A stretch of DNA of 64,000 nucleotides from Malacoraja senta (taxonomy: Eukaryota), in the NCBI GenBank assembly GCA_038087875.1, contig CM075989.1, positions 16,866,001 through 16,930,000 of the forward strand, written 5' to 3'. How positions within the stretch are numbered: the stretch's first letter is position 1; every line of letters begins with the position of its first letter. The notes beneath the pieces are model-generated. The model worked only from the letters and a program-made list of their open reading frames with translations. It made no database searches and had not been told where the DNA came from. Below are positions 1 through 64,000 of this stretch, piece by piece. The position numbers were made by a program, and so were the translations under genes.

Positions 1-1711
1 TACTCCAGCTTGTTGTGTCTATCTTTGGTTTAAACCAGCATCTGCAGTTCCTTCCTACACAATGTAAGTCTTCATATCCTTAATTAAGTACAGTAATGAT
101 AGTTTGGGTTATTTTTGATGAACTTTAAAAAAAAGTATTTTCAAAAGATACTTAGTCAGGTACATGGATAGCAAAGGTTTAGAGGGATATGGGCCAAATG
201 CAGGCAAACGGGACTAGCTCAGATGGTGCACCTTGGTCGCTGTGGACAAGTTGGGCCAAAGGACCTGTTTCCGTGCTGTATGACTCTATCACTCCATGTA
301 TGGACGGGTCACTTATTCCATAATAAAAATATTTGCCCTCAACCAAGTGTGTTTCCCTGATACATAGATCTCTCAGTAATGTATATTATACAAAGCACTG
401 TGTTGATGCTGAGACCTATGGAACCCATTGGTACCAGCTTCCAATTACAAATAACCACAACAGTTGGCGCCCTTTGTCCCTCTCGATGACGCAGTTTTAC
501 TGATCCTGATCCCATGGGCTTTGAATTTCTTGACCAGCCTGGCATGTGGATCTCATGAAAAGCCTTGCTAAAATTCCTGCCCAGCTTTACTTATAAAGGT
601 GTCGCGAATTAACATCTTTCTCGTGTTCAATTGTTCAGTCGCTGACAGTTTAAGTTCTTTCCACAAATTGTAATCTCCTAAAATTAAGTTCAAATGGCTG
701 CCATGGCACTGCTATCAATCTGGCCAGCTGGCACGGCAAGGAATGCTTTGGTTCCATGCATTCTAACGGGCTCTTAAATACTTATGGACAACGTGACATT
801 TCGAAGGATGATGAAAGTGACTACCCAGTCAAAGTTATGGGGAATATTGCAGTTATGAGGGCAATACATTTTGCTGACCTTTTGCAGATCATGAATTCAA
901 AGTTCTTCTTTAATTTAAATGTGAATGATGGAGCTCATTAACTATTGAAACACTTGTGAAATCCCAACACTGGTGCATATTTGCAAACCTTGGTGCCTAT
1001 GATCGTGTTATACCTTTTGTCAGTTAATAGTACAACTAATCATTTTCTCCCCTGTCTCCTCATCCCCCCCCCCCCCTCCCCCCTTCCATCCCTTCCCACG
1101 CTGGAAAGCAGGAGTGATCCATCCGGACCTTTGAGTCTTTTCAGCACTTTATAGAGTTATAAATTCCTACAGAATGGAAACAGGCCCTTTGGCCCTACTC
1201 ATCCATGCCAACCACGATGCTCCATCTAAGCTCGTCCCATTTCCCTGCATTTGACTCATATCCCTCTAAACCTCTCCTATCCATATACCTGTCCAAGTGT
1301 TTTTAGATGTTATTATAATACCTGTCTCAACAACCTCCGCTGGCAGCTTGTTCTATACACCCACCACCCTGTGAGTGAAAAAGTTGCACCTTGGATTCCT
1401 ATTAAATCTTGTACCTCTCCCTTTATACCTACGCCCTCTGGTTTATGATTCCTCTACCCTGCGTGGAAGACTACGCATTCACTCTAACTTTGTCATGACA
1501 GTGGCTGATCCTTTATCTTGCGCTACTTCCAAACCTAACCCATTCTTCCTTCATTCACTTAATATCTGCAGAAGCAAAAATCAGTGCTGTGAACACTGTC
1601 AGTGACTGAGCCCCAATAGGCCTCCAGCATTGCTGGCTCCCAACATCAGACAAAGCTGCCTGAACTATGTGCAAAAATATGGAGGTCACTATACCTGCAA
1701 CAGGCCCAGGA

Positions 1712-1939
1712 GTACAGTGGCACAATGGTAGAGCCGCTGCCTCACTGCGTCAGAGACATGGGTTTGATCATGACCTCGGGTGTTTGTCTATGTGGAGTTT
1801 GTACTTTCTCCCTGTGATCACGTGGGATTCCCCCCCTCCCCCCATGCTCTGGTTTCCTCCATGAAAAACTGCGATAACATAGAACTATTGTGAACGGATG
1901 ATCGATGGTCAACATTGAACCAGTGGACCGAGGGGCCTG
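1712..1939 (+). mobile_element. tRNA-derived SINE (HE1/V-SINE-like), interrupted near its 3' end by a GC-rich element
   Basis: A-box-like GTGGCACAATGG and B-box-like GGTTTGATC; body TGTGGAGTTTGTAC..CTCCCTGTGA shared with the other SINE copies in the window. Confidence 0.7.
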
Positions 1940-2798
1940 TTGGTTGGCGGCGCGACTCACGTTGCAGCGGGCTCTGCAGTCCGTCTGTCTTTTTTATTTT
2001 GTTGTTGTTTCGTTTGAGTTTTGTATGTGTGTTTTTTTTTTAACTGGGTATGTGTGGGGGGGGCGGGGGGGCGGGGGGTGGGGGTGGGGAAACTTTTAAA
2101 ATCTTTTCCCTGCACGGGAGACCCGACCTTTCTCTGTCGGGTCTCCGTTGTCGTTGGGGCCTAGCACCGTGGAGCGGCCTCCAACCGGAACGACCTGGGG
2201 CTCCAGTCGTGGAGCCTGCGGACTACTCACCATCGTGGAGCTGGCCGAGTTCGGAGCGGGAGGAGCTGTGGTGGCGAGCTGCTGCTACCCGACCCCGGAG
2301 ATTCGGAGGCTTCAGCCGCAGGTCTGGTGGATGGTAACATCGCGAGCTCGCGGGTCCATGGTGGGAGACCGCTTTTCGGGGCTCCCGCAACGGCAGCTAC
2401 TCCCGCCTGAGTTGCGGGGTTGAGGATGACCTGGAGCGGGGTCTGGCATCGCCCGGCGCGGCATTGGTGGCCGTGGGACTTGCTGGTGCTACCGAAGGCT
2501 ACAACATCAAGACCCGGAGCGTGGCCTTGCATCGCCCGGCGCGGCTTTAATGGCCGCGGGACATATTTACAATCGCCCGCCGGGGGCTTTGACTTTGACA
2601 TCGGGAGGAGAATGTGGAGTGCAGGGTAGAGATAAGACTTTGCCTTCCATCATAGTGAGGAGGAGATTCACTGTGATGGATGTTTGTGTAAATTGTGTTG
2701 TGTCTTGGTTCTTTTTATTTGTTTGTATGACTGCAGAAACAGAATTTCGTTTGAACTTAGGTTCAAATGACAACAAATAAATATCTAATATCTAATCT
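1940..2798 (+). mobile_element. GC/CpG-rich non-autonomous retroelement with a Rex1/Babar-like 3' tail
   Basis: 3' part (CATCATAGTGAG..TTCACTGTGATGG hairpin, AATTTCGTT..AATGACAA, short tandem tail) recurs at 3020-3452 and partly at 17640-18085. No credible ORF. Confidence 0.6.
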
Positions 2799-3019
2799 CG
2801 TATCTAAACTGCAAACAGTGATGACCACATCTGGAAGAACCATCCATCAACTCAAGAACTTGAGCGGCTGCATGACAAAACGTGGAGCAGACAGAGGCTG
2901 GATAGTTATTTGGGATTTTTCCCTTTTGCCTCCATGATAAGGACCTGTGTGTCAAATACAAGTGCTCCCTTTATGCTGGTGTTTATGACAGCCATCACCT
3001 TCAGCCCACTCAAGTGGAC

Positions 3020-3452
3020 CTGTGGATGGTAAAATCGGGAGCTCGCAGGTCCCTGGTAGGAGACCGATTTTCGGGAGTTCCCGCAACGGCAACTTCACCC
3101 GCCCTGAATCGCGGGGTTTGAATCGGCTCGTCGCAGGGCCTTACATCGCCCGGCGTGGCTTAATCTGCCGCGAGACTTACCATCGCCCACCGGGGGCTTT
3201 AACATCACGAACCTCGATCGCCTCGACGCAGCAGTTTGACTGCCTGACCGCGGGAGAAGAACAGGGAAGAGATAAGTCTTTTGGCTTCCATCACAGTGAG
3301 GAGGTGTTTGGAGATTCACTGTGATGGATGTTTGGGTGGAACTGTGTTAATTGTGTGTTCTTTTTATTTTTGCTGTTATGACTGCAGGAAACGAAATTTC
3401 GTTCAAACCTTTGTTTGTTTGAATGACGATAAAGGCATTCTAATCTAATCTA
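3020..3452 (+). mobile_element. Second, 5'-truncated copy of the GC-rich element at 1940-2798
   Basis: Shared motifs GGGAGACCG.TTTTCGGG, CATCGCCCGGCG, CATCACAGTGAG..CACTGTGATG and an (AATCT)n tail. Confidence 0.6.
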
Positions 3453-4860
3453 AGTTCAGCACACTCTCTATGTATCTCCTTCAGTTCCTTTCTCCCTCAA
3501 GCCCCCTACCAACTTCCCCTTAAACACACCGATGACGTTCACTACTCTGTGTTGCAAGTGCCACATGTTCACCACAATGTAGATAAAGATGTTTTTCCCA
3601 AATTCCCTGTTGCATCAGCAGGTGACTGTGGCACACTGAGTTCTGAGTTTTAGTTGGCAACTCTCAAACTGAGCTCTGAATTTCACACTCCATCACATGT
3701 AAAAATATTGCTGCATCTTTTTATTCAAACTTTCCTATCAACTTACCTTTCATAATGCAACCAACTCAAAACATTTTGTGAGTATTCTCTGTTGGCATAT
3801 ATCTGCCATGTAAGTCTATATTCAACTGCTCCAGTACCTTATCATTGAATAATAGTAAAACTGTCCACAGTAATTCAAACATTCTCCACAGTTAACACAA
3901 CCCATCGTTCTTGGTTTTCTTCCTCTAGAATTGAACTGATGTTTATTCCCTTTATTGGCTTTTGTTTTGCTTTACAATGTAATGAACCCAACCTTCTAAT
4001 TATTTGTGTATCTGTATCCCAAGCTATCTTTGATTTTACTTCGGAGTCACGTGAGTGACTACGTGAAGAAGACCCGCCAGGGCGCCTGCGCGTCATTACG
4101 TCAGACGCATTGGCGCGAACGGACGTGAGGAGCAGCGCTCCTCTAGTGGAAATGTAGTTTTGAACTACAAGGTAAGAAAAAAAAAAATTCAGAAGTTTCC
4201 GGGTCCGTTTGCTGTGGGTCTGTGGGGATTTTTTCCACAGGCACCATGGAAAAAACGGGCAAGGGAAAGAGGCAAGCGGCAAAGCTGGTGGAAAGTCGCA
4301 AGATTGCGGTCGGCGAACAGCTGCCTCAGACCCCTGTACAGTCGCCGGCTGGGAGCGTAGCGACTGTGGACTTAGGATAAAAGAATACAGTCAGAGCCAG
4401 TGGGGCACAAGGCTAAAGGCTCTGTCCCACGGGTTTGCGGTCGTTGGCCGTGAAGCGCGGCATCGCCGGAAGAGGGGACCGCACAACAACCACGAGAGCG
4501 CCGCACGGATGCTGCGCGGGGGGCCAAGTACGGCCGGTTCCACGAGCTTGCTGTTTCGGCTGATGACGTCTTTCGGATCGCGGGGCTGTGGCGGCGGCTG
4601 TGGCGCACACGTACCTCACTGGCGGCGGCTGTGGCGGCGGCCGTGCCACACACGTGCCTCACTGGCGGAGGTTGTGGCGGTGAAATTTGGACTCGCGGCA
4701 CTCGTGCCGCACTGGCGGCGGCTGTGACGGTGACCGTGCCGCACTCGTGCCACGCTGGCGGCGGCTGTGCGGTAAGAACATTTTTTTGGACAGTGTTGGG
4801 TTTTTTTTAGCACCGTGCGGTGTCGGGAACAACGGCGCACGGCCACGGAATTGTGCGTTT

Positions 4861-5206
4861 AATAATAATAATAATGGATGGGATTTATATAGCGCCTCTC
4901 TAATACTCAAGGCGCTTTACATCGCATTATTCATTCACTCCTCAGTCACACTCGGTGGTGGTGAGCTACTTCTGTAGCCACAGCTGCCCTGGGGCAGACT
5001 GACGGAAGCGTGGCTGCTAATCTGCACCTACGGCCCCTCCGACCACCACCAATCACACACACATTCACACACATTCACACGCAGGCAAAGGTGGGTGAAG
5101 TGTCTTGCCCAAGGACACAATGACAGTATGCACTCCAAGCGGGATTCGAACCGCCTACCTTCCGGTTGACAGCCGAACACTTAGCCCATTGCGCCATCTG
5201 TCGTCC
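4861..5206 (-). mobile_element. tRNA-derived CORE-type SINE with L2-like tail, nested in the DIRS element
   Basis: Minus strand reads: A box TGGCGCAATGG, B box GGTTCGAATCC, CORE-like GTGTCCTTGGGCAAGACACTT, tail GTAAAGCGCCTTGAG..GGCGCTATATAAATCC..(TTA)n. Confidence 0.85.
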
Positions 5207-5735
5207 TAATCCTCCGAGTGCGCGGTCTATGGCGGCCCAGCAGCGGTAGATTCTTCCTGTTTCGCCGCCAATGACCGCAGACTCGTGAGACAGGCCTTTA
5301 AGTTCAAGTCCGTCAGGCCCACGGAGGAGGAGTTCGATCAGGAGGATTCGACTCCAGGGCTGGATACCGCTTTTGAGCGGATTTCTCAAATGGAGAGCCT
5401 GTTACACAGGTTACTCAAGCAAAGCACACTCAGGGAAGAGTGTAGCTAAAGCCAGGCTCCAGAGGCCAGGTCAGCAGCACCTAGCAAAGGGCTGTTTGAG
5501 AGCACCCTCGTTGATGAGGCGCGTGCACAGGGTCAGCAGAGTTTTCCGATACAAGCGAAGACGGCAGCTACCAGATGTTCTATTTCTGGCAGTACGATTC
5601 GCTGCTCTGTGAGAGTTCTGACCCTGAGTCTGACGGTGAGGCCGATACAAGCGAAGACGGCAGCTGCCAGATGTTCTACTCCTGGCAGTATGATTCGCTG
5701 CCCCGTCAGAGTCAGGAGAGCCACTGGGAGAGGAA

Positions 5736-6477
5736 GTGGCCTCTACGATCAACTATTGTGTCTTCCATCAGCTCCAGTGGCTTACGATGGATGAAAATGC
5801 CAAAAAAGCACGAGACCCCAAGGAACTGCGTATTGCTGAAAGTACTAGCAGTGAACCAAGATATAAGGGGTCAGATGGGCGAGGGCATGTGAGCCTAAGA
5901 AAAGTAAACTGCAGAGAATATTGAAGCTGCTGGGTTGAGGAACAACTGCATTTTTGCAAGAACAATGGATGGAGGCCAGGGATGGAGATGCATCAAGTGG
6001 CACTAGGGTTGCTATGTAGCGCCCACTTCGAGATGAATTGTTTCAGGAAGTATGCCATTCGGCCCACCATCAACCCCAAGTTGCAGCAACTCTGTAAAGC
6101 CCAGCATTGTGCAGTCATTCAACTTACTCTTCAGAGAAAAAAAACTCACGAAACGTGGGAAAGAGTTGGATGATGAGGCAAAAACAGCAAGGTTGATCAA
6201 AACATCAATGGTCGGCAAGTCTGTGAAGAGGAGGTATCCTTTCAGACATCATACAAAATCCTGGGCCTACACCAGGAAGAAGTCGACCATTGAAGCAGGG
6301 GCGCAGTTGGTGTCCTGCAGCGGGAACACGAAAAAGCATGGGTTTTCCTGCCAGGAGCCAGGGACCACAGGTCATTCAGGTGACAAAGGAGGTAGGTGGA
6401 CCTGGTTCTCATGGGAACATATTAAGGCAAAAACAGCCAAATATTGGAAGCAAATTACTTCAGATTTATTATTCTGA
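5736..6477 (+). pseudogene. DIRS gag-like ORF1 remnant (frameshifted)
   Basis: Broken ORFs (..YAIRPTINPKLQQLCK.., ..LTKRGKELDDEAK..) at the gag position, upstream of RT within the DIRS element. Confidence 0.55.
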
Positions 6478-6689
6478 GTATTATTTAAAAGGTTTCGAAT
6501 TGATTCGATCAAAATAGTGATTTGCCATCCAGCATGTTCCTAGCAGAACACTCCAATTTCACAAAAAGAAGTGATGGAGGTTCAAGCTGAATTTGAAAAC
6601 TTGTCTATAAACAAGTAATTGAAAGGTTGGTTTATCAAAACCACCAAATTGTGTCTACATTTTCTCGACCTAAAAAGGTGAGTATTTTA

Positions 6690-8187
6690 TATCTGACAAG
6701 TCTTTAAAAATTTGTGAAGTATAGACACTTCAAAATGGAGACTTTGAGACTGCCAAACAACTTATTTCAAAAGATGTTATGTGGCACCTATAGATCTGAA
6801 AGATGTATATTACTTAGTGTCTGTTCATTTGTAAGATAAAAATATTTGAAATTTATCTGAATGAACAATTATGGCAATTCAAAGTTCTGTCTAATAGGTT
6901 AACTTCAGTTCCTAGCATTTCACTAAATTGGTAAAACCAATTTTTGGGGCTAATTAGAGTCCAAGGACAGATGTTGATGGCTTAGCTGAATGATGTCCTA
7001 ATTAGGACGAACAAGAGAATTAGTGAGTTATCTCTCTCAATTGTTCAATCCACTTTTGAAAGTTTTGGGTTTAATTCATCCAGAGAAATCAAGGTTAACG
7101 CCACTTACAACAATTGATTATTTTAATTTTACAATTGACATGGTAGTAATTTTACCCAGGGTAAAGGGTAGAGCTGATTGATGGTTGCATTAAGCTGTTG
7201 AAAAAGCAACAATCTTCAATTAAGACAGGTGGCCAGCTTGCTAGGAAAATTAGTGTTATTTCCAGCAATACAATATGGGCCATTGTACTACCAGCAGCTA
7301 CAGACGGCAAAAAGAAAAGGCACTAGGATGCATGGTGGCCATTTTTGATAGGCCATGCAGTTAAACAACAAATGCTGCTTCTGATTTGCAGTGGTGGATT
7401 TAACATGTCTCCAGTAGTTCGATCAAGATACTGATTGAACAGCCTTCAATGGTCTTACAGACTGATGTCAGTGCATTAGGATTGGTGCCACTGAAATGGT
7501 ATCCATCTGTGGACAGATGGAATTTGGAAGAGGCATTATTTTTTGCAGACATGGAGAATCAACGTTTTACAGCTGTTGGAAGGCTTATGAGCTCCAAGCT
7601 TGTTAATACAACTAATCTGCATGTTCAGCTTCAAATTAACAATACTACAGCAATGGCATGTATTAATCGTATGGGTGGAATGAAGTCGGTATCATGTAAC
7701 AAATTGGCTAATCAAATCTGGACTTGGTGTGTTGACAAATATTTGGTTTCGGCTATTTATCTACCAGGTAGATTCAATATAGTGGCAGACACCAGGTTAC
7801 GGGAATTTCCATAACAGCAAAGATGTTGAATCTTAAGATTTTAATGATATAGTAGTCAGATTTGGGAAGCCAGATACGACTTGTTTCCATCCAGACACAA
7901 TCACCAGTTACAGAGATATGTGTTATGGGAACTACATCGGGAGACAGTAGCGATTGAGGCTTTCTCGCTACATTAGGGTGGTATGTTTTTATATGCATTT
8001 TCCATCATTTTGTCTCATAAACCGGTGTCTGCTTAAAATGAAACGGGATGCTGACTCTGGGGTACTGGTGGTACCTGACTGGTCTACACAGCCATGGTTC
8101 CCTTTGATATTGGAATTAATGACACAGTTTCTGATAAAGGTTCCCAAAAGAAGGGATTTACTGGTGTATCCGATAATTGGAGAGTAA
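6690..8187 (+). pseudogene. DIRS reverse transcriptase / RNase H / N6-adenine methyltransferase-like remnant
   Basis: KFVKYRHFKMETL, IDLKDVYYLVSVH and decayed A*LNDVL (YLDD); RNase H LQTDVSALG and NNTTAMACINRMGG; MT-like HFPSFCLINRCLLKM..VLVVPDWSTQPWFP. Many stops and frameshifts. Confidence 0.85.
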
Positions 8188-8219
8188 CATCCGTTATATG
8201 CCTGTATGGATCTGTTAAT

Positions 8220-9195
8220 TTGCAGGTTTTAAAAAGAGGATTGTCTGGGCATACTGTGGACATGCTTACAGCAGTCTGGCGGAAGAGCACTCAAAAGCAG
8301 TACATTTGCGAATCTGAGGTTGTGACTCTATAAATGCTGCTTTCCCATTATGTAAAGAATGGAAAAAATTTCTGTGTACAAAAGAATATTGAATGTTGTA
8401 CGGCACATGTCTCAAATGTCTTAGGTTTTCTCTACACTCTATTATGAGGGGTTGAGTTATAGTGCAATTTATTCAGCCAGAAGTACATTGTCCTCGTTTT
8501 TTATTGATGAGGTCGGAAAGACATCCTGTTGAGTCTCGTTCTTTCGTTTCCAGATTAATGAAAGGAATTTTAATTCCAGACCTTCTAAACCTAGGTATGG
8601 CAATCTGGAATATAGAGTGGTTTTAAGCTACTTCATCGATTCTGATTTTTGCCAAATTCAGCATGAAGGTAGTCATGCTTATGGCATTTGTAACAAGCAC
8701 AGAGAGTGCAGACATTACAAAAGTTACAGATACACAGGATGGAAGTACCTCAGGATAATGTTATGTTTTACATTTATGACCTACTCAAATGAAGTAGGGT
8801 CAGGTGTGACAGGATTCAAGAATGTTTATTAGCATATTCCATGGATCCATGTCTATGTGTTAAGACATATTTGTTGCAATACATTGAGGCTACAAAGATC
8901 TTATGAAATATGAAAACAAGATTGTTTATCATTCACGAAAAACCTTACAAGATAGTGTCAGTTCAGACTATTTCAAGATGGTTAAAACAAGTCTTGGTTG
9001 CTTCAGGTGTTAACAGTGATGTTTTTACATCCCATTCGATTTAGCAGCAACATCGGCGGCCAGGGCGAAGGACTTCCTGTTGACCATATTCTCGCAGCCG
9101 CCGGGTGATTTAATAAGTTGGTGTTTCAACAGTTTTACCATCGGCCTATTGCCAATACGGGGCTGTTTGCAGAAACTATTTTAAGTTCTGTATAA
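8220..9195 (+). pseudogene. DIRS tyrosine recombinase remnant
   Basis: GLSYSAIYSARSTLSS, QTISRWLKQVL, FTSHSI..AATSAA (HSxR box), DHILAAAG* and FQQFYHRPI (catalytic Tyr region), all with disruptions. Confidence 0.85.
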
Positions 9196-9939
9196 TTTCC
9201 TCTGGTTTAAAGGGGATACTGGTAATTCTATTATTAAAATAAATGAATTACTGCATTTGTCATGCAAATGTCATTATTAATGCATTATTGATTATTTCTC
9301 GTTCCGAGTCAATCAATGCAGTGAGAAGCCGGGATTTGTATCTGCGGCATGAAATCACAAAGCTTTAAAATCTTTACGTAGTCACTCACGTGACTCCGAA
9401 GTAAAATAGTAAGATTAAACGAGAACTTACCAGTTTTGAAGTTTGATCTTTATTTTATGAGGAGTTACGTTGGTGATTACGTGCCCACCACGCCCAACCC
9501 TCTTTCATAAAGGTCAGATGGAAGTTCTAAATTTACTCGTTTTTACTATGTTACTATATTATTTCGTTCTTGTTGTTTGTGATTTCACACCGCTGCTTTG
9601 AAGATTGACGCGCAGGCGCCCTGACGGGTCTTCTTCACGTAATCACCAACGTAACTCCTCATAAAATATAGATCAAACTTCAAACTGGTAAGTTCTCATT
9701 TAATCTTACTATTCTGTTTTCAGGGGAACATAACACAATTGTTCTTCCCGTCTCAGTGGGCAAAATATCATTTATTCAAAATGAAGACCAATTCATTGAC
9801 CAAGGGCTGCCTAGATTCCAAGCCATGGTAGAAAAATGATAACTATCTTTAGAAAGGTGACAATAAAACAACGGATTGCTCTTAGTTATGATAACCTCTC
9901 GTTCACTTGAAATATGAATAAAACAGAGAAGGGATCTCA

Positions 9940-11703
9940 CTAAAACCTACCGGATAGTGAATGGCCTAGATAGGTGGATGTGGAAAGGATGTTTCCAGCA
10001 ATGGGAGAGACTAGAACCAGAGGACACAGCCTCAGAATAAAAGGATGTACTTTCAAAATGTACGAGGAGTTTCTTTCACCAGAGCATGGTGAATCTGTTG
10101 AATTCATTGGTATAGACGACGATGGAGGCCAAGACATTGAGTATTTTTACGGCGGAGATTGATCGGTTCTTGATTAGGAAGGGCATCTAAGGTTACGGGG
10201 AGAAGGTGTTAAACTGAGTTCTTTTGTCAATCTAATTAAAGAAAACTTGATTCAAACACTTGCTGCTGTTGAAATCGATCCTTTATTCAGCGCTGAGACT
10301 AGTCTCTGAACCATCCAACACAGAGTTGAAAGCTCCGGGGCAGGTCTACATAATTAGTGACTCTGGTACAAACTCAAGGCATTATATAGATATTAGACAT
10401 TTCTGATACAGAGGGTATGACAAACTAGTAACCAATCATCTGAGTCCTTCAGGTGATTTACAACAGCAGTCACATGATCCCCCCTTCTCTGGCCTCATTT
10501 TACAACCTTCATTTGCCTGTGGTTTAACTATGTTTAGAATTATTTTATTTCAACAAAGCAAAACCCCAGTAGGCTAATTTATCAAAGACCATTCCTCAAA
10601 ATATAAGATACATATATAATACAATGATCACACAAGTCATACAAACAAAACACACTTTCCATACCAAGAAGAAAGATATTTCTATGAATCTAAACAAGGT
10701 CTAATGTTTACAATCCTACTTAGACACAATACATTTCACAAATGGTTTCACTACAATTTTACACAATTTAAAATACTATTACCTATGTATTAAAAACATT
10801 AATTATATGAGTTTGACGAATTACACAGCTTCTAAGTTAAATTTCAAACCCACACACACCTCGCAACTCCAAGCATACATGGGTCGTAAATCTGTCAACT
10901 TAATTGATGATATGTGTTTTGTGCCAGGATACAGCTTCATTCTACCCTACAGCCTCCCCTTTTCCTGCTATCTCTGGGAGATGGATTTCCAATCTCATCT
11001 GCAAGGCCTTTTACAAATATTACAGAACAAAGGGTAAATTTGCAACTTCAGACCATTACCTCAAAAGTACAGCTGCTTCTTTGACTTTCTATAAACAGGA
11101 TGGTCACAAATCCATCAATCTGATTCTTTCCTCTCGAAGCATCCGATCCCTTATCTCAACCTCATTATAATTAAACATAGCCAAAGCTAACCACGGAGTC
11201 TATTATCTCTCAGCCTTGAATTCTACCTCAAACTCAGCATAAACAGCCATAACTCTTCATCTATATGTCACACTCAAAGCTCAGGAATGTGCCATAGAGA
11301 AAGAGCAGATGACCTCTGGCCTAAGAAGAGGCCCTATTCAGCAATCCATTCTTCAAAACAAAATTATATCAAATATAATTTCCTCCAGTGTTATAATTGC
11401 CTCAAAGCAATAAACTAAGCTAGGCAGGTTCAGATTAGCGTTTCTATGTTTTGATTCATCTGTTCCCTGTATGTGTTTCTATGTACTTTTTTTCTTTAGG
11501 AGACATGTGTTTCTGAAAACCTTAAGCTTTTCTCTTGCAAATTACCTAGCTTATATAAAAGTCACTATCCAAGCGGTTCTATTATATAATATTTCCTCAA
11601 AGGCAGGAGAATGGGGTTGAAAGGGAACAATAGATGATTGAATCCTGGAGTAGACTTGTTGGTCAGAATGGCCTAATTCTGGTCCTATGTGTTATGGTCT
11701 ATG
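9940..11703 (+). mobile_element. CR1 LINE 3' fragment split by a solo LTR
   Basis: ERMFPAMGETRTRGHSLRIKG (CR1 ORF2 C-terminus); the 3' UTR GGGGAGAAGG|CAGGAGAATGGGG resumes at about 11603. Confidence 0.8.
10207..11599 (-). mobile_element. Solo LTR (~1.4 kb), ERV/Gypsy-type
   Basis: TG...CA termini; 4-bp target duplication AAGG at 10203-10206 and 11600-11603; interrupts a contiguous CR1 sequence; AATAAA on the minus strand near 10285. Confidence 0.8.
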
Positions 11704-12243
11704 ATCGCAATGGGCACAAACTTTCAAACTTCCAAATATATCAGCTGTGGTAATGAGTACCAAAGGAATGTTGATGTTTGATGAGATAGTTGTAAATATG
11801 GAACTCTTGCCTCCCATCCATAAAACTTTAAAGTGCCCTGTTCTAAAGTCCAGGGTGAGTGAAGCTTCCTTAAGGATTTGTCACCGTGTTAATAAGATGA
11901 CATATGATGAAAATGCTGATTTGTATGTTTTGTATTATACGCATTGGAAAATTCATGAATCAAGTAAATTTTGAAATAAAATAAATATTAGCCAACTAGG
12001 CAACTGTGTAGAATTAACATCTCTAGTCTGGTTCTGGCTGCACTCTCTGTCGACCTGAGCTCCTCCAACACTGAAATAGAAATGTTCTTGAAGATTTAAT
12101 GTCCAGTGACACTTCATTTAACAAATTCTCATTCTTACTTTCAAGCCTGTTCACTGCCTCGCTGCTCCTTATCTCTGCATCTTCATCCAGCTACAGACAC
12201 CATCTGCACCCACTGCGTCCCACTACCTCTGACCCCTTGTTTA

Positions 12244-12559
12244 ATTTAGTTTAGTTTAGAGATACAGTGTGGAAACAGGCCCTTCGGCCCACCGAATCCG
12301 CGCCGACCAGTGATCCCTGCAAACTAACACTATCCTACACACACTGGGGACAATTTACAATTTACCAAAGCCAATTAACCTACAAACCTGCACGTCTTTG
12401 GAGTGTGGGAGGAAATCAGAGCACCCAGAGAAAATCCACGCGGGTCACGGTCGTGGTCAGGATTGAACCTGGGCAGCCGTGGTCAGCCGTGGTCAGGATT
12501 GAACCTGGGCCTCTAGCGGTGTAAGGCAGCAACTCTACCATTGCGCCACCGTGCTGCCC
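12244..12559 (-). mobile_element. HE1-like tRNA SINE with CR1-like tail
   Basis: Minus strand: GGGCAGCACGGTGGCGCAATGG A box, GGTTCAATCC B box, tail GGGCCGAAGGGCCTGTTTCC..(CTAAA)n. Confidence 0.85.
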
Positions 12560-13749
12560 TAAGATAACCTTATTTGCTCCTTGGTTTCAAATGTCTCACT
12601 CCGAAACCTTGAACAGCTTCTTTTAATGTTTGTGCCCCTCCCTTACCCATTGTATCTGACCAAACCTTTCCTTTATGTCCTTGTGTCTCTTTCTGTAGCT
12701 TGGTGTGAAATATTTTGTGAAGCACCTGAACAAGTTTTAGTATGTAAAGACGTTAATGTTGGGAGCCGGTGGAGGAGAGAGAGTATATTGTTTCGTTCCA
12801 TCAGTAAGAAACAGATTAGTCACGGTGGAGCATCAGCTAATGAAAGACATGTCCTATAGATGAGAAGAGCTTTATTACATGTTATTAACTTCTCATTTAT
12901 TTGCTAAACAATTTATTTCTCATAGTATTTTAGTAAAACGACCTCTCTATGTATATCGTCCTTTACACTCCAGCTATGTCATTCTGGATGTGCCGTTTTA
13001 TTATTAATGCAAAACAGTGTTACTAATGAAAAATCTCGTCAATCCTTTCAGCAGTGTTTGCTGATCTGAAGTTGGAAATTTGTGCAACTTGACCTTGCAA
13101 TCGACCTCAACGTGATGGATGCATCTATGGATAATTTAGCTTTCAGATTTTTCTAACAAGTATTGTTCTTAAAGGACCAGCCCGGGACACACAAACCTTC
13201 TCCTCTTCCTCTCTACACTTAGTGGGACTGAAGGCAACCCATTTCTTCCATCGTGTTACATCAAGCTGTCCATGTTGGTCCATAGACTGCTTCTGCAACA
13301 AATTCCTAGGCTGCAGAAGGGTCCAGACCTGAAGCATCTTCTTCCCTTTTCCTAATTCTGCCCTTCTCTTGCCCCTTGACTTGACTCTTGACCCTGATAC
13401 ACCATGTTACTCAGGATCACAGGGGGTTTGCAAAAAGGTGCATGAAACTTTATTGTTACATGCAAACCTTGATGAAAACAATGCGACCTGCAGTAGCTTG
13501 CTGATTTGCACTGGCGGGGAAGACTAGTTGTTCTTCCAAACCTGTAGGCAAGAAATTAATGCCACACTTCCAGCTTTCAGACAGCAAGTGCATTACCATG
13601 TACAGTGTGTGTTGGTGGAATGTATGATTGTGGCAGCCTGAAGGAAAGGATAAGGCATTAGCGAAGGTGAACAATGTTCATGCTGTGGTCAACATGATCT
13701 TCTGCATGCTGCTTGTTCTTATTGGCAAGAACTTCCAAAACCAAACGTA

Positions 13750-13970
13750 CACAAAGTGCTGGAATAACTCAGCAGGTCAGACAGCATCTTTGGACAACAT
13801 GGATAGGTGATGGGTCAGAAGAAGGATAGAGACACTGCTTACTTCAGAAGAAGGGTCCCAACCTGAAACATCACCTTTTCATGTTCTTCAGAGAAGTTGC
13901 CTGCCCTGCTGAGTTGCTCCAGCACTTTGTGTACTTTTGTGTATTAACCAGATCTGAAGTTCTTTGTTTC
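13750..13970. mobile_element. Short palindromic Penelope-terminal-repeat-derived element. Other copies at about 1-60, 16605-16785, 18461-18640, 21881-22085, 28675-28730, 31017-31220, 34593-34818, 36500-36800, 49110-49315, 57140-57232 and 58670-58762
   Basis: Inverted arms ..TGCTGGAGTAACTCAGC.. / ..GCTGAGTTACTCCAGCA.. and a GAAGAAGGG..GAAAC motif matching the 3' terminus of the Penelope element at 62640-62733. Confidence 0.7.
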
Positions 13971-14180
13971 TAAACGTCCAGGTCCATCTCATTAAAGAGA
14001 GCTAAGCTATGATAATTTTGGATCTTCTTCTAGTTCTGATCCATTGCCTAATTTAAAAACAGAAAATGCTTGAGATGCACAGCAGGTCAAGAAGCAACTG
14101 CAGAGAAAGAAACAGAACTCTGATGATGGGTCATTGACCTGACCATAATTCTCCCTCCACAGAGTCTGTCTGATCTGTGG

Positions 14181-14489
14181 GTTTAGTTTAGTTTAAAATA
14201 CAGCGCGGAAACAGGCCCTTCGGCCCACTGAGTCCGCACCGACCAGCAATCCCTGTACTCTAACACTATCCTACACAAGCTCGGGACAATTTACAATTAT
14301 ACCAAGCCAATTAACCTACAAACCTGTATGCCTTTGGAGTTTGGGAAGAAACCAAAAATCTCGGAGAAAACCCACGCAGGTCACAGGGAGAATGAACAGA
14401 CTCCGTACAGACAGCACCCATGGTCAGGATTGAACCCAGGTCTCTGGCTCTGTAAGTAGTAGCTCTATCACTACGCCACCGTGCTGTCC
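14181..14489 (-). mobile_element. HE1-like tRNA SINE
   Basis: Same body, boxes and (CTAAA)n tail as 12244-12559. Confidence 0.85.
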
Positions 14490-15094
14490 AATCTTTGGTT
14501 GTTTCCAGCATTCCCTGTTTTTCTTCTTCATATTTCCAACATCTGTTTTTCTGCTTTGCTGATCCATTGCCTAATTTATGAGATACTTCGTACATTTAGA
14601 CAAGTCCTCTTATTCATTTTCAGTTTGCTGATCACATACACAGTGATAACCAATGTGTCAGTGAGTTGTGTTAAATTATTTGCTGAGCAAAGTCTTTTCA
14701 GGATGTCAATGCATCAAGAGTTTCATATGTTACAGCTCGAACATCTGCCTTGCTGGCACATGAACACAAATAGAGAGAAATGAGTGAGCTGTAAGATTAT
14801 TTGAAGAATAAATGTGCATCAGATTGATTTGCAGCCCTCTGCGGTGCATGTTGCCATCTATCTGCTCCAGGTTCTTTTAACTAGTCTTATGCTGATAGCA
14901 TAACAGAGATATGCTGTCTTTTACCGCCTCCGCTTTCATAGCATCTGTTATGTTGACCGTGATAGGTGGTACCTCCTCTGGTGCTCTCTGAGGAAGGGGC
15001 ACTTGAATAATCAACAGACCAACCTTGCATGGCAACACCTCTTCCTGGCATTTTGCCCTGGTGTGGTGTTGTACTCGGTAAATAGTTGATGCCT

Positions 15095-15398
15095 TTAGAC
15101 ATTAGACTTTAGAGATACAGCATGGAAACAGGCCCTTTGGCCCACTGAGTCCGCACTAACCAATGATCACCCCGTACACTAACACTATCCTACACATTAG
15201 AGATTATTTTTTTAGCGAAAAAAATTAACCTACAAACCTGTACTTCTTTGGAGTGTGGGAGGAAACTGGGGCCCCCAGAGAAAACCCACATGATCACAGG
15301 AAGAATATACAAACTCTGTACAACAGCATCCGTAGTCACGATCGAACCTGGGCGTCTGGTGCTGTAAGGTAACAACTCTACCACTGCACCACTGTGCC
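15095..15398 (-). mobile_element. HE1-like tRNA SINE
   Basis: Same family; B box GGTTCGATC on the minus strand. Confidence 0.85.
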
Positions 15399-15760
15399 TT
15401 GGATAGCATTGCAGAGATATTTGTTGAATGGAGCACATGTGTGGCAGCAGGGGGTGGCTGTAGAGGGTGGCAGGGCCCACAGTGGGGAAACGTTTCATGG
15501 AGCCTTTGCAATCCTGAGAAGTAAATTGGTAGAGAGAGATTTCATTAAAAACTAGGTGGATAGTCTAACAAATCAAATCTCACTGGCTGACTTGCAGAAA
15601 TGACTAGTAAATCAACATCAAAAACCTGCAGATGCTGGAAATTTGAAAACAAAAATAGAAGACAGCCCAGTGGCGCAGTAGGAAGAGATGCTGCCTCATT
15701 GCACCAGAGACTGGGTTCAATCCTGACCTCGGAGACCCTCTGTATGGGTTTCCTCTGGGT

Positions 15761-16034
15761 ATTTATTTTAATTTAGAGATACAGCCTGGAAACAGGCCCT
15801 TCTGCCAAGCAAGTCTGCACCGACCAGTGATCCACACACACTAACACTATCCTACACACACGAGGGACAATTTACATTTATACCAAGCCAATTAACCTAC
15901 AAACCTGTATGTCTTTGGAGTGTCCGAGAAAACGGAAGATCTCGGAGAAAACCCACAGAAAACTCCGTACAGATGGCACCCGGGGCTCTGGCACTGTAAG
16001 GCAGCAATTCTACCATTGCACCACTGTGCCACCC
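15761..16034 (-). mobile_element. HE1-like SINE (internally deleted), part of a duplicated segment inserted into a plus-strand SINE (15661-15760 / ~16309-16540)
   Basis: SINE body and tail; its flank 16035-16305 matches 12561-12830. Confidence 0.8.
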
Positions 16035-16860
16035 TAAGTTGACCTTATTTGCTCCTTGGGTTAAAATGTCTCACTCCGAATCCCTGAATAGCTGAGTTTA
16101 ATGTTTCTGTCCCTCCCTTGACCAACTTTTTGCTTTGTGTTCTCGTGTCTCTTTCTGTAGCTTGGTGTGAAATATTTTCTGAAGCACCTTAACATGTTTT
16201 ACTATGCAAGAGCCACAATGAAAAGACATTAATGTTGGGAGCTGGTGGAGGAGGGATATTGTTAGATTCTCTTTTACATTTCATCAGAAAGAAAGAGATG
16301 GGCCACCAGTGCTCCGGTATCCTCCCACATCCAAAAGACGTATGGGTTGGTAGAATTATAGAGTATTGTAAATTGTTTCAGATGTAGGTGCGTAGTAGAT
16401 ACTGGAGTAAGTTGATGGAAATACAGGGAGAATACAATCTAGGATTAATGTAGGAATCATGTAAATGGATAGCTAATGATTGCTGTGTACTTCATATGCT
16501 GAAGGGCTTGTTTTTGTGCTGTATTGCTCTTTCTGTCTCTAAACTGTGGAAGCACCCAGCACTTTCTTGGTCCTGGAATGTTAACTCATTCTCTTTCAGA
16601 GAGATACGACAGACTGCAGATACTAATATGTTGAGCAAAAAACAAGGTTCTGGAGCAACACAGCAGGCCAGGCAGCATCTGTAGAACAGGAGAGCAGTAA
16701 GAATCACAGAGGGGGAACACCACGAGAGGGTCTCACAGAACTCCTACAATGCCGCTGGGCTGCTGAGTTACTCCAGCACTTTTATTTATGGCTCTGTTTC
16801 TCTTTCCACAGAGGCTGTCAATCTGCTGAGTATTTCCAACGTTTCTGTATTCATTTCATC

Positions 16861-17167
16861 TTTAGACTTTAGAGATATGGTGTGGAATCTGGGCCTTCAG
16901 ACCGACCGAGTCTGCACCGACCCGCGATCACCCCGTACCCTAGCACTATCTTTCACACTAGCGACAATTTACAATTTACAGAAGCCAATTGACCTATAAA
17001 CCCGCACGTCTTGGGATTGTGGGAGGAAACCGGAGCACATTGGGAGAAGCCACGTGGTCACAGGCAGAACGAGCAAACTCCGTACAGACAGCACCCATAG
17101 TCAGGATCGAACCCAGGTCTCTGGTGCTGTAAGGCAGCAACTCTACCGCTGCGCCACTGTGCCACCC
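16861..17167 (-). mobile_element. HE1-like tRNA SINE
   Basis: Minus strand GGCACAGTGGCGCAGCGG A box and GGTTCGATCC B box; family tail. Confidence 0.85.
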
Positions 17168-20100
17168 AACACACATCATTGAGAGTTGTGCAGTCTTCTG
17201 AACCATTGGCAGCATTCGGTGCTCAAGGAAGAGCAGCAACAAGGCCCATAAAGCCGAGCCTGGAGAGAGGAAGGAGCAAGTGGAGGAGGAGGCGGGGATG
17301 GTGTTACCATCAATCCCATAGTCCCAATTATTGAATCATAGACACAGAGGTGGCCATTCTGCCCATTGCTGGTCAAGAAACAGTTTAACTTAATTCCACC
17401 TTCCAACTGGTAGAGTCACAATAGTTCAACGTTGGCTCAAAGGTGGACAGGCAAGGAGAGGATGTCGGTTCGTTGGTCAATCCACGTGTCCAAGGAAATG
17501 TGATAGTTGGAGGCTTGCAGCAGCCTGCGGCTCGTCAAGAACGGGCTCCACTTATAACAACGGGAGTTTGAAAATGTCGCCAAAACATGTTGCCTCTTAC
17601 ATGCGGGCTCAGTGGACTATTTCTGTACAAATTGATCATTTTGTATGTGCTTAGGTTCCAACGTTCCCAACGTCGGAGTTTCCATCGTCCCGGCAAGAGG
17701 GCCTGTACATCGGGCCGTCCGTAGCGGTGACTGCGGAGGGTTCAGGGCCCCGACCACGGGTCCACAGAACAAGGAGGACTGACTGGACTTTTGTGCCTTA
17801 CATCACAGTGGGATGGATCCACTGTGGTGGATGTTTTATGTTTAATTTCTGTTGTGTATTGTGTTCTTTCTTTCTTGCTGGGAGAGGACTGCTCATCCGC
17901 CCAGCTTACCCTTGAGCAAAACTGCACAATGCAGATGGCACCACTCAACCTCGGTTAGAGTGAAAGCCACTTAATGTTAATGTAATGCTAATGTATGTGC
18001 TTAGGTATGGCAATACTCTACTGGACTGTTTGTAAGAAATTAATTTCACTGTGCGTTTGCACTTCGCACTGTGACAATAAAAGTGCCATTGAACCATTGA
18101 ACCACTGGTTCTGCAGGTCAAATCCTCTCCGTTTTGTTGACTTTGTGTTTATCTTCTGCTTTGACTCAGAGGGCTGAGGGATTTTGCTTTCTCGCCTTAA
18201 CATTGTTAAGTAACATATAAGGTGGCTGCTTCAATTGCCATCTTCACAGAATCATGTTGTTTTGTTGACGGTTGTTGAACAGCGTTGCTGAATCGCAAGA
18301 GGTTTCCCACCTCAGTGTTGTGAATTCATGAAATTGTAAGCACGTCGCCCAGCAAGTGTGAACTTTGCAACCAGATCAGATGGAGACATGCTGCACAGTA
18401 CATATCTGATCCATATCTCTCTATTCCCTGCATTTCCACGTGCCTATGCATAAGTGTTTAAGAAGGAACTGCAGATGGTGCAAAATCGAAGGTAGACAAA
18501 AATGCTGGAGAAACTCAGCGGATGTAGCAGCATCTATGGAGCGAAGGAAATAGGCAACGTTTCAGCCCGAAACGTTGCCTATTTCCCTCACTCCATAGAT
18601 GCTGCTGCACCCGCTGAGTTTCTCCAGCATTTTTGTGTGCCTATGCATAAGCCTCTTAAACGCCACATGGAGAAAAACATTGGAGTTTTGCTTTGAAACA
18701 TACATTTTATTCAGCATAAAAAATACATACAAAACAAGAACATTGCAAAAGCTCTACCAACATTCGCCGAGTCCATACATTTTTTTGTATCATATTCGGG
18801 TGTGTTTGCAAACTAACCTTAAACCTTGTCACTCATGTGGGCCCCTGGGGTGATATCCCTTCTCTTATTTGAGGGGTGTCTCCATTGGACTCTACCCCTC
18901 AATGTCCCACAGCGGATGGATCCAAGACTGTAGCCCTCCCCCACAGAGCCTTGGTGTTGGATGCACCGAGCTTCAGCCAGTCCCTCAACACAAACTCCTG
19001 TTGGCTGGACTGGGGTTTATATTTCTGAATGTTTATTGTTCTACCCGTCATGCCTGAATGTTTTTTATTGCAGTGTGATGCATGAAATGGAAGTATTGTA
19101 AAAACACTGGTACCATCTATGCCTGCTCATCTGCAGTTACTGAACACGAGATTTGGCAACATTTTCCCTGTTGATTCTCCTGAGGCTGAGGTCTCCAGCT
19201 TGGTATTGCTGCAGCAATTCACACAGATTACCTCTTTTGAATTTCACAGCTATTTTACCCATTCTGTACTTGTCAATCTATGTTACCCGGTGGACAAATG
19301 AATATTACTTGTTCAAGTTAAATTCATCTATTAGTGTCACCAGTGCTACCCAGTTTCCAAATCCTTGTTCTTCCCACATCCCTTACTAACTCATCTCTGA
19401 GGATCATCCCGACAACGAATAACTCTCCCTAAAATATGTTATCCCTTTTCCTGGTATCGTCCTTGTCTTGACATTGACCTTTGTTAGATTATTTAGTGAA
19501 GCAGATGTTATGGGGAGAAGGCAGGAGAATAGGGTTGGGAGGGAGAGATGGATTAGCCATGATTGAATGGTGGAGTAGACTTGATGGGCCGAGTGGCCTA
19601 ATTCTGCTCCTATCACTTATGAACCGACGAAGCACTTTTGTGTTCCATTGCACATACAGTGTTCAGTTGGTAAACACATGGAACTTTATTTTTGATGTAC
19701 AGGAGCATTATTAGTGAAGAGAATAAATGACAAATATGAGCCAGTCCTCCAATAAATGTACATATTGGAGAAGTATTAATTTTCAGGGCATGGTACCTGG
19801 GAAGTAGGACAAAGAGGGACACTGTTGAAAGTCTGGGAAAGGCGGAGGGGGTGGGGGGGGTGGTGGGAGGGGGAGGTAAGAGTAACAGAAGAAAGAACTC
19901 AAAGATGGAAAGCCAATTGAGCCACCTCCCTCAGAACATGAGGCCACTACTTCCCAGACAGCCACTGACTTCAATTCCTTCGGAGAATTTCCCTCCTGCC
20001 TCATCGCCTTCCTGACCTATCCAACCCGCTTCCAACTCCTTACCAGGATTCACAAGCAGGATAGTCTGAACCCAGCTCTTACCCCACCAAACATGGTTCC

Positions 20101-21581
20101 TCCTTCATTTCAAACTTATTTCCCAGGTCCAGCACCTTCCCACTTACATTCCTGTCACCTCTGTCACTCTCTGCCATTTTGGTAGTTTCCGGTTTCCTGG
20201 TCCCAACCAACTCATCTTCACCTTGAATGTACAATCCCTCTACAACTTCAGACGGGTCTAATTTAATTCCTCCTCGCTTAACCCCCTCAACCACCGCACT
20301 TATTTACTCTGAACTCATGTCCATGCTGGCTGCATGTGCCTATTTATACTGATCCTAGCACACTTGTTATGCCACGGCATTTCAGGTGCTTATCTAAGTT
20401 CTTTTGAAAGGTTGTGAGGACCTCATTTCACTTTCCTTCCAGCAATACGCTCCAGATCCCAACCATCTTCTGGTTGAAAGACATCCTTGCTCAAAAATCC
20501 CATCTAAATCTCCTCCCCCTAACCTTAATCCAGTGCTCCCTGATTATAGACACCTTCAATGAAAGTTTCTCACTGTCTACTCTGCGTACATTATTTCCCT
20601 CATAATTTTGTTTACCTCAGTCTGGATCCCTCCTCAGCCTCCACTACTCCAAGAAAAAGAAACAAATATAATATATTAAAATATAGTATAATTTTTAAAT
20701 TAACAAATATATTTTTATATCCGGTCTTTCCTCCTTGTTGACGCACTACCAGTGAATCCCCTCTAGCACCAAAGATCATAGAGCGGAGCTGGCATCCTCT
20801 GAACTTCGCACGCAGTGGAGTTCAAAAGTAGTGACAACAAATGTGTTTATGGCAAGTATTGGAGGTATAATGGTAATGTAATGACAGTGGGTATGTTAAA
20901 TAGTCTAAACTAGCTAGTGTCTTATGAACACTGCATGGAGTGGAGTTTAAAGGTAGGGAAAATTAATATGTTAAATAACAGATACTAACTGGCAACTTGA
21001 TTAATGCATTAATGAATTGTACATTACACCGACAGCTTTTGGGAGTTCCACACTATTTTTGTATCATGACCAATCAAATTCCTTTTTTATTTGAAAAATC
21101 TCCATCTAGAATAAAGTCCTGCATTGTTTAACCTCTTTTGTTAAGAATATCTTTGTAAATCTTATTTGCATCTTTCCAGAGCATCTGTAACATTTCTTTA
21201 CAGGCAGTGTACACAGTAATCCACAGGTGTGGTTTTACTGAGGCTGGACACAAATTTAACTTTCCTGTTGCTTAGTTCATCCCACTAGAAATGAACCCCA
21301 GTGCTTGACTTTATTGCCTCGTTAAAAATCATTACCTGGCATTTTAATTAATTTGTGCATCTACTTCCAGATCCTATTCCTCTTCTACTTTATTTTGACA
21401 TTTATTTTAGAAGGAATATGTCAATTTCTATCGACCTAACTGCACTCCATTTATATTTAAATTCATTGCCAATAGGGATGGGGGAGGGGGAGGGGAGGAG
21501 GGGGGAAGGGGAGTCAGTCTACCCCACGACAGAATTTATGAAAATATAGAGCAACTCCAAGTGAATGGTGCAATAAGTTTA

Positions 21582-23714
21582 AACAGTACACCTATGCATA
21601 AAATAACAGTTCCGTCGTTTATTAAATTAAATAAAAAGATTTGTTAATTGTATGTTCCTTTCTGACACCATCCCCAAATTCTGAATGGTTTTTCTGCCTA
21701 CGGAGTACAGATTATTAATTATGAACAAAAATTGCTTCTAGCAACAATCCATGTGGCACAATATTTCACAAGCGTGGGAAGTCCTTAAAGTCACATTGAA
21801 CCTTTGGGCTATGAATATTGTTTTGCCAGTTTGCTGCCCATTTGCTGCCTGGACCCAATTGTACACGTTTTAAGTAGACACAAGGAATTGCAGATGCTGG
21901 TTTACAAAAAAAGACACAAAATGCTTGAGTAACTCAGTGGGTCAGGCAGCATCTCTGGATAGGCGACAATTTGTGTTGGGACCCTTCTTCAAACTGAAGA
22001 AGGGTCCTGATCCAAAATGTTGCCTGTCCATGTTCTCAAAGAATGCTTTCTGACTCACTGAGTTACTCCAGCATATTGTGTCTTTTTATATACATATTTT
22101 GATCCTGTTTATGATACTTCCTCAATGGAGTATCTCATCAATGTTAACTTCTTACGTGTCAAAAACGCAGTTCCACAGTGCATATTTTGTGGGTGCAATG
22201 GAAACTGGGAATTGGTTCTAAAATAGCACTGATCTGACTGTGGTTCGTTTGGGGCCCTGGGCCTTAATCCACACCAAAGATACTGATCCACACTGTTGAA
22301 ATGACATCACATGCACCGTTTTCATTGGAAATAGCACCCTCTAGTGCGTGGAGGGAAATTTAAGAGCAATGATGCAAAAGATGGCCACTCATAGCTCTTG
22401 CACATGTTGGATGATCTCATAATGAATTAGGTCAATCATTGTGTGTCTAGTGCAACTGAACGATGTTATTATGATTGTGGCGTGCTCATTTGTGGTGTGG
22501 GTTGCATCTTCTGCCATCATAATTATACAGCACGGAATCAGGCCCTTCAGCCCAGCTCCTCAGTGTCGACCATGATGTCTATCTGAACTAATGCCATTAT
22601 ATCCCATATCCATCTCGACCCTTTTTATCCATGTAACTGTCCACATTTTTTAAACATTGTAAGCATATGATTTCCACTGAAATCTCATTCCATATACCCA
22701 CCATTTACCCTGTGTGTAAAAAAAGTTTATTTTCAAAGATTCTTTAAGATCCCTTTAAACATTATTCCCTGTCAGCTTAAACCTATGCCTTCTAGTTTTG
22801 GACTCACCTACTTTTATGATCAAAGACTGTGACCATCCACCTTGTATATAATCTTCATGATTTTTTATATTCTATAAGGTCACCCCCTCAATCTTCTATC
22901 CTCCAGAAAATGAAGTCCTTGCCCATCCAGCCTCTCCTCACAACTCTAGTCCTCCAGCCCTGGTAATATCCTCGTGAAATTTCACTGCATCCTATCCAAT
23001 GTAATGACATCCTTCATAAAGCTTTGGAATTACGCCAAACACTCCAAGTGTAGTTTCTACAATAACTTGTATAGTTAAAATGTGATATTGCAACCACTAT
23101 ACACAATGCACTGACCAATGAAGGCAAGCATGCCAAATGCCTTATTCACTACCCTGTCACTTTCAGGAATGTATGTACCAGTGCTTCTAGATATCTCTGT
23201 TCTACAATACTCTACAAGAACTTACCATTTACTGTGTGAACCCTGCCCTGGGTTAACTTATCAAAATGCAACAAACTTGTCAAATTACATTCCATCTGCC
23301 ATTCCTTGGTCACTTCTCCGGTTCATCTAGCTTCTGCTCTAATCATAGCTAACCTTCTTCAATGTCTCGTACAAAGCCTATTTTGGTGTCATTTGCAAAC
23401 GTATTAACTGTGTTAACAATATTATGTAGATGAAAAAACCCCAAAGTGAACCTAGCACCGATCTCTGTGGCACAGTTCTCCAATCTGATTCATGACCATC
23501 CATTGCTAAGACAAAGAAGGAAGGTATATCATGGTAAAGGGCAAAGTTGATAATAATATCCTAACACTGGTGAATATCTATGCTCCCCCGATGGTGATAA
23601 ACATTTTTTCAAATCCCTATTTGATATTATTGCAATGGGAGCAGAAGAAATTTGTATATGTGGAGGGGATCTGAATGTTGTACTGAATCATCGGCTTGAT
23701 ACGACAAATAAAAA
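21582..23714 (+). repeat. Left arm of a 2.1-kb inverted duplication
   Basis: Reverse complement of 29389-31520 along its length; mirrored ORFs 22109-22291(-)/30811-30993(+) and 23118-23330(+)/29697-29987(-) are near-identical. Confidence 0.95.
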
Positions 23715-24826
23715 GAAGAATAAGAACCAGTTAATAAAACTAATAAACACTACCTGTGAAGAATTTGGTTTTCTTGATGTCTGGAGGCATTTTCACCCTC
23801 CAGAAAGAGACTATACACATTACTCAACTCAGTTTACTCCAGAATAGACTATTTCTTAATGCAGAAAAGAAGACTGTTATAGGGTAACGGATTGCAGAAT
23901 TGGTGTGGCAGATGTATCAGACCATAATGCCATATACTTAACAATTCAAATGGACAGTAATAGGAAAAACAGTGTGGCGATTAAATGTTGGAATACTAAA
24001 TGATAAAACAACCGTTAATGACATTAAATTGGAAATCAAAAGGTATCTAGAGGAGAATGTTAATGGGGAGGTGCACCCATCCATACTATGGGACTCATTG
24101 AAGGCTGTAGTACGAGGTAGGTTAATAGCTAGGGCATCACATATTAAAAAGGCCAGAAAGAAAACATATAATAAGTTGATACTAGACCTGAAGGATTTAG
24201 AACAGAAGTATGAAAATAATAAGGACCAAAGAACTTATAAACAAATAGAAGATTTGAGAGGACAAATGGATGGAATATTGGGTCAAGAGGTGGAGAAAAA
24301 AGCAAGATTTGTAAAACAGGCACATTATGAGCTAGGCCCTAAATCCACTAAAATACTTGCCCGGAGGCTACGCAAACAACCGGCTGACAACACCAGACAC
24401 AAAATTAAGGACCCCTGTACACAGAAATTGAAGAGTGATCCAAAGGAAATAGAACATATCTTCCAGGAATATTATAAAGAATTATATACACAAACCTCCA
24501 GAGTAGATGGGGAATCAATGAGGACTATTTTAAGTAGAATAGATCTGCCATCTATTGGAGAGACACAAAATAAAATAATCACAGCAGAAATATCGCTGGA
24601 GGAAATGGAGAAGACAATTCGTAGGATGAAAACCAACAAGGGCCCAGGCATCGACGGTTTCCCTATAGAATAGTATAAAATATTTCTGAATGAGCTGAAC
24701 CCACTTCTTCTAAGAACCTTTAACTGGATTATCAAAGAAGGCAAGACACCTCCGTCATGGAAAGAGGCAATTATAATATTAATCCACAAAGAGAACAAGG
24801 AAAATTGTACCAACTGCAGACTGATA
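23508..24826 (+). mobile_element. L1-clade LINE ORF2 fragment (endonuclease to start of RT), cut off at the Helitron
   Basis: DKEGRYIMVKG..LVNIYAP, GGDLN, SRIDYFL, SDHNAI, WRLN, KGPGIDGFPIE; frameshifts and stops. Confidence 0.88.
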
Positions 24827-25211
24827 TCTATCTATCTATATTACTAAAAGTAAGATCTTGACCGCTTTTGACTCACTGCGATGTGATTTCCGAGAGGACG
24901 CCGCCACTTACGGCCGTTATTTTTGGCCAACTCGCACAGAGCCCCCCGCCGCCGGACTGGACTGGAGGATTTTTCCCATCGACGAAATATCTGAGAGATA
25001 TTAATGTTTTAAAATGTTTTGCCATTCGCTCTGCTGCCCCTGCTGGTGGGAGGGGGGAGGGACTATAAAACCCAGAAGTGGTGTGCCTCACTCAGACTCT
25101 GCAAGTTGGAGGAAGCGAGAGGGTCACATCTCTCTGAGCTCTGAATAACACTGAACACATATCTACTCTACTGTGAGTGCCCATAATGTGGTTTGAAAAT
25201 GAAAATATGGA

Positions 25212-25988
25212 TGGTTTGAAGTAAAAAGGCACTGCAAATGGTTGTTTGGGGGTTTTGGGTTGAAGTAAAAAGGCACTGCAAATGGTTGTTTGGGGGGTTT
25301 GGGTTGAAGTAAAAATGCACTGCAAATGGTTCTTTGGGGGTTTTGGGTTGAAGTAAAAAGGCACTGCAAATGGTTGTTTGGGGGTTTTGGCTTGAAGTGA
25401 AAAGGCACTGCAAATGGTTGTTTGTAGGGTTTTGGGTTGAAGTAAAAAGGCACTGCAAATGGTTGTTTGGGGGGTTTTGGGTTGAAGTAAAAAGGCACTG
25501 CAAATGGTTGTTTGGGGTTGAAGAAAAAAGCACTGCAAATGGTTGTTTGGGGTTTTGGGTTGTAGTAAAAAGACACTGCAAATGGTTGTTTGGGGCTTTT
25601 GGGTTGAAGTAAAAAGGCAGTGCAAAGGGTTGTTTCGGGGTTTTCGGTTGAAGTAAAAAGGCACTGCAAAGGGTTGTTTGGGGGTTTTGTGTTGAAGTAA
25701 AAAGGCAGTGCAAAGGGTTGTTTGGGTGTTTTGGGTTGAAGTAAAAAGGCACTGCAAATGGTTGTTTGGGGGTTTTGGGTTGAAGTAAAAAGGCAGAGCA
25801 AAGGGTTGTTTGGGGGTTTTGGGTTGAAGTAAAAAGGCAGTGCAAAGGGTTGTTTGGGGGTTTTGGGTTGAAGTAAAAAGGCAGTGCAAAGGATTGTTTG
25901 GGGATTTTGGGTTGAAGTGAAAAGGAACTGCAAATGGTTGTTTGGGGTTTTTGGGTTGAATTGAAAAGGCACTGCAAATGGTTGTTTG
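25212..25988. repeat. 44-bp minisatellite, about 17-18 copies
   Basis: Unit GAAGTAAAAAGGCACTGCAAATGGTTGTTTGGGGGTTTTGGGTT; successive units start at 25218 and 25262. Confidence 0.95.
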
Positions 25989-26367
25989 TCTAAACTTGAC
26001 AACTTCCTGTTTGCACTATATTGATTTTAGATAAAACGCTGCCACTTACGGCTGTGATTTTTGGCCATCTTACTCAGTCCCCCTCCGCTCATCAGGTGCA
26101 GAGGATTCTTCCCATCAATGAAAAATAAAAGTGTTATTAGTGTTTAAAAAATGTTGAGAATCTCTCCCCTGTCAATCCCGCCATGAAGGCCACACCTTTT
26201 CTGGTGTGAGGGGGAGGGATTATAATACCCGGAAGTGTGGGTGTGGCTCAGTCTCTGCATGATGGGGGAGGGAGAGGTCACGACCCTGTCTGAGCTGTGA
26301 ATCAACTGAATACACTGAATGTCTACTGAACTGTGAGTGTGGTTTTATTATGGTTTTATGGTGGTTT

Positions 26368-26590
26368 CACCCTGCTTGAAATGGTATGAAACTGCATTTG
26401 AATGTGGTGGCCTTGCACCCTGCATGAAATGGTATGAAACTGCATTTGAATTTGGTGGCTTTGCACCCTCCTTGAAATGGTAGGAAACTGAACCTGAATT
26501 TGGTGGCCTTGCACCCTGCTCGAAGAGGTAAGAAACTGCACTTGAATTTGGTGGCCTTGCACCCTGCTTGAAATGGTAGGAAAATGGATT
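26368..26590. repeat. ~48-bp minisatellite, about 4-5 copies
   Basis: Repeated CACCCTGCTTGAAATGGTA.GAAACTGCATTTGAATTTGGTGGCCTTG. Confidence 0.85.
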
Positions 26591-27147
26591 GGAATTTCAA
26601 GGAATAGCCGAGTCAACTGCCAGCCCACCAGCGGTGAGTGAGCTGCCAGCACATCAGGCTTGAGGGACTGAGCTGCCACCCCAAGAATCCATTTGGCCCA
26701 CAATGTCCATACTAGCCCTCTGGAGACCAGTAGTCCCTACAGCCAACAACACCCATACCAGCGCTCCAGAAAGCCCCGCCCCCCCCTCACTGGCCACCAA
26801 TATTGGAATTGGTGGAGAGGTGCAATATTGCGTCGGGGACCAGCCCTCCAGTGTGAACATGGGACCCAACGGGTCCCACTTAGTCTAGTGTATATATAAA
26901 TGACTTGGCCGTAAACATAGACGGGTTTGTTGGTAAGTTTGAAGATGACACCAAGATTGCTAGGATCGTGGACTGTGAGGTAGGCTGTCAAAGTATATAG
27001 CCGGATAATAGATCGGCAACAGAAATGCGCAGATAACTGGCAGAGAATCCGAGCAAGTCTGAGGTGTTGAATTTATACGTCATGTTGAATGTCGAAAATA
27101 TACATCAATATGCGTAAGCAGCGGGGAAACACTGGCGCGGTAGTGAG

Positions 27148-27196
27148 CAAAGATCCTATAGCGAGCAAGATAGTCCACTCCGCTATAGGATCTTTG
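27148..27196. mobile_element. Tiny MITE-like hairpin (16-bp perfect inverted repeat) just upstream of the BCL2A1-like exon 1
   Basis: CAAAGATCCTATAGCG ... CGCTATAGGATCTTTG; related termini at about 20770 and 57013-57046. Confidence 0.6.
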
Positions 27197-27262
27197 GTCG
27201 TGAGCAGAGAATAAATATAATGAGCCGAGGATGTGATGCTTGGGTCGTCGCTGTTGTCTGAG

Positions 27263-27705
27263 ATGCAAGCGCCTGAAATGATTATGGGCTGCGAACATCC
27301 AAACTCGGAGGGGTTCTGCTACTTACTGGCGTTGGATTATTTCCGCTTTGTGCTAGACGGCTCGGAGTCGCAGCCGGCGGCCAACAGAGCGGCTGAAACT
27401 CTGCGCCGCTCCGGCTCCTCGTTGCCTGCAGACGGCCAGGAATTACAGCGCTGCGTCGACAAATTAAACCTGGGGTCCGTGGAAGAGACGAAGTGAGTGC
27501 TCCCGACTTAATGATAGAGGTCTACTCGGACGGGATTGATAACTGGGACAGGATTGTAACTTTGTACACTTTCTGTGGGGACCTGGTCAGGCACTTGATA
27601 GAGAAGGGCGTACTTTATCGAGTGCTGATAGAACAGGTAGCTCAGTTTGTCGTCCAATACACTTGGACTCACAAAGCTGCGTGGATCAAGGAGAATGGAG
27701 GCTGG
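27263..27705 (+). pseudogene. BCL2A1: BCL2A1 (A1/BFL-1)-like pseudogene, exon 1
   Basis: CYLLALDYFRFVL resembles A1 YRLAQDYLQCVL; LQRCVDKLNLGSVEE resembles LKSCLDNVNVVSVDT; BH1 EVYSDGIDNWDRIVTLYTF; BH2 WIKENGGW followed by a GT donor at 27706. In-frame TGA at 27494-27496 and a 1-nt frameshift just after. Start ATG uncertain (27263, 27278 or 27284). Confidence 0.82.
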
Positions 27706-28943
27706 GTAGGAGGAAGATTTTGATCAAAAGTGTTCTGGAAGTCCATGTCCTTCTTCGAAGGCAGTCCCTCGGAATTGAGGATGACTTGATAACACTCTGG
27801 TTTTGTGGTTGTGAAGTAGTTAATGAGGCTTGTCTGAAAACTGCTGTCTTTATGCAAGAGGCAGCTGATGAGGCAGGTAGATAATTTCTGTCATCTGCCT
27901 CTTGCACAGTGCCTCTGTGTGCTCCTGATCCATACCCTTGAGGTTCTCAGTAGCATCCCAAATACTGCTTCTCTGCTTTGGACAGCCATGGGTCAGAGGC
28001 ATCTAAGAGTCAGTGCAAATGTTGCACTTCCTCAAAGATCCCTGAATCTACCCCTCTGTCTGTTTGGTACATCACATCTACTTTATTATCTTCACCAAAT
28101 CCATCTTTCACCACATCAAACATAATTAAGCCTGACCTGGCTTGTTTAATGCATTTCCAACAGGCAAAAATTAATCCTATCATGGATTAATGCCTCGAAT
28201 TGAAGACAGATGGAAAGTTCTCATTTAGTACCTTAACACATTTGTGCACAGGTTTTCATTTTTTGCCCTCAGTAGTCCTCACTCGTCCACATACCCCACA
28301 TCATCACAATACCACAATATTTAGATTATCAAAGGAAAAGGAGACAAAATTAAAGTTGGCCTCTCTGCATCTTAAGGAAACACCATTAGAGGGAATGTGT
28401 GATCGCCAGGGAGAGGAAGAAAAGTAGGCAGGTAGTTGGGGAAGTATCAGAGTACATGCCACTCTGGAAACTCTTCCGATGTTGGAAAACAGTCGGGATG
28501 CATGCTTCTTTGTGGAGTACAACTGAACCAAAATCGTGGTGAGTGATTCAGCTGCACAAGGGAAAGAACAGGAGCACAAGGGCATTAATGGTAGGAGACT
28601 TGATAGTGATACCTGAAATTTGATATTGACCCTGGAAGGCTGCACTGTGTTCAGAAGGAAGATGAGGCACTGAACATCTTCAGAGATGCTGCCTGTCCCG
28701 CTGAGTTACTCCAGCATTTTGTGTTTACCTGAGGCACTGAAGTGTTCATTCACCCCATTACTGTAGTCCCTGAAGCCCCGATGTCCGTTGTAACGCAAAA
28801 ACAATGGCTATTGTACATTTTAATTTCATCGTATCCATTCCATGCTTTATCATACCCAACATCTATTCCCACAGGCCTGATATTTTTCAGGAGTGTAGCA
28901 ATTGATATTTAATATTGTGGCTAATCTTGCGCGCACTTTTCAG

Positions 28944-29054
28944 GATGGATACAGATCTGGTTAGAAGAGGAAAAGCTGATTGATATAGTCTCAGTTGTTC
29001 ACAGGTTTTACCTCCTGGAGAAAGTATATTCATGAATTATGCTGCAAAGAATAA
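28944..29054 (+). pseudogene. BCL2A1: Putative exon 2 of the BCL2A1-like pseudogene
   Basis: Acceptor CACTTTTCAG|; phase-0 reading DGYRSG*KRKS*LI*SQLFTGFTSWRKYIHELCCKE*. Length and position fit the A1 C-terminal exon; three internal stops. Confidence 0.5.
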
Positions 29055-29388
29055 TGAGGTCTAAGATAGAGGACTAGTGGCAGCTAGTTTGTGGATAATC
29101 TGCCTCAGTGTTTGATTAAAAGCAGAAACAGCTGGAAATGCTCAGCGGTCAAGGAGCACGATGAAGAGAGAATAGAGTTCTAATTTTCATTAGAAATGTG
29201 TATTTGGCGGGATTTAAGTACCCAATCATTGTAACTCGGCTACGATTGGGTACAAAATGATACCAGAGAGAAAGAAAGTAATAAGGAACAGTAAGAGAAT
29301 ATTAATGTGCAGTGAGAGGCATTGCTCTAATTTTCCTGTAATGCAGGTACCTAATGTGGATTAAAGGGACATAGAATTCATTTAGATA

Positions 29389-31520
29389 TTTTTACTTGTC
29401 GTATCAAGCCGATGATTCAGTACAACATTCAGATCCCCTCCACATATACAAATTTCTTCTGCTTCCATTGCAATAATATCAAATAGGGATTTGAAAAAAT
29501 GTTTATCACCATCTGGGGGAGCATAGATATTCACCAGTGTTAGGATATTATTATCAACTTTGCCCTTTACTATGATATACCTTCCTTCTTTGTCTTAGCA
29601 ATGGAAGGTCATGAATCAGATTGGAGAACTGTGCCACAGAGATCGGTGCTAGGTTCACTTTTGGGTTTTTTCATCTACATAATATTGTTAACATAGTTAA
29701 TACGTTTGCAAATGACACCAAAATAGGCTTTGTACGGGACATTGAAGAAGGTTATCTATGATTAGAGCAGAAGCTAGATGAACTGGAGAAGTGACCAAGG
29801 AATGGCAGATGGAATGTAATTTGGACAAATTTGTTGCATTTTGATAAGTTAACCTGGGGCAGGGTTCACACTGTAAATGGTAAGTTCTTGTAGAGTATTG
29901 TAGAACAGAGAGATCTAGAAGCACTGGTACATACATTCCTGAAAGTGACAGGGTAGTGAATAAGGCAATTGGCATGCTTGCCTTCATTGGTCAGTGCATT
30001 GTGTATAGTGGTTGCAATATCACGTTTTAACTATACAAGTTATTGTAGAAACTACACTTGGAGTGTTTGGCGTAATTCCAAAGCTTTATGAAGGATGTCA
30101 TTACATTGGATAGGATGCAGTGAAATTTCACGAGGATGTTACCAGGGCTGGAGGACTAGAGTTGTGAGGAGAGGCTGGATGGGCAAGGACTTCATTTTCT
30201 GGAGGATAGAAGATTGAGGGGGTGACCTTATAGAATATAAAAAATCATGAAGATTATATACAACGTGGATGGTCACAGTCTTTGATCATAAAAGTAGGTG
30301 AGTCCAAAACTAGGCCTAGGTTTAAGCTGACATGGAATAATGTTTAAAGGGATCTTAAAGAATCTTTAAAAAACAACTTTTTTTACACACAGTGTAAATG
30401 GTGGGTATATGGAATGAGATTTCAGAGGAAATCATATGCTTACAATGTTTAAAAAATGTGGACAGTTACATAGATAAAAAGGGTCGAGATGGATATGGGA
30501 TATAATGGCATTAGTTCAGATAGACATCTTGGTCGACACTGAGGAGCTGGGCTGAAGGGCCTGATTCCGTGCTGTATAATTTTGATGGCAGAAGATGCAA
30601 CCCACACCACAAATGAGCACGCCACAATCATAATAACATCGTCCAGTTGCTCTAGACACACAATTATTGACCTAATTCATTATGAGATCATCCAACATGT
30701 GCAAGGTCTCTGAGTGGCCATCTTTTGCATCATTGCCCTTAAATTTCCCTCCACGCACTAGAGGGTGCTATTTCCAATGAAAACGGTGCATGTGATGTCA
30801 TTTCAACAGTGTGGATCAGTATCTTTGGTGTGGATTAAGTCCCAGGGCCCCAAACGAACCACAGTCAGATCAGTGCTATTTTAGAACCAATTCCCAGTTT
30901 CCATTGCACCCACAAAATATGCACTGTGGAACTGCGTTTTTGACACCTAAGAAGTTAACATTGATGGGATACTGCATTGAGGAAGTATCATAAACAGGAT
31001 CAAAACATGTATATAAAAAGACACAATGTGCTGGAGTAACTCAGTGAGTCAGAAAGCATTCTTTGAGAACATGGACAGGCAACATTTTGGATCAGGACCC
31101 TTCTTCAGTTTGAAGAAGGGTCCCAACACAAATTGTCGCCTATCCAGAGATGCTGCCTGACCCACTGAGTTACTCAAGCATTTTGTGTCTTTTTTTATAA
31201 ACCAGCATCTGCAATTCCTTGTGCCTACTTAAAACGTGTACAATTGGGTCCAGGCAGCAAATGGGCAGCAAACTGGCAAAACAATATTCATAGCCCAAAG
31301 GTTCAAAGTGACTTTAAGGACTTCCCACGCTTGTGAAATATTGTGCCACATGGATTGTTGCTAGAAGCAATTTTTGTTCATAATTAATAATCTGTACTCC
31401 GTAGGCAGAAAAAACATTCAGAATTTGGGGATGGTGTCAGAAAGGAACATACAATTAACAAATCTTTTTATTTAATTTCATAAACGACGGAACTGTTATT
31501 TTACGCATAGGTGTACTGTT
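29389..31520 (-). repeat. Right arm of the 2.1-kb inverted duplication
   Basis: Outer end GCATAGGTGTACTGTT is the reverse complement of AACAGTACACCTATGC at 21582; inner end matches 23690-23714. Confidence 0.95.
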
Positions 31521-32419
31521 CCGGTTGAGTGAACGCTGGCGCAGCTGGCTGCCGCTGCTCACCGGACTTTTTGTTATGTTTTGTTTTGTTTTGTTTTGTC
31601 TGTTAGCTAATTTTACGCAGCCTACAAACTGTGTGCACTATTACTGTTCGACCAAATGTTTTTCTTGAACTTGTTGGACTGATTATCCTCTGCCGTTGCC
31701 CTTGTGGCATTTGTTGATTGTTTCCGGCATCACGGTTGGCTTACCCTGCTGCTGCTGATAGCACCTGTGTCAGCTGTGGTAGCCGGTGTCTCTCAGCCTG
31801 CTGTCAGATTTAGACGAGCCCACAGCACTACCGGAGCTGCAAGATGTGGACGTGCAAAATGCTGCTTTGGATTGTCCTGCTTTTCACCGCAGTGACAGCC
31901 ACCCCACGGCTATCCTATTCGACAGCAGAACTCCACCAGCGTCGATTCCGCTCCGGGCTTCCTTCCTGCCTCCTCAGCCATCGAGACATTCTCCGTCGAC
32001 CAAGATACATTCACCGTGGATCCTGCAGGAACTTCTCCAACAATAATTCCAACTCCATCAGCTCCTTTTGGTCCACAGGTCCTCGGAAACCACACAACAC
32101 GGGTCGAGCTGCTGACCACAGTGTGTTAGTTCCTCTGCTAGCTGACCCCGCCGTTCCCTCAAATGGATCCAAATTTGCACTCTTCAACGTCAGATCTCTC
32201 TCCAACAAAGCTCCTCTCATCTCGGACTTCATTTCGGATTCAAAACTTGACTTTCTGTGTCTTACTGAGACTTGGCAACAGCCTGATGATTACCTCCACC
32301 TCAACCAAGCCATACCTCCTGAGTTTGTTTACATCTGCAAACCCCGCGCTTCCGGGAGAGGAGGGGGTCTTGCACTGCTCTATCGCGAGAATCTCAAGAT
32401 CTCGTCAGTCTCAGTCACA
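31521..32419 (+). mobile_element. L2-clade LINE 5' fragment (5' UTR plus N-terminal AP endonuclease), 3'-truncated
   Basis: ORF 31844-: FALFNVRSLSNK..DFLCLTETWQQ..RGGGLALLY. CpG-rich and uninterrupted until it ends abruptly at about 32419. Confidence 0.85.
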
Positions 32420-32924
32420 GAGAATATTAATGTGTAGTGAGAGGCATTGCTCTCATTTTCCTGTAATGCAGGTACCTAATGTGGATTAAAGGGACATTAG
32501 GTACCTGCATTACAGGAAAATGAGAGCAATGCGGATTAATGCAGGTACCTAATGCGAATTAAAGGGACATAGAATTAATTTAGATATTAAGTTTAGGTGC
32601 GAAACTGATCCCACATCAGGGAGATGTGGAAAGTGAAATCCATTATTCATTTAAGAGTGTTTGTTTTCCTTCCAGGGGATTGCTGGGGAGTGAGACCTGG
32701 GGTCTAGGGTATCAGTGCTGCCTGACCCACTGAGTTACTCCAGGATTTTTGTCTACATCATTTAGTAAGATCATATTTTACCGCCATGCCACTGTGCTCA
32801 CTAACCCAATATCTTTGATTGCCTAAATATCTAAAACCCTATTGATCGCTCTATCAAACACACTCAGCATCATCCCAGTTGGTTGAAAATTTCATTTGTC
32901 CACAAACCACTGGGTAAACCTCGA

Positions 32925-33570
32925 AAGCTAATGGCATGTTGGTCTTCATAACAAGAGGAGTTGAGTATAGGAGCAAAGAGGTCCTTCTGCAGTTGTACAG
33001 GGCCGTGGTAAGACCACACCTGGAGTATTGTGTGCAGTTTTGGTCTCCAAATTTGAGGAAGGACATTCTTGCAATTGATGGAGTGCAGTGTAGGTTCATG
33101 AGGTTTATTCCCGGGATGGCGAGACTGTCATATGATGAAAGAATGGAGCGACCGGGCTTGGATACACTGGAATTTAGAAGGATGAGAGGTGATCTTATTG
33201 AAACATATAAAATTATTAAGGGATTGGACACGCTAGAGGCAGGAAACACGTTCCTGATGTTGGGGGAGTCCAGAACCAGGGGCCACAGTTTAAGAATAAG
33301 GGATAGGCCATTTGGAACGGAGATGAGAAAAATCTTTTTCACCCAGAGAGTTGTGAATCTGTGGAATTCGCTACCTCAGAAGGCAGTGGAGGCCAATTCA
33401 CTGGATGCTTTCAAAGGAGAATTAGATAGAGCTCTTAAAGGTAGCGGAGTCAAGGGATATGGGGAGAAGGCAGGAACGGGGTACTGATTGCGGATGATCA
33501 GCCATGATCACAGTGAATGGCGGTGCTAGGTCGAAGGGTCGAATGGCCTTTTCCTGCACCTATTGTCTAC
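32925..33570 (+). mobile_element. CR1 LINE 3' fragment (young)
   Basis: ORF 32936-33487 RPHLEYCVQFWSP..RTRGHSLRI..FFTQRVVNLWNSLP; 3' UTR ends CCTATTGTCTA. Confidence 0.92.
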
Positions 33571-35235
33571 TAAAGAGATTTATTCTTGTCCAGTCCTTAA
33601 TGGCTAACTCCTTGGTTTGAGACTATGATCACTGGTTTTAGACCTTGGAGCAAAGGTTTTGTCTTTATTTCACTGAGAACATGTCCCATTATCTTAGCAC
33701 TAAAGTATGGGCCCTAATTTCTCTTCAGTCATCAATCTGCCATCTCAGAATTTAACCTGCTGCATCTTTGTAGTGCTCCCTCTTTCACATAAAGGAAGGA
33801 CAAACCTGTACAAAATATTCTCGGCATGTCCTCAGTGTTACCCTCCATAATCAGAACATGATGTCTTTACTCTTCTTTATTCTTCTACTCAGATCTTCCA
33901 ATGAAGGCAATGTACCATTTGACTTCCCAGTTGCTACTGAATCTGCTTGTTAATCTTTTAGTGCTTTGTGTACAAGGACACTCTGGTCCCTCTGAACACC
34001 GACACCTTTTCATTTCTCGCCATTCACAAAAATTCTCTGCTTTTCTATTTTTTGTTCATCCGAAAGCTCAAAATACTGCTGTTCCCCTGCATCTGGCTTT
34101 CTTTTTCTTCTCCACTTGTATCTCTCTCTCTCTCTGTCTCTCATTATTCCATCTCCCCACTTAACCTTCCCCACTACCTTCTACTTAGCCTCCCCACCTC
34201 CACCTCTGACCAACTGCTCATTCTTTCCTGGTGTTCAGTTACTCCTTGGCATAATGCTCACTCCCCGGATAGATTTCTGATCCTGGCCTAATCTTTTCAT
34301 TACCTTCCAACCTCAACTTATTGTTGTAAAGTGGAATGCTTTAATCAACATTTAAAATCCATTCATCATATTGGTGATGTTTTAATTAAAGTCATGTCAT
34401 TATTTGTTTTACTACCAGCTGTGAGAATCAATACACAAAAGTCCAATGCTGATGCTTTAGTCTTTATTGATAAATCTGCAAACAGCGGTAGCTACTGACT
34501 ACATTCTATAAAATACAGCATGCGTGCATTATCTTTGCACCTTTGAAGTTGCATTTGCTTTGTTTTGCCGAGCAGGCCATGATTTAATGTGCAGGAAGGA
34601 ACTGCAGATGCTGGTTCAAACTGAAGATAGACACGAAATGCTGGAGCAACTATAGTTATAGGAGAAAGGGAAACGAGAGATATAACGAGCTATCTCTCAT
34701 TTCCCTTCCTCTGACTCTTAGTTTAAAGATGGGTCTCGACCCAAAACGTCACCCGTTCCTTATTTCCAGCAATGCTGCCTGTCCCGCTGAGTTACTCCAG
34801 CATTTTGTATCTATCTTCAGGCCATGATTTAACTTCCATTCAGACACGGTTTTCAATGATCCGTGCCTTTGGCTCCTCTGCACGGTACTTCTTACTTAGC
34901 TTCTAACTCTTTGGCTCTTTTTCAACATTTATCTATGAACTGGATTAATTATTGGAGCACATTCTGCAACAGCCCAAGCAATAAGCACTTTTTTAAAGCG
35001 AAAACACACTTGAAATCATCTGTGATTTCCAGGGACAATCCACTCTCCTTTTTGGTGTCTGGACATGTGAAATTGGTGGGACAAAACCTTTATCTGTAAA
35101 ATTGAGCACGTTATTTTCTGACTACTGAAATGAGTATTCAGCAGGTTGTACTTGAAACTTCAGTTTCTATCCCACCAAGCTCTTATGTTGCAACATTGAA
35201 GATAAGAATGAACCCTGACATTTCACGCTGACTAC

Positions 35236-35633
35236 TTAGACTGAATGACATATGAGAAATCCCTTGAAGCTGATCGATCCATCCGAGCTCCAGAGTGTTC
35301 CTCTTTCAAGCTGGACCCACACAGTGTCGCACGGGCGGAGTTCCAATATGGCATTCTGGACAGCGAGCTGGCTGCTATTACTTGGCAGCGCACTGTGGAT
35401 TTCACTGACTCTTTTATTATTCTTCATCAGGACCACATCAGTCTTAACCCCTCTCCTTGGCAGAGAAGAAAAACTGAAGAAGTATGTACCAGCAAGAGGG
35501 CTTTTGAACTTCCCAGTGTTTTTCTTGTAACCTCCGGCTTTGTTGAGATTGACCTTATCATAAATAATGGTCACGTTGGACACAATCAGATGATTCAGTG
35601 AGCTACGCTCTACGTCAAACATCACGTTGTTGC
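35236..35633 (-). CDS. Terminal exon encoding a globular C1q domain (C1q/TNF-related, cerebellin-like secreted protein family)
   Basis: IIYDKVNLNKAGGY..TGKFKSPLAGTYFFSF..AILELRPCDTVWVQL..ISFKGFLI carries the gC1q signature. Acceptor TTTTTACTTTCACAG| (phase 1) at 35634; frame open to TAA at 35236. Confidence 0.85.
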
Positions 35634-37774
35634 CTGTGAAAGTAAAAATCGAAGATTGAACCTAATGGCAATATGACTACTTTTATTGTCTCACCTTATT
35701 GATGATGTAAAGATTAAAGTGTAGAGCACAAACCACTTTGTATAAAAGCAAACAAAATTCAAACAATTTGAGGCAATTGACTCTTGGATTGGAAATGGAA
35801 AAGTGCAAATCACATTCTAGAGCATTTAATTATGGGGAGTTGTGGGTTATTCAAAGGGAAGGCATTGAATACTGAGGAAAAAAAAAAATGGGCAGCATTT
35901 ATAGAGTCAATGGCCCGGGCAGCGTTTAGCTGCATTCCTGTAACAGACTACAGAATTGCATTTCAGAACGGCAAAGTTGAAGCTTCCTGAGGAACCAAAG
36001 GGATCAGAGTAGGTGAATCAGTAAGGGAGAGAAGTGGGCGTACAACAGATGTTGGGTTAATAATACAGGTGAAACCAGGTTGAATACGAAAAGATTAGAG
36101 GGGAAAATGAAAAAGCATATAAAAGATAATACATGGACAGTCAACATAAATGAAGCTTCTATAGAGTAAATTAAGAAAATTCCCCTTGGTTGAAATGTCA
36201 GGATCCAGAAAAAATATAAACTTCTTTAAAGCAGAAATTAGTGATGACCTGAAATGCATTATCCTCAATAGCGTGCGGACAGGAGATTTGGTCATGTTTA
36301 TCACAAAAAAAATTGGAGAACTATTTGAAGGAACAATGTTTCCAAGCCCAAGAAAGGAGCCAATGGATCAGTCTATCACAAGTACTCCTCGAAGAATTTG
36401 AACTGGATTGGATGGATTAAATGTCCTTTTTGTGCTGGAATGAGTTACTTCCAGTTTATGGATCTGGCAGGTTGTTGCAGAGTAAATCTACGCCTAAAAA
36501 AGACACAGAGTGCCAGAATAACTCAGTGGATCAGGCAGCATCCCTGGAGAACATGGATAGGTGACATTTTGGGCCAGGACCCTTAGTACTAATTGTAGGT
36601 TTATCATCTCTAGCCTTTGTCCAACTATCTGCCAATCAAACCCCCGCCTCGCTTATGTTTACCAATTTACTATGTTTACCATGATTTGTCATTTCCCCTC
36701 CTCTCTTCCAGGTTTCCCTCCCTCTCCCACACCCCTAAAAAAAGTCAGTTTGAAGAAGAATCCCGACCCGCTGAGTTACTCCAGCACTTTGTGTCTTTTT
36801 CTATAGACCAACAACTTGTTTCTAAATCTACTCCTTTTCCCACCCCATTACAACAATCAGCCTGTTTCCTAATCTCATGAAAGCATCCTCTTTACTTATT
36901 CCAGTGTTAACATTCAGTCTATTTGCAACCAATTAGTCTTACCTCTGTCTGCTTGGTCTTGCATTTAGGTGCATTAGATTAAATGTGGAACTGGACTGAA
37001 ACTAACCAAACATCACACCCCAACAGCTACACGAGGCTTTCATCCAATTTATTTGGGGTTGAGTCAAACACTAAAGTGAAAGGAAACTTATGTCCTCTAG
37101 CAACATTCAGATACCTTTTTTGGGTTGAATATCCAACCGTGGACTGATCCCATTCCACATTTTCACAGAACTCAAACAGCTCCGACAGTCTAAAGAGGAA
37201 GCCTACAGGAGTGGGGATGCAGACCGCTACAGGCAGGCAAAGTACAAGCTGAGAAGAGGAATCAGAGCTGCCAAGATAAGATACTCTGAGAAGTTGAGGA
37301 GCAAGTTCTCAGATAGTGACTCTTCTTCAGTTTGGAAGGGCTTACAAGAAATCACCAGCTACAAGAGGAAAGCCCCCCTTTCTTTGGACAATCGTCAGCT
37401 GACCAACAACCTGAATTAGTTCTACTGCAGGTTTGACAAGCAGAAACTTAACCCTGGTACGCCCTCCCCAACCAACACAGCCAGATCCCCTTCCACACCC
37501 ATTCTTCCCCAATTACCACTTAACACCTACTTAAATAAAGACTCCAGTTTGAAAAGACTGGACACTTTCCCACCCCAACCAACACTTCACACCCACTCTC
37601 AGCCTGACCCCCTCCATGCAAAGACTGGACCCATCTACATCCACTGCTCCCCAAGCACCACTTCACACCTACTTAAAGCAATGGACTCTTTCCCACCCAC
37701 CCCTCTCCAATCACCACTTAACACCCAATTACTGCACTGACTGACTGCAAAAGACTGCAGCCTCGTCCACTACC

Positions 37775-40700
37775 CACCCCCTCCGTGCTGCACAACATCG
37801 GGGTGACGATGTTTCCAGTCCGAGTGGCGGACATGTCGGTGGCTCCAATCCTAGAGATGGGACTCGACCGGCGAGACCGACATCGGGCAGAGCCCTAGTG
37901 GTGGGTGACTCCATTGTCCGAGGAGCGGACAGGAGATTCTGTGGCGGCAGACGAGATGCGAGGATGGTCTGTTGCCTCCCTGGTGCCAGGGTTCAGGATG
38001 TCACGAGCCGAATTCAGAACATCCTCGAGAGAGAGAAGGTGAATAGCCGGCAGTAGTTGTGCACGTAGGCACAAACGACATCGGGAAGAAGAGGAAGGAG
38101 GTTCTCCAACATGAGTTCAGAGAGTTGGGAAGAAGACTGAAATGCCGGACTTCTAGGGTGGTTATCTCTGGGTTGCTTCCAGTACCTCGTGCTAGTGAGG
38201 ACAGGAACAGGGAGATAGGGGGTCTGAATGTGTGGCTGAGGGGCTGGAGCAGGGAGCAAGGATTTAGATTTATAGACCACTGGGATCTCTTCTGGGGTAG
38301 GGGTGACCTGTACAAAAGGGACGGGTTACATCTTAACTGGAGGGGGACCGACATTCTGGCAGGCAGGTTTGCTAGGGCTACACGTGTGGGTTTAAACTAA
38401 ATAGTGGGGAGGAGGGATTGACAAATTGGGAGTATAAAGATGGAGTTGAAGGGGAAGTGGCTACAGGAAAAATTACAAAAGATTCTCGAATTAATGGGAA
38501 GGAAAGCTCGAGAAGGGACAACAGAGTAAGGTCAGGGCCAATTGTGGGCGGTGCGAGGGGGGAAGTGAATACGGAGGTCAAAGTGCTGTATATGAATGCG
38601 CGAAGTATAAGGAATAAAGTGGACGAGCTTGAGGCTCAGTTAGAAACTGGCAAGTATGATGTTGTGGGAATTGTTGAGACATGGCTGCAAGAGGGCCAGG
38701 GCTGGGAACTGAATATTCAAGGGTATACCTCCTATCGAAAAGACAGACAGGTGGGCAGAGGAGGTGGGGTTGCTCTGTTGGTGAGGAATGAAATTCAATC
38801 CCTTGCAAGGGGTGACATTGAAACAGGAGATGTGGAGTCAGTATGGATAGAACTAAGGAATTGTAAAGGTAAAAAGACCCTAATGGGACTAATCTACTTG
38901 CCCCCAAACAGTAGCCTGGACATAGGGCACAAGTTGAATCAGGAGTTAAAATTGGCATGTAGCAAAAGTAATGCTGTGGTTGTTATGGGAGATTTCAACA
39001 TGCAGGTAGACTGGGAAAATCAGGTTGGTACTGGACCCCAAGAAAGGGACTTTGTAGAGTGCCTTCGTGATGGATTCTTAGAACAGCTTGTATTAGAGCC
39101 TACCAGGGAGAAGGCAATTCTGGAGTTAGTGTTATGTAATGAACCGGATTTGATAAAGGACCTCGGGTTAATGAGCCATTACGAGGTAGTGACCATAACA
39201 TGGTCATGTTTAATCTACAATTGGTGAGGGAGAAGGGTAGATCGGAGGTGTCAGTGTTACAGTTGAATAAAGGGGACTATACAGGCATGAGGGAGGAGCT
39301 GGCCAAAGTTGACTGGAAAGATACACTAGCAGGGATGAGAGTGGAACAAAAATGGCAGGTATTTCTAGGAATAATACAGAAGGTGCAGGATCAGTTCATT
39401 CCTTTATTTTTTCTTTTTTTTTTAAATTTATTTTTGTTAGAAGTAAGTACAATAATGTGGTACCACAGTACCTAATACTTGTTGACATATTACATTTCAT
39501 ATACAACTTCTTATTTTTAATTTAATAATAAAGCAGGAGTAAGGGAGAAAGGGAGAAAAGAAGAGATTGGCATAGAGTGTTGCGTGAAATAGAAAGATAG
39601 CCCGAGATGATCAGCCATGATCATATTGAATGGCGGTGCAGGCTCGAAGGGCCGAATGGCCTACTCCTGCACCTATTTTCTATGTTTCTATGCTTCTATG
39701 AGAGAAGAAAGAAGAAAGAAGAAGAAGTAGAAAGAGAAAGAGACGAAATAGAGAAGAAAAAAAAGGGAAAAGGAGATTGAAAGCGATATACCTATTTAAT
39801 GTTCCTGGCCACCCGTCACCTGATTCTATGGTTGTGTTGCACCATATGCTTGTAAGAAGTCGATAAAAGGAGACCAAATCAATAAGAATTGGTCTACTTT
39901 ACCTGCTAGAAGGAGTCGCATTTCTTCAAGATATGCCGTTTCCGACATATTTGAAATCCACATTTGGAGCGTTGGTGTTGGCGCATTTTTCCAAAATTTA
40001 AGTATGAGTTTTTTTGCCGTTATTAAACCGTAATTAAGTAGAGATTTTTTAAACATATTTAGCTTATTCCCATCTTCCATTGATCCAAAGATAATCCTTT
40101 CTGTATTAGGTTCAATTCTTCTATTAAATAGTTTTGTAAAAATTTCATTCCAGAATTTATGAAGTTTTATACAGGAGACAAAAAAGTGTGTTATAGTGGC
40201 ACTCAACTAAGCATTTATCACAGATGGGAGAGATATTTGGATAGATTTTGTTCAGTCTAGTTTTCGAGTAGTATAATCTATGTCAAATTTTAAATTGAAT
40301 TAAATTATGTTTTGCATTAATCTAACATTTATGTATGTATATCAGGTTTTTTTCCCATGTTTCTTTCGAAATTTTTATCTGTAATTCTCGTTCCCAATCT
40401 GCTCTGATTGCCTCTGTCGATGGTGATTCTGTATTTAAAATATTATATAAGTATGATATTAAATTGCATGAATCTGCCTTAATATTCATTGCTTCATCTA
40501 ATAAATCTAGTTAGAATTTGATATCCTTGTATGTGTTTTTTCAAATAATCTCTAATTTGAAAGTATTTAAAGTATTGGTTATTTTTCGTTGTATTTTAAT
40601 TGTAATTGTTGAAATGATTTAAAAAATTCCCATTTTATACAAGTCTCCAATCCTTTTAATTCCTAATCTTTCCCAATAGGTATACGTTTTGTTAGTGAGA

Positions 40701-43330
40701 GATGGTTTAAATGCGGGATTATTTACTATTGGAGATAAAAGCGATAAGTTTCTTAATTTCAAAGTTAGTTTTATTTGTTTCCAAATTCGAATTGTGTTGT
40801 GGATAATTGGGTTCTTCTTATATATTGTGTTGTTTAATTTTATCGGGAGGATCGCTCCTATATTAAAAGGAGAGCAATCCTCTTTCTCCATTCTTATCCA
40901 TTCTACCTGTTGGGCAGAGCTGTCCAACCAATAAATTATGTTTTTAATATGTACTGCCCAGTAGTAGTATAAAACGTTCGGGAGTGTCAATCCCCCAGAT
41001 TCTTTAGGTTTACACAGGTGTTTTCTTTGGATTCTGTGCGATCTGTAGTGCCATATGAAGTTTGTAATATTGGAGTCTAATTTTTTTAAGAAGTTTTTTG
41101 GTAAGTATATTGGTATTGATTGAAATAGATATAATATTTGTGGTAGAAAAATCATTTTTATAGCTATTCTACCTATTAAAGATCGGCAGGGTTTTCCAGA
41201 ATTTAATCAACGCATTCAATTTAGTTAATAAAGGCATAAAATTTGCATTAAATAGCGATTTATATTTTCTAGTAATTTGGATACCCAAATACTTGAATTT
41301 TTCTGTTGCAATTTTAAAGGGAAATTTTAACAGGTGTGTCGAGTCTTAGGGTTTTAACGTCATAATTTCACTTTTATTCCAATTCATTCCTAGGAGGAAG
41401 AAATTCCAAGGGGAGAAAGGGGTGACCATGGCTGACAAGGGACGTCAGGGACAGTATAAAAATTAAAGCGAAGAAGTACAACGTAGCAAAGATGAGCGGG
41501 AAGCAAGAGGATTGGGTAATGTTTAAAGAACAACAGAAGATAACCAAAAAGGCAATACGGGGAGAAAAGATGCGGTACGAAGGTAAGCTAGCCAAGAATA
41601 TAAAGCAGGATAGTAAAAGCATCTTCAGGTATGTGAAGAGGAAAAAATTAGTTAAGACCAAAGTTGGACCTTTGAAGACCGAAGAAGGTGAATTTATTAT
41701 GGGGAACAAGGAAATGGCAGATGAGTTGAACAGGTACTTTGGATCTGTCTTCACTAAGGAGGACACAAACAAACTTCCTGATATAGTAGTGGCCAGAGGA
41801 TCTGGGGTGACGGAGGAACTGAAGGAAATCCACATTAGGCAGAAAATGGTGTAGGATAGACTGATGCGACTGAAGGCTGATAAATCCCCACGGCCTGATG
41901 GTCTGCATCCCAGGGTACTTAAGGAAGTGGCTCTAGAAATCGTGGATGCATTAGTGATAATTTTCCAATGTTCTATAGACTCAGGATCAGTTCCTGTGGA
42001 TTGGAGGGTAGCTAATGTTATCCCATTTTTTAAGAAAGGCAGGAGAGAGAAAACAGGGAATTATAGACCAGTTAGCCTGACATCGGTCGTGGGGAAGATG
42101 CTGGAGTCAATTATAAAAGATGAAATAGCCGAACATTTGGATAGCAGTAACAGGATCGGTCCGAGTCAGCATGGATTTATGCTTCACTAATCTTCTGGAA
42201 TTTTTTGAAGATGTAACTAGGAAAATGGACAACTGAGAGCCAGTGAATGTAGTGTACCTGGACTTTCAGAAAGCTTTTGATAACGGGTCCCTTTCAGAAT
42301 GGCAGGCAGTGACTAGTGGGGTACCACAAGGCTCGGTGCTGGGACCGCAGCTATTTACAATATACATCAATGATTTGGATGAAGGGATTCAAAGTAACAT
42401 TAGCATATTTGCAGATGACACAAAGCTGGGTGGCAGTGTGAACTGTGAGGAGGATGCTATGAGAATGCAGGGTGACTTGGACAGGTTGGGGGAGTGGGCA
42501 GATGCATAGCAGATGAAGTTTGATGCGGATAAATGTGAGGTTATCCACTTTGGTAGCAAAAACAGGAAGACATATTACTATCTAAATGGCGTCAAGTTGG
42601 GAAATGGGGAAGTACAACGGGATCTGGGGGTCCTTGTTCATCAGTCTATGAAAGTAAGCATGCAGGTACAGCAGGCAGAGAAGAAAGTGAATGGCATGTT
42701 GGCTTTCATAACAAGAGGAATCGAATATAGGAGCAAAGAGGTCCTTCTGCAGTTGTACAGAGCCCTAGTGAGACCACACCTGGAGTATTGTGTGCAGTTT
42801 TGGTCCCCTAATTTGAGGAGGGACATTCTTGCTATTGAGGTAGTGCAGCGTAGGTTTACAAGGTTAATTCCCGGGATTGTGGGGCTGTCATATGCTGAGA
42901 GAATGGAGCAGCTGGGCTTGTACACTCTGGAGTTTAGAAGGATGAGAGGGAATCTCATTGAAACATATAAGATTGTTAAGGGTTTGGACACGCTTGAGGC
43001 AGGAAACATGTTCCCGATGTTGGGGGAGTCCAGAACCAGGGGCCACAGTTTAAGAATAAGGAGTAAGCCATTCAGAATGGAGACGAGAAAACACTTTTTC
43101 TCACAGAGTTGTGAATCTGTGGAATTCTCTGCCTCAGAGGGCGGTGGAGGCAGGTTCTCTGGATGCTTTCAAGAGAGAGCTAGATAGGGCTCTTAAAAAT
43201 AACAGAGTCAGGGGATATGGGGAGAAGGCAGGAACGGGGTAATGATTGGGGATGATCAGCCATGATCACAATGAATGGCGGTGCTGGTTCGAAGGGCCGA
43301 ATGGCCTACTCCTGCACCTATTGTCTATTG
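37775..43330 (+). mobile_element. Near full-length CR1 LINE (ORF1 SGNH esterase; ORF2 EN+RT), decayed and interrupted by an L1
   Basis: ORF1 VVGDSIVRG, HVGTNDI, DGLHLN; ORF2 [43 protein letters not shown]; tail CCTATTGTCTATTG. Confidence 0.92.
39404..41382 (-). mobile_element. L1-clade LINE 3' portion inserted antisense in the CR1; itself carries a short CR1 tail at about 39601-39695
   Basis: Poly(T) at about 39404-39435; target duplication TTCATTCCT at 39395-39403 and 41383-41391; minus-strand FKYLGIQI, LPQILYLFQSIP, GGLTLPN..YYWA. Confidence 0.88.
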
Positions 43331-44249
43331 TCCATCACTTCTCCATCATTAACAATATAAATAGAGGAGGTGGACAGACTGTTCAAAAGACAGAAAAGCC
43401 CAAATCTCCAGGACCAGACAATGTTTCCCCCTCTACTCTCAAGCTCTGTGCCGAACAACTGGCACCGGTCTACACAGACATTTTCAACCAGTCCCTGCAA
43501 ACCTGTACTGTCCCTGCCTGCTACAAAGTCTCCACTATTGTCCCTGTACCCAAAAAGGCAAATATTACTGGTCTTAGTGACTACAGGCCTGTCGCACTGA
43601 CCTCTGTAGTCATGAAGACCCTTGAAAGGCTTGTGCTGGCAAAGCTGCCACAGCCAGACATAAAAACAGCTTTTTTTCCACGAATGGTAGCTCTACTCAA
43701 TAACCAAAAATCTGTAGCCTCCTTTTGCTCTGGTATTTTATTTAATTCACAAGTTTAATTGATAATGTTTTATTATTAATGTTTAATGTTTTATGTGTCT
43801 TTCCCTAACTGACACTGTATGTCATGTTGTCACTTGCGGGGGGAGCACCAAGGCAAATTCCTTGTATGTGAATACTTGGCCAATAATCTTATTCATTCAT
43901 TTATCATCTGGAGTAGGGCCAACGACCACCAGTTAGAAAGTGGAATGGAATGGATTTCCTCCCATTCCTACCTGGAATTAGTTATGGTGTCATTATTATT
44001 ATTGACACGAGATGAATATGTTTTATTAACTCATGAATTAACTCATGGTTGAAACAATTCGTTATACCCACAACTTTTTTTTCGCCAAAGAAAACTCACC
44101 TCCACACGTATTATCATTTCTCATTTTGGGATTTACCATTTGAGCCTGGTGCAGTGGTTTCACATCCATTTCTTCATCAGGTGTTTTCTGAACCATTCAA
44201 ATAATTGGAAGAAAACTCATCAATTGTTTAGGCCATTCATTCATAAAGC

Positions 44250-44306
44250 ATCAATCAATCAATCAATCAATCAAGCAATTAATTAATTAATTAATTAATT
44301 AATTAA
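44250..44306. repeat. Compound microsatellite (ATCA)n(AATT)n
   Basis: Directly visible. Confidence 0.9.
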
Positions 44307-46459
44307 TCCGTAATTGTTTTTTTTGCCAAGAGTCATTTTGGAAGATCTTAACACTTTAAACCGTACAATGCAAAATTACGTTTGAAACTTTAACACAAGA
44401 TATATTTGGCTTCTGTGATGGTTTATGTAAAACGTATATTGCAGAGGAAATGATGTGAACTGGAAGGGACACGACCATGAAGAAATTCAAATAATAGAAT
44501 GATAACATAAATGGAAGATGTTGGGGATCCACAGTCAATGAACAAGGATAGGATTGGTGGGTGAGTTAGAGTAGAGGGTGAAATAAGATGTATAGATAAA
44601 AAGAGAGTGAGAGAGGAAGAAAGAGTTGCAGTAAGGTGCAAAAGGAGAATAAAGATGTAGAAGGAGGGAAGGAGCATAGGAACAGATGCAAAACAAGAGA
44701 AAGGATGGGATGAAACAGTAAAAGATCATGAAGCAAACTGATCAGATACAGAACGGTGATATCAGAGCAAAGATAAATAATTGGACAATCAAAGAATAGC
44801 AGGAACAGAGAGATGAAGGTAAAGAGTGCAAAATGAACTGGAGTATTGTGACCGTAAGGGGGGAAAGCAGAGAAAGAAATAACTGGTGTAATTCAACTGG
44901 AGTATTAGAAAATACATATAATTAATTTTCTATCCTTACCAGAATATCTTCCAGATGATCGTCCAAAGTGCTCGATTGATAGATACAGTAAAAGAGGATC
45001 AAATACAGCAGGTTTCCCTGAAATAAAATAAAACATCCTTTCACTTGGGCAAAAAGAACCACATTTGTTAAACATTGCCAATACAACTTCACGTACCATT
45101 TTGATCAGAGCAGCTTTCTTCTCTCCAACTTCTTGTTCAGCCAATGTGTTTGGTCTTCAGGTCGTTTGGTTTATAACTCCTTCTGTTTCACACATTTGAA
45201 GTATCGCCAAATGAGGTTTGGTAATATTTTGGTGCTTCCTCCAAATATGTCGTAAGTCCAGCCTCCAAAGTAGCAAACCCAGAGTCAGTATCATTCTTGC
45301 TGATGAATCATCCCTAAATGTTTATGAACATGTTGCTGAGTTTGCCAACTCGAGGCACTGTCCTGAACAAATCGAGGGCCATACGGGCATCTGAGAAGAA
45401 TGGTGTTGTTGTCACTTCACACATGCACACACAAAATAATCCTCGCATCTTCATCCTGAGTCCTAGCTTCCAGTTCTTGGAATCATTTCGTTGGTACTTC
45501 TGTAGCTTTTGCTTTTCTGTCCACTTCTGACTTGTTTCTTCTGTTATATCACAAACAGAGCCAGGGGTAAACTATTTGGGCTTCAATCCTGCTCCACTAT
45601 TCATTCAAAATAATGATTGATCTTTCTCCTGCATTATGTCAATATCCCTTAATATCCAGAAATCTATTCTCTGAACACAAGTAAGCAACTGCTAAGAAAA
45701 TAATTAAACAATAAAGTACATTAAAGTAGATTAAAATGTTATTTCCACAATTTTGTTAATAGTAAACTTGATGTTCCCTTGATCTTTATACATTATAATA
45801 ATGTTTCATGAAGTATGACGTACTGTTAAACATCTTGAGATTATGAAAAGCCCTCTAATTCCAAGATATTTTTCTTGAATACTTTTTTAGCTTCACGTTT
45901 TCTAGAACCAATAATAATCTCACTTCTTGCTTGCCTTAGAAAAGCTTGTATTCCCCAAAAGTGTGTCTTTTCTGTTTTTATTGCAGCTTTACAGTATCTG
46001 CGGTTTCTTACTTTAAGAATAGAGGACAAGGCTTTGTTGGATTCTTTTTTAAAGTTGCGTGGAGCCTCTTCTATACGGTCCCATTAAATGCTTCCAGATC
46101 ATCATCATGGTGAAAGGAGTCTATTTGAGGGCAACAATAAAAACTTTTGTTATTCTTAACTTGAAACAACTCCTGAAATATTTCACAACAGCTTTATTAA
46201 ACAAGACTTGATATTTATATTACTACCTTAAACTTCCTATTCTTTTGCATTCAGTAAAAGTCACACAGATGTAGTACAAAAATATTTGATATCAACCCAT
46301 GCAACAAATGAAAAAAGAAAGACAGGGGTTTGCTTGTTCAAGTTCCTCAGCTGGACACTCTCTTCTGACATGTAGTTCGGTGTTTTTTTTTAACCTTCAT
46401 ATGGTTATGTACTTAATATTCTTTCTCTTTCAACTTAATATTCTTGCTCTTTCAAACAG

Positions 46460-46683
46460 GAGGCCTTGATCTGATCCTGATGCCTGGACTGGAGTTCGAT
46501 AAACATGGCAACAGATTGGGAAGAAGGAAGGGTTACTATGACACTTACTGGGACTGTTGTCTTAAGCATCCAAAGGACAAACCCTACACAATTGCCTTGG
46601 CCTTCAAGGAGCAGATATGTGATCTGGTGCTTGTGACTGAAAGTGATAAGCCAATTGATGAAGTATTGTATGAAACATCGTAG
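46460..46683 (+). pseudogene. MTHFS: MTHFS (5-formyltetrahydrofolate cyclo-ligase) last coding exon, orphan and probably degenerate
   Basis: [55 protein letters not shown] matches the MTHFS C-terminus. Polypyrimidine acceptor ..TTCAAACAG| (phase 1); AATAAA downstream. Family motifs PGLGFD and RLGRGKGYYD are altered. No upstream exons seen. Identity is high-confidence; pseudogene status is inferred. Confidence 0.8.
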
Positions 46684-48229
46684 ATGAGTTAATTGGATCC
46701 TGGCGAATTGGACAGGAAGATCATTCTAAATAAAGGACAGCAATTATCCATGAACATTGAAAAGAATAATCATTTATGAAGAGGAAAATAATTTAATTTG
46801 ACTTTCTGCTAATCAGTGGTGAAGAACATTAATGACAACAATTATGAGAAATAGATTTTACCCATTGAACTGTTTCATAAAGTTGGAAACACAAGTATTG
46901 GCAATATAAAAATTTTATTCAAAATACATATCATAATACATCTTTAACTTTTTAATTTAATAAAGATTTTTATTGTAACATGTTCAATTATTGATTTGTT
47001 CTCACAAAACAGCAACGTTCATTCTTCAATGCTCTTTGCAATTTTACATCATGGTGTAAGTCTGGTTCTGACCTCCACTGCCTTAGGCCTCCTGTTCCTG
47101 CACAGACATACTAAGGTTTTGGATGGAGCCCATTCTGCTGTGGAATGGAATTGACACTATTTTGCCAAATTATCTTCTTGTGAACCATTGGCAACTGGAC
47201 CTCTTTCATTATGTCATTTGTTGTCATGTCTGTTGTGATCTTTGTACATCAAGCCAGGTTCAGCTGCATACACAGGAGAATACATGAGGAGAAAATGTTA
47301 TCCGTATCAAGGTATTAGATGACTTAGCTGGCATTAAGTGGATAAATCCCCATGGTCTGGTAGGATCTATTCTAAACTCCTATGGGAGGCAAGAGAGGTG
47401 ATTGCTGGGGCCCTGATAAACTTCTATATCTTCACTTCTATAAATCAAATGCAGTACCCTTATTCAAGAAGGGCAGCAGAGAGAGATAAGCCTGTTAATT
47501 GCAGGTCAAGACAGTAGTAGGGAAGATATTAGAAAAAAATATGTGGGAAGGGATTAATCTGTATTTTGAAAGGCAGGGGTTAATCAAAGACGACAAGGTT
47601 TATCCAACCCCATTTGACTGAATCACTCATGATTTTTTGAACACCATACTATAGACAGTACAGTACCTTGACTGATAATTTAAGTACTTGTCGCTGTTCA
47701 TAACCTCATGGCAAAATAATATGTCCATGTAGAGCTACATTGCCAGTATCACACTCTTTCTTCCAAAAGAATGGCAGTATCAATACATCATTGCCATTAA
47801 ACATTTTCACCGATGATTCTTCTAATACTGGCAATTCCTGTATCACCGCATGCTGGGGAATCTTGAGGACCATTAAATGCCATGGAAAGAGCTTTGAATG
47901 AGATGCTAAATTGCTAACTAAAAAAACAACCTTAATCCAACCCTGGGAAGATGCAGTATAGTCAGGAATTGCATGTTTTCACAAAATGGTGGTGCTCAAT
48001 TTGGAAAATGCAGAACAATATCTGAATGTCACTAGGGGAAGCTAAAGACCCAAACACCAGGGACATTGATGCAGTTATTTACAAATAGCACATCCCAAAT
48101 AGCAACGCCCTAGCCCACACGTGGAGCATTGTTTTGTGAAAACATACAATTCCTGACTAAAATGCATCCATCCACATTTCTTTGCCAGTCTCTTTGGGAT
48201 CAAGGATCTTTTGCTTCCAATTCTGTAGG

Positions 48230-48540
48230 CTCTGAAATGGCTGCTGAGGCCAGAGACTGCCACAGGTGAGGCAGGAAGTGTTTGACAGAACTGGTAGAAG
48301 GAATAATTGATTGTTGCAACTTTCTGTGTTGCATGCTCTTGATGTTTGGGTGCTCCAAAGACACAAAGTTTTCAATGCCTTTACAGATGATTCATCCTTG
48401 AGTGAACTTGGGCCATGAGTTAGTGAGGATGCTATATTTCTTCAAAGCGGCGTTAAAAACATTCTTGAACTGTTCTTTCAGTCCTCTGTGAACGGTTTGC
48501 CCTGCCAGCTCTCAGAGTGATTGCTTCAGAAGTCTAGTTT
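48230..48540 (-). mobile_element. Old RTE-like LINE 3' remnant
   Basis: Minus strand CLTCG..GLSSHFRA (C-terminal zinc-finger-like) and upstream KRRFEE-like remnant; heavily decayed. Confidence 0.4.
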
Positions 48541-50435
48541 TGCCTATTCAAGGCAGCCCACAATAAAATACACCGGACAATTACTTTGCCAAACAACCAG
48601 ATTTATTTATTAATAATCGTTAATCGCAACTATCTTTTAGATACACTATCCTTCGGTTATCAGTTAAACAACTTGCAAAACGTAATATCTTAATCTAGAT
48701 TTTATCCACTTTAAATTTAACTGGCTTGACTTGCCGAGTTCTTCTCTGAATCCCTGACTCAGGACTATTCATGTCAATGGCTATTTTCTAGAGTTGGCAC
48801 TACGGTTTATCCTGCAAGGCACCTTTGATAGCAAAAATCAAAGTGCTTGAGGAACTCAACAAGTCAGGCAGCATCAGTGGAGGAAAATGGGCCACGATGT
48901 TGTGTCCCCTTTCACACTTCACCATACCTCTTTGTTCCAAATGTTTCTCTTCAGATTTGGTTGAGATCTGGTTGTGGTCAGAGCCCCAATGCTGGGTATT
49001 TTGGAAGAGGAGTTGGTAGATTTGCATACCCTGCCCGATTGATGGATTTAGCGCAGATAGCATTGGTCATAACTCCGCAGTACTCTTGAGATGCCTGATG
49101 TGTATGGCAGGAAGGAACTGCAGATGTTGGTTGATGCTGAAGATAGATACAAAATGCTGGAGTAACTCAGCGGGACAAGCAGCAACCCCGGAGAAAAGGA
49201 ATGGGTGATGTTTCCGGTCGAAACCTGAAGAAGGATCTCGACCTGAAACGTCACCCATTTCCCTCCAGTAATGTTGCCTGTCCCGCTGAGTTACTCCATC
49301 ATTTTATGTCTATCTCTGATGTATATAGTCCTTGGTTCTGAAGTGTATGAGACAGCAGGTAACCAGTGACCATGTGTTTTCTAGATTTACGTGATTTTTG
49401 AAGAAGCATTTTCTCAGATTGGCAAAGTTGAATCTAGTGAATCTCCTCAACCTTGTCTTCATTGACGGGTGGGTTCCTGAGAAATGAGAGGTGATCCATA
49501 TTTACCAGGATCTCAGCATGGATCTTGAATTGAAAGGGACGGTTTTGTGTGGAAAGGGGAGGTTTGTGAAGGACCAGTTGTCTTCTGAATATTTTGTGCA
49601 GGATTCACTCATTTGTTTACTTCAATAAAGATTTGAGCAATGACTCCAAGCTTGGTCTCTATGTATGCATAAAAGCAAATGTCAACGCATACTGCACCTG
49701 AAGCTATATATGTATTACTACCTAGAAGTGTAACTAAGAAAATTGATGAAGTGAAGCAGCAGGCATGGCTTACATGGACATTAGTAAGGCTTTTGACAAG
49801 TCCCACAGGGTAGATTGGTCCAGAAAGTGAATGCACAAATGATCCATGACATATTGGAAAACTGGATTTAAAATTGGCTTGTTGAAGGGAGAAGGGGGGT
49901 AATTGTGAATGGGTGTTTTTGTAACTGGAAATCTGTAACAAGTAGTGTACCTCAGAACAGTGCTGGGACCTTTGTTGTCTGTAATATTGGATGAGAATTA
50001 TAATTATATAGAGAAATATAAGATCAGTATATTTGCTGGTGGGGTTATAGATAGCAAAGAAAATTGTCTGATGATACAGCAGGATACAGGAAATATGGAT
50101 GGAGAGGCCACAGGTGGATTTTAAATCAGGAAAGTGTGCAGGAGTGCACTTTGGCAGTGCAGAGATGTTAAGAGCATTGATGTACTGAGAGACCTTGGGT
50201 CTCAAGATAGTTCCCTGAAAGTGGCAACACAGGTATGGAAAGGATAAAAAACACAGCCTTTGGTATGGTTACCTTTATAGGCCAAGACATTAAATATAAG
50301 TTTGGACGTTATGTTGCAGTTGTACAAACCATTAGTAAGACCGCACTTACAATGAAAAGGTATTTAGTCAAGTCGTTGGATAGCAAAGGCATAGAGAGAT
50401 ACGTGTCAAAAGCAGGCAAATGGCATCATGATCAG

Positions 50436-50620
50436 CATAGAATCATAGAAAATAGGTGCAGGAGTAGGCCATTCGGCCCTTCGAGCCTGCACCGCCATTC
50501 AATATGATCATGGCTGATCATTCAACTCAGTATCCCGTACCTGCCTTCTCTCCATACCCCCTGATTCCTTTAGCCACAAGGGCCACATCTAACTCCCTCT
50601 TAAATATAGCCAATGAACTG
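50436..50620 (-). mobile_element. CR1 3' UTR fragment (young), beside an older CR1 remnant at about 49730-50430
   Basis: Reverse complement of the CR1 3' UTR seen at 33430-33570 and 39601-39695. Confidence 0.8.
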
Positions 50621-52502
50621 GTTGAGGTGGACTGGAAGGGTCTCTTTCTGTGCTGTACGTTTCTATGATACTATGTCTCACCTGTGGCAGAGTCTGGTAT
50701 CGCACCTTGGCCTAATCAGACACCTCCAAACCCACAGCATGAGAGTGTAAGCAAGTCCTGCTCTACTCCAAGGAACTGCCTCAGAAGATGAATATTTCTG
50801 AGGTAGAGGTGGGAGGCTTCTAGAAGTGGAAAAAAACAACAGTGGGAGAAGCATGTTAAGGGCTCCATTTTAATGGCAATCCATCTGTTTGTTTCTGAAT
50901 TGCCACAGCTTTTGTGTACAAATGTCCGAAACCTTTAACCAGCTCTCAGCCAACGACTGTGCTCATTGAGATGGGGAGGGTGAGTGTAGAAAGGGAGAGA
51001 TTATTTATTTCCTGCCTCGCACCTACTAAAATGCTTGGTACATAAAATGATTCAGGTCATTTCCCTGTGTATGTAATCTGAATCTGGTATTAGTATTGGT
51101 TTATTATTGTCACGTGTACTGAGATGCAGTGAAAAGCTATTTGCATGCCATCCTTGTTATCAGGAAAAAATGCTGGAATTTAAACCATTTTTTCCACTCA
51201 TCTTTTTCTGCAGACTTCCTCTGACTGCAAAATATATGGCTAGAAGGTCGAGAAGGAATGCAGCACCCGTGCCTGTATGAGTGACAGTGGCCATCAATGA
51301 CATTGTTTGTCATGAGTCTCCAGTCACCAAATTAGAATTGGTCTTCAGCCTGAAACAGGGAAGAGTCTGAGCCACCCAAGCAGAGGACAAAACTGACTTG
51401 GCTACAAAGGAGTAAGGATTTCGAAGACCCATATTGCTGCTAGTATATAATTATAACCGACCACCCTCTGTTACACTTGACACAATTTTCTCAATTACGT
51501 ACATTCCAATAACCAAAACGTTCCTCCTTTTAACAGTTTGTCAGTGAACAGCTGATTAATAACCCTCCCAACGCTATTCTCAATCCCACTGTATAATTCA
51601 TTATAGTTCGCAACACATCTGCATATCTTAGACCAGTACTCGTCACACACACACACACACACAGAATAACCATTTACGCTGTTCTCTTATTTAACATTCA
51701 CAAAGGAGCAGCAGCAGAAATAACAGTCATTGATCCAGATTTTCTCTCATTGTTTTCCCACTACTCCTCGGGGTGTGATTCTAATGCTTTACAGTAGCAC
51801 GGAGACACAGCATGAATCTTAATGTCCTCCTTCAGCTGTGTAGCGGGAAGTTTCAATGCACCAGATGGGAACTGAACCACTGTGCGGTGATCACTACAAC
51901 AAACACCACACTGAGCATTGTACGCTGTTTTGAACATTATGCACAGAACATCGTACACTGAACGGGATATTTTAAGAAACATTTAGACAGGTACATGGAT
52001 ACGATAGGTTTAGAGGGAAACCCTCACAGGCAGGTGCACGCACGCCAGGTTGATTGCATTTGTTGGAACAGGATCACGTGGACCACGTGAAGGTTGCAAT
52101 CTCCCACCGAACAGGGAGGTGAGAATAGTGTTGATGGGGCATGTTGGTCGGCATGGGCAAGTGGGGCCGAAGAGTCTGTTTCCACACTGTATACCTCTTA
52201 TGACTCTATAACTGCAAGTGCTGGAATCTGATAAGTAAGCAAGATGATAATGTGAACCATTAAGGGAGATGGTGAAGGACAGATGTCATCAAATGGGCAT
52301 GGGATCCATAGACACAGGCAGTTTCAATTCCTTTTCAACTCTTACACTGACCTTCCATCCTCGGCATTTTCCATTGCTAGGGTGAGGCCCAACCAAGGAC
52401 CGGGCCTTTAACCCAACCCCACCAGGGCCTCTAACCCTAGCCTGGTTTTATGGGCCTCCAACCCAAAGGCGTGCTAACCACTACCCCGTGCTTGCTAGAC
52501 TC

Positions 52503-53442
52503 TGTTCTAATGATCTCGATTAGACCCTTTCCTAAGCCCGCGAATGATCGATCCACTCAGACTCACGAGGTGCCAAAAATAAATGTGAAAACCGCACAGT
52601 GGGCCCGATTTCTGCACCCGCGTTCGAAACAGCTCAACACCCTTGATCGCAACCTTGTGTTTGGGGGTCTTTTGAGATTCCGATTGAGCCCCCAATGATA
52701 ATTGCTCATTTCTAAGCTTACCCCCAGTCTAGTTTCAGTAAAAACACTGAATCAAGCACTTGAAACAACTAAATGTTATTTTACCAAATGCGCATCACAG
52801 ATCACATACTGTACCTATTCCACCGCGGGTTCGATCCTTGCTTCCATTTGTTCAAGCCCTCTAGGCCTCGCGCCGGCAGAGGCACTCCAGAAGGGTACGC
52901 GGTCCTGAACTTTCTTCCAGAAGATCGTCCCTGAGCCTTGTGACCACGGACTTTTATATGTCCCGGGAACTCGAGGGTTGTCTCTTAATCACCCAATTAC
53001 AGATATTGATTAACCCCATACATAACAGGCATTTCTCTAACCCAATGATACCACAGTTCAATACATTGTATTCACAACCGACTTCGAGATGAGGTCAACT
53101 GATTATCCTGATTAACAGAATTCTCAGACAAGGCTCAACACCCGATCAAATCAACACATAGCAGAGTCAGACTCTGCAACATTATTTACAAATTATTTAC
53201 AAGGTGTATGTCTGGTTTGCAGCCATCCAATCCATTCTATGCATTTAGCACCAGATTGACAGGGTTTGCAAGGCTTCCCATACTTTGCTTGCAAATTGTA
53301 TCTAAGTTCCAGACTCCCTGGCACCTCTCGCAGCCTGTCCTAGCTCTGCAGAGAGCAATTCCAATTTGACCAAATCTCCCTGCCACCCTGAAACGTAACC
53401 CCATTTTGAAGTCCTAGTTGGTCCAATTTAGCCAGGATTAAC
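52503..53442 (-). mobile_element. Possible solo LTR
   Basis: TGTT...AACA ends; minus-strand TATAAAA near 52955 and AATAA near 52778; no matching target duplication. Confidence 0.4.
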
Positions 53443-54238
53443 ATCGGCATAGACTTGATGGGCCGAATGTCCTTCTATATTATAAATATGAATGCTCAGT
53501 GGACAACACATCCATGTAATGCCTGTACCAAGTATATCAGTTCACTGTGTTCTCTGCATCCATCCATCCATTTGGTTTATCAACTTTCAGTTGAGGAAAT
53601 CTATGCTGAACTATGTAACTGCTTCAATACCGTTGCAAAATATGTGCCACTTTGCCACATAGTTTAATTTGTGATGGGGCTCTGTTGCTTCTAAGGTTGT
53701 GCCTTTAACCTTTCAACTTCAGCAGACTGAGCTTAGAAGTGTCATTGTCAAGAGGGAGCAATGTTCTGAAGCTTTGGCCAGTGACATTCCTTTATTATTG
53801 TGCCAGTGAGCCTCTCTATTGCAAGGGTAGTCCTGTGTATGTAGCACCTCAGATCAATTTACACCTAATTAGTGTTATGTTATAGCTCAAAAGGTTTTCC
53901 ATTTTCAGATCTGTATAATATTTTGAAAACAGTTCTGTGCCATGTCAAAGTTTCGTGTTTGCAAATATCTTGACACATGAGTGGACGCATGCACCCACAA
54001 TGGAAATTCAAGCATGTGAAGCGTTCACAATTTTGCCCAAAGCCTTTTTTGGAATTTCTTATCTGTGCAGCTTGCAAGTTGCAAATTGGTTGATTCCAGC
54101 AACGCTTGATGGGTGAGAAAAGTAGCAGATCTAAAACTGCTGCTTACACTGCCAGTGCTATTTTAAACCAGGTCGAATTTCTTCATTTCGCTGGGTTGGG
54201 TAAGATGTTAACAGTATAGATTGAAGTGCCACATTGTA

Positions 54239-55282
54239 TAGCAATGTTACAAAATTTTGAGATTTTAAAAATCAAGTCTGTAATTTATCCCATCAGATAA
54301 AGCATAAAAGACGTTTAATTTGACACCTAATTCACTTTCATATCTTCAGTATTAAAAAAGTTATGGCCATTTTCATACTCAGAAATTAGCATCTTGTTCG
54401 CTATTGATTTTCCATTGACTTAACACAAAAGCTGTGATCGAGGACAGTCAAAAGCCCATAACTTTCTTACAAATTAAGAGAACTGAAAGAAATTTTCAGT
54501 TATTATAGATTGAAGCATTCTGAAACAAAAATGAAACAATCTGAATTAGATGACATGAAATTAAAGCATATAATTAGTTAGTTACCTAATTGTAGCTAAT
54601 TACAAAATTCAATTACTAGATCTAAACATCTATCAATTTCTTAAGAATAGATTAACAGTTTTAAATAGCCTAAGTGTCCAAATAACATTCACACAAGAAT
54701 TCACAATATAACATAATTTTTAAATCTCATTGTCATGGATTTATAGGCCAAATGGAAGGAATTTAATGTTTAAACCTGTAAATTAATGGGCATTTAAATC
54801 ATCTTGCGAGTGGGTTTTTCTGGAACGCGATCATTTGGAACGTTGATTTGCGGTGAATTTAACCCCGTATCGGCATGAAAAATATTGCCGTTAGTTCGGG
54901 GAAAAGAATCACCGTTTCGCATTTTAAAATGTGAATTAAAGGCCTCTTAAGAAGCACTTTTATACATAAAATAAACTGCTTTCGTTTACCTGTCACGTGC
55001 GTGAAATCCGTGCCCGTTGTCGGTGTTGACGGCTTTAGGAGCTGATTTTAAAATAACTCCAGCGCTGAACTTGTCGGGCGAATTAAAATAAAAAATACAC
55101 AAAACGCCCGTCAGAACGATTCTTCAGCAAAAGTTTGCACTCCAAGGAAATATAATTCAGGACAAGGTAGGAGAAACCCGTGTTTTAACCCCGCCCCCCC
55201 CCCCCTCAAAGGCGCCAAAATCGTGCACATGGCCAGTGGCAGAATTGCAGCGCCGCTGAAGGTAAGTATTGTAACATACCTA
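54239..55282 (+). mobile_element. Non-autonomous TIR DNA transposon (~1.04 kb), copy 1
   Basis: Termini TAGCAATGTTACAAAA / TATTGTAACATACCTA; 7-bp duplication CATTGTA (54232-54238) / CATTCTA (55283-55289); empty site at 63789-63795. Confidence 0.9.
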
Positions 55283-55806
55283 CATTCTACTGTGTGAATG
55301 ACACAGTCATAGTTTACACTCTCAAGATCAATTGATTTCCTTGGTCTATGCACAATCCTTGCTCCGCCTTCTGAAACTTAAATCTTCCACTCAAATTATG
55401 TGCAAATTAACAAAAGAAGATTTGTGCAGCAGAGTAAATCGCTTTCTCATTATGGTTGCACATGCATGATTATTGCAGTGAGGTAGCACTAATCACGTTA
55501 GTGGTCAGTGACAGGTTAATGGACTCCAGTAAGTTAAACTGACCCGTGTGACAATTCAATTAATACCGAAAGTCTGCTTTGTTTACAGTGATCAGGCTGC
55601 CTTTGAAAGTATGTTATCAGTACATTCAGAATAAATGTAGTATTGAGCATCACATTTCATTTGTTTTCCTCTAAATGTATGTTATCTGTACGTTCAGAAT
55701 AAGTGCAAAATTGAGCAACATATTTCATTTGTTGATGTGACCTTTCCAACCTGCTCCTGATCACACAGCTGTTGCACCGAGCAATGTGAGCTCAAAATAC
55801 CCTGTG

Positions 55807-57326
55807 CTAGGCTCTCACTTAACTTTTTTTCCCTGTTGCCAGCCGGGCAACTTTAGGCAGCTTTTTAGGTTGCCAAATGACAGTTTAGGTTGTCAATTTA
55901 AGACGGCTTGCATGACGCGTGCGATAATGTGCTCGAACGAAGTGCGTAGTTACGTCGGAATTATGCTCAATGAAGCATTCACATATTATTTCTGCTTCAA
56001 ATAAAGTCACAAACTAAACATATTCACCAATCAAGACATGATATATACCACAATGACATGCAGCAAAGTTACAATACAGTATCTCAACTCTTTTTACACA
56101 TTGCAATTAATGCAACTTCTATTATTTCTTTCCACTTCCCAACAAAAATGTGGTTGGATTATTCAGCGTATGATCAACCTGTGTCAATAAATCCTGGACC
56201 ATGGTAACATATATGCTTAAACATGCACACTACAGATTGATGCAAGCATGTTTTCTGTGAAAGATCGAAAATTATCATGACATGGCCACAGCATGGGTCG
56301 TAATTGCTATTGGTACAGAAACATTCTCGCTTCCCACATAATTTATCCACAACAAAATATACAGATTGCAAGGAAATTTCTAAAGGCATTTTATGATAGC
56401 TGTTAAAACCGACAATACCCATCTGACAGGTTACATTACACTAACTGACAATAGATGGCCAAAGGACATAACTGCAGCAAATGTTCTTTCGGTAATATGT
56501 TTAAAGGCATCAAAACGCCACATTACCGGACATTCAGATTAAATGTATGTGTTGTGAACAGCAATGAAGATACCCAGTTTGTATGCACAATATTTTTTTT
56601 AAATTATTGATTAATGCTGTTTCCATCATTCCCACTTCAGAATTAACATTAAAATTTCAACTGAAATATCTCCTGACCAAATTTCTGATGTATATGACCG
56701 ACTAGAAGTAAAACCTGGATAAATCCAACGTATAGTTGTGAATGTTGCTCATTAAATAACAGTACTGATACTCCATATTAAGAGCATTGATTTGCCGTTA
56801 AAATTAATTCTGTAATAACATGTCAATGGTAGCAGTGACAATCGAGCACTGTGGTTTTAATGTTTCACGTGTTCACAATTTAATTAATCCATCTTTATGG
56901 ATGAAAACAAATAATAACTTTGGGATTTAAAACAACGTGGCAAGCAGCGGCTGCTATCAGGGCGGGCAGGGTGCTGGAGGAGCAGGAGCCGCTATCGCTG
57001 CCGATGTCGCTGCCAAAGATCCTATAGGATCCTATAGGATCATTGGCCGCTGCTGTGCGGTGCCCGTCATTCACTCCTATCTGCCGTCACCCCACACCCC
57101 ATATCTTTGCTCCGCACTACAGTCGTCGCCGCCGACACAAAACGTCACGTTCCTTTTCTCCAGAGATGCTGCCTGACCCACTGAGTTACTCCAGTTTTTC
57201 GTCTCTATCTTCGGTATAAACTAGTATCTGCAGTGCCAAGCGGGGCAAAATGACTCGGCATTTAGGTTGCCCGGCGGCACTTTGGGTGGTCATTGGCACC
57301 CGGGCAACCGTTAATTTCGAGCCGTG
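55807..57326. mobile_element. Probable non-autonomous hAT-like DNA transposon
   Basis: Imperfect TIRs CTAGGCTCTCACTTAAC / GTTAATTTCGAGCCGTG; subterminal CCGGGCAAC and TTTAGGTTGCC motifs at both ends; target duplication poor. Confidence 0.5.
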
Positions 57327-60300
57327 CTCTGCCTTTGATCGTGAAAAATCATTGATATAGGAAGATAATTGCAAGTCCTCATTACTGCTCTGGTTGTAAT
57401 TTTGCAGGTTTGGCATAAAGTTGCAGCTTGTTTGCTATGAAAAGATTGCCATGGCTGGCTAAATGCTTCAACTCTGATCTTGATAGAAGAGTAGGTTTAA
57501 ACTATAGCAGTGGCTGCTATTTTACAGCCAATTTGCAGTTGCTGAATCTTCGCCTTTGGACAATGGATTTGCATAAATCTGCAATAACAGGAGACATTTT
57601 AGAAATGTAACTTGTGTCGCAAATCCATGGAAAACATGAAGTGCTTTCCTTTGTTCAGTATATTATGGGAAATGCATTTAATCAAAACATTAGTGACAGG
57701 ATGGATATCCTGTGTGATCAATTGGTTAGTTTACAACATTTATGATGGGACATGCAGCTTTATCTTAATTCAATCCACATGATATTTCATTTTGTGATGC
57801 AAATCATGATAGAAAAGATGAAAATATATTCAGGGACGTGTTATTATGCTGAATAAGGATATTCAAATACGTTGTAAAGAATCATATTTTTATTTGTTAT
57901 TTTAATTATTCATTTTTGGTATATGTACACTGCTCACAAGATCACCATTTGTTGTCTGTCTATAAATATATAAAATTATGATAGGATAGGCAATTTTTTT
58001 TGCCCCACCTACCATCCCCATCTCACGCAACAAAACCACATCCAAAAATTAATCCAGGCCACTTCTGAAAATCCCAATTATCAACCACTACCCCACATCC
58101 CACCAGTACACTTCACCCCACCCATGCACCCCAGCTGCCCCCCAACAATCCCACCCTTCTCAACATACCACCCCTGCCCATACACTTCCTCCCCTCCATA
58201 AAGCCCCCAACTCGACACATTCTCCCCCACAGCACATACTGTATACCCATCCACATCCACCACCTCTCCCTTCATATCCCTTCCACCTTACATTCGCACA
58301 CCAGCATCTGTTGCTTTCTGGGAAAGTTTGTTCCAGATTTCACCATGTCTGTGTGAAAATGTTTTTCCTGATTTTGCTCCTGGCTGCAGATTTGATTCTC
58401 CTTTCTTGCATTTGATCCCACAATGGTGGTGCTAGTCTCTCTGTATCCAACATAAATAATCCTTCTAACATTTTAAACACCTCAATCAGATCTCCCTTTA
58501 GTCTTTTCCACACGAGAGAAGACATCACATTTATTAATCCTGACCTCATAATTTACCACTTTGACTTTCGATATTATTCCGGTGACTCTCCACTGCATTC
58601 TCTCCAAGGCCAATATATTTCTCCTGATGCTTGGTGTCTGGAACAGTAAACAGATCTCAGGAAATAATAGACAAGAAGGGTTTCGGCCCGAAACGTTACC
58701 TATTTCCTTCGCTCCATAGATGCTGCTGCACCCGCTGAGTTTCTCCAGCATTTTTGTGTACCTCAGGAAATAATAGTCCTGGAACTAGCCAATAAATCAT
58801 GCACCATCTGTGGAAAAAGAAACGGTGACCATGTATCAGGTTGATGACGTTTCATCAATCTTCCAAAGAGTTCACAGAGACAAATATGGCTCCAGAGGTT
58901 GACTGATAAAGACTACACAACTGAACTGTAACCCCCTCCCCTTGTACTGCAGCCTACTTGAAGTAAAAGCCCACAATCTGCTAACCTTCTGCTTTCTCTC
59001 GCTGTCTGGTAGAGTTAATGATTTGTTATTGATATTGGTTTATTATTATCATGTATACTGAGACACAGTGAAATTATTGATTTTGCTTGCTATCCAGTCA
59101 AATCATTCTATGTATGAGTACAATTAATCCTTGCACAAATACAACTGGTAATGCAAAGAGAAAAACAGAATGCAGAATATAGTATTGCAGCTACAGAGGA
59201 ACTGCAGAACAAAACAAGTGCAAGGCAGCATCGAGGTAGGTTGGGAGTTCTGGACTCCACTCTTAACTTAAGAAAGTCAGATCAGTAGACTGATAATAGC
59301 AGGGAAGAAGCTTTTTCTGAGCCTGATGGTACAAGCTTTTATTTCTTCTGCCCGACGGGAAAGGAAGAAGAAGGAATGACCATCTGTTAGCGGTCCTTCA
59401 TTGTGTTGGCTGCTCTCTCAAGGTAGCCTGGAGTGGAGATGGAGTCAGTGGGGGGGGGGGGGAGGGGGGGTAATTTGCATGGTGGACTGGGCTACACCTA
59501 CAACTCCTTGAAATTTCTTGCTGTCTTGGTTGGAACAGTTGCCCAAACCAAGTTGTGCTGCAATCCATAGGATGCTTTATACAGTGCAAAAAATCTTTTG
59601 TCCAGAGTACGGGAATCGAGAACCAGACGACATGGGTTTAAGGTGAGGGGGTAAATATATAATAGGAACCTGAGGGGTAGCATTTTTACATAAAGGGTAT
59701 GGAACGAGCTTCTGGAGGACGTAGATGAGGCAGTTACTATTGCAACATTTAAGAAACATTTGGACAGGTACATGGATAGGTTTAGAGGGATATGGTCCAA
59801 ACGCAGGCAGGTGGGACAAGTGAAAATGTAGCATGTTGATCGGCATGGGCAAGTTGAGCTGAAGGGCCTGTTCCCACACTGTATGACTCTGTGAATCTAT
59901 GCATCTATAAAGTTGGAGTCTTTGGCAACATGCCAAATTGCATTGGATTTGTATGTATTCCCAAATCCTTTCACTGCTCTCTAGTACTGACATTCGAGAT
60001 GTGTGCTGTGATGGACTGTGTTGGAATCTGGTGGTACATGCGTTCAAGTGGTTACACTCACTGAAGCCTCACTGGATCAGGCACTCACATGGAATTAGTG
60101 CTGCCTTGTAAGAGCTGTACAATTGAGCCTGGGAAAAAAATAGGCATTTTGCAAACTACACTCTAGACTCTACGCCTACACCTCCATCCCCCACCAGGAG
60201 GGTCTCAAAGCCCTCCGTTTCTTCCTCGACCAGAGAACTAACCAATCCCCGTCTACTGATACTCTCCTCCGCCTAGCGGAGCTGGTCCTTACCCTTAATA

Positions 60301-60722
60301 ACTTTTCGTTTGACTCCTCCCATTTCCTCCAAATACAAGGTGTAGCTATGGGCACGCGCATGGGCCCTAGCTATGCCTGCCTCTTTGTAGGGCACGTCGA
60401 ACAATCCTTGTTCGAGACGTACCAGGGCCCCATCCCAGAACTCTACCTCCGCTACATCGACGACTGCATTGGTGCTACCTCCTGCACCCACACACAACTC
60501 ACTGACTTCATCCATTTCACCATTAACTTCCATCCGGCATTCAAATGCACCTGGACCATTTCCGACATTTCCCTCCCATTTCTGGACCTCACTATTTCCC
60601 TCCCATTTCTGGACCTCACTATCTCCATCGCAGGTGATAGACTTCTGACCGACATCCACTATAAATCCACTGACTCCCATGGCTATCTAGACTACACTTC
60701 TTCCCACCCTGCTTCCTGTAAG

Positions 60723-61749
60723 TAGGTATGTTACAAAACTTACCTTCAGTCGCGCTGTAATTCTGCCACTGGCCGTGTGCGTGATTTTGGCGCCTTTAAG
60801 GGGGGGGCGGGGTTAAAACGCGGTTTCTCCTCCCTTGTCCTGAATTATATTTCGTTGGAGTACAAGCGTTGGCTGACAAATCGTCTGAATTTTTTAATTT
60901 TATTAAATCGTCAATGTCAGCGCTAGAGTAATTTTAAAAGCAGCTCCTGAAGCGTCAACGCCGATAACGGGGACGGATTTCACACACGGGACAGGTAAAC
61001 GAAAGTGGTTTCTTTAAATGTATAAAAGTGCTTCTTAAGAAGCCTTTAATTCACATTTTCTTCATGCGACACGGTGATTTTATTCCCCGAACTAACGGCA
61101 GTATTTTTCATGCCAATACGGGGTTAAATTCACCGCAAATGAACGTTCCAAAAGATCGCGTTCCAGAAATCCTCACTCACAAGATGATTTAAATGCCCAT
61201 TAATTTACAGGTATTAAACATTCAATTCCTTCCATTTGGCCTGTAAATTCATGAAAATTAGATTTAAAAATTATGTTATATTGTGAATTATTGTGTGAAT
61301 GTTATTTGGACACTTAGGCTATTTAAAAATGTTAATCTATTCTTAAGAAATTGATAGATGTTTAGATCTAGTAATTGAATTTTGTAATTAGCTACAATTA
61401 GGTAACTAACTAATTATATGCTTTACTTTCATGTCTTCTAAGTAAGATTGTTTCATATTTGTTTCAGAATGCTTCAATCTATAATAACTGAAAATTTATT
61501 TCAGTTATCTTAATTTTTAAGAAAGTTATGGGCTTTTAACTGTCCTCGATCACAGCTTTTGTGTTAAGTCAATGGAAAAGCAATAGGGAACAAGATGCTA
61601 ATTTCCGAGTATGAAAATGGCCATAACTTCTTTAATACTGAAGATATGAAAGTGAATTAGGTGTCAAATTAAACTTCTTTTTATGCTTTATCTGATGGGA
61701 TAAATTGCAGACTTTATTTTTAAAATCGCAAAATTTTGTAACATTGCTA
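60723..61749 (-). mobile_element. Non-autonomous TIR DNA transposon, copy 2 (inverted relative to copy 1)
   Basis: Termini TAGGTATGTTACAAAA / TTTTGTAACATTGCTA; perfect 7-bp duplication CTGTAAG at 60716-60722 and 61750-61756; removing it restores the Penelope reading HPASCKDS. Confidence 0.92.
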
Positions 61750-62637
61750 CTGTAAGGACTCCACCCCCTACTCCCAATTCCTCTGTCTACGCCGCATCTG
61801 CTCCCAGGATGAGCTGTTCCACACTAGGGCATCGGAGATGTCCTCATTCTTCAGGGAACGGGGGTTCTTACCAAGGTTTCGATACCCCGTGACACTGCTC
61901 TCTCTCCCCACTCCCCCACTCATAACAAGGGCAGAGCCCCCTAGTCCTCACCTTCCACCCTACCAGCCATCACATACAACAAATAATCCTCCGTCATTTT
62001 CGCCACCTCCAACGTGACCCCACCACTTGCCACATCTTCCCATCTCCTCCCCTGTCCGCTTTCCGCAGAGACCGCTCCCTCCGTAACTCCCTGGTCCATT
62101 CGTCCCTTCCCACCCGAACCACCCCCTTTCCGGGCACTTTCCCTTGCAACCGCAAGAAATGCTACACTTGTCGCTTTACCTCCCCCCTTGACTCCATGCA
62201 AGGACCCAAGCAGTCTTTCCAGGTGCGACAGGTTCACTTGCACCTCCTCCAACCTCATCTATTGCATCCGCTGCTCTAGATGTCAGCTGATCTACATCGG
62301 TGAGACCAAGCGTAGGCTTGGCGATCGTTTCGCCGAACACCTCCGCTCGGTTCGCAATAACCAACCTGATCTCCCAGTGGCTCAGCACTTCAACTCCCCC
62401 TCCCATCCTGAATCCGACCTTTCTGTCCTGGGCCTCCTCCCATGGTCAGAGTGAGGACCACCGGAAATTGGAGGAGCAGCACCTCATATTTCGCTTGGGC
62501 AGTTTGTACCCCAGTGGTATGAACATTGACTTCTCTAATTTCAGGTAGTCCTTACTGTCTCCGCACCTTCTCAGCTCTCCATCTAGCCCTCTGGCTCCTC
62601 CTCTTCCTTTCTTCTTCCCGCCCCCTCACCCTCACAT

Positions 62638-62673
62638 CAGTCTGAAGAAGGGTTTCGGCCCGAAACGTTGCCT
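62638..62673 (+). ncRNA. Minimal hammerhead-ribozyme-like motif in the Penelope terminal repeat
   Basis: CTGAAGA - A GGG TTTCGG CCC - GAAAC GTT gives the CUGANGA core, stem II and GAAA core with a palindromic AACGTT stem III. Confidence 0.55.
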
Positions 62674-63143
62674 ATTTCTTTCGCTCCATAGATGCTGCCT
62701 CACCCGCCGAGTTTCTCCAGCATTTTTGTCTACCTGGCATTTTGCAAAGAGGCTTTTATCAAACATGTCTTAATGATTGGATGATAGCCGGCCCCAACAA
62801 GTTCACACATTGTGTGTCGGTTTATTAGTTTGACAATGACTGATAACCATTGGTAGTCCTCCTCTCAGGAATTAGGCAGGTCAATTTGTATTATTGATTG
62901 ATCCCATTTATGCAGTTTTTGAAAATGTAGAGTTTACAGGGAAATGCTGTCCAAGAAATCAAAGGGGAAATCAATCCAATTATATTTGCTGTCGTTGTCA
63001 GTGAAGGTGATTTAGTTGCCATTTTGCAGACTCAAGCAGAAACAAGTGAGCCCACTGGTTAACATTGTCCCAATTAATCTCTCACGGAACATTTGCATGT
63101 CACTATGGTTAACTTAGTCAAGTCCTGGCAGCAGCAGAGACCA

Positions 63144-63343
63144 NNNNNNNNNNNNNNNNNNNNNNNNNNNNNNNNNNNNNNNNNNNNNNNNNNNNNNNNN
63201 NNNNNNNNNNNNNNNNNNNNNNNNNNNNNNNNNNNNNNNNNNNNNNNNNNNNNNNNNNNNNNNNNNNNNNNNNNNNNNNNNNNNNNNNNNNNNNNNNNNN
63301 NNNNNNNNNNNNNNNNNNNNNNNNNNNNNNNNNNNNNNNNNNN
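63144..63343. other. Assembly gap (200 N)
   Basis: Run of N. Confidence 1.
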
Positions 63344-63481
63344 GCAGGTTAATTGTCGACTGTAATTGCACCATGAGTAGGTGGGCAGCAGGAGAACCAT
63401 TGGGGAGTTGTTGGACAGGTGAAAGAGAATAGGTTACATGGAAATAAATGAGTGAATTGGATTAATGGACTACTTATAGTG

Positions 63482-63851
63482 TCGGCATAGACTTGATGGG
63501 CCGAACGGCCTGCTATATTATAAATATGAAAGCTCATATGGACGCATGCACCCACAATGGAAATTCAAGCATGTGAAGCGTTCACAATTTTGTCCATTGC
63601 CTGTTTTGGAATTTCTTATCTGTGCAGCTTGCAAGTTGCAAATTAGTTGATTTCAGCAACGCTTGATGGGTGAGAAAAGTAGCAGATCTAAAACTGCTGA
63701 TTACACTGCCAGTGCTATTTTAAACCAGGTCACATTTGTTCATTTCGCTGGATTGGGTAAGATGTTAACAGTATAGATTGAAGTGTCACATTGTACTGTG
63801 TGAACGACACATTCATAGTTTCCACTCTCAAGATCAATTTATTTCCTTGGT
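63482..63851 (+). repeat. Diverged direct duplicate of 53443-53503 + 53982-54238 + 55290-55345, lacking the TIR element
   Basis: TGGACGCATGCACCCACAATGGAAATTCAAGC.. is colinear with 53982-54238 and continues into the sequence that follows 55289. Confidence 0.9.
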
Positions 63852-64000
63852 CGCAATGTCACGCAGTGTATTTTTTACTGTAGTAGACCTGTGGTCTGGA
63901 CCTCGTCCCTGAGTCTTAGCTTCTTCTGGTCTTTTTGACCAATTTAAGCCCTCATCTTTGAAACTTCCCCTCTTAATACTTATTGCTTTGTGTGCTCAAG

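Follow-up and report, generated by a model that had tools for sequence, protein, structure and literature searches.

The locus and its genes

The window analysed here, a stretch of 64,000 nucleotides of the skate Malacoraja senta (C13:16866001-16930000), contains on its forward strand the first exon of a BCL2A1 gene (27263..27705), assigned by its reading frames, PDB ranking, Pfam and a phylogenetic tree. This exon, hereafter copy B, is one of three tandem copies, the others being copy A upstream (C13:16817125, 76 kb from copy B at 16893263) and copy C downstream (16957753). No fourth exon 1 was found in the genome, with two N gaps present in the block (16824124 and 16929144). Some 61% of the window can be aligned to other parts of the region, and the aligned flanks differ between units by 4.5-4.7% (7,750 columns). 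The preliminary description, made from the letters alone, had placed the host among the cartilaginous fish, and the nearest proteins indeed come from skates (Amblyraja and Leucoraja).

MTHFS is broken in unit B, where exon 2 is deleted and the last exon is orphaned (46460..46683, forward strand, by unit alignment and Pfam). It is also broken in unit C, by a 2-nt deletion in exon 2 and a 24-nt deletion in exon 3; its exon 1 was not found in units A, B and C and may be hidden in the N gap at 16824124. On the reverse strand, in MTHFS intron 2, lies a gene for a predicted secreted C1q-domain protein (35236..45017; exons 45017-44940, 44187-44100 and 35633-35236). Pieces of the window at 5344-9715 and 355-12315 align at 89-95% to C13:16.780-16.785 Mb, near a zf-A20 gene, and to 17.02 Mb, so that a history of three clean units is too simple. 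An array of ~44-bp repeats (window 25092-26026) recurs both ahead of copy C and, in inverted orientation, at C13:16.970-16.972 Mb, and decayed retroelement-like frames occur at window 23942-24673, 38047-43187 and 60144-62454.

In contigs of the public run X1, depth is ~97-100 for exon 1, 45.5 for a stretch present in A and C only and 22.8 for the contig of exon 2, which agrees with 3, 2 and 1 copies, respectively, with the reservation that contig depth is a poor measure of copy number and that X1 may be the assembled sample and hence not independent. Exon 1 letters of the B/C and A types stand at 65:35 in this run (about 2:1). Contigs of another run, X24, matched repeats only and have no bearing on expression.

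Exon 1 of copy B and its lesions

Exon 1 of copy B runs from the ATG at 27263 to the TGG at 27703-27705, followed directly by a GT donor (27706-27707); a further ATG lies upstream in the same frame, at 27236. We confirm that, as had been proposed by joining two frames, 27263-27705 is a single Bcl-2 exon 1 with its donor after the BH2 tryptophan. The top PDB match of its 3' half is A1/BFL-1 (E 2.9e-10), and all five PDB matches of the 5' half, weak as they are (E 0.3-0.5), are also to A1. The Pfam Bcl-2 score of the exon is 57.4 bits; a Pfam search with the N-terminal half alone gave no match.

The exon 1 lesions read from the letters are present in the assembly. An in-frame TGA stands at 27494..27496, where copies A and C read CGA, and probably arose by a CpG transition. 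One C is missing from a run that reads CCCC in A and C (27502..27504). This 1-nt deletion may be an error of the assembly, lying as it does in a homopolymer and in a stretch prone to errors; the TGA appears less doubtful, as no substitution errors were seen in the unit A contigs. In BH1, a G>A change at 27548 has turned NWGR into NWDR (27547..27549), a change common to copy C, and D is the majority letter in the X1 contigs. NWDR by itself is no proof of the death of copy B, since the equivalent change in Bcl-xL, G138A, impairs binding of Bax and not that of BAD, according to the available part of a preprint (bioRxiv 10.64898/2026.06.23.733989). Set against a pro-survival Bcl-2 protein, whose open frame runs through the NWGR of BH1 and BH2 to a C-terminal helix, copy B has a TGA at codon 78, a frameshift, NWDR and no exon 2. 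Six substitutions within 12 nt (CDS 350-361, window ~27611-27622) also split B and C from A; their clustering suggests that they may be a single complex mutation, and the residues that they produce recur in a duplicate in Amblyraja.

Orthology of the gene

The gene had been taken for BCL2A1 rather than MCL1 or BCL2L10, and the family tree proposed as a check bears this out. Shark and ray A1 sequences, copy B included, group with amniote A1 with a support of 94 in FastTree (171 rows) and of 100/99 in IQ-TREE (38 rows), the 38 rows being chosen from the 171 and clade names coming from the 20 of 150 representatives that were looked up. There is no grouping with MCL1 or BCL2L10/NR13, whose rows are placed elsewhere, nor with BCL2/BCL-xL, and the genome has a separate NR13/BCL2L10-like gene (C13:19.15 Mb). 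The order at the locus is FAH (reverse strand, 16.746 Mb), the zf-A20 gene (reverse strand, 16.787 Mb), BCL2A1 and MTHFS (both forward). This matches the chicken order FAH, ZFAND6, BCL2A1, MTHFS, as given in the available text of PMC7597553, and together with the tree it identifies the skate gene as a BCL2A1 orthologue. From its position rather than its sequence, we infer that the zf-A20 gene is ZFAND6 and not ZFAND5. A search for the TMED family gave a C13 member at 8.0 Mb and no support for synteny. That the gene is instead a relative of MCL1 or BCL2L10/NR13 might be argued from its identity to amniote A1 of only ~30-35%, yet the support of 100/99 with A1, the PDB ranking, the synteny and the separate NR13-like gene 2.3 Mb away make this vanishingly improbable, and we consider it already ruled out by the tree plus synteny. 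Elsewhere in the genome, two identical Bcl-2-family exon matches lie on C5 (12.90 and 13.02 Mb), 120 kb apart and in opposite orientation, and a further one on a small contig.

On these sequence comparisons we regard it as settled that the shark and ray proteins annotated as 'A1-like' are true BCL2A1 orthologues and that A1 dates to the jawed-vertebrate ancestor, an age that had been suggested earlier and that tree and synteny support. We know of no A1 in teleosts. At the database level shark and ray A1 is not new, the annotations being public at NCBI in 13 named clusters. We found no paper stating its orthology or its jawed-vertebrate age; supplements of genome papers, which lie outside our search, may list such genes, and the available portions of PMC9876281, PMC7022251, PMC13303787 and PMC4632309 make no mention of shark A1.

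Loss of exon 2

The sequence proposed earlier as exon 2 (28944..29054, forward strand) turned out by alignment and a shuffle test to be copied MTHFS intron 2 DNA, 95-96% identical to the corresponding DNA in units A and C. When it is compared with four genuine A1 exon 2 peptides, scores as high are reached by 179-701 of 1000 shuffles, and at the DNA level by 357 of 1000. The three internal stops counted in it are there, but the sequence that contains them is not exon 2. It lies close to exon 1 because a deletion of ~12 kb, seen only in B, brought it there: the junction (28350..28353, forward strand, by unit alignment) marks the loss of a segment that spans ~12.2 kb in unit A and contains MTHFS exon 2.

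The true exon 2 is at C13:16820118-16820231, 2.55 kb behind exon 1 of copy A, and the C-terminal peptide of the relatives matches 16820118-16820228 only. Searches of the whole genome, which has the two N gaps in the block, found no second exon 2. In both B and C a deletion of 3,125 bp joins A:16817589 to A:16820715 and removes the intron, exon 2 and the 3' end; the junction, common to copy C, has 5 bp of microhomology in the window (27723..27727, forward strand). The layout of two exons with the intron after the BH2 tryptophan is thus that of copy A, whereas B has the donor and its exon 2 is gone. This deletion is the main lesion of copy B and was overlooked by the preliminary description; as B and C lack exon 2 through the same event, B is dead whatever its point lesions. 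As a genomic copy with flanks and the start of the intron, near its parent, B is a duplicated (non-processed) pseudogene.

If B were live and its lesions assembly errors, or if the triplication itself were an artefact of assembly, the indel errors and the two N gaps of the region would be the grounds. We hold this to be extremely unlikely and already largely refuted, as there is no exon 2 behind B and depth gives exon 2 a single copy, the units are 4.6% apart with two allele classes at ~2:1 in X1, and the derived residues recur in a duplicate in Amblyraja.

Copy A as the probable working gene

In the assembly all three exon-1-bearing copies are broken, copy A by a 1-nt deletion in exon 1 at 16817338. 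We nevertheless hold with high confidence, from comparison with public contigs and relatives, that the frame of copy A is intact and that this indel is likely an assembly error. Among the matches listed for run X1, six of eight contigs fit unit A over 3,666 nt without a single substitution but with 5 gaps, a rate of indel discrepancies of ~1.4 per kb; the other two carry B/C-type letters. A homopolymer frameshift in MTHFS exon 2 of unit A (C13 ~16825800), ~8 kb from exon 1 of copy A, is absent in contigs of runs X1, X18 and X19. It is an assembly error, and frameshift calls in the region are unsafe. Copy A retains NWGR and a GT-AG phase-0 intron, and the protein of its exon 2 is identical to that of Amblyraja. 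In runs X18 and X19, from related organisms, contigs are joined exactly across the intron of copy A, and the X19 contig holds an extra base at the frameshift position; both runs are guessed to be RNA, X19 being flagged 'probably DNA', though the exact exon joint favours RNA. Discrepancies of indels only, the corrected MTHFS frameshift and the splicing in relatives together argue that copy A is probably intact. The same error rate makes the 1-nt deletion of copy B doubtful, but neither its TGA nor its loss of exon 2.

A lineage-wide loss, with a real frameshift in A and the skate left without a working BCL2A1, would fit the deletion in the assembly, the lack of a fourth copy among those found in the genome, and the single X1 contig over the frameshift site, a collapse that carries B/C letters and from which the allele of A is absent. 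It is unlikely in view of the error pattern of unit A and the frameshift corrected 8 kb away; moreover, A has no further lesion, both of its private indels near the start are CC -> C, and related skates have full-length A1. Of the two fates offered earlier for copy B, a dead duplicate or the lost gene of the lineage, the first therefore stands, and the second is unlikely given that copy A is probably intact. The case is a caution against calling gene loss where the sole complete copy looks frameshifted, here probably by assembly error.

Decay and probable gene conversion of the extra copies

The dN/dS ratio of exon 1 is ~1.0 for A-B and A-C, and 6 replacement changes and 0 silent ones separate B from C; on these few sites, exon 1 of B and C is free of purifying selection and evolves neutrally. 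B and C are only 1.6% apart in exon 1, and both have the exon 2 deletion, a 49-bp hairpin element, a cut-off upstream region, and P55 and D96, marks that point to one duplicate having decayed and then been copied again. The hairpin mini-element (27148..27196, B and C only), which we take to be hAT-like, lies upstream of the ATG and has 16-bp inverted ends and a near-perfect 8-bp flanking duplication. Its exact ends occur at 10 sites in the genome, against 0 for the control; the 8 further sites elsewhere in the genome are of 37-39 bp. Within 1 kb upstream, only copy A of the three has a match to what we take to be the NF-kB consensus; the window keeps a decayed counterpart of this predicted site (27123..27132, forward strand).

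The 132-aa A1-like protein of Amblyraja radiata (XP_032905994.1) has D107, L118, Y119, V121 and F129 in common with B and C. It is a second copy, on a contig equal in length to that of the full gene. Unlike B and C, it retains NWGR and stops at residue 132, and its 5' part agrees with the parent gene of its own species; it could be a chimeric model. The five shared derived residues indicate that the first duplication probably predates the divergence of this skate and the Amblyraja lineage. Between the two species, residues 24, 73 and 87 group by species and residues 107, 118, 119, 121 and 129 by paralogue, and within this genome the 5' part of exon 1 has 5-7 differences in 383 sites against 4.5-4.7% in the flanks (p 0.0005-0.003). 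This pattern suggests that, within a species, the copies are homogenised over the 5' part of exon 1 by gene conversion. Low divergence is also seen outside exon 1, in one flank window where A and B are identical over 380 sites, so that conversion probably extends beyond the exon; the constraint on copy A would itself lower exon 1 divergence.

One might speculate that the truncated copies are functional, copy C through a 153-residue read-through or a BCL2A1-MTHFS read-through acting as a modulator, and B as a regulatory or conversion reservoir. Exon 1 of C is open, B and C are close in exon 1, Amblyraja has its annotated 132-aa copy, and both exons are phase 0, as in the mammalian BCL2A1-MTHFS chimera. 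Yet all B-C changes are replacements, the copies stop at different places in the two species, MTHFS exons 2 and 3 of unit C have their deletions, and the upstream region with the kB-type site is lost, with B stopping at codon 78; a function of this kind is thus very unlikely. Read into the intron, exon 1 of copy C would give 153 residues with NWDR; splicing from its donor to MTHFS exon 2, on the pattern of the mammalian chimera, is conceivable in principle.

A C1q-domain gene nested in MTHFS

The predicted protein of the nested gene has a hydrophobic leader, a short spacer and one globular C1q domain, with no collagen. Its counterparts in the other two units lie at C13:16837234-16839866 and 16978252-16983461, and the spliced frames are open in all three units (187-191 residues over the three exons found); a start-codon exon was searched for and not found. 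Three more relatives cluster on C9 (38.9-39.1 Mb).

Identity of the C1q domain between units is 70-76%, against ~95% in the flanks. In the leader exon 1-2 of 66 bases differ, against 8-23 per 100 in the C1q exon, where the divergence has sharp edges. Replacement divergence in the C1q exon is 13-17%, against 4.6% in the flanks (p 1e-16 to 5e-9), and dN/dS is 1.2-1.8. Diversifying selection is our preferred reading of this divergence. The exons may alternatively be older paralogues whose flanks have been homogenised, as two of the three pairs also have elevated silent divergence and dN/dS is not significant against the silent sites of the exon itself (Fisher p 0.12-0.41). The C1q-domain gene, open in all three units and fast-diverging, may account for the retention of the block. 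In a broader form, skates would have a secreted C1q recognition family in the MTHFS intron, selection on which drove the duplication of the block, with the dead BCL2A1 dragged along and still converting with the live gene; we put this forward tentatively, as possible rather than probable. A literature search on a nested C1q-domain gene found nothing.

A proposed history of the block

We hold with good confidence that copy B is a non-processed BCL2A1 pseudogene without exon 2, in a triplicated skate block whose likely working gene is copy A, with the following history. One duplicate would have arisen by unequal crossing-over, keeping only ~100 bp upstream of the ATG. It would then have gained the mini-element, lost exon 2 via the 3,125-bp microhomology-flanked deletion and been recopied to give B and C. 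Copy B would afterwards have gained the TGA, the 1-nt deletion and the 12-kb deletion into MTHFS, all seen in the assembly. Translation of copy B would end after 77 residues, short of BH1, and a read-through would still be without the C-terminal helix and the BH1 glycine. Gene conversion would keep the 5' part of exon 1 alike among the copies of a species, and the extra blocks would be kept for the nested C1q-domain gene, with the BCL2A1 and MTHFS copies as passengers. Copy B is thus an ordinary pseudogene of an already annotated gene. The nested gene is the more promising lead, as a candidate for a rapidly evolving immune or recognition protein of skates.

Comparison with known systems

Copy B belongs to the same clade as the A1 or A1-like proteins of Amblyraja (XP_032906148.1), Leucoraja (XP_055517145.1), Pristis and Rhinoraja, among others, and pieces of its exon 1 show 79-93% identity to Amblyraja A1. 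It differs from these shark and ray proteins by its stop, its frameshift, NWDR and the missing exon 2. The closest parallel to the cluster is that of mouse A1, described in the available text of PMC3405526 as A1-a, A1-b and A1-d with a frameshifted pseudogene, A1-c. There too, tandem duplicates are ~96% alike, have the two-exon layout and include one frameshifted pseudogene, but the mouse cluster is an independent event and has kept three working copies (PMC3405526, same portion). In the skate, by contrast, both extra copies are without exon 2, and the duplicated unit includes MTHFS and the nested C1q gene.

With its leader, spacer and single globular C1q domain, the product predicted from this nested gene resembles cerebellin-like collagen-less proteins. 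It is 80% identical to an Amblyraja 'C1q tumor necrosis factor-related protein 3-like', and Rhinoraja also has such proteins. What sets the gene apart here is its presence in three nested copies that diverge in the C1q exon alone. The two C1q copies of Rhinoraja group together, which points to separate duplication or separate homogenisation.

Follow-up and report, generated by a model that had tools for sequence, protein, structure and literature searches.

A probable decayed duplicate of the BCL2A1-MTHFS neighbourhood in a skate genome

The mouse Bcl2a1 and Mthfs genes were copied as one block. Bcl2a1 is multiplied in the mouse, where Bcl2a1c is a pseudogene by a premature stop (PMC5384030, PMC9444066), and a list for a single interval of chromosome 9 contains Bcl2a1a/b/d, Mthfs and Mthfsl (10.1101/2019.12.24.887968). 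In mice MTHFS is an essential gene (PMC6416297). Humans have a single BCL2A1 (PMC9444066), and the order MINAR1-MTHFS-BCL2A1 is reported in sauropsids (10.1101/2023.05.22.541847).

In sharks and rays, the A1-like BCL2A1 gene and MTHFS were on the same contig in 16 of the 16 species listing both; five further elasmobranchs, each with one value missing, were left out of the count. In four elasmobranchs the two accessions were consecutive or nearly so, and from this, not from coordinates, we infer adjacency. For three named skates the annotation places an intact BCL2A1 and an intact MTHFS on a common contig; Hypanus has a second BCL2A1 copy. Loss of BCL2A1 throughout the skates was ruled out, as skate A1 proteins were found. 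The 16-species linkage is evidence that the genes named 'A1-like' in RefSeq are the BCL2A1 orthologues of sharks and rays. The RefSeq naming already says so; in the open-licence literature we found no paper stating orthology on the basis of linkage in these animals, and the accessible part of PMC8998228 contains no statement about the A1 of these animals.

The window, by which we mean the whole 64-kb stretch of DNA that was analysed, contains pieces of both genes. An earlier note had described both as damaged, as proved to be the case. The elements of the BCL2A1 piece are the following.

27236..27705, plus strand: pseudogenic BCL2A1 exon 1, followed by a GT donor at 27706; BH1 reads NWDR
27494..27496, plus strand: premature TGA in exon 1 at codon 87, which is Arg in the intact skate proteins
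27503..27507, plus strand: one-base frameshift (loss) in exon 1, codon 91

The exon has an ATG at 27236, as in the named skate proteins, and a second one nine codons later, at 27263. Pfam Bcl-2 matched it with 57 bits, far above chance. In a PDB search the best six matches of the piece were A1 (46 bits as against 39 bits for other Bcl-2 members), and the intact skate A1 matched BCL2A1 best (87 bits; BCL2L10 60, MCL1 59). By its sequence the piece would thus belong to the BCL2A1 orthologous group. The NWGR to NWDR change in BH1 (G105D) affects a residue that is Gly in 12 of 13 orthologues and Ser in one. Besides the stop at codon 87, the frameshift at codon 91 and NWDR, exon 2 is missing from the window. 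Because the stop precedes BH1 and BH2, the copy is predicted to be incapable of giving a working BCL2A1 protein.

Amblyraja radiata has, on one contig of 26,768,200 nt, an intact A1 (XP_032906148) and a 132-aa bcl-2-related protein A1-like (XP_032905994.1), both in RefSeq. The BCL2A1 copy of the window grouped with the truncated protein as its sister (support 100/97). The two have five derived residues in common (A116D, P127L, E128Y, E130V and C138F) and both keep the ancestral G115. Neither the stop nor the frameshift nor G105D is present in XP_032905994.1, whose last residue is 141, a point at which the window copy continues; it is another copy or the orthologue of another species, not the window sequence. 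By the AU test (p 0.058), a clade that joins the intact Amblyraja A1 to XP_032905994 and the window copy was not rejected. Relative-rate counts, with the intron-derived residue excluded, were 13:4 (p 0.049) and 12:4 (p 0.077). A HMMER search of representatives gave four matches, one a real relative and three repeat-rich chance hits.

The five common changes cluster in a stretch of 23 residues out of 132 (p ~0.003 for a pattern noticed post hoc), and the first 114 residues of XP_032905994 are nearly unchanged. A second BCL2A1 lineage in skates, remodelled in the region of helices 5-6 and once functional, or still so in the 132-aa Amblyraja form, seems to us improbable. If it existed, BCL2A1-MTHFS, with mouse and the second Hypanus copy, would be a repeatedly duplicated block of jawed vertebrates and the window a dead member of a skate array. 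More simply, gene conversion or a single multi-base mutation would account for the cluster.

The MTHFS piece consists of one exon.

46460..46683, plus strand: MTHFS exon 3 (last exon), preceded by an AG acceptor and ending in a normal stop, the frame open throughout

The intact state of splice acceptor, frame and stop speaks against decay; AATAAA occurs downstream at 46729 and 46959. The exon was matched by Pfam 5-FTHF_cyc-lig (73 bits) and by residues 127-200 of human MTHFS (E 7.7e-30), and is 91% identical to that of Amblyraja radiata (MTHFS XP_032906506), which marks the window as skate DNA; from the Amblyraja exon it differs by G12E, G23R, L31W, E32D, R33C, G40D and P58L (exon numbering). 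All seven sites are near-invariant across 21 orthologues, and among them is the Gly of RLGRGKG, which is kept in bacterial enzymes too. The RLGRGKGYYD loop binds ATP; in the window it reads RLGRRKG. Seven changes were confined to the window and none to Amblyraja (p 0.016). Three of five relative-rate tests gave p<0.05, the remaining two p 0.07 and 0.125. With its loop altered and no first two exons in the window, this copy would be unable to give a working MTHFS protein.

MTHFS exons 1 and 2, which the earlier note had failed to find between the two pieces, were indeed absent, and so was BCL2A1 exon 2: in six frames of the 64-kb window their profiles reached at most 2.2, 1.1 and 1.6 bits, respectively. 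In a positive control with 25% of the residues mutated, the same three profiles scored at least 53.8, 115.9 and 56.4 bits in 20 of 20 copies, and by the same method the exons present in the window scored 116-145 bits. Tblastn likewise did not find the missing MTHFS and BCL2A1 exons in the window. The sole run of N (63144-63343) lies outside the BCL2A1-MTHFS interval.

In humans the second intron of MTHFS is long. The search covered the window alone, so that the exon at 46460 might be a terminal exon in use, spliced from MTHFS exons 1-2 more than 46 kb upstream, either as the real last exon or as an alternative to that of an intact gene upstream, with the BCL2A1 remnant lying in the intron. In keeping with such use, its AG acceptor and phase are retained, the frame is open, and a stop and an AATAAA follow. 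The substitutions at seven near-invariant sites, the Gly of RLGRGKG included, and the presence of an intact-type exon 3 in the same sequencing runs (see below) make this highly improbable. An in-frame BCL2A1-MTHFS chimera was ruled out by phase (0 vs 1) and by the upstream stop.

BCL2A1 exon 1 and MTHFS exon 3 are both on the plus strand, as had been noted, with MTHFS downstream; they are separated by 18,754 nt instead of the ~17 kb given before. The remaining elements in and around the interval are listed below.

21582..23714, no strand: left-hand arm of an inverted repeat of 2.1 kb, with 97.6% identity to the right arm; continues inward into an L1-like reading-frame remnant
29294..29390, no strand: short motif, of which a second, rearranged copy stands at 32419-32588; a complex junction has its left edge here
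29389..31520, no strand: right arm of the inverted repeat, broken off within the L1-like remnant
31521..32588, plus strand: 5' piece of a LINE, containing an endonuclease ORF (31814-32434) and broken off where the second copy of the motif, partly inverted, stands
35236..35633, minus strand: open terminal exon with a C1q domain, between the BCL2A1 and MTHFS remnants
37000..43760, no strand: stacked retroelement remnants, about one third of the interval

The reading-frame remnant at the arms was recognised by eye and is presumably L1-like; Pfam assigned no family to it. The LINE piece is a candidate deletion breakpoint zone. No flanking host gene was found by Pfam in a scan of seven repeat-derived frames and 185 out of 202 unmasked open frames (58 aa or longer), which short exons of ZFAND6, FAH or TMED3 could escape; each of the other 17 frames either lies over one of the BCL2A1, MTHFS and C1q pieces or had a separate Pfam scan. 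One plant-domain match (16.9 bits, cut-off 34.1) was due to chance. It had been argued that synteny independently supports A1 orthology. This argument is stronger for the intact loci of other species than for the window, in which the BCL2A1 piece could have been flipped between the 2.1-kb inverted repeats, whose inner segment measures 5.7 kb.

The window was compared with the contigs of two sequencing runs, X1 and X2, of the organism matching it best. The words of the BCL2A1 piece were shared at 0.76 and 0.65 in this organism as against 0.24-0.27 in the next 15 rows (five other organisms). This evidence is not independent, because the organism may be the window's own source. The contigs of both runs carried an intact-type MTHFS exon 3 alongside the damaged type; the damage to this exon is therefore real and a second copy of it exists. 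Six exon sites were among the 40 of 222 variant rows listed, the G12E and G23R sites not being among them. At these six sites the intact type in X2 had a depth of 59.4 of 94 (39.1 of 65.4 at 46631), the remainder being window-type, and the X2 contigs carried the window letters at all six. At four sites the intact type in X1 had a depth of 5.67 of 9.21 (4.71 of 10.3), and at the other two it made up the whole depth. In X3, from another organism, the intact type was alone at six of six sites. Intron 45400-45611 was likewise of two types: in X1 one had no difference from the window and the other ten differences and 19 gap letters, and in X2 a type without differences had a depth of 62 as against 26.9 for the other. 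This divergence appears too great for alleles; at most, intron pieces of the two types differed by ~7% (19 differences over 254 nt). As to a segmental duplication, by definition over 1 kb and over 90% identity with a second locus, the contig pieces of the second type measured 200-900 nt across 44400-48700, and none covered the whole stretch.

Long, near-identical inverted arms are a known cause of mis-assembly, and the 2.1-kb arms at 97.6% carry that risk. The block might accordingly be an assembly artefact, a false duplication or an error-laden haplotig with the inverted repeat as the mark of a mis-join. The full set of sampled BCL2A1 words was in no run, X1 and X2 included; X1 lacked two window letters, and at 45960 and 45966 neither run agreed with the window. 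On the other hand, X2 had the window letters at the six exon sites listed, intron pieces identical to the window were present in both runs, and RefSeq protein XP_032905994 has the window's derived BCL2A1 residues. An artefact is also highly improbable.

Least credible is that two unrelated small duplications, of BCL2A1 exon 1 and MTHFS exon 3, landed close by, as the inverted repeats bracketing the BCL2A1 piece might suggest, or that a null haplotype of a single locus accounts for the damaged type. Order and strand are those of the expected gene order, and both types, with their diverged intron pieces, were in both samples. As to a null haplotype, the intron/exon depth ratios flip alike in X1 and X2, which three loci fit better than two alleles, a weak argument as depth is not copy number.

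The window block very probably arose by non-processed (DNA-level) duplication of the BCL2A1-MTHFS neighbourhood of skates and is now a pseudogene block, internally deleted and rearranged. As in non-processed pseudogenes, GT follows exon 1, AG precedes exon 3, intron DNA is present with a second diverged type, and there are disabling changes. The degenerating duplicate proposed earlier is supported, except that point mutation was not its only fate. Of the intact copy expected elsewhere, a second type of exon 3 was seen in the DNA of X1 and X2, which speaks against the refuting case of a single MTHFS locus, and Amblyraja has an intact and a truncated BCL2A1. The candidate parent in the same genome is represented by the intact-type MTHFS exon 3 in the organism of X1 and X2; intact BCL2A1 and full MTHFS were seen in the named skates only. 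The duplication would have taken place in the skate lineage, with the copy probably placed on the same chromosome. BCL2A1 intron 1 may have been joined to MTHFS intron 2 by a deletion or by a rearrangement through template switching, leaving debris at 29.3-32.6 kb, and the same event would have removed BCL2A1 exon 2 and MTHFS exons 1-2. The remnants would drift while the intact locus does the work.

Decay of a duplicate while working versions persist elsewhere is an ordinary fate of duplicated DNA, and the significance of a decayed BCL2A1-MTHFS duplicate in a skate, parallel to the mouse cluster, is modest. Paralogous exons of this kind can confuse short-read mapping, expression counts and gene models of skate BCL2A1 and MTHFS.

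Human BCL2A1 (BFL-1) is the best PDB match of the intact skate A1, and exon 3 matches human MTHFS, whereas the window pieces are probably non-coding remnants. The mouse chromosome 9 cluster, Bcl2a1a/b/c/d with Mthfs/Mthfsl, resembles the window in that Bcl2a1 was multiplied and one copy is dead. It arose, however, by an independent event, and three of the mouse copies are functional. The skate copy, by contrast, carries a frameshift, and internal exons are gone from BCL2A1 and MTHFS alike.

The window very likely carries a duplicated pseudogene block; an earlier note had proposed a decaying duplicate with damaged BCL2A1 (A1) and MTHFS. One exon of each gene is present:

27236-27705, same strand as MTHFS exon 3: BCL2A1 exon 1, top PDB matches BCL2A1
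46460-46683, same strand as BCL2A1 exon 1: MTHFS exon 3

The exons are 18,754 nt apart, not about 17 kb as first estimated; their common strand was read correctly. The BCL2A1 exon ends with the BH2 tryptophan followed by GT, and carries two disabling changes, a TGA at codon 87 and a one-base frameshift at codon 91. Compared with intact Amblyraja A1 (XP_032906148) it has 18 substitutions in 157 codons (one intron-derived residue excluded), including G105D in BH1. Directly upstream are two tandem arrays (25212-25988, 44-nt, 17.8 copies; 26368-26597, 48-nt, 4.8 copies), and a perfect 15-nt inverted repeat was seen by eye at 27150-27196, ~40-85 nt 5′ of the first ATG.

Identity of the MTHFS exon is 91% with MTHFS of Amblyraja radiata and 89% with the Leucoraja and Rhinoraja genes; judged by its sequence, the window is skate DNA. 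The frame is open, and 7 of 74 residues differ from Amblyraja (exon numbering: G12E, G23R, L31W, E32D, R33C, G40D, P58L). Five of these sites (G12, G23, L31, R33, P58) are nearly invariant among 21 orthologues, E32 and G40 less so; G23, the Gly of RLGRGKG, is present in both bacterial enzymes aligned. Relative-rate counts for five pairs, which share data and are not independent, were 7:0 (p 0.016), 7:1 (0.07), 6:1 (0.125), 6:0 (0.031) and 7:0 (0.016). By these residue comparisons the exon is damaged despite its open frame, and the damage claimed for both pieces was confirmed.

MTHFS exons 1 and 2, reported missing, and also A1 exon 2 were searched for with exon profiles that drew on 15 MTHFS proteins of elasmobranchs and on 12 A1 proteins. 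In the window they scored at most 2.2, 1.1 and 1.6 bits, respectively, whereas all 20 control copies with 25% of residues mutated gave at least 53.8, 115.9 and 56.4 bits; the two exons present scored 116-145 bits. The tblastn result agreed, and all three exons are thus truly absent from the window, which has no sequence gap 5′ of 63144.

Orthology of the A1-like gene was upheld. Intact skate A1 scored 87 bits against human BCL2A1 vs 60 against BCL2L10 and 59 against MCL1, and A1-like and MTHFS proteins have contigs of equal length in 16/16 elasmobranchs with both listed. In Leucoraja, two Mobula and Hypanus their accessions follow one another directly or nearly so, which suggests adjacency. 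The gene order BCL2A1-MTHFS is also that of human 15q25. The synteny argument from within the window was weaker, because inverted arms around the A1 exon could flip the inner segment, leaving strand agreement weak evidence on its own. A bird gene model (Willisornis vidua KAJ7409423, P0027) fusing part of BCL2A1 to MTHFS is probably an annotation fusion of neighbouring genes. One study reports the order MINAR1-MTHFS-BCL2A1 in sauropsids (10.1101/2023.05.22.541847).

Amblyraja, Leucoraja and Rhinoraja have intact 194-aa A1 proteins, and in Amblyraja the contig of the intact gene also encodes a second A1-like protein, of 132 aa (XP_032905994), which has five derived residues in common with the window copy. 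In a 24-row tree (leaving out the MTHFS-side and unnamed fragments P0146 and P0148, and also P0151 and P0155) these two are sisters (100/97) within a skate clade (99/97); a clade of both with intact Amblyraja A1 was not rejected by the AU test (p 0.058). The lesion of the 132-aa protein is unlike the window's, which argues that a paralogous lineage arose first and its copies were then broken independently. Hypanus sabinus also has a second, near-identical A1-like protein (XP_059844470, P0151), on a contig other than that of the MTHFS-linked one.

Among 24 runs listed for 27150-27900, the word share was 0.76 and 0.65 in two runs of organism A (X1 and X2), 0.24-0.27 in 15 rows from five other organisms and below 0.2 in six; one had none. 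Four of the 24 were compared over 44400-48700, with 40 of 222 variant rows listed. At six exon sites among these rows the alternative letter encodes the conserved residue (L31, E32, R33, G40, P58). At the listed exon sites the intact type had depth 59.4 of 94 in X2, the remainder being window-type, and 5.67 of 9.21 in X1, beside a damaged type; depth does not equal copy number, both runs come from one study, and the best-matching organism may be the window's own source. Intron pieces were also of two types. A second MTHFS exon 3 copy thus exists, in line with the second block predicted. Two changes of the window, each a C-to-T at a CpG, are missing from the damaged type in X1; this would be expected of an unconstrained, still-mutating copy. 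Contigs in both runs (depth 4 and 35.1) skip 33 exon letters in frame (46486-46518), which may reflect an allele with a deletion or else a third copy of MTHFS exon 3. X3, from another organism, showed the intact type alone at the listed sites; over 46473-46699 its contig has 11 letters unlike the window's. Should this contig code for the consensus, 8 of the changes would be non-synonymous (over 175 sites) and no more than 3 synonymous (over 47 sites), a ratio near or above 0.7.

Further elements of the window are:

4043-4095 and 9606-9658: 53-nt inverted pair, 91%, flanking 5.5 kb of CpG-rich DNA that contains 43-nt repeats
21582-23714 and 29389-31520: 2.1-kb inverted arms, 97.6% identity, with the A1 exon in the 5.7-kb segment between
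35236-35633, minus strand: C1q-domain terminal exon, open, AG acceptor (Pfam C1q, 76 bits; Atlas C1q-like clusters, 0.95)
53982-54238 and 63539-63795: direct pair, 257 nt, 95%
54239-55283 and 60722-61749: second inverted pair, 1 kb, 90%
60144-60722 and 61987-62451: RT and GIY-YIG remnants, Penelope-like, beside the last two pairs

The 2.1-kb inverted repeat is a possible substrate for inversion or mis-assembly. Its right arm ends abruptly inside an L1-like remnant through which the left arm runs on, so the right arm is the derived copy. Together with a 0.9-kb LINE 5′ piece it lies between two occurrences of a short motif that is partly inverted in the second; these apparently templated fragments are compatible with a replication template-switch junction, at which the stretch from A1 exon 2 through MTHFS exon 2 would have been lost. 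Neither a collagen repeat nor an exon upstream was identified for the C1q exon, which may represent a live gene sitting between the two remnants, or a third passenger. The CpG-rich segment looks like a mobile element; its reading frames gave no Pfam match.

In mouse, Bcl2a1 is quadruplicated and Bcl2a1c is a stop-codon pseudogene, according to PMC5384030 and PMC9444066. Mthfs and Mthfsl stand in the same interval list as the Bcl2a1 genes in 10.1101/2019.12.24.887968, and PMC6416297 describes Mthfs as essential in mice. The skate block is very likely of this kind too, a duplicated pseudogene block that arose independently.
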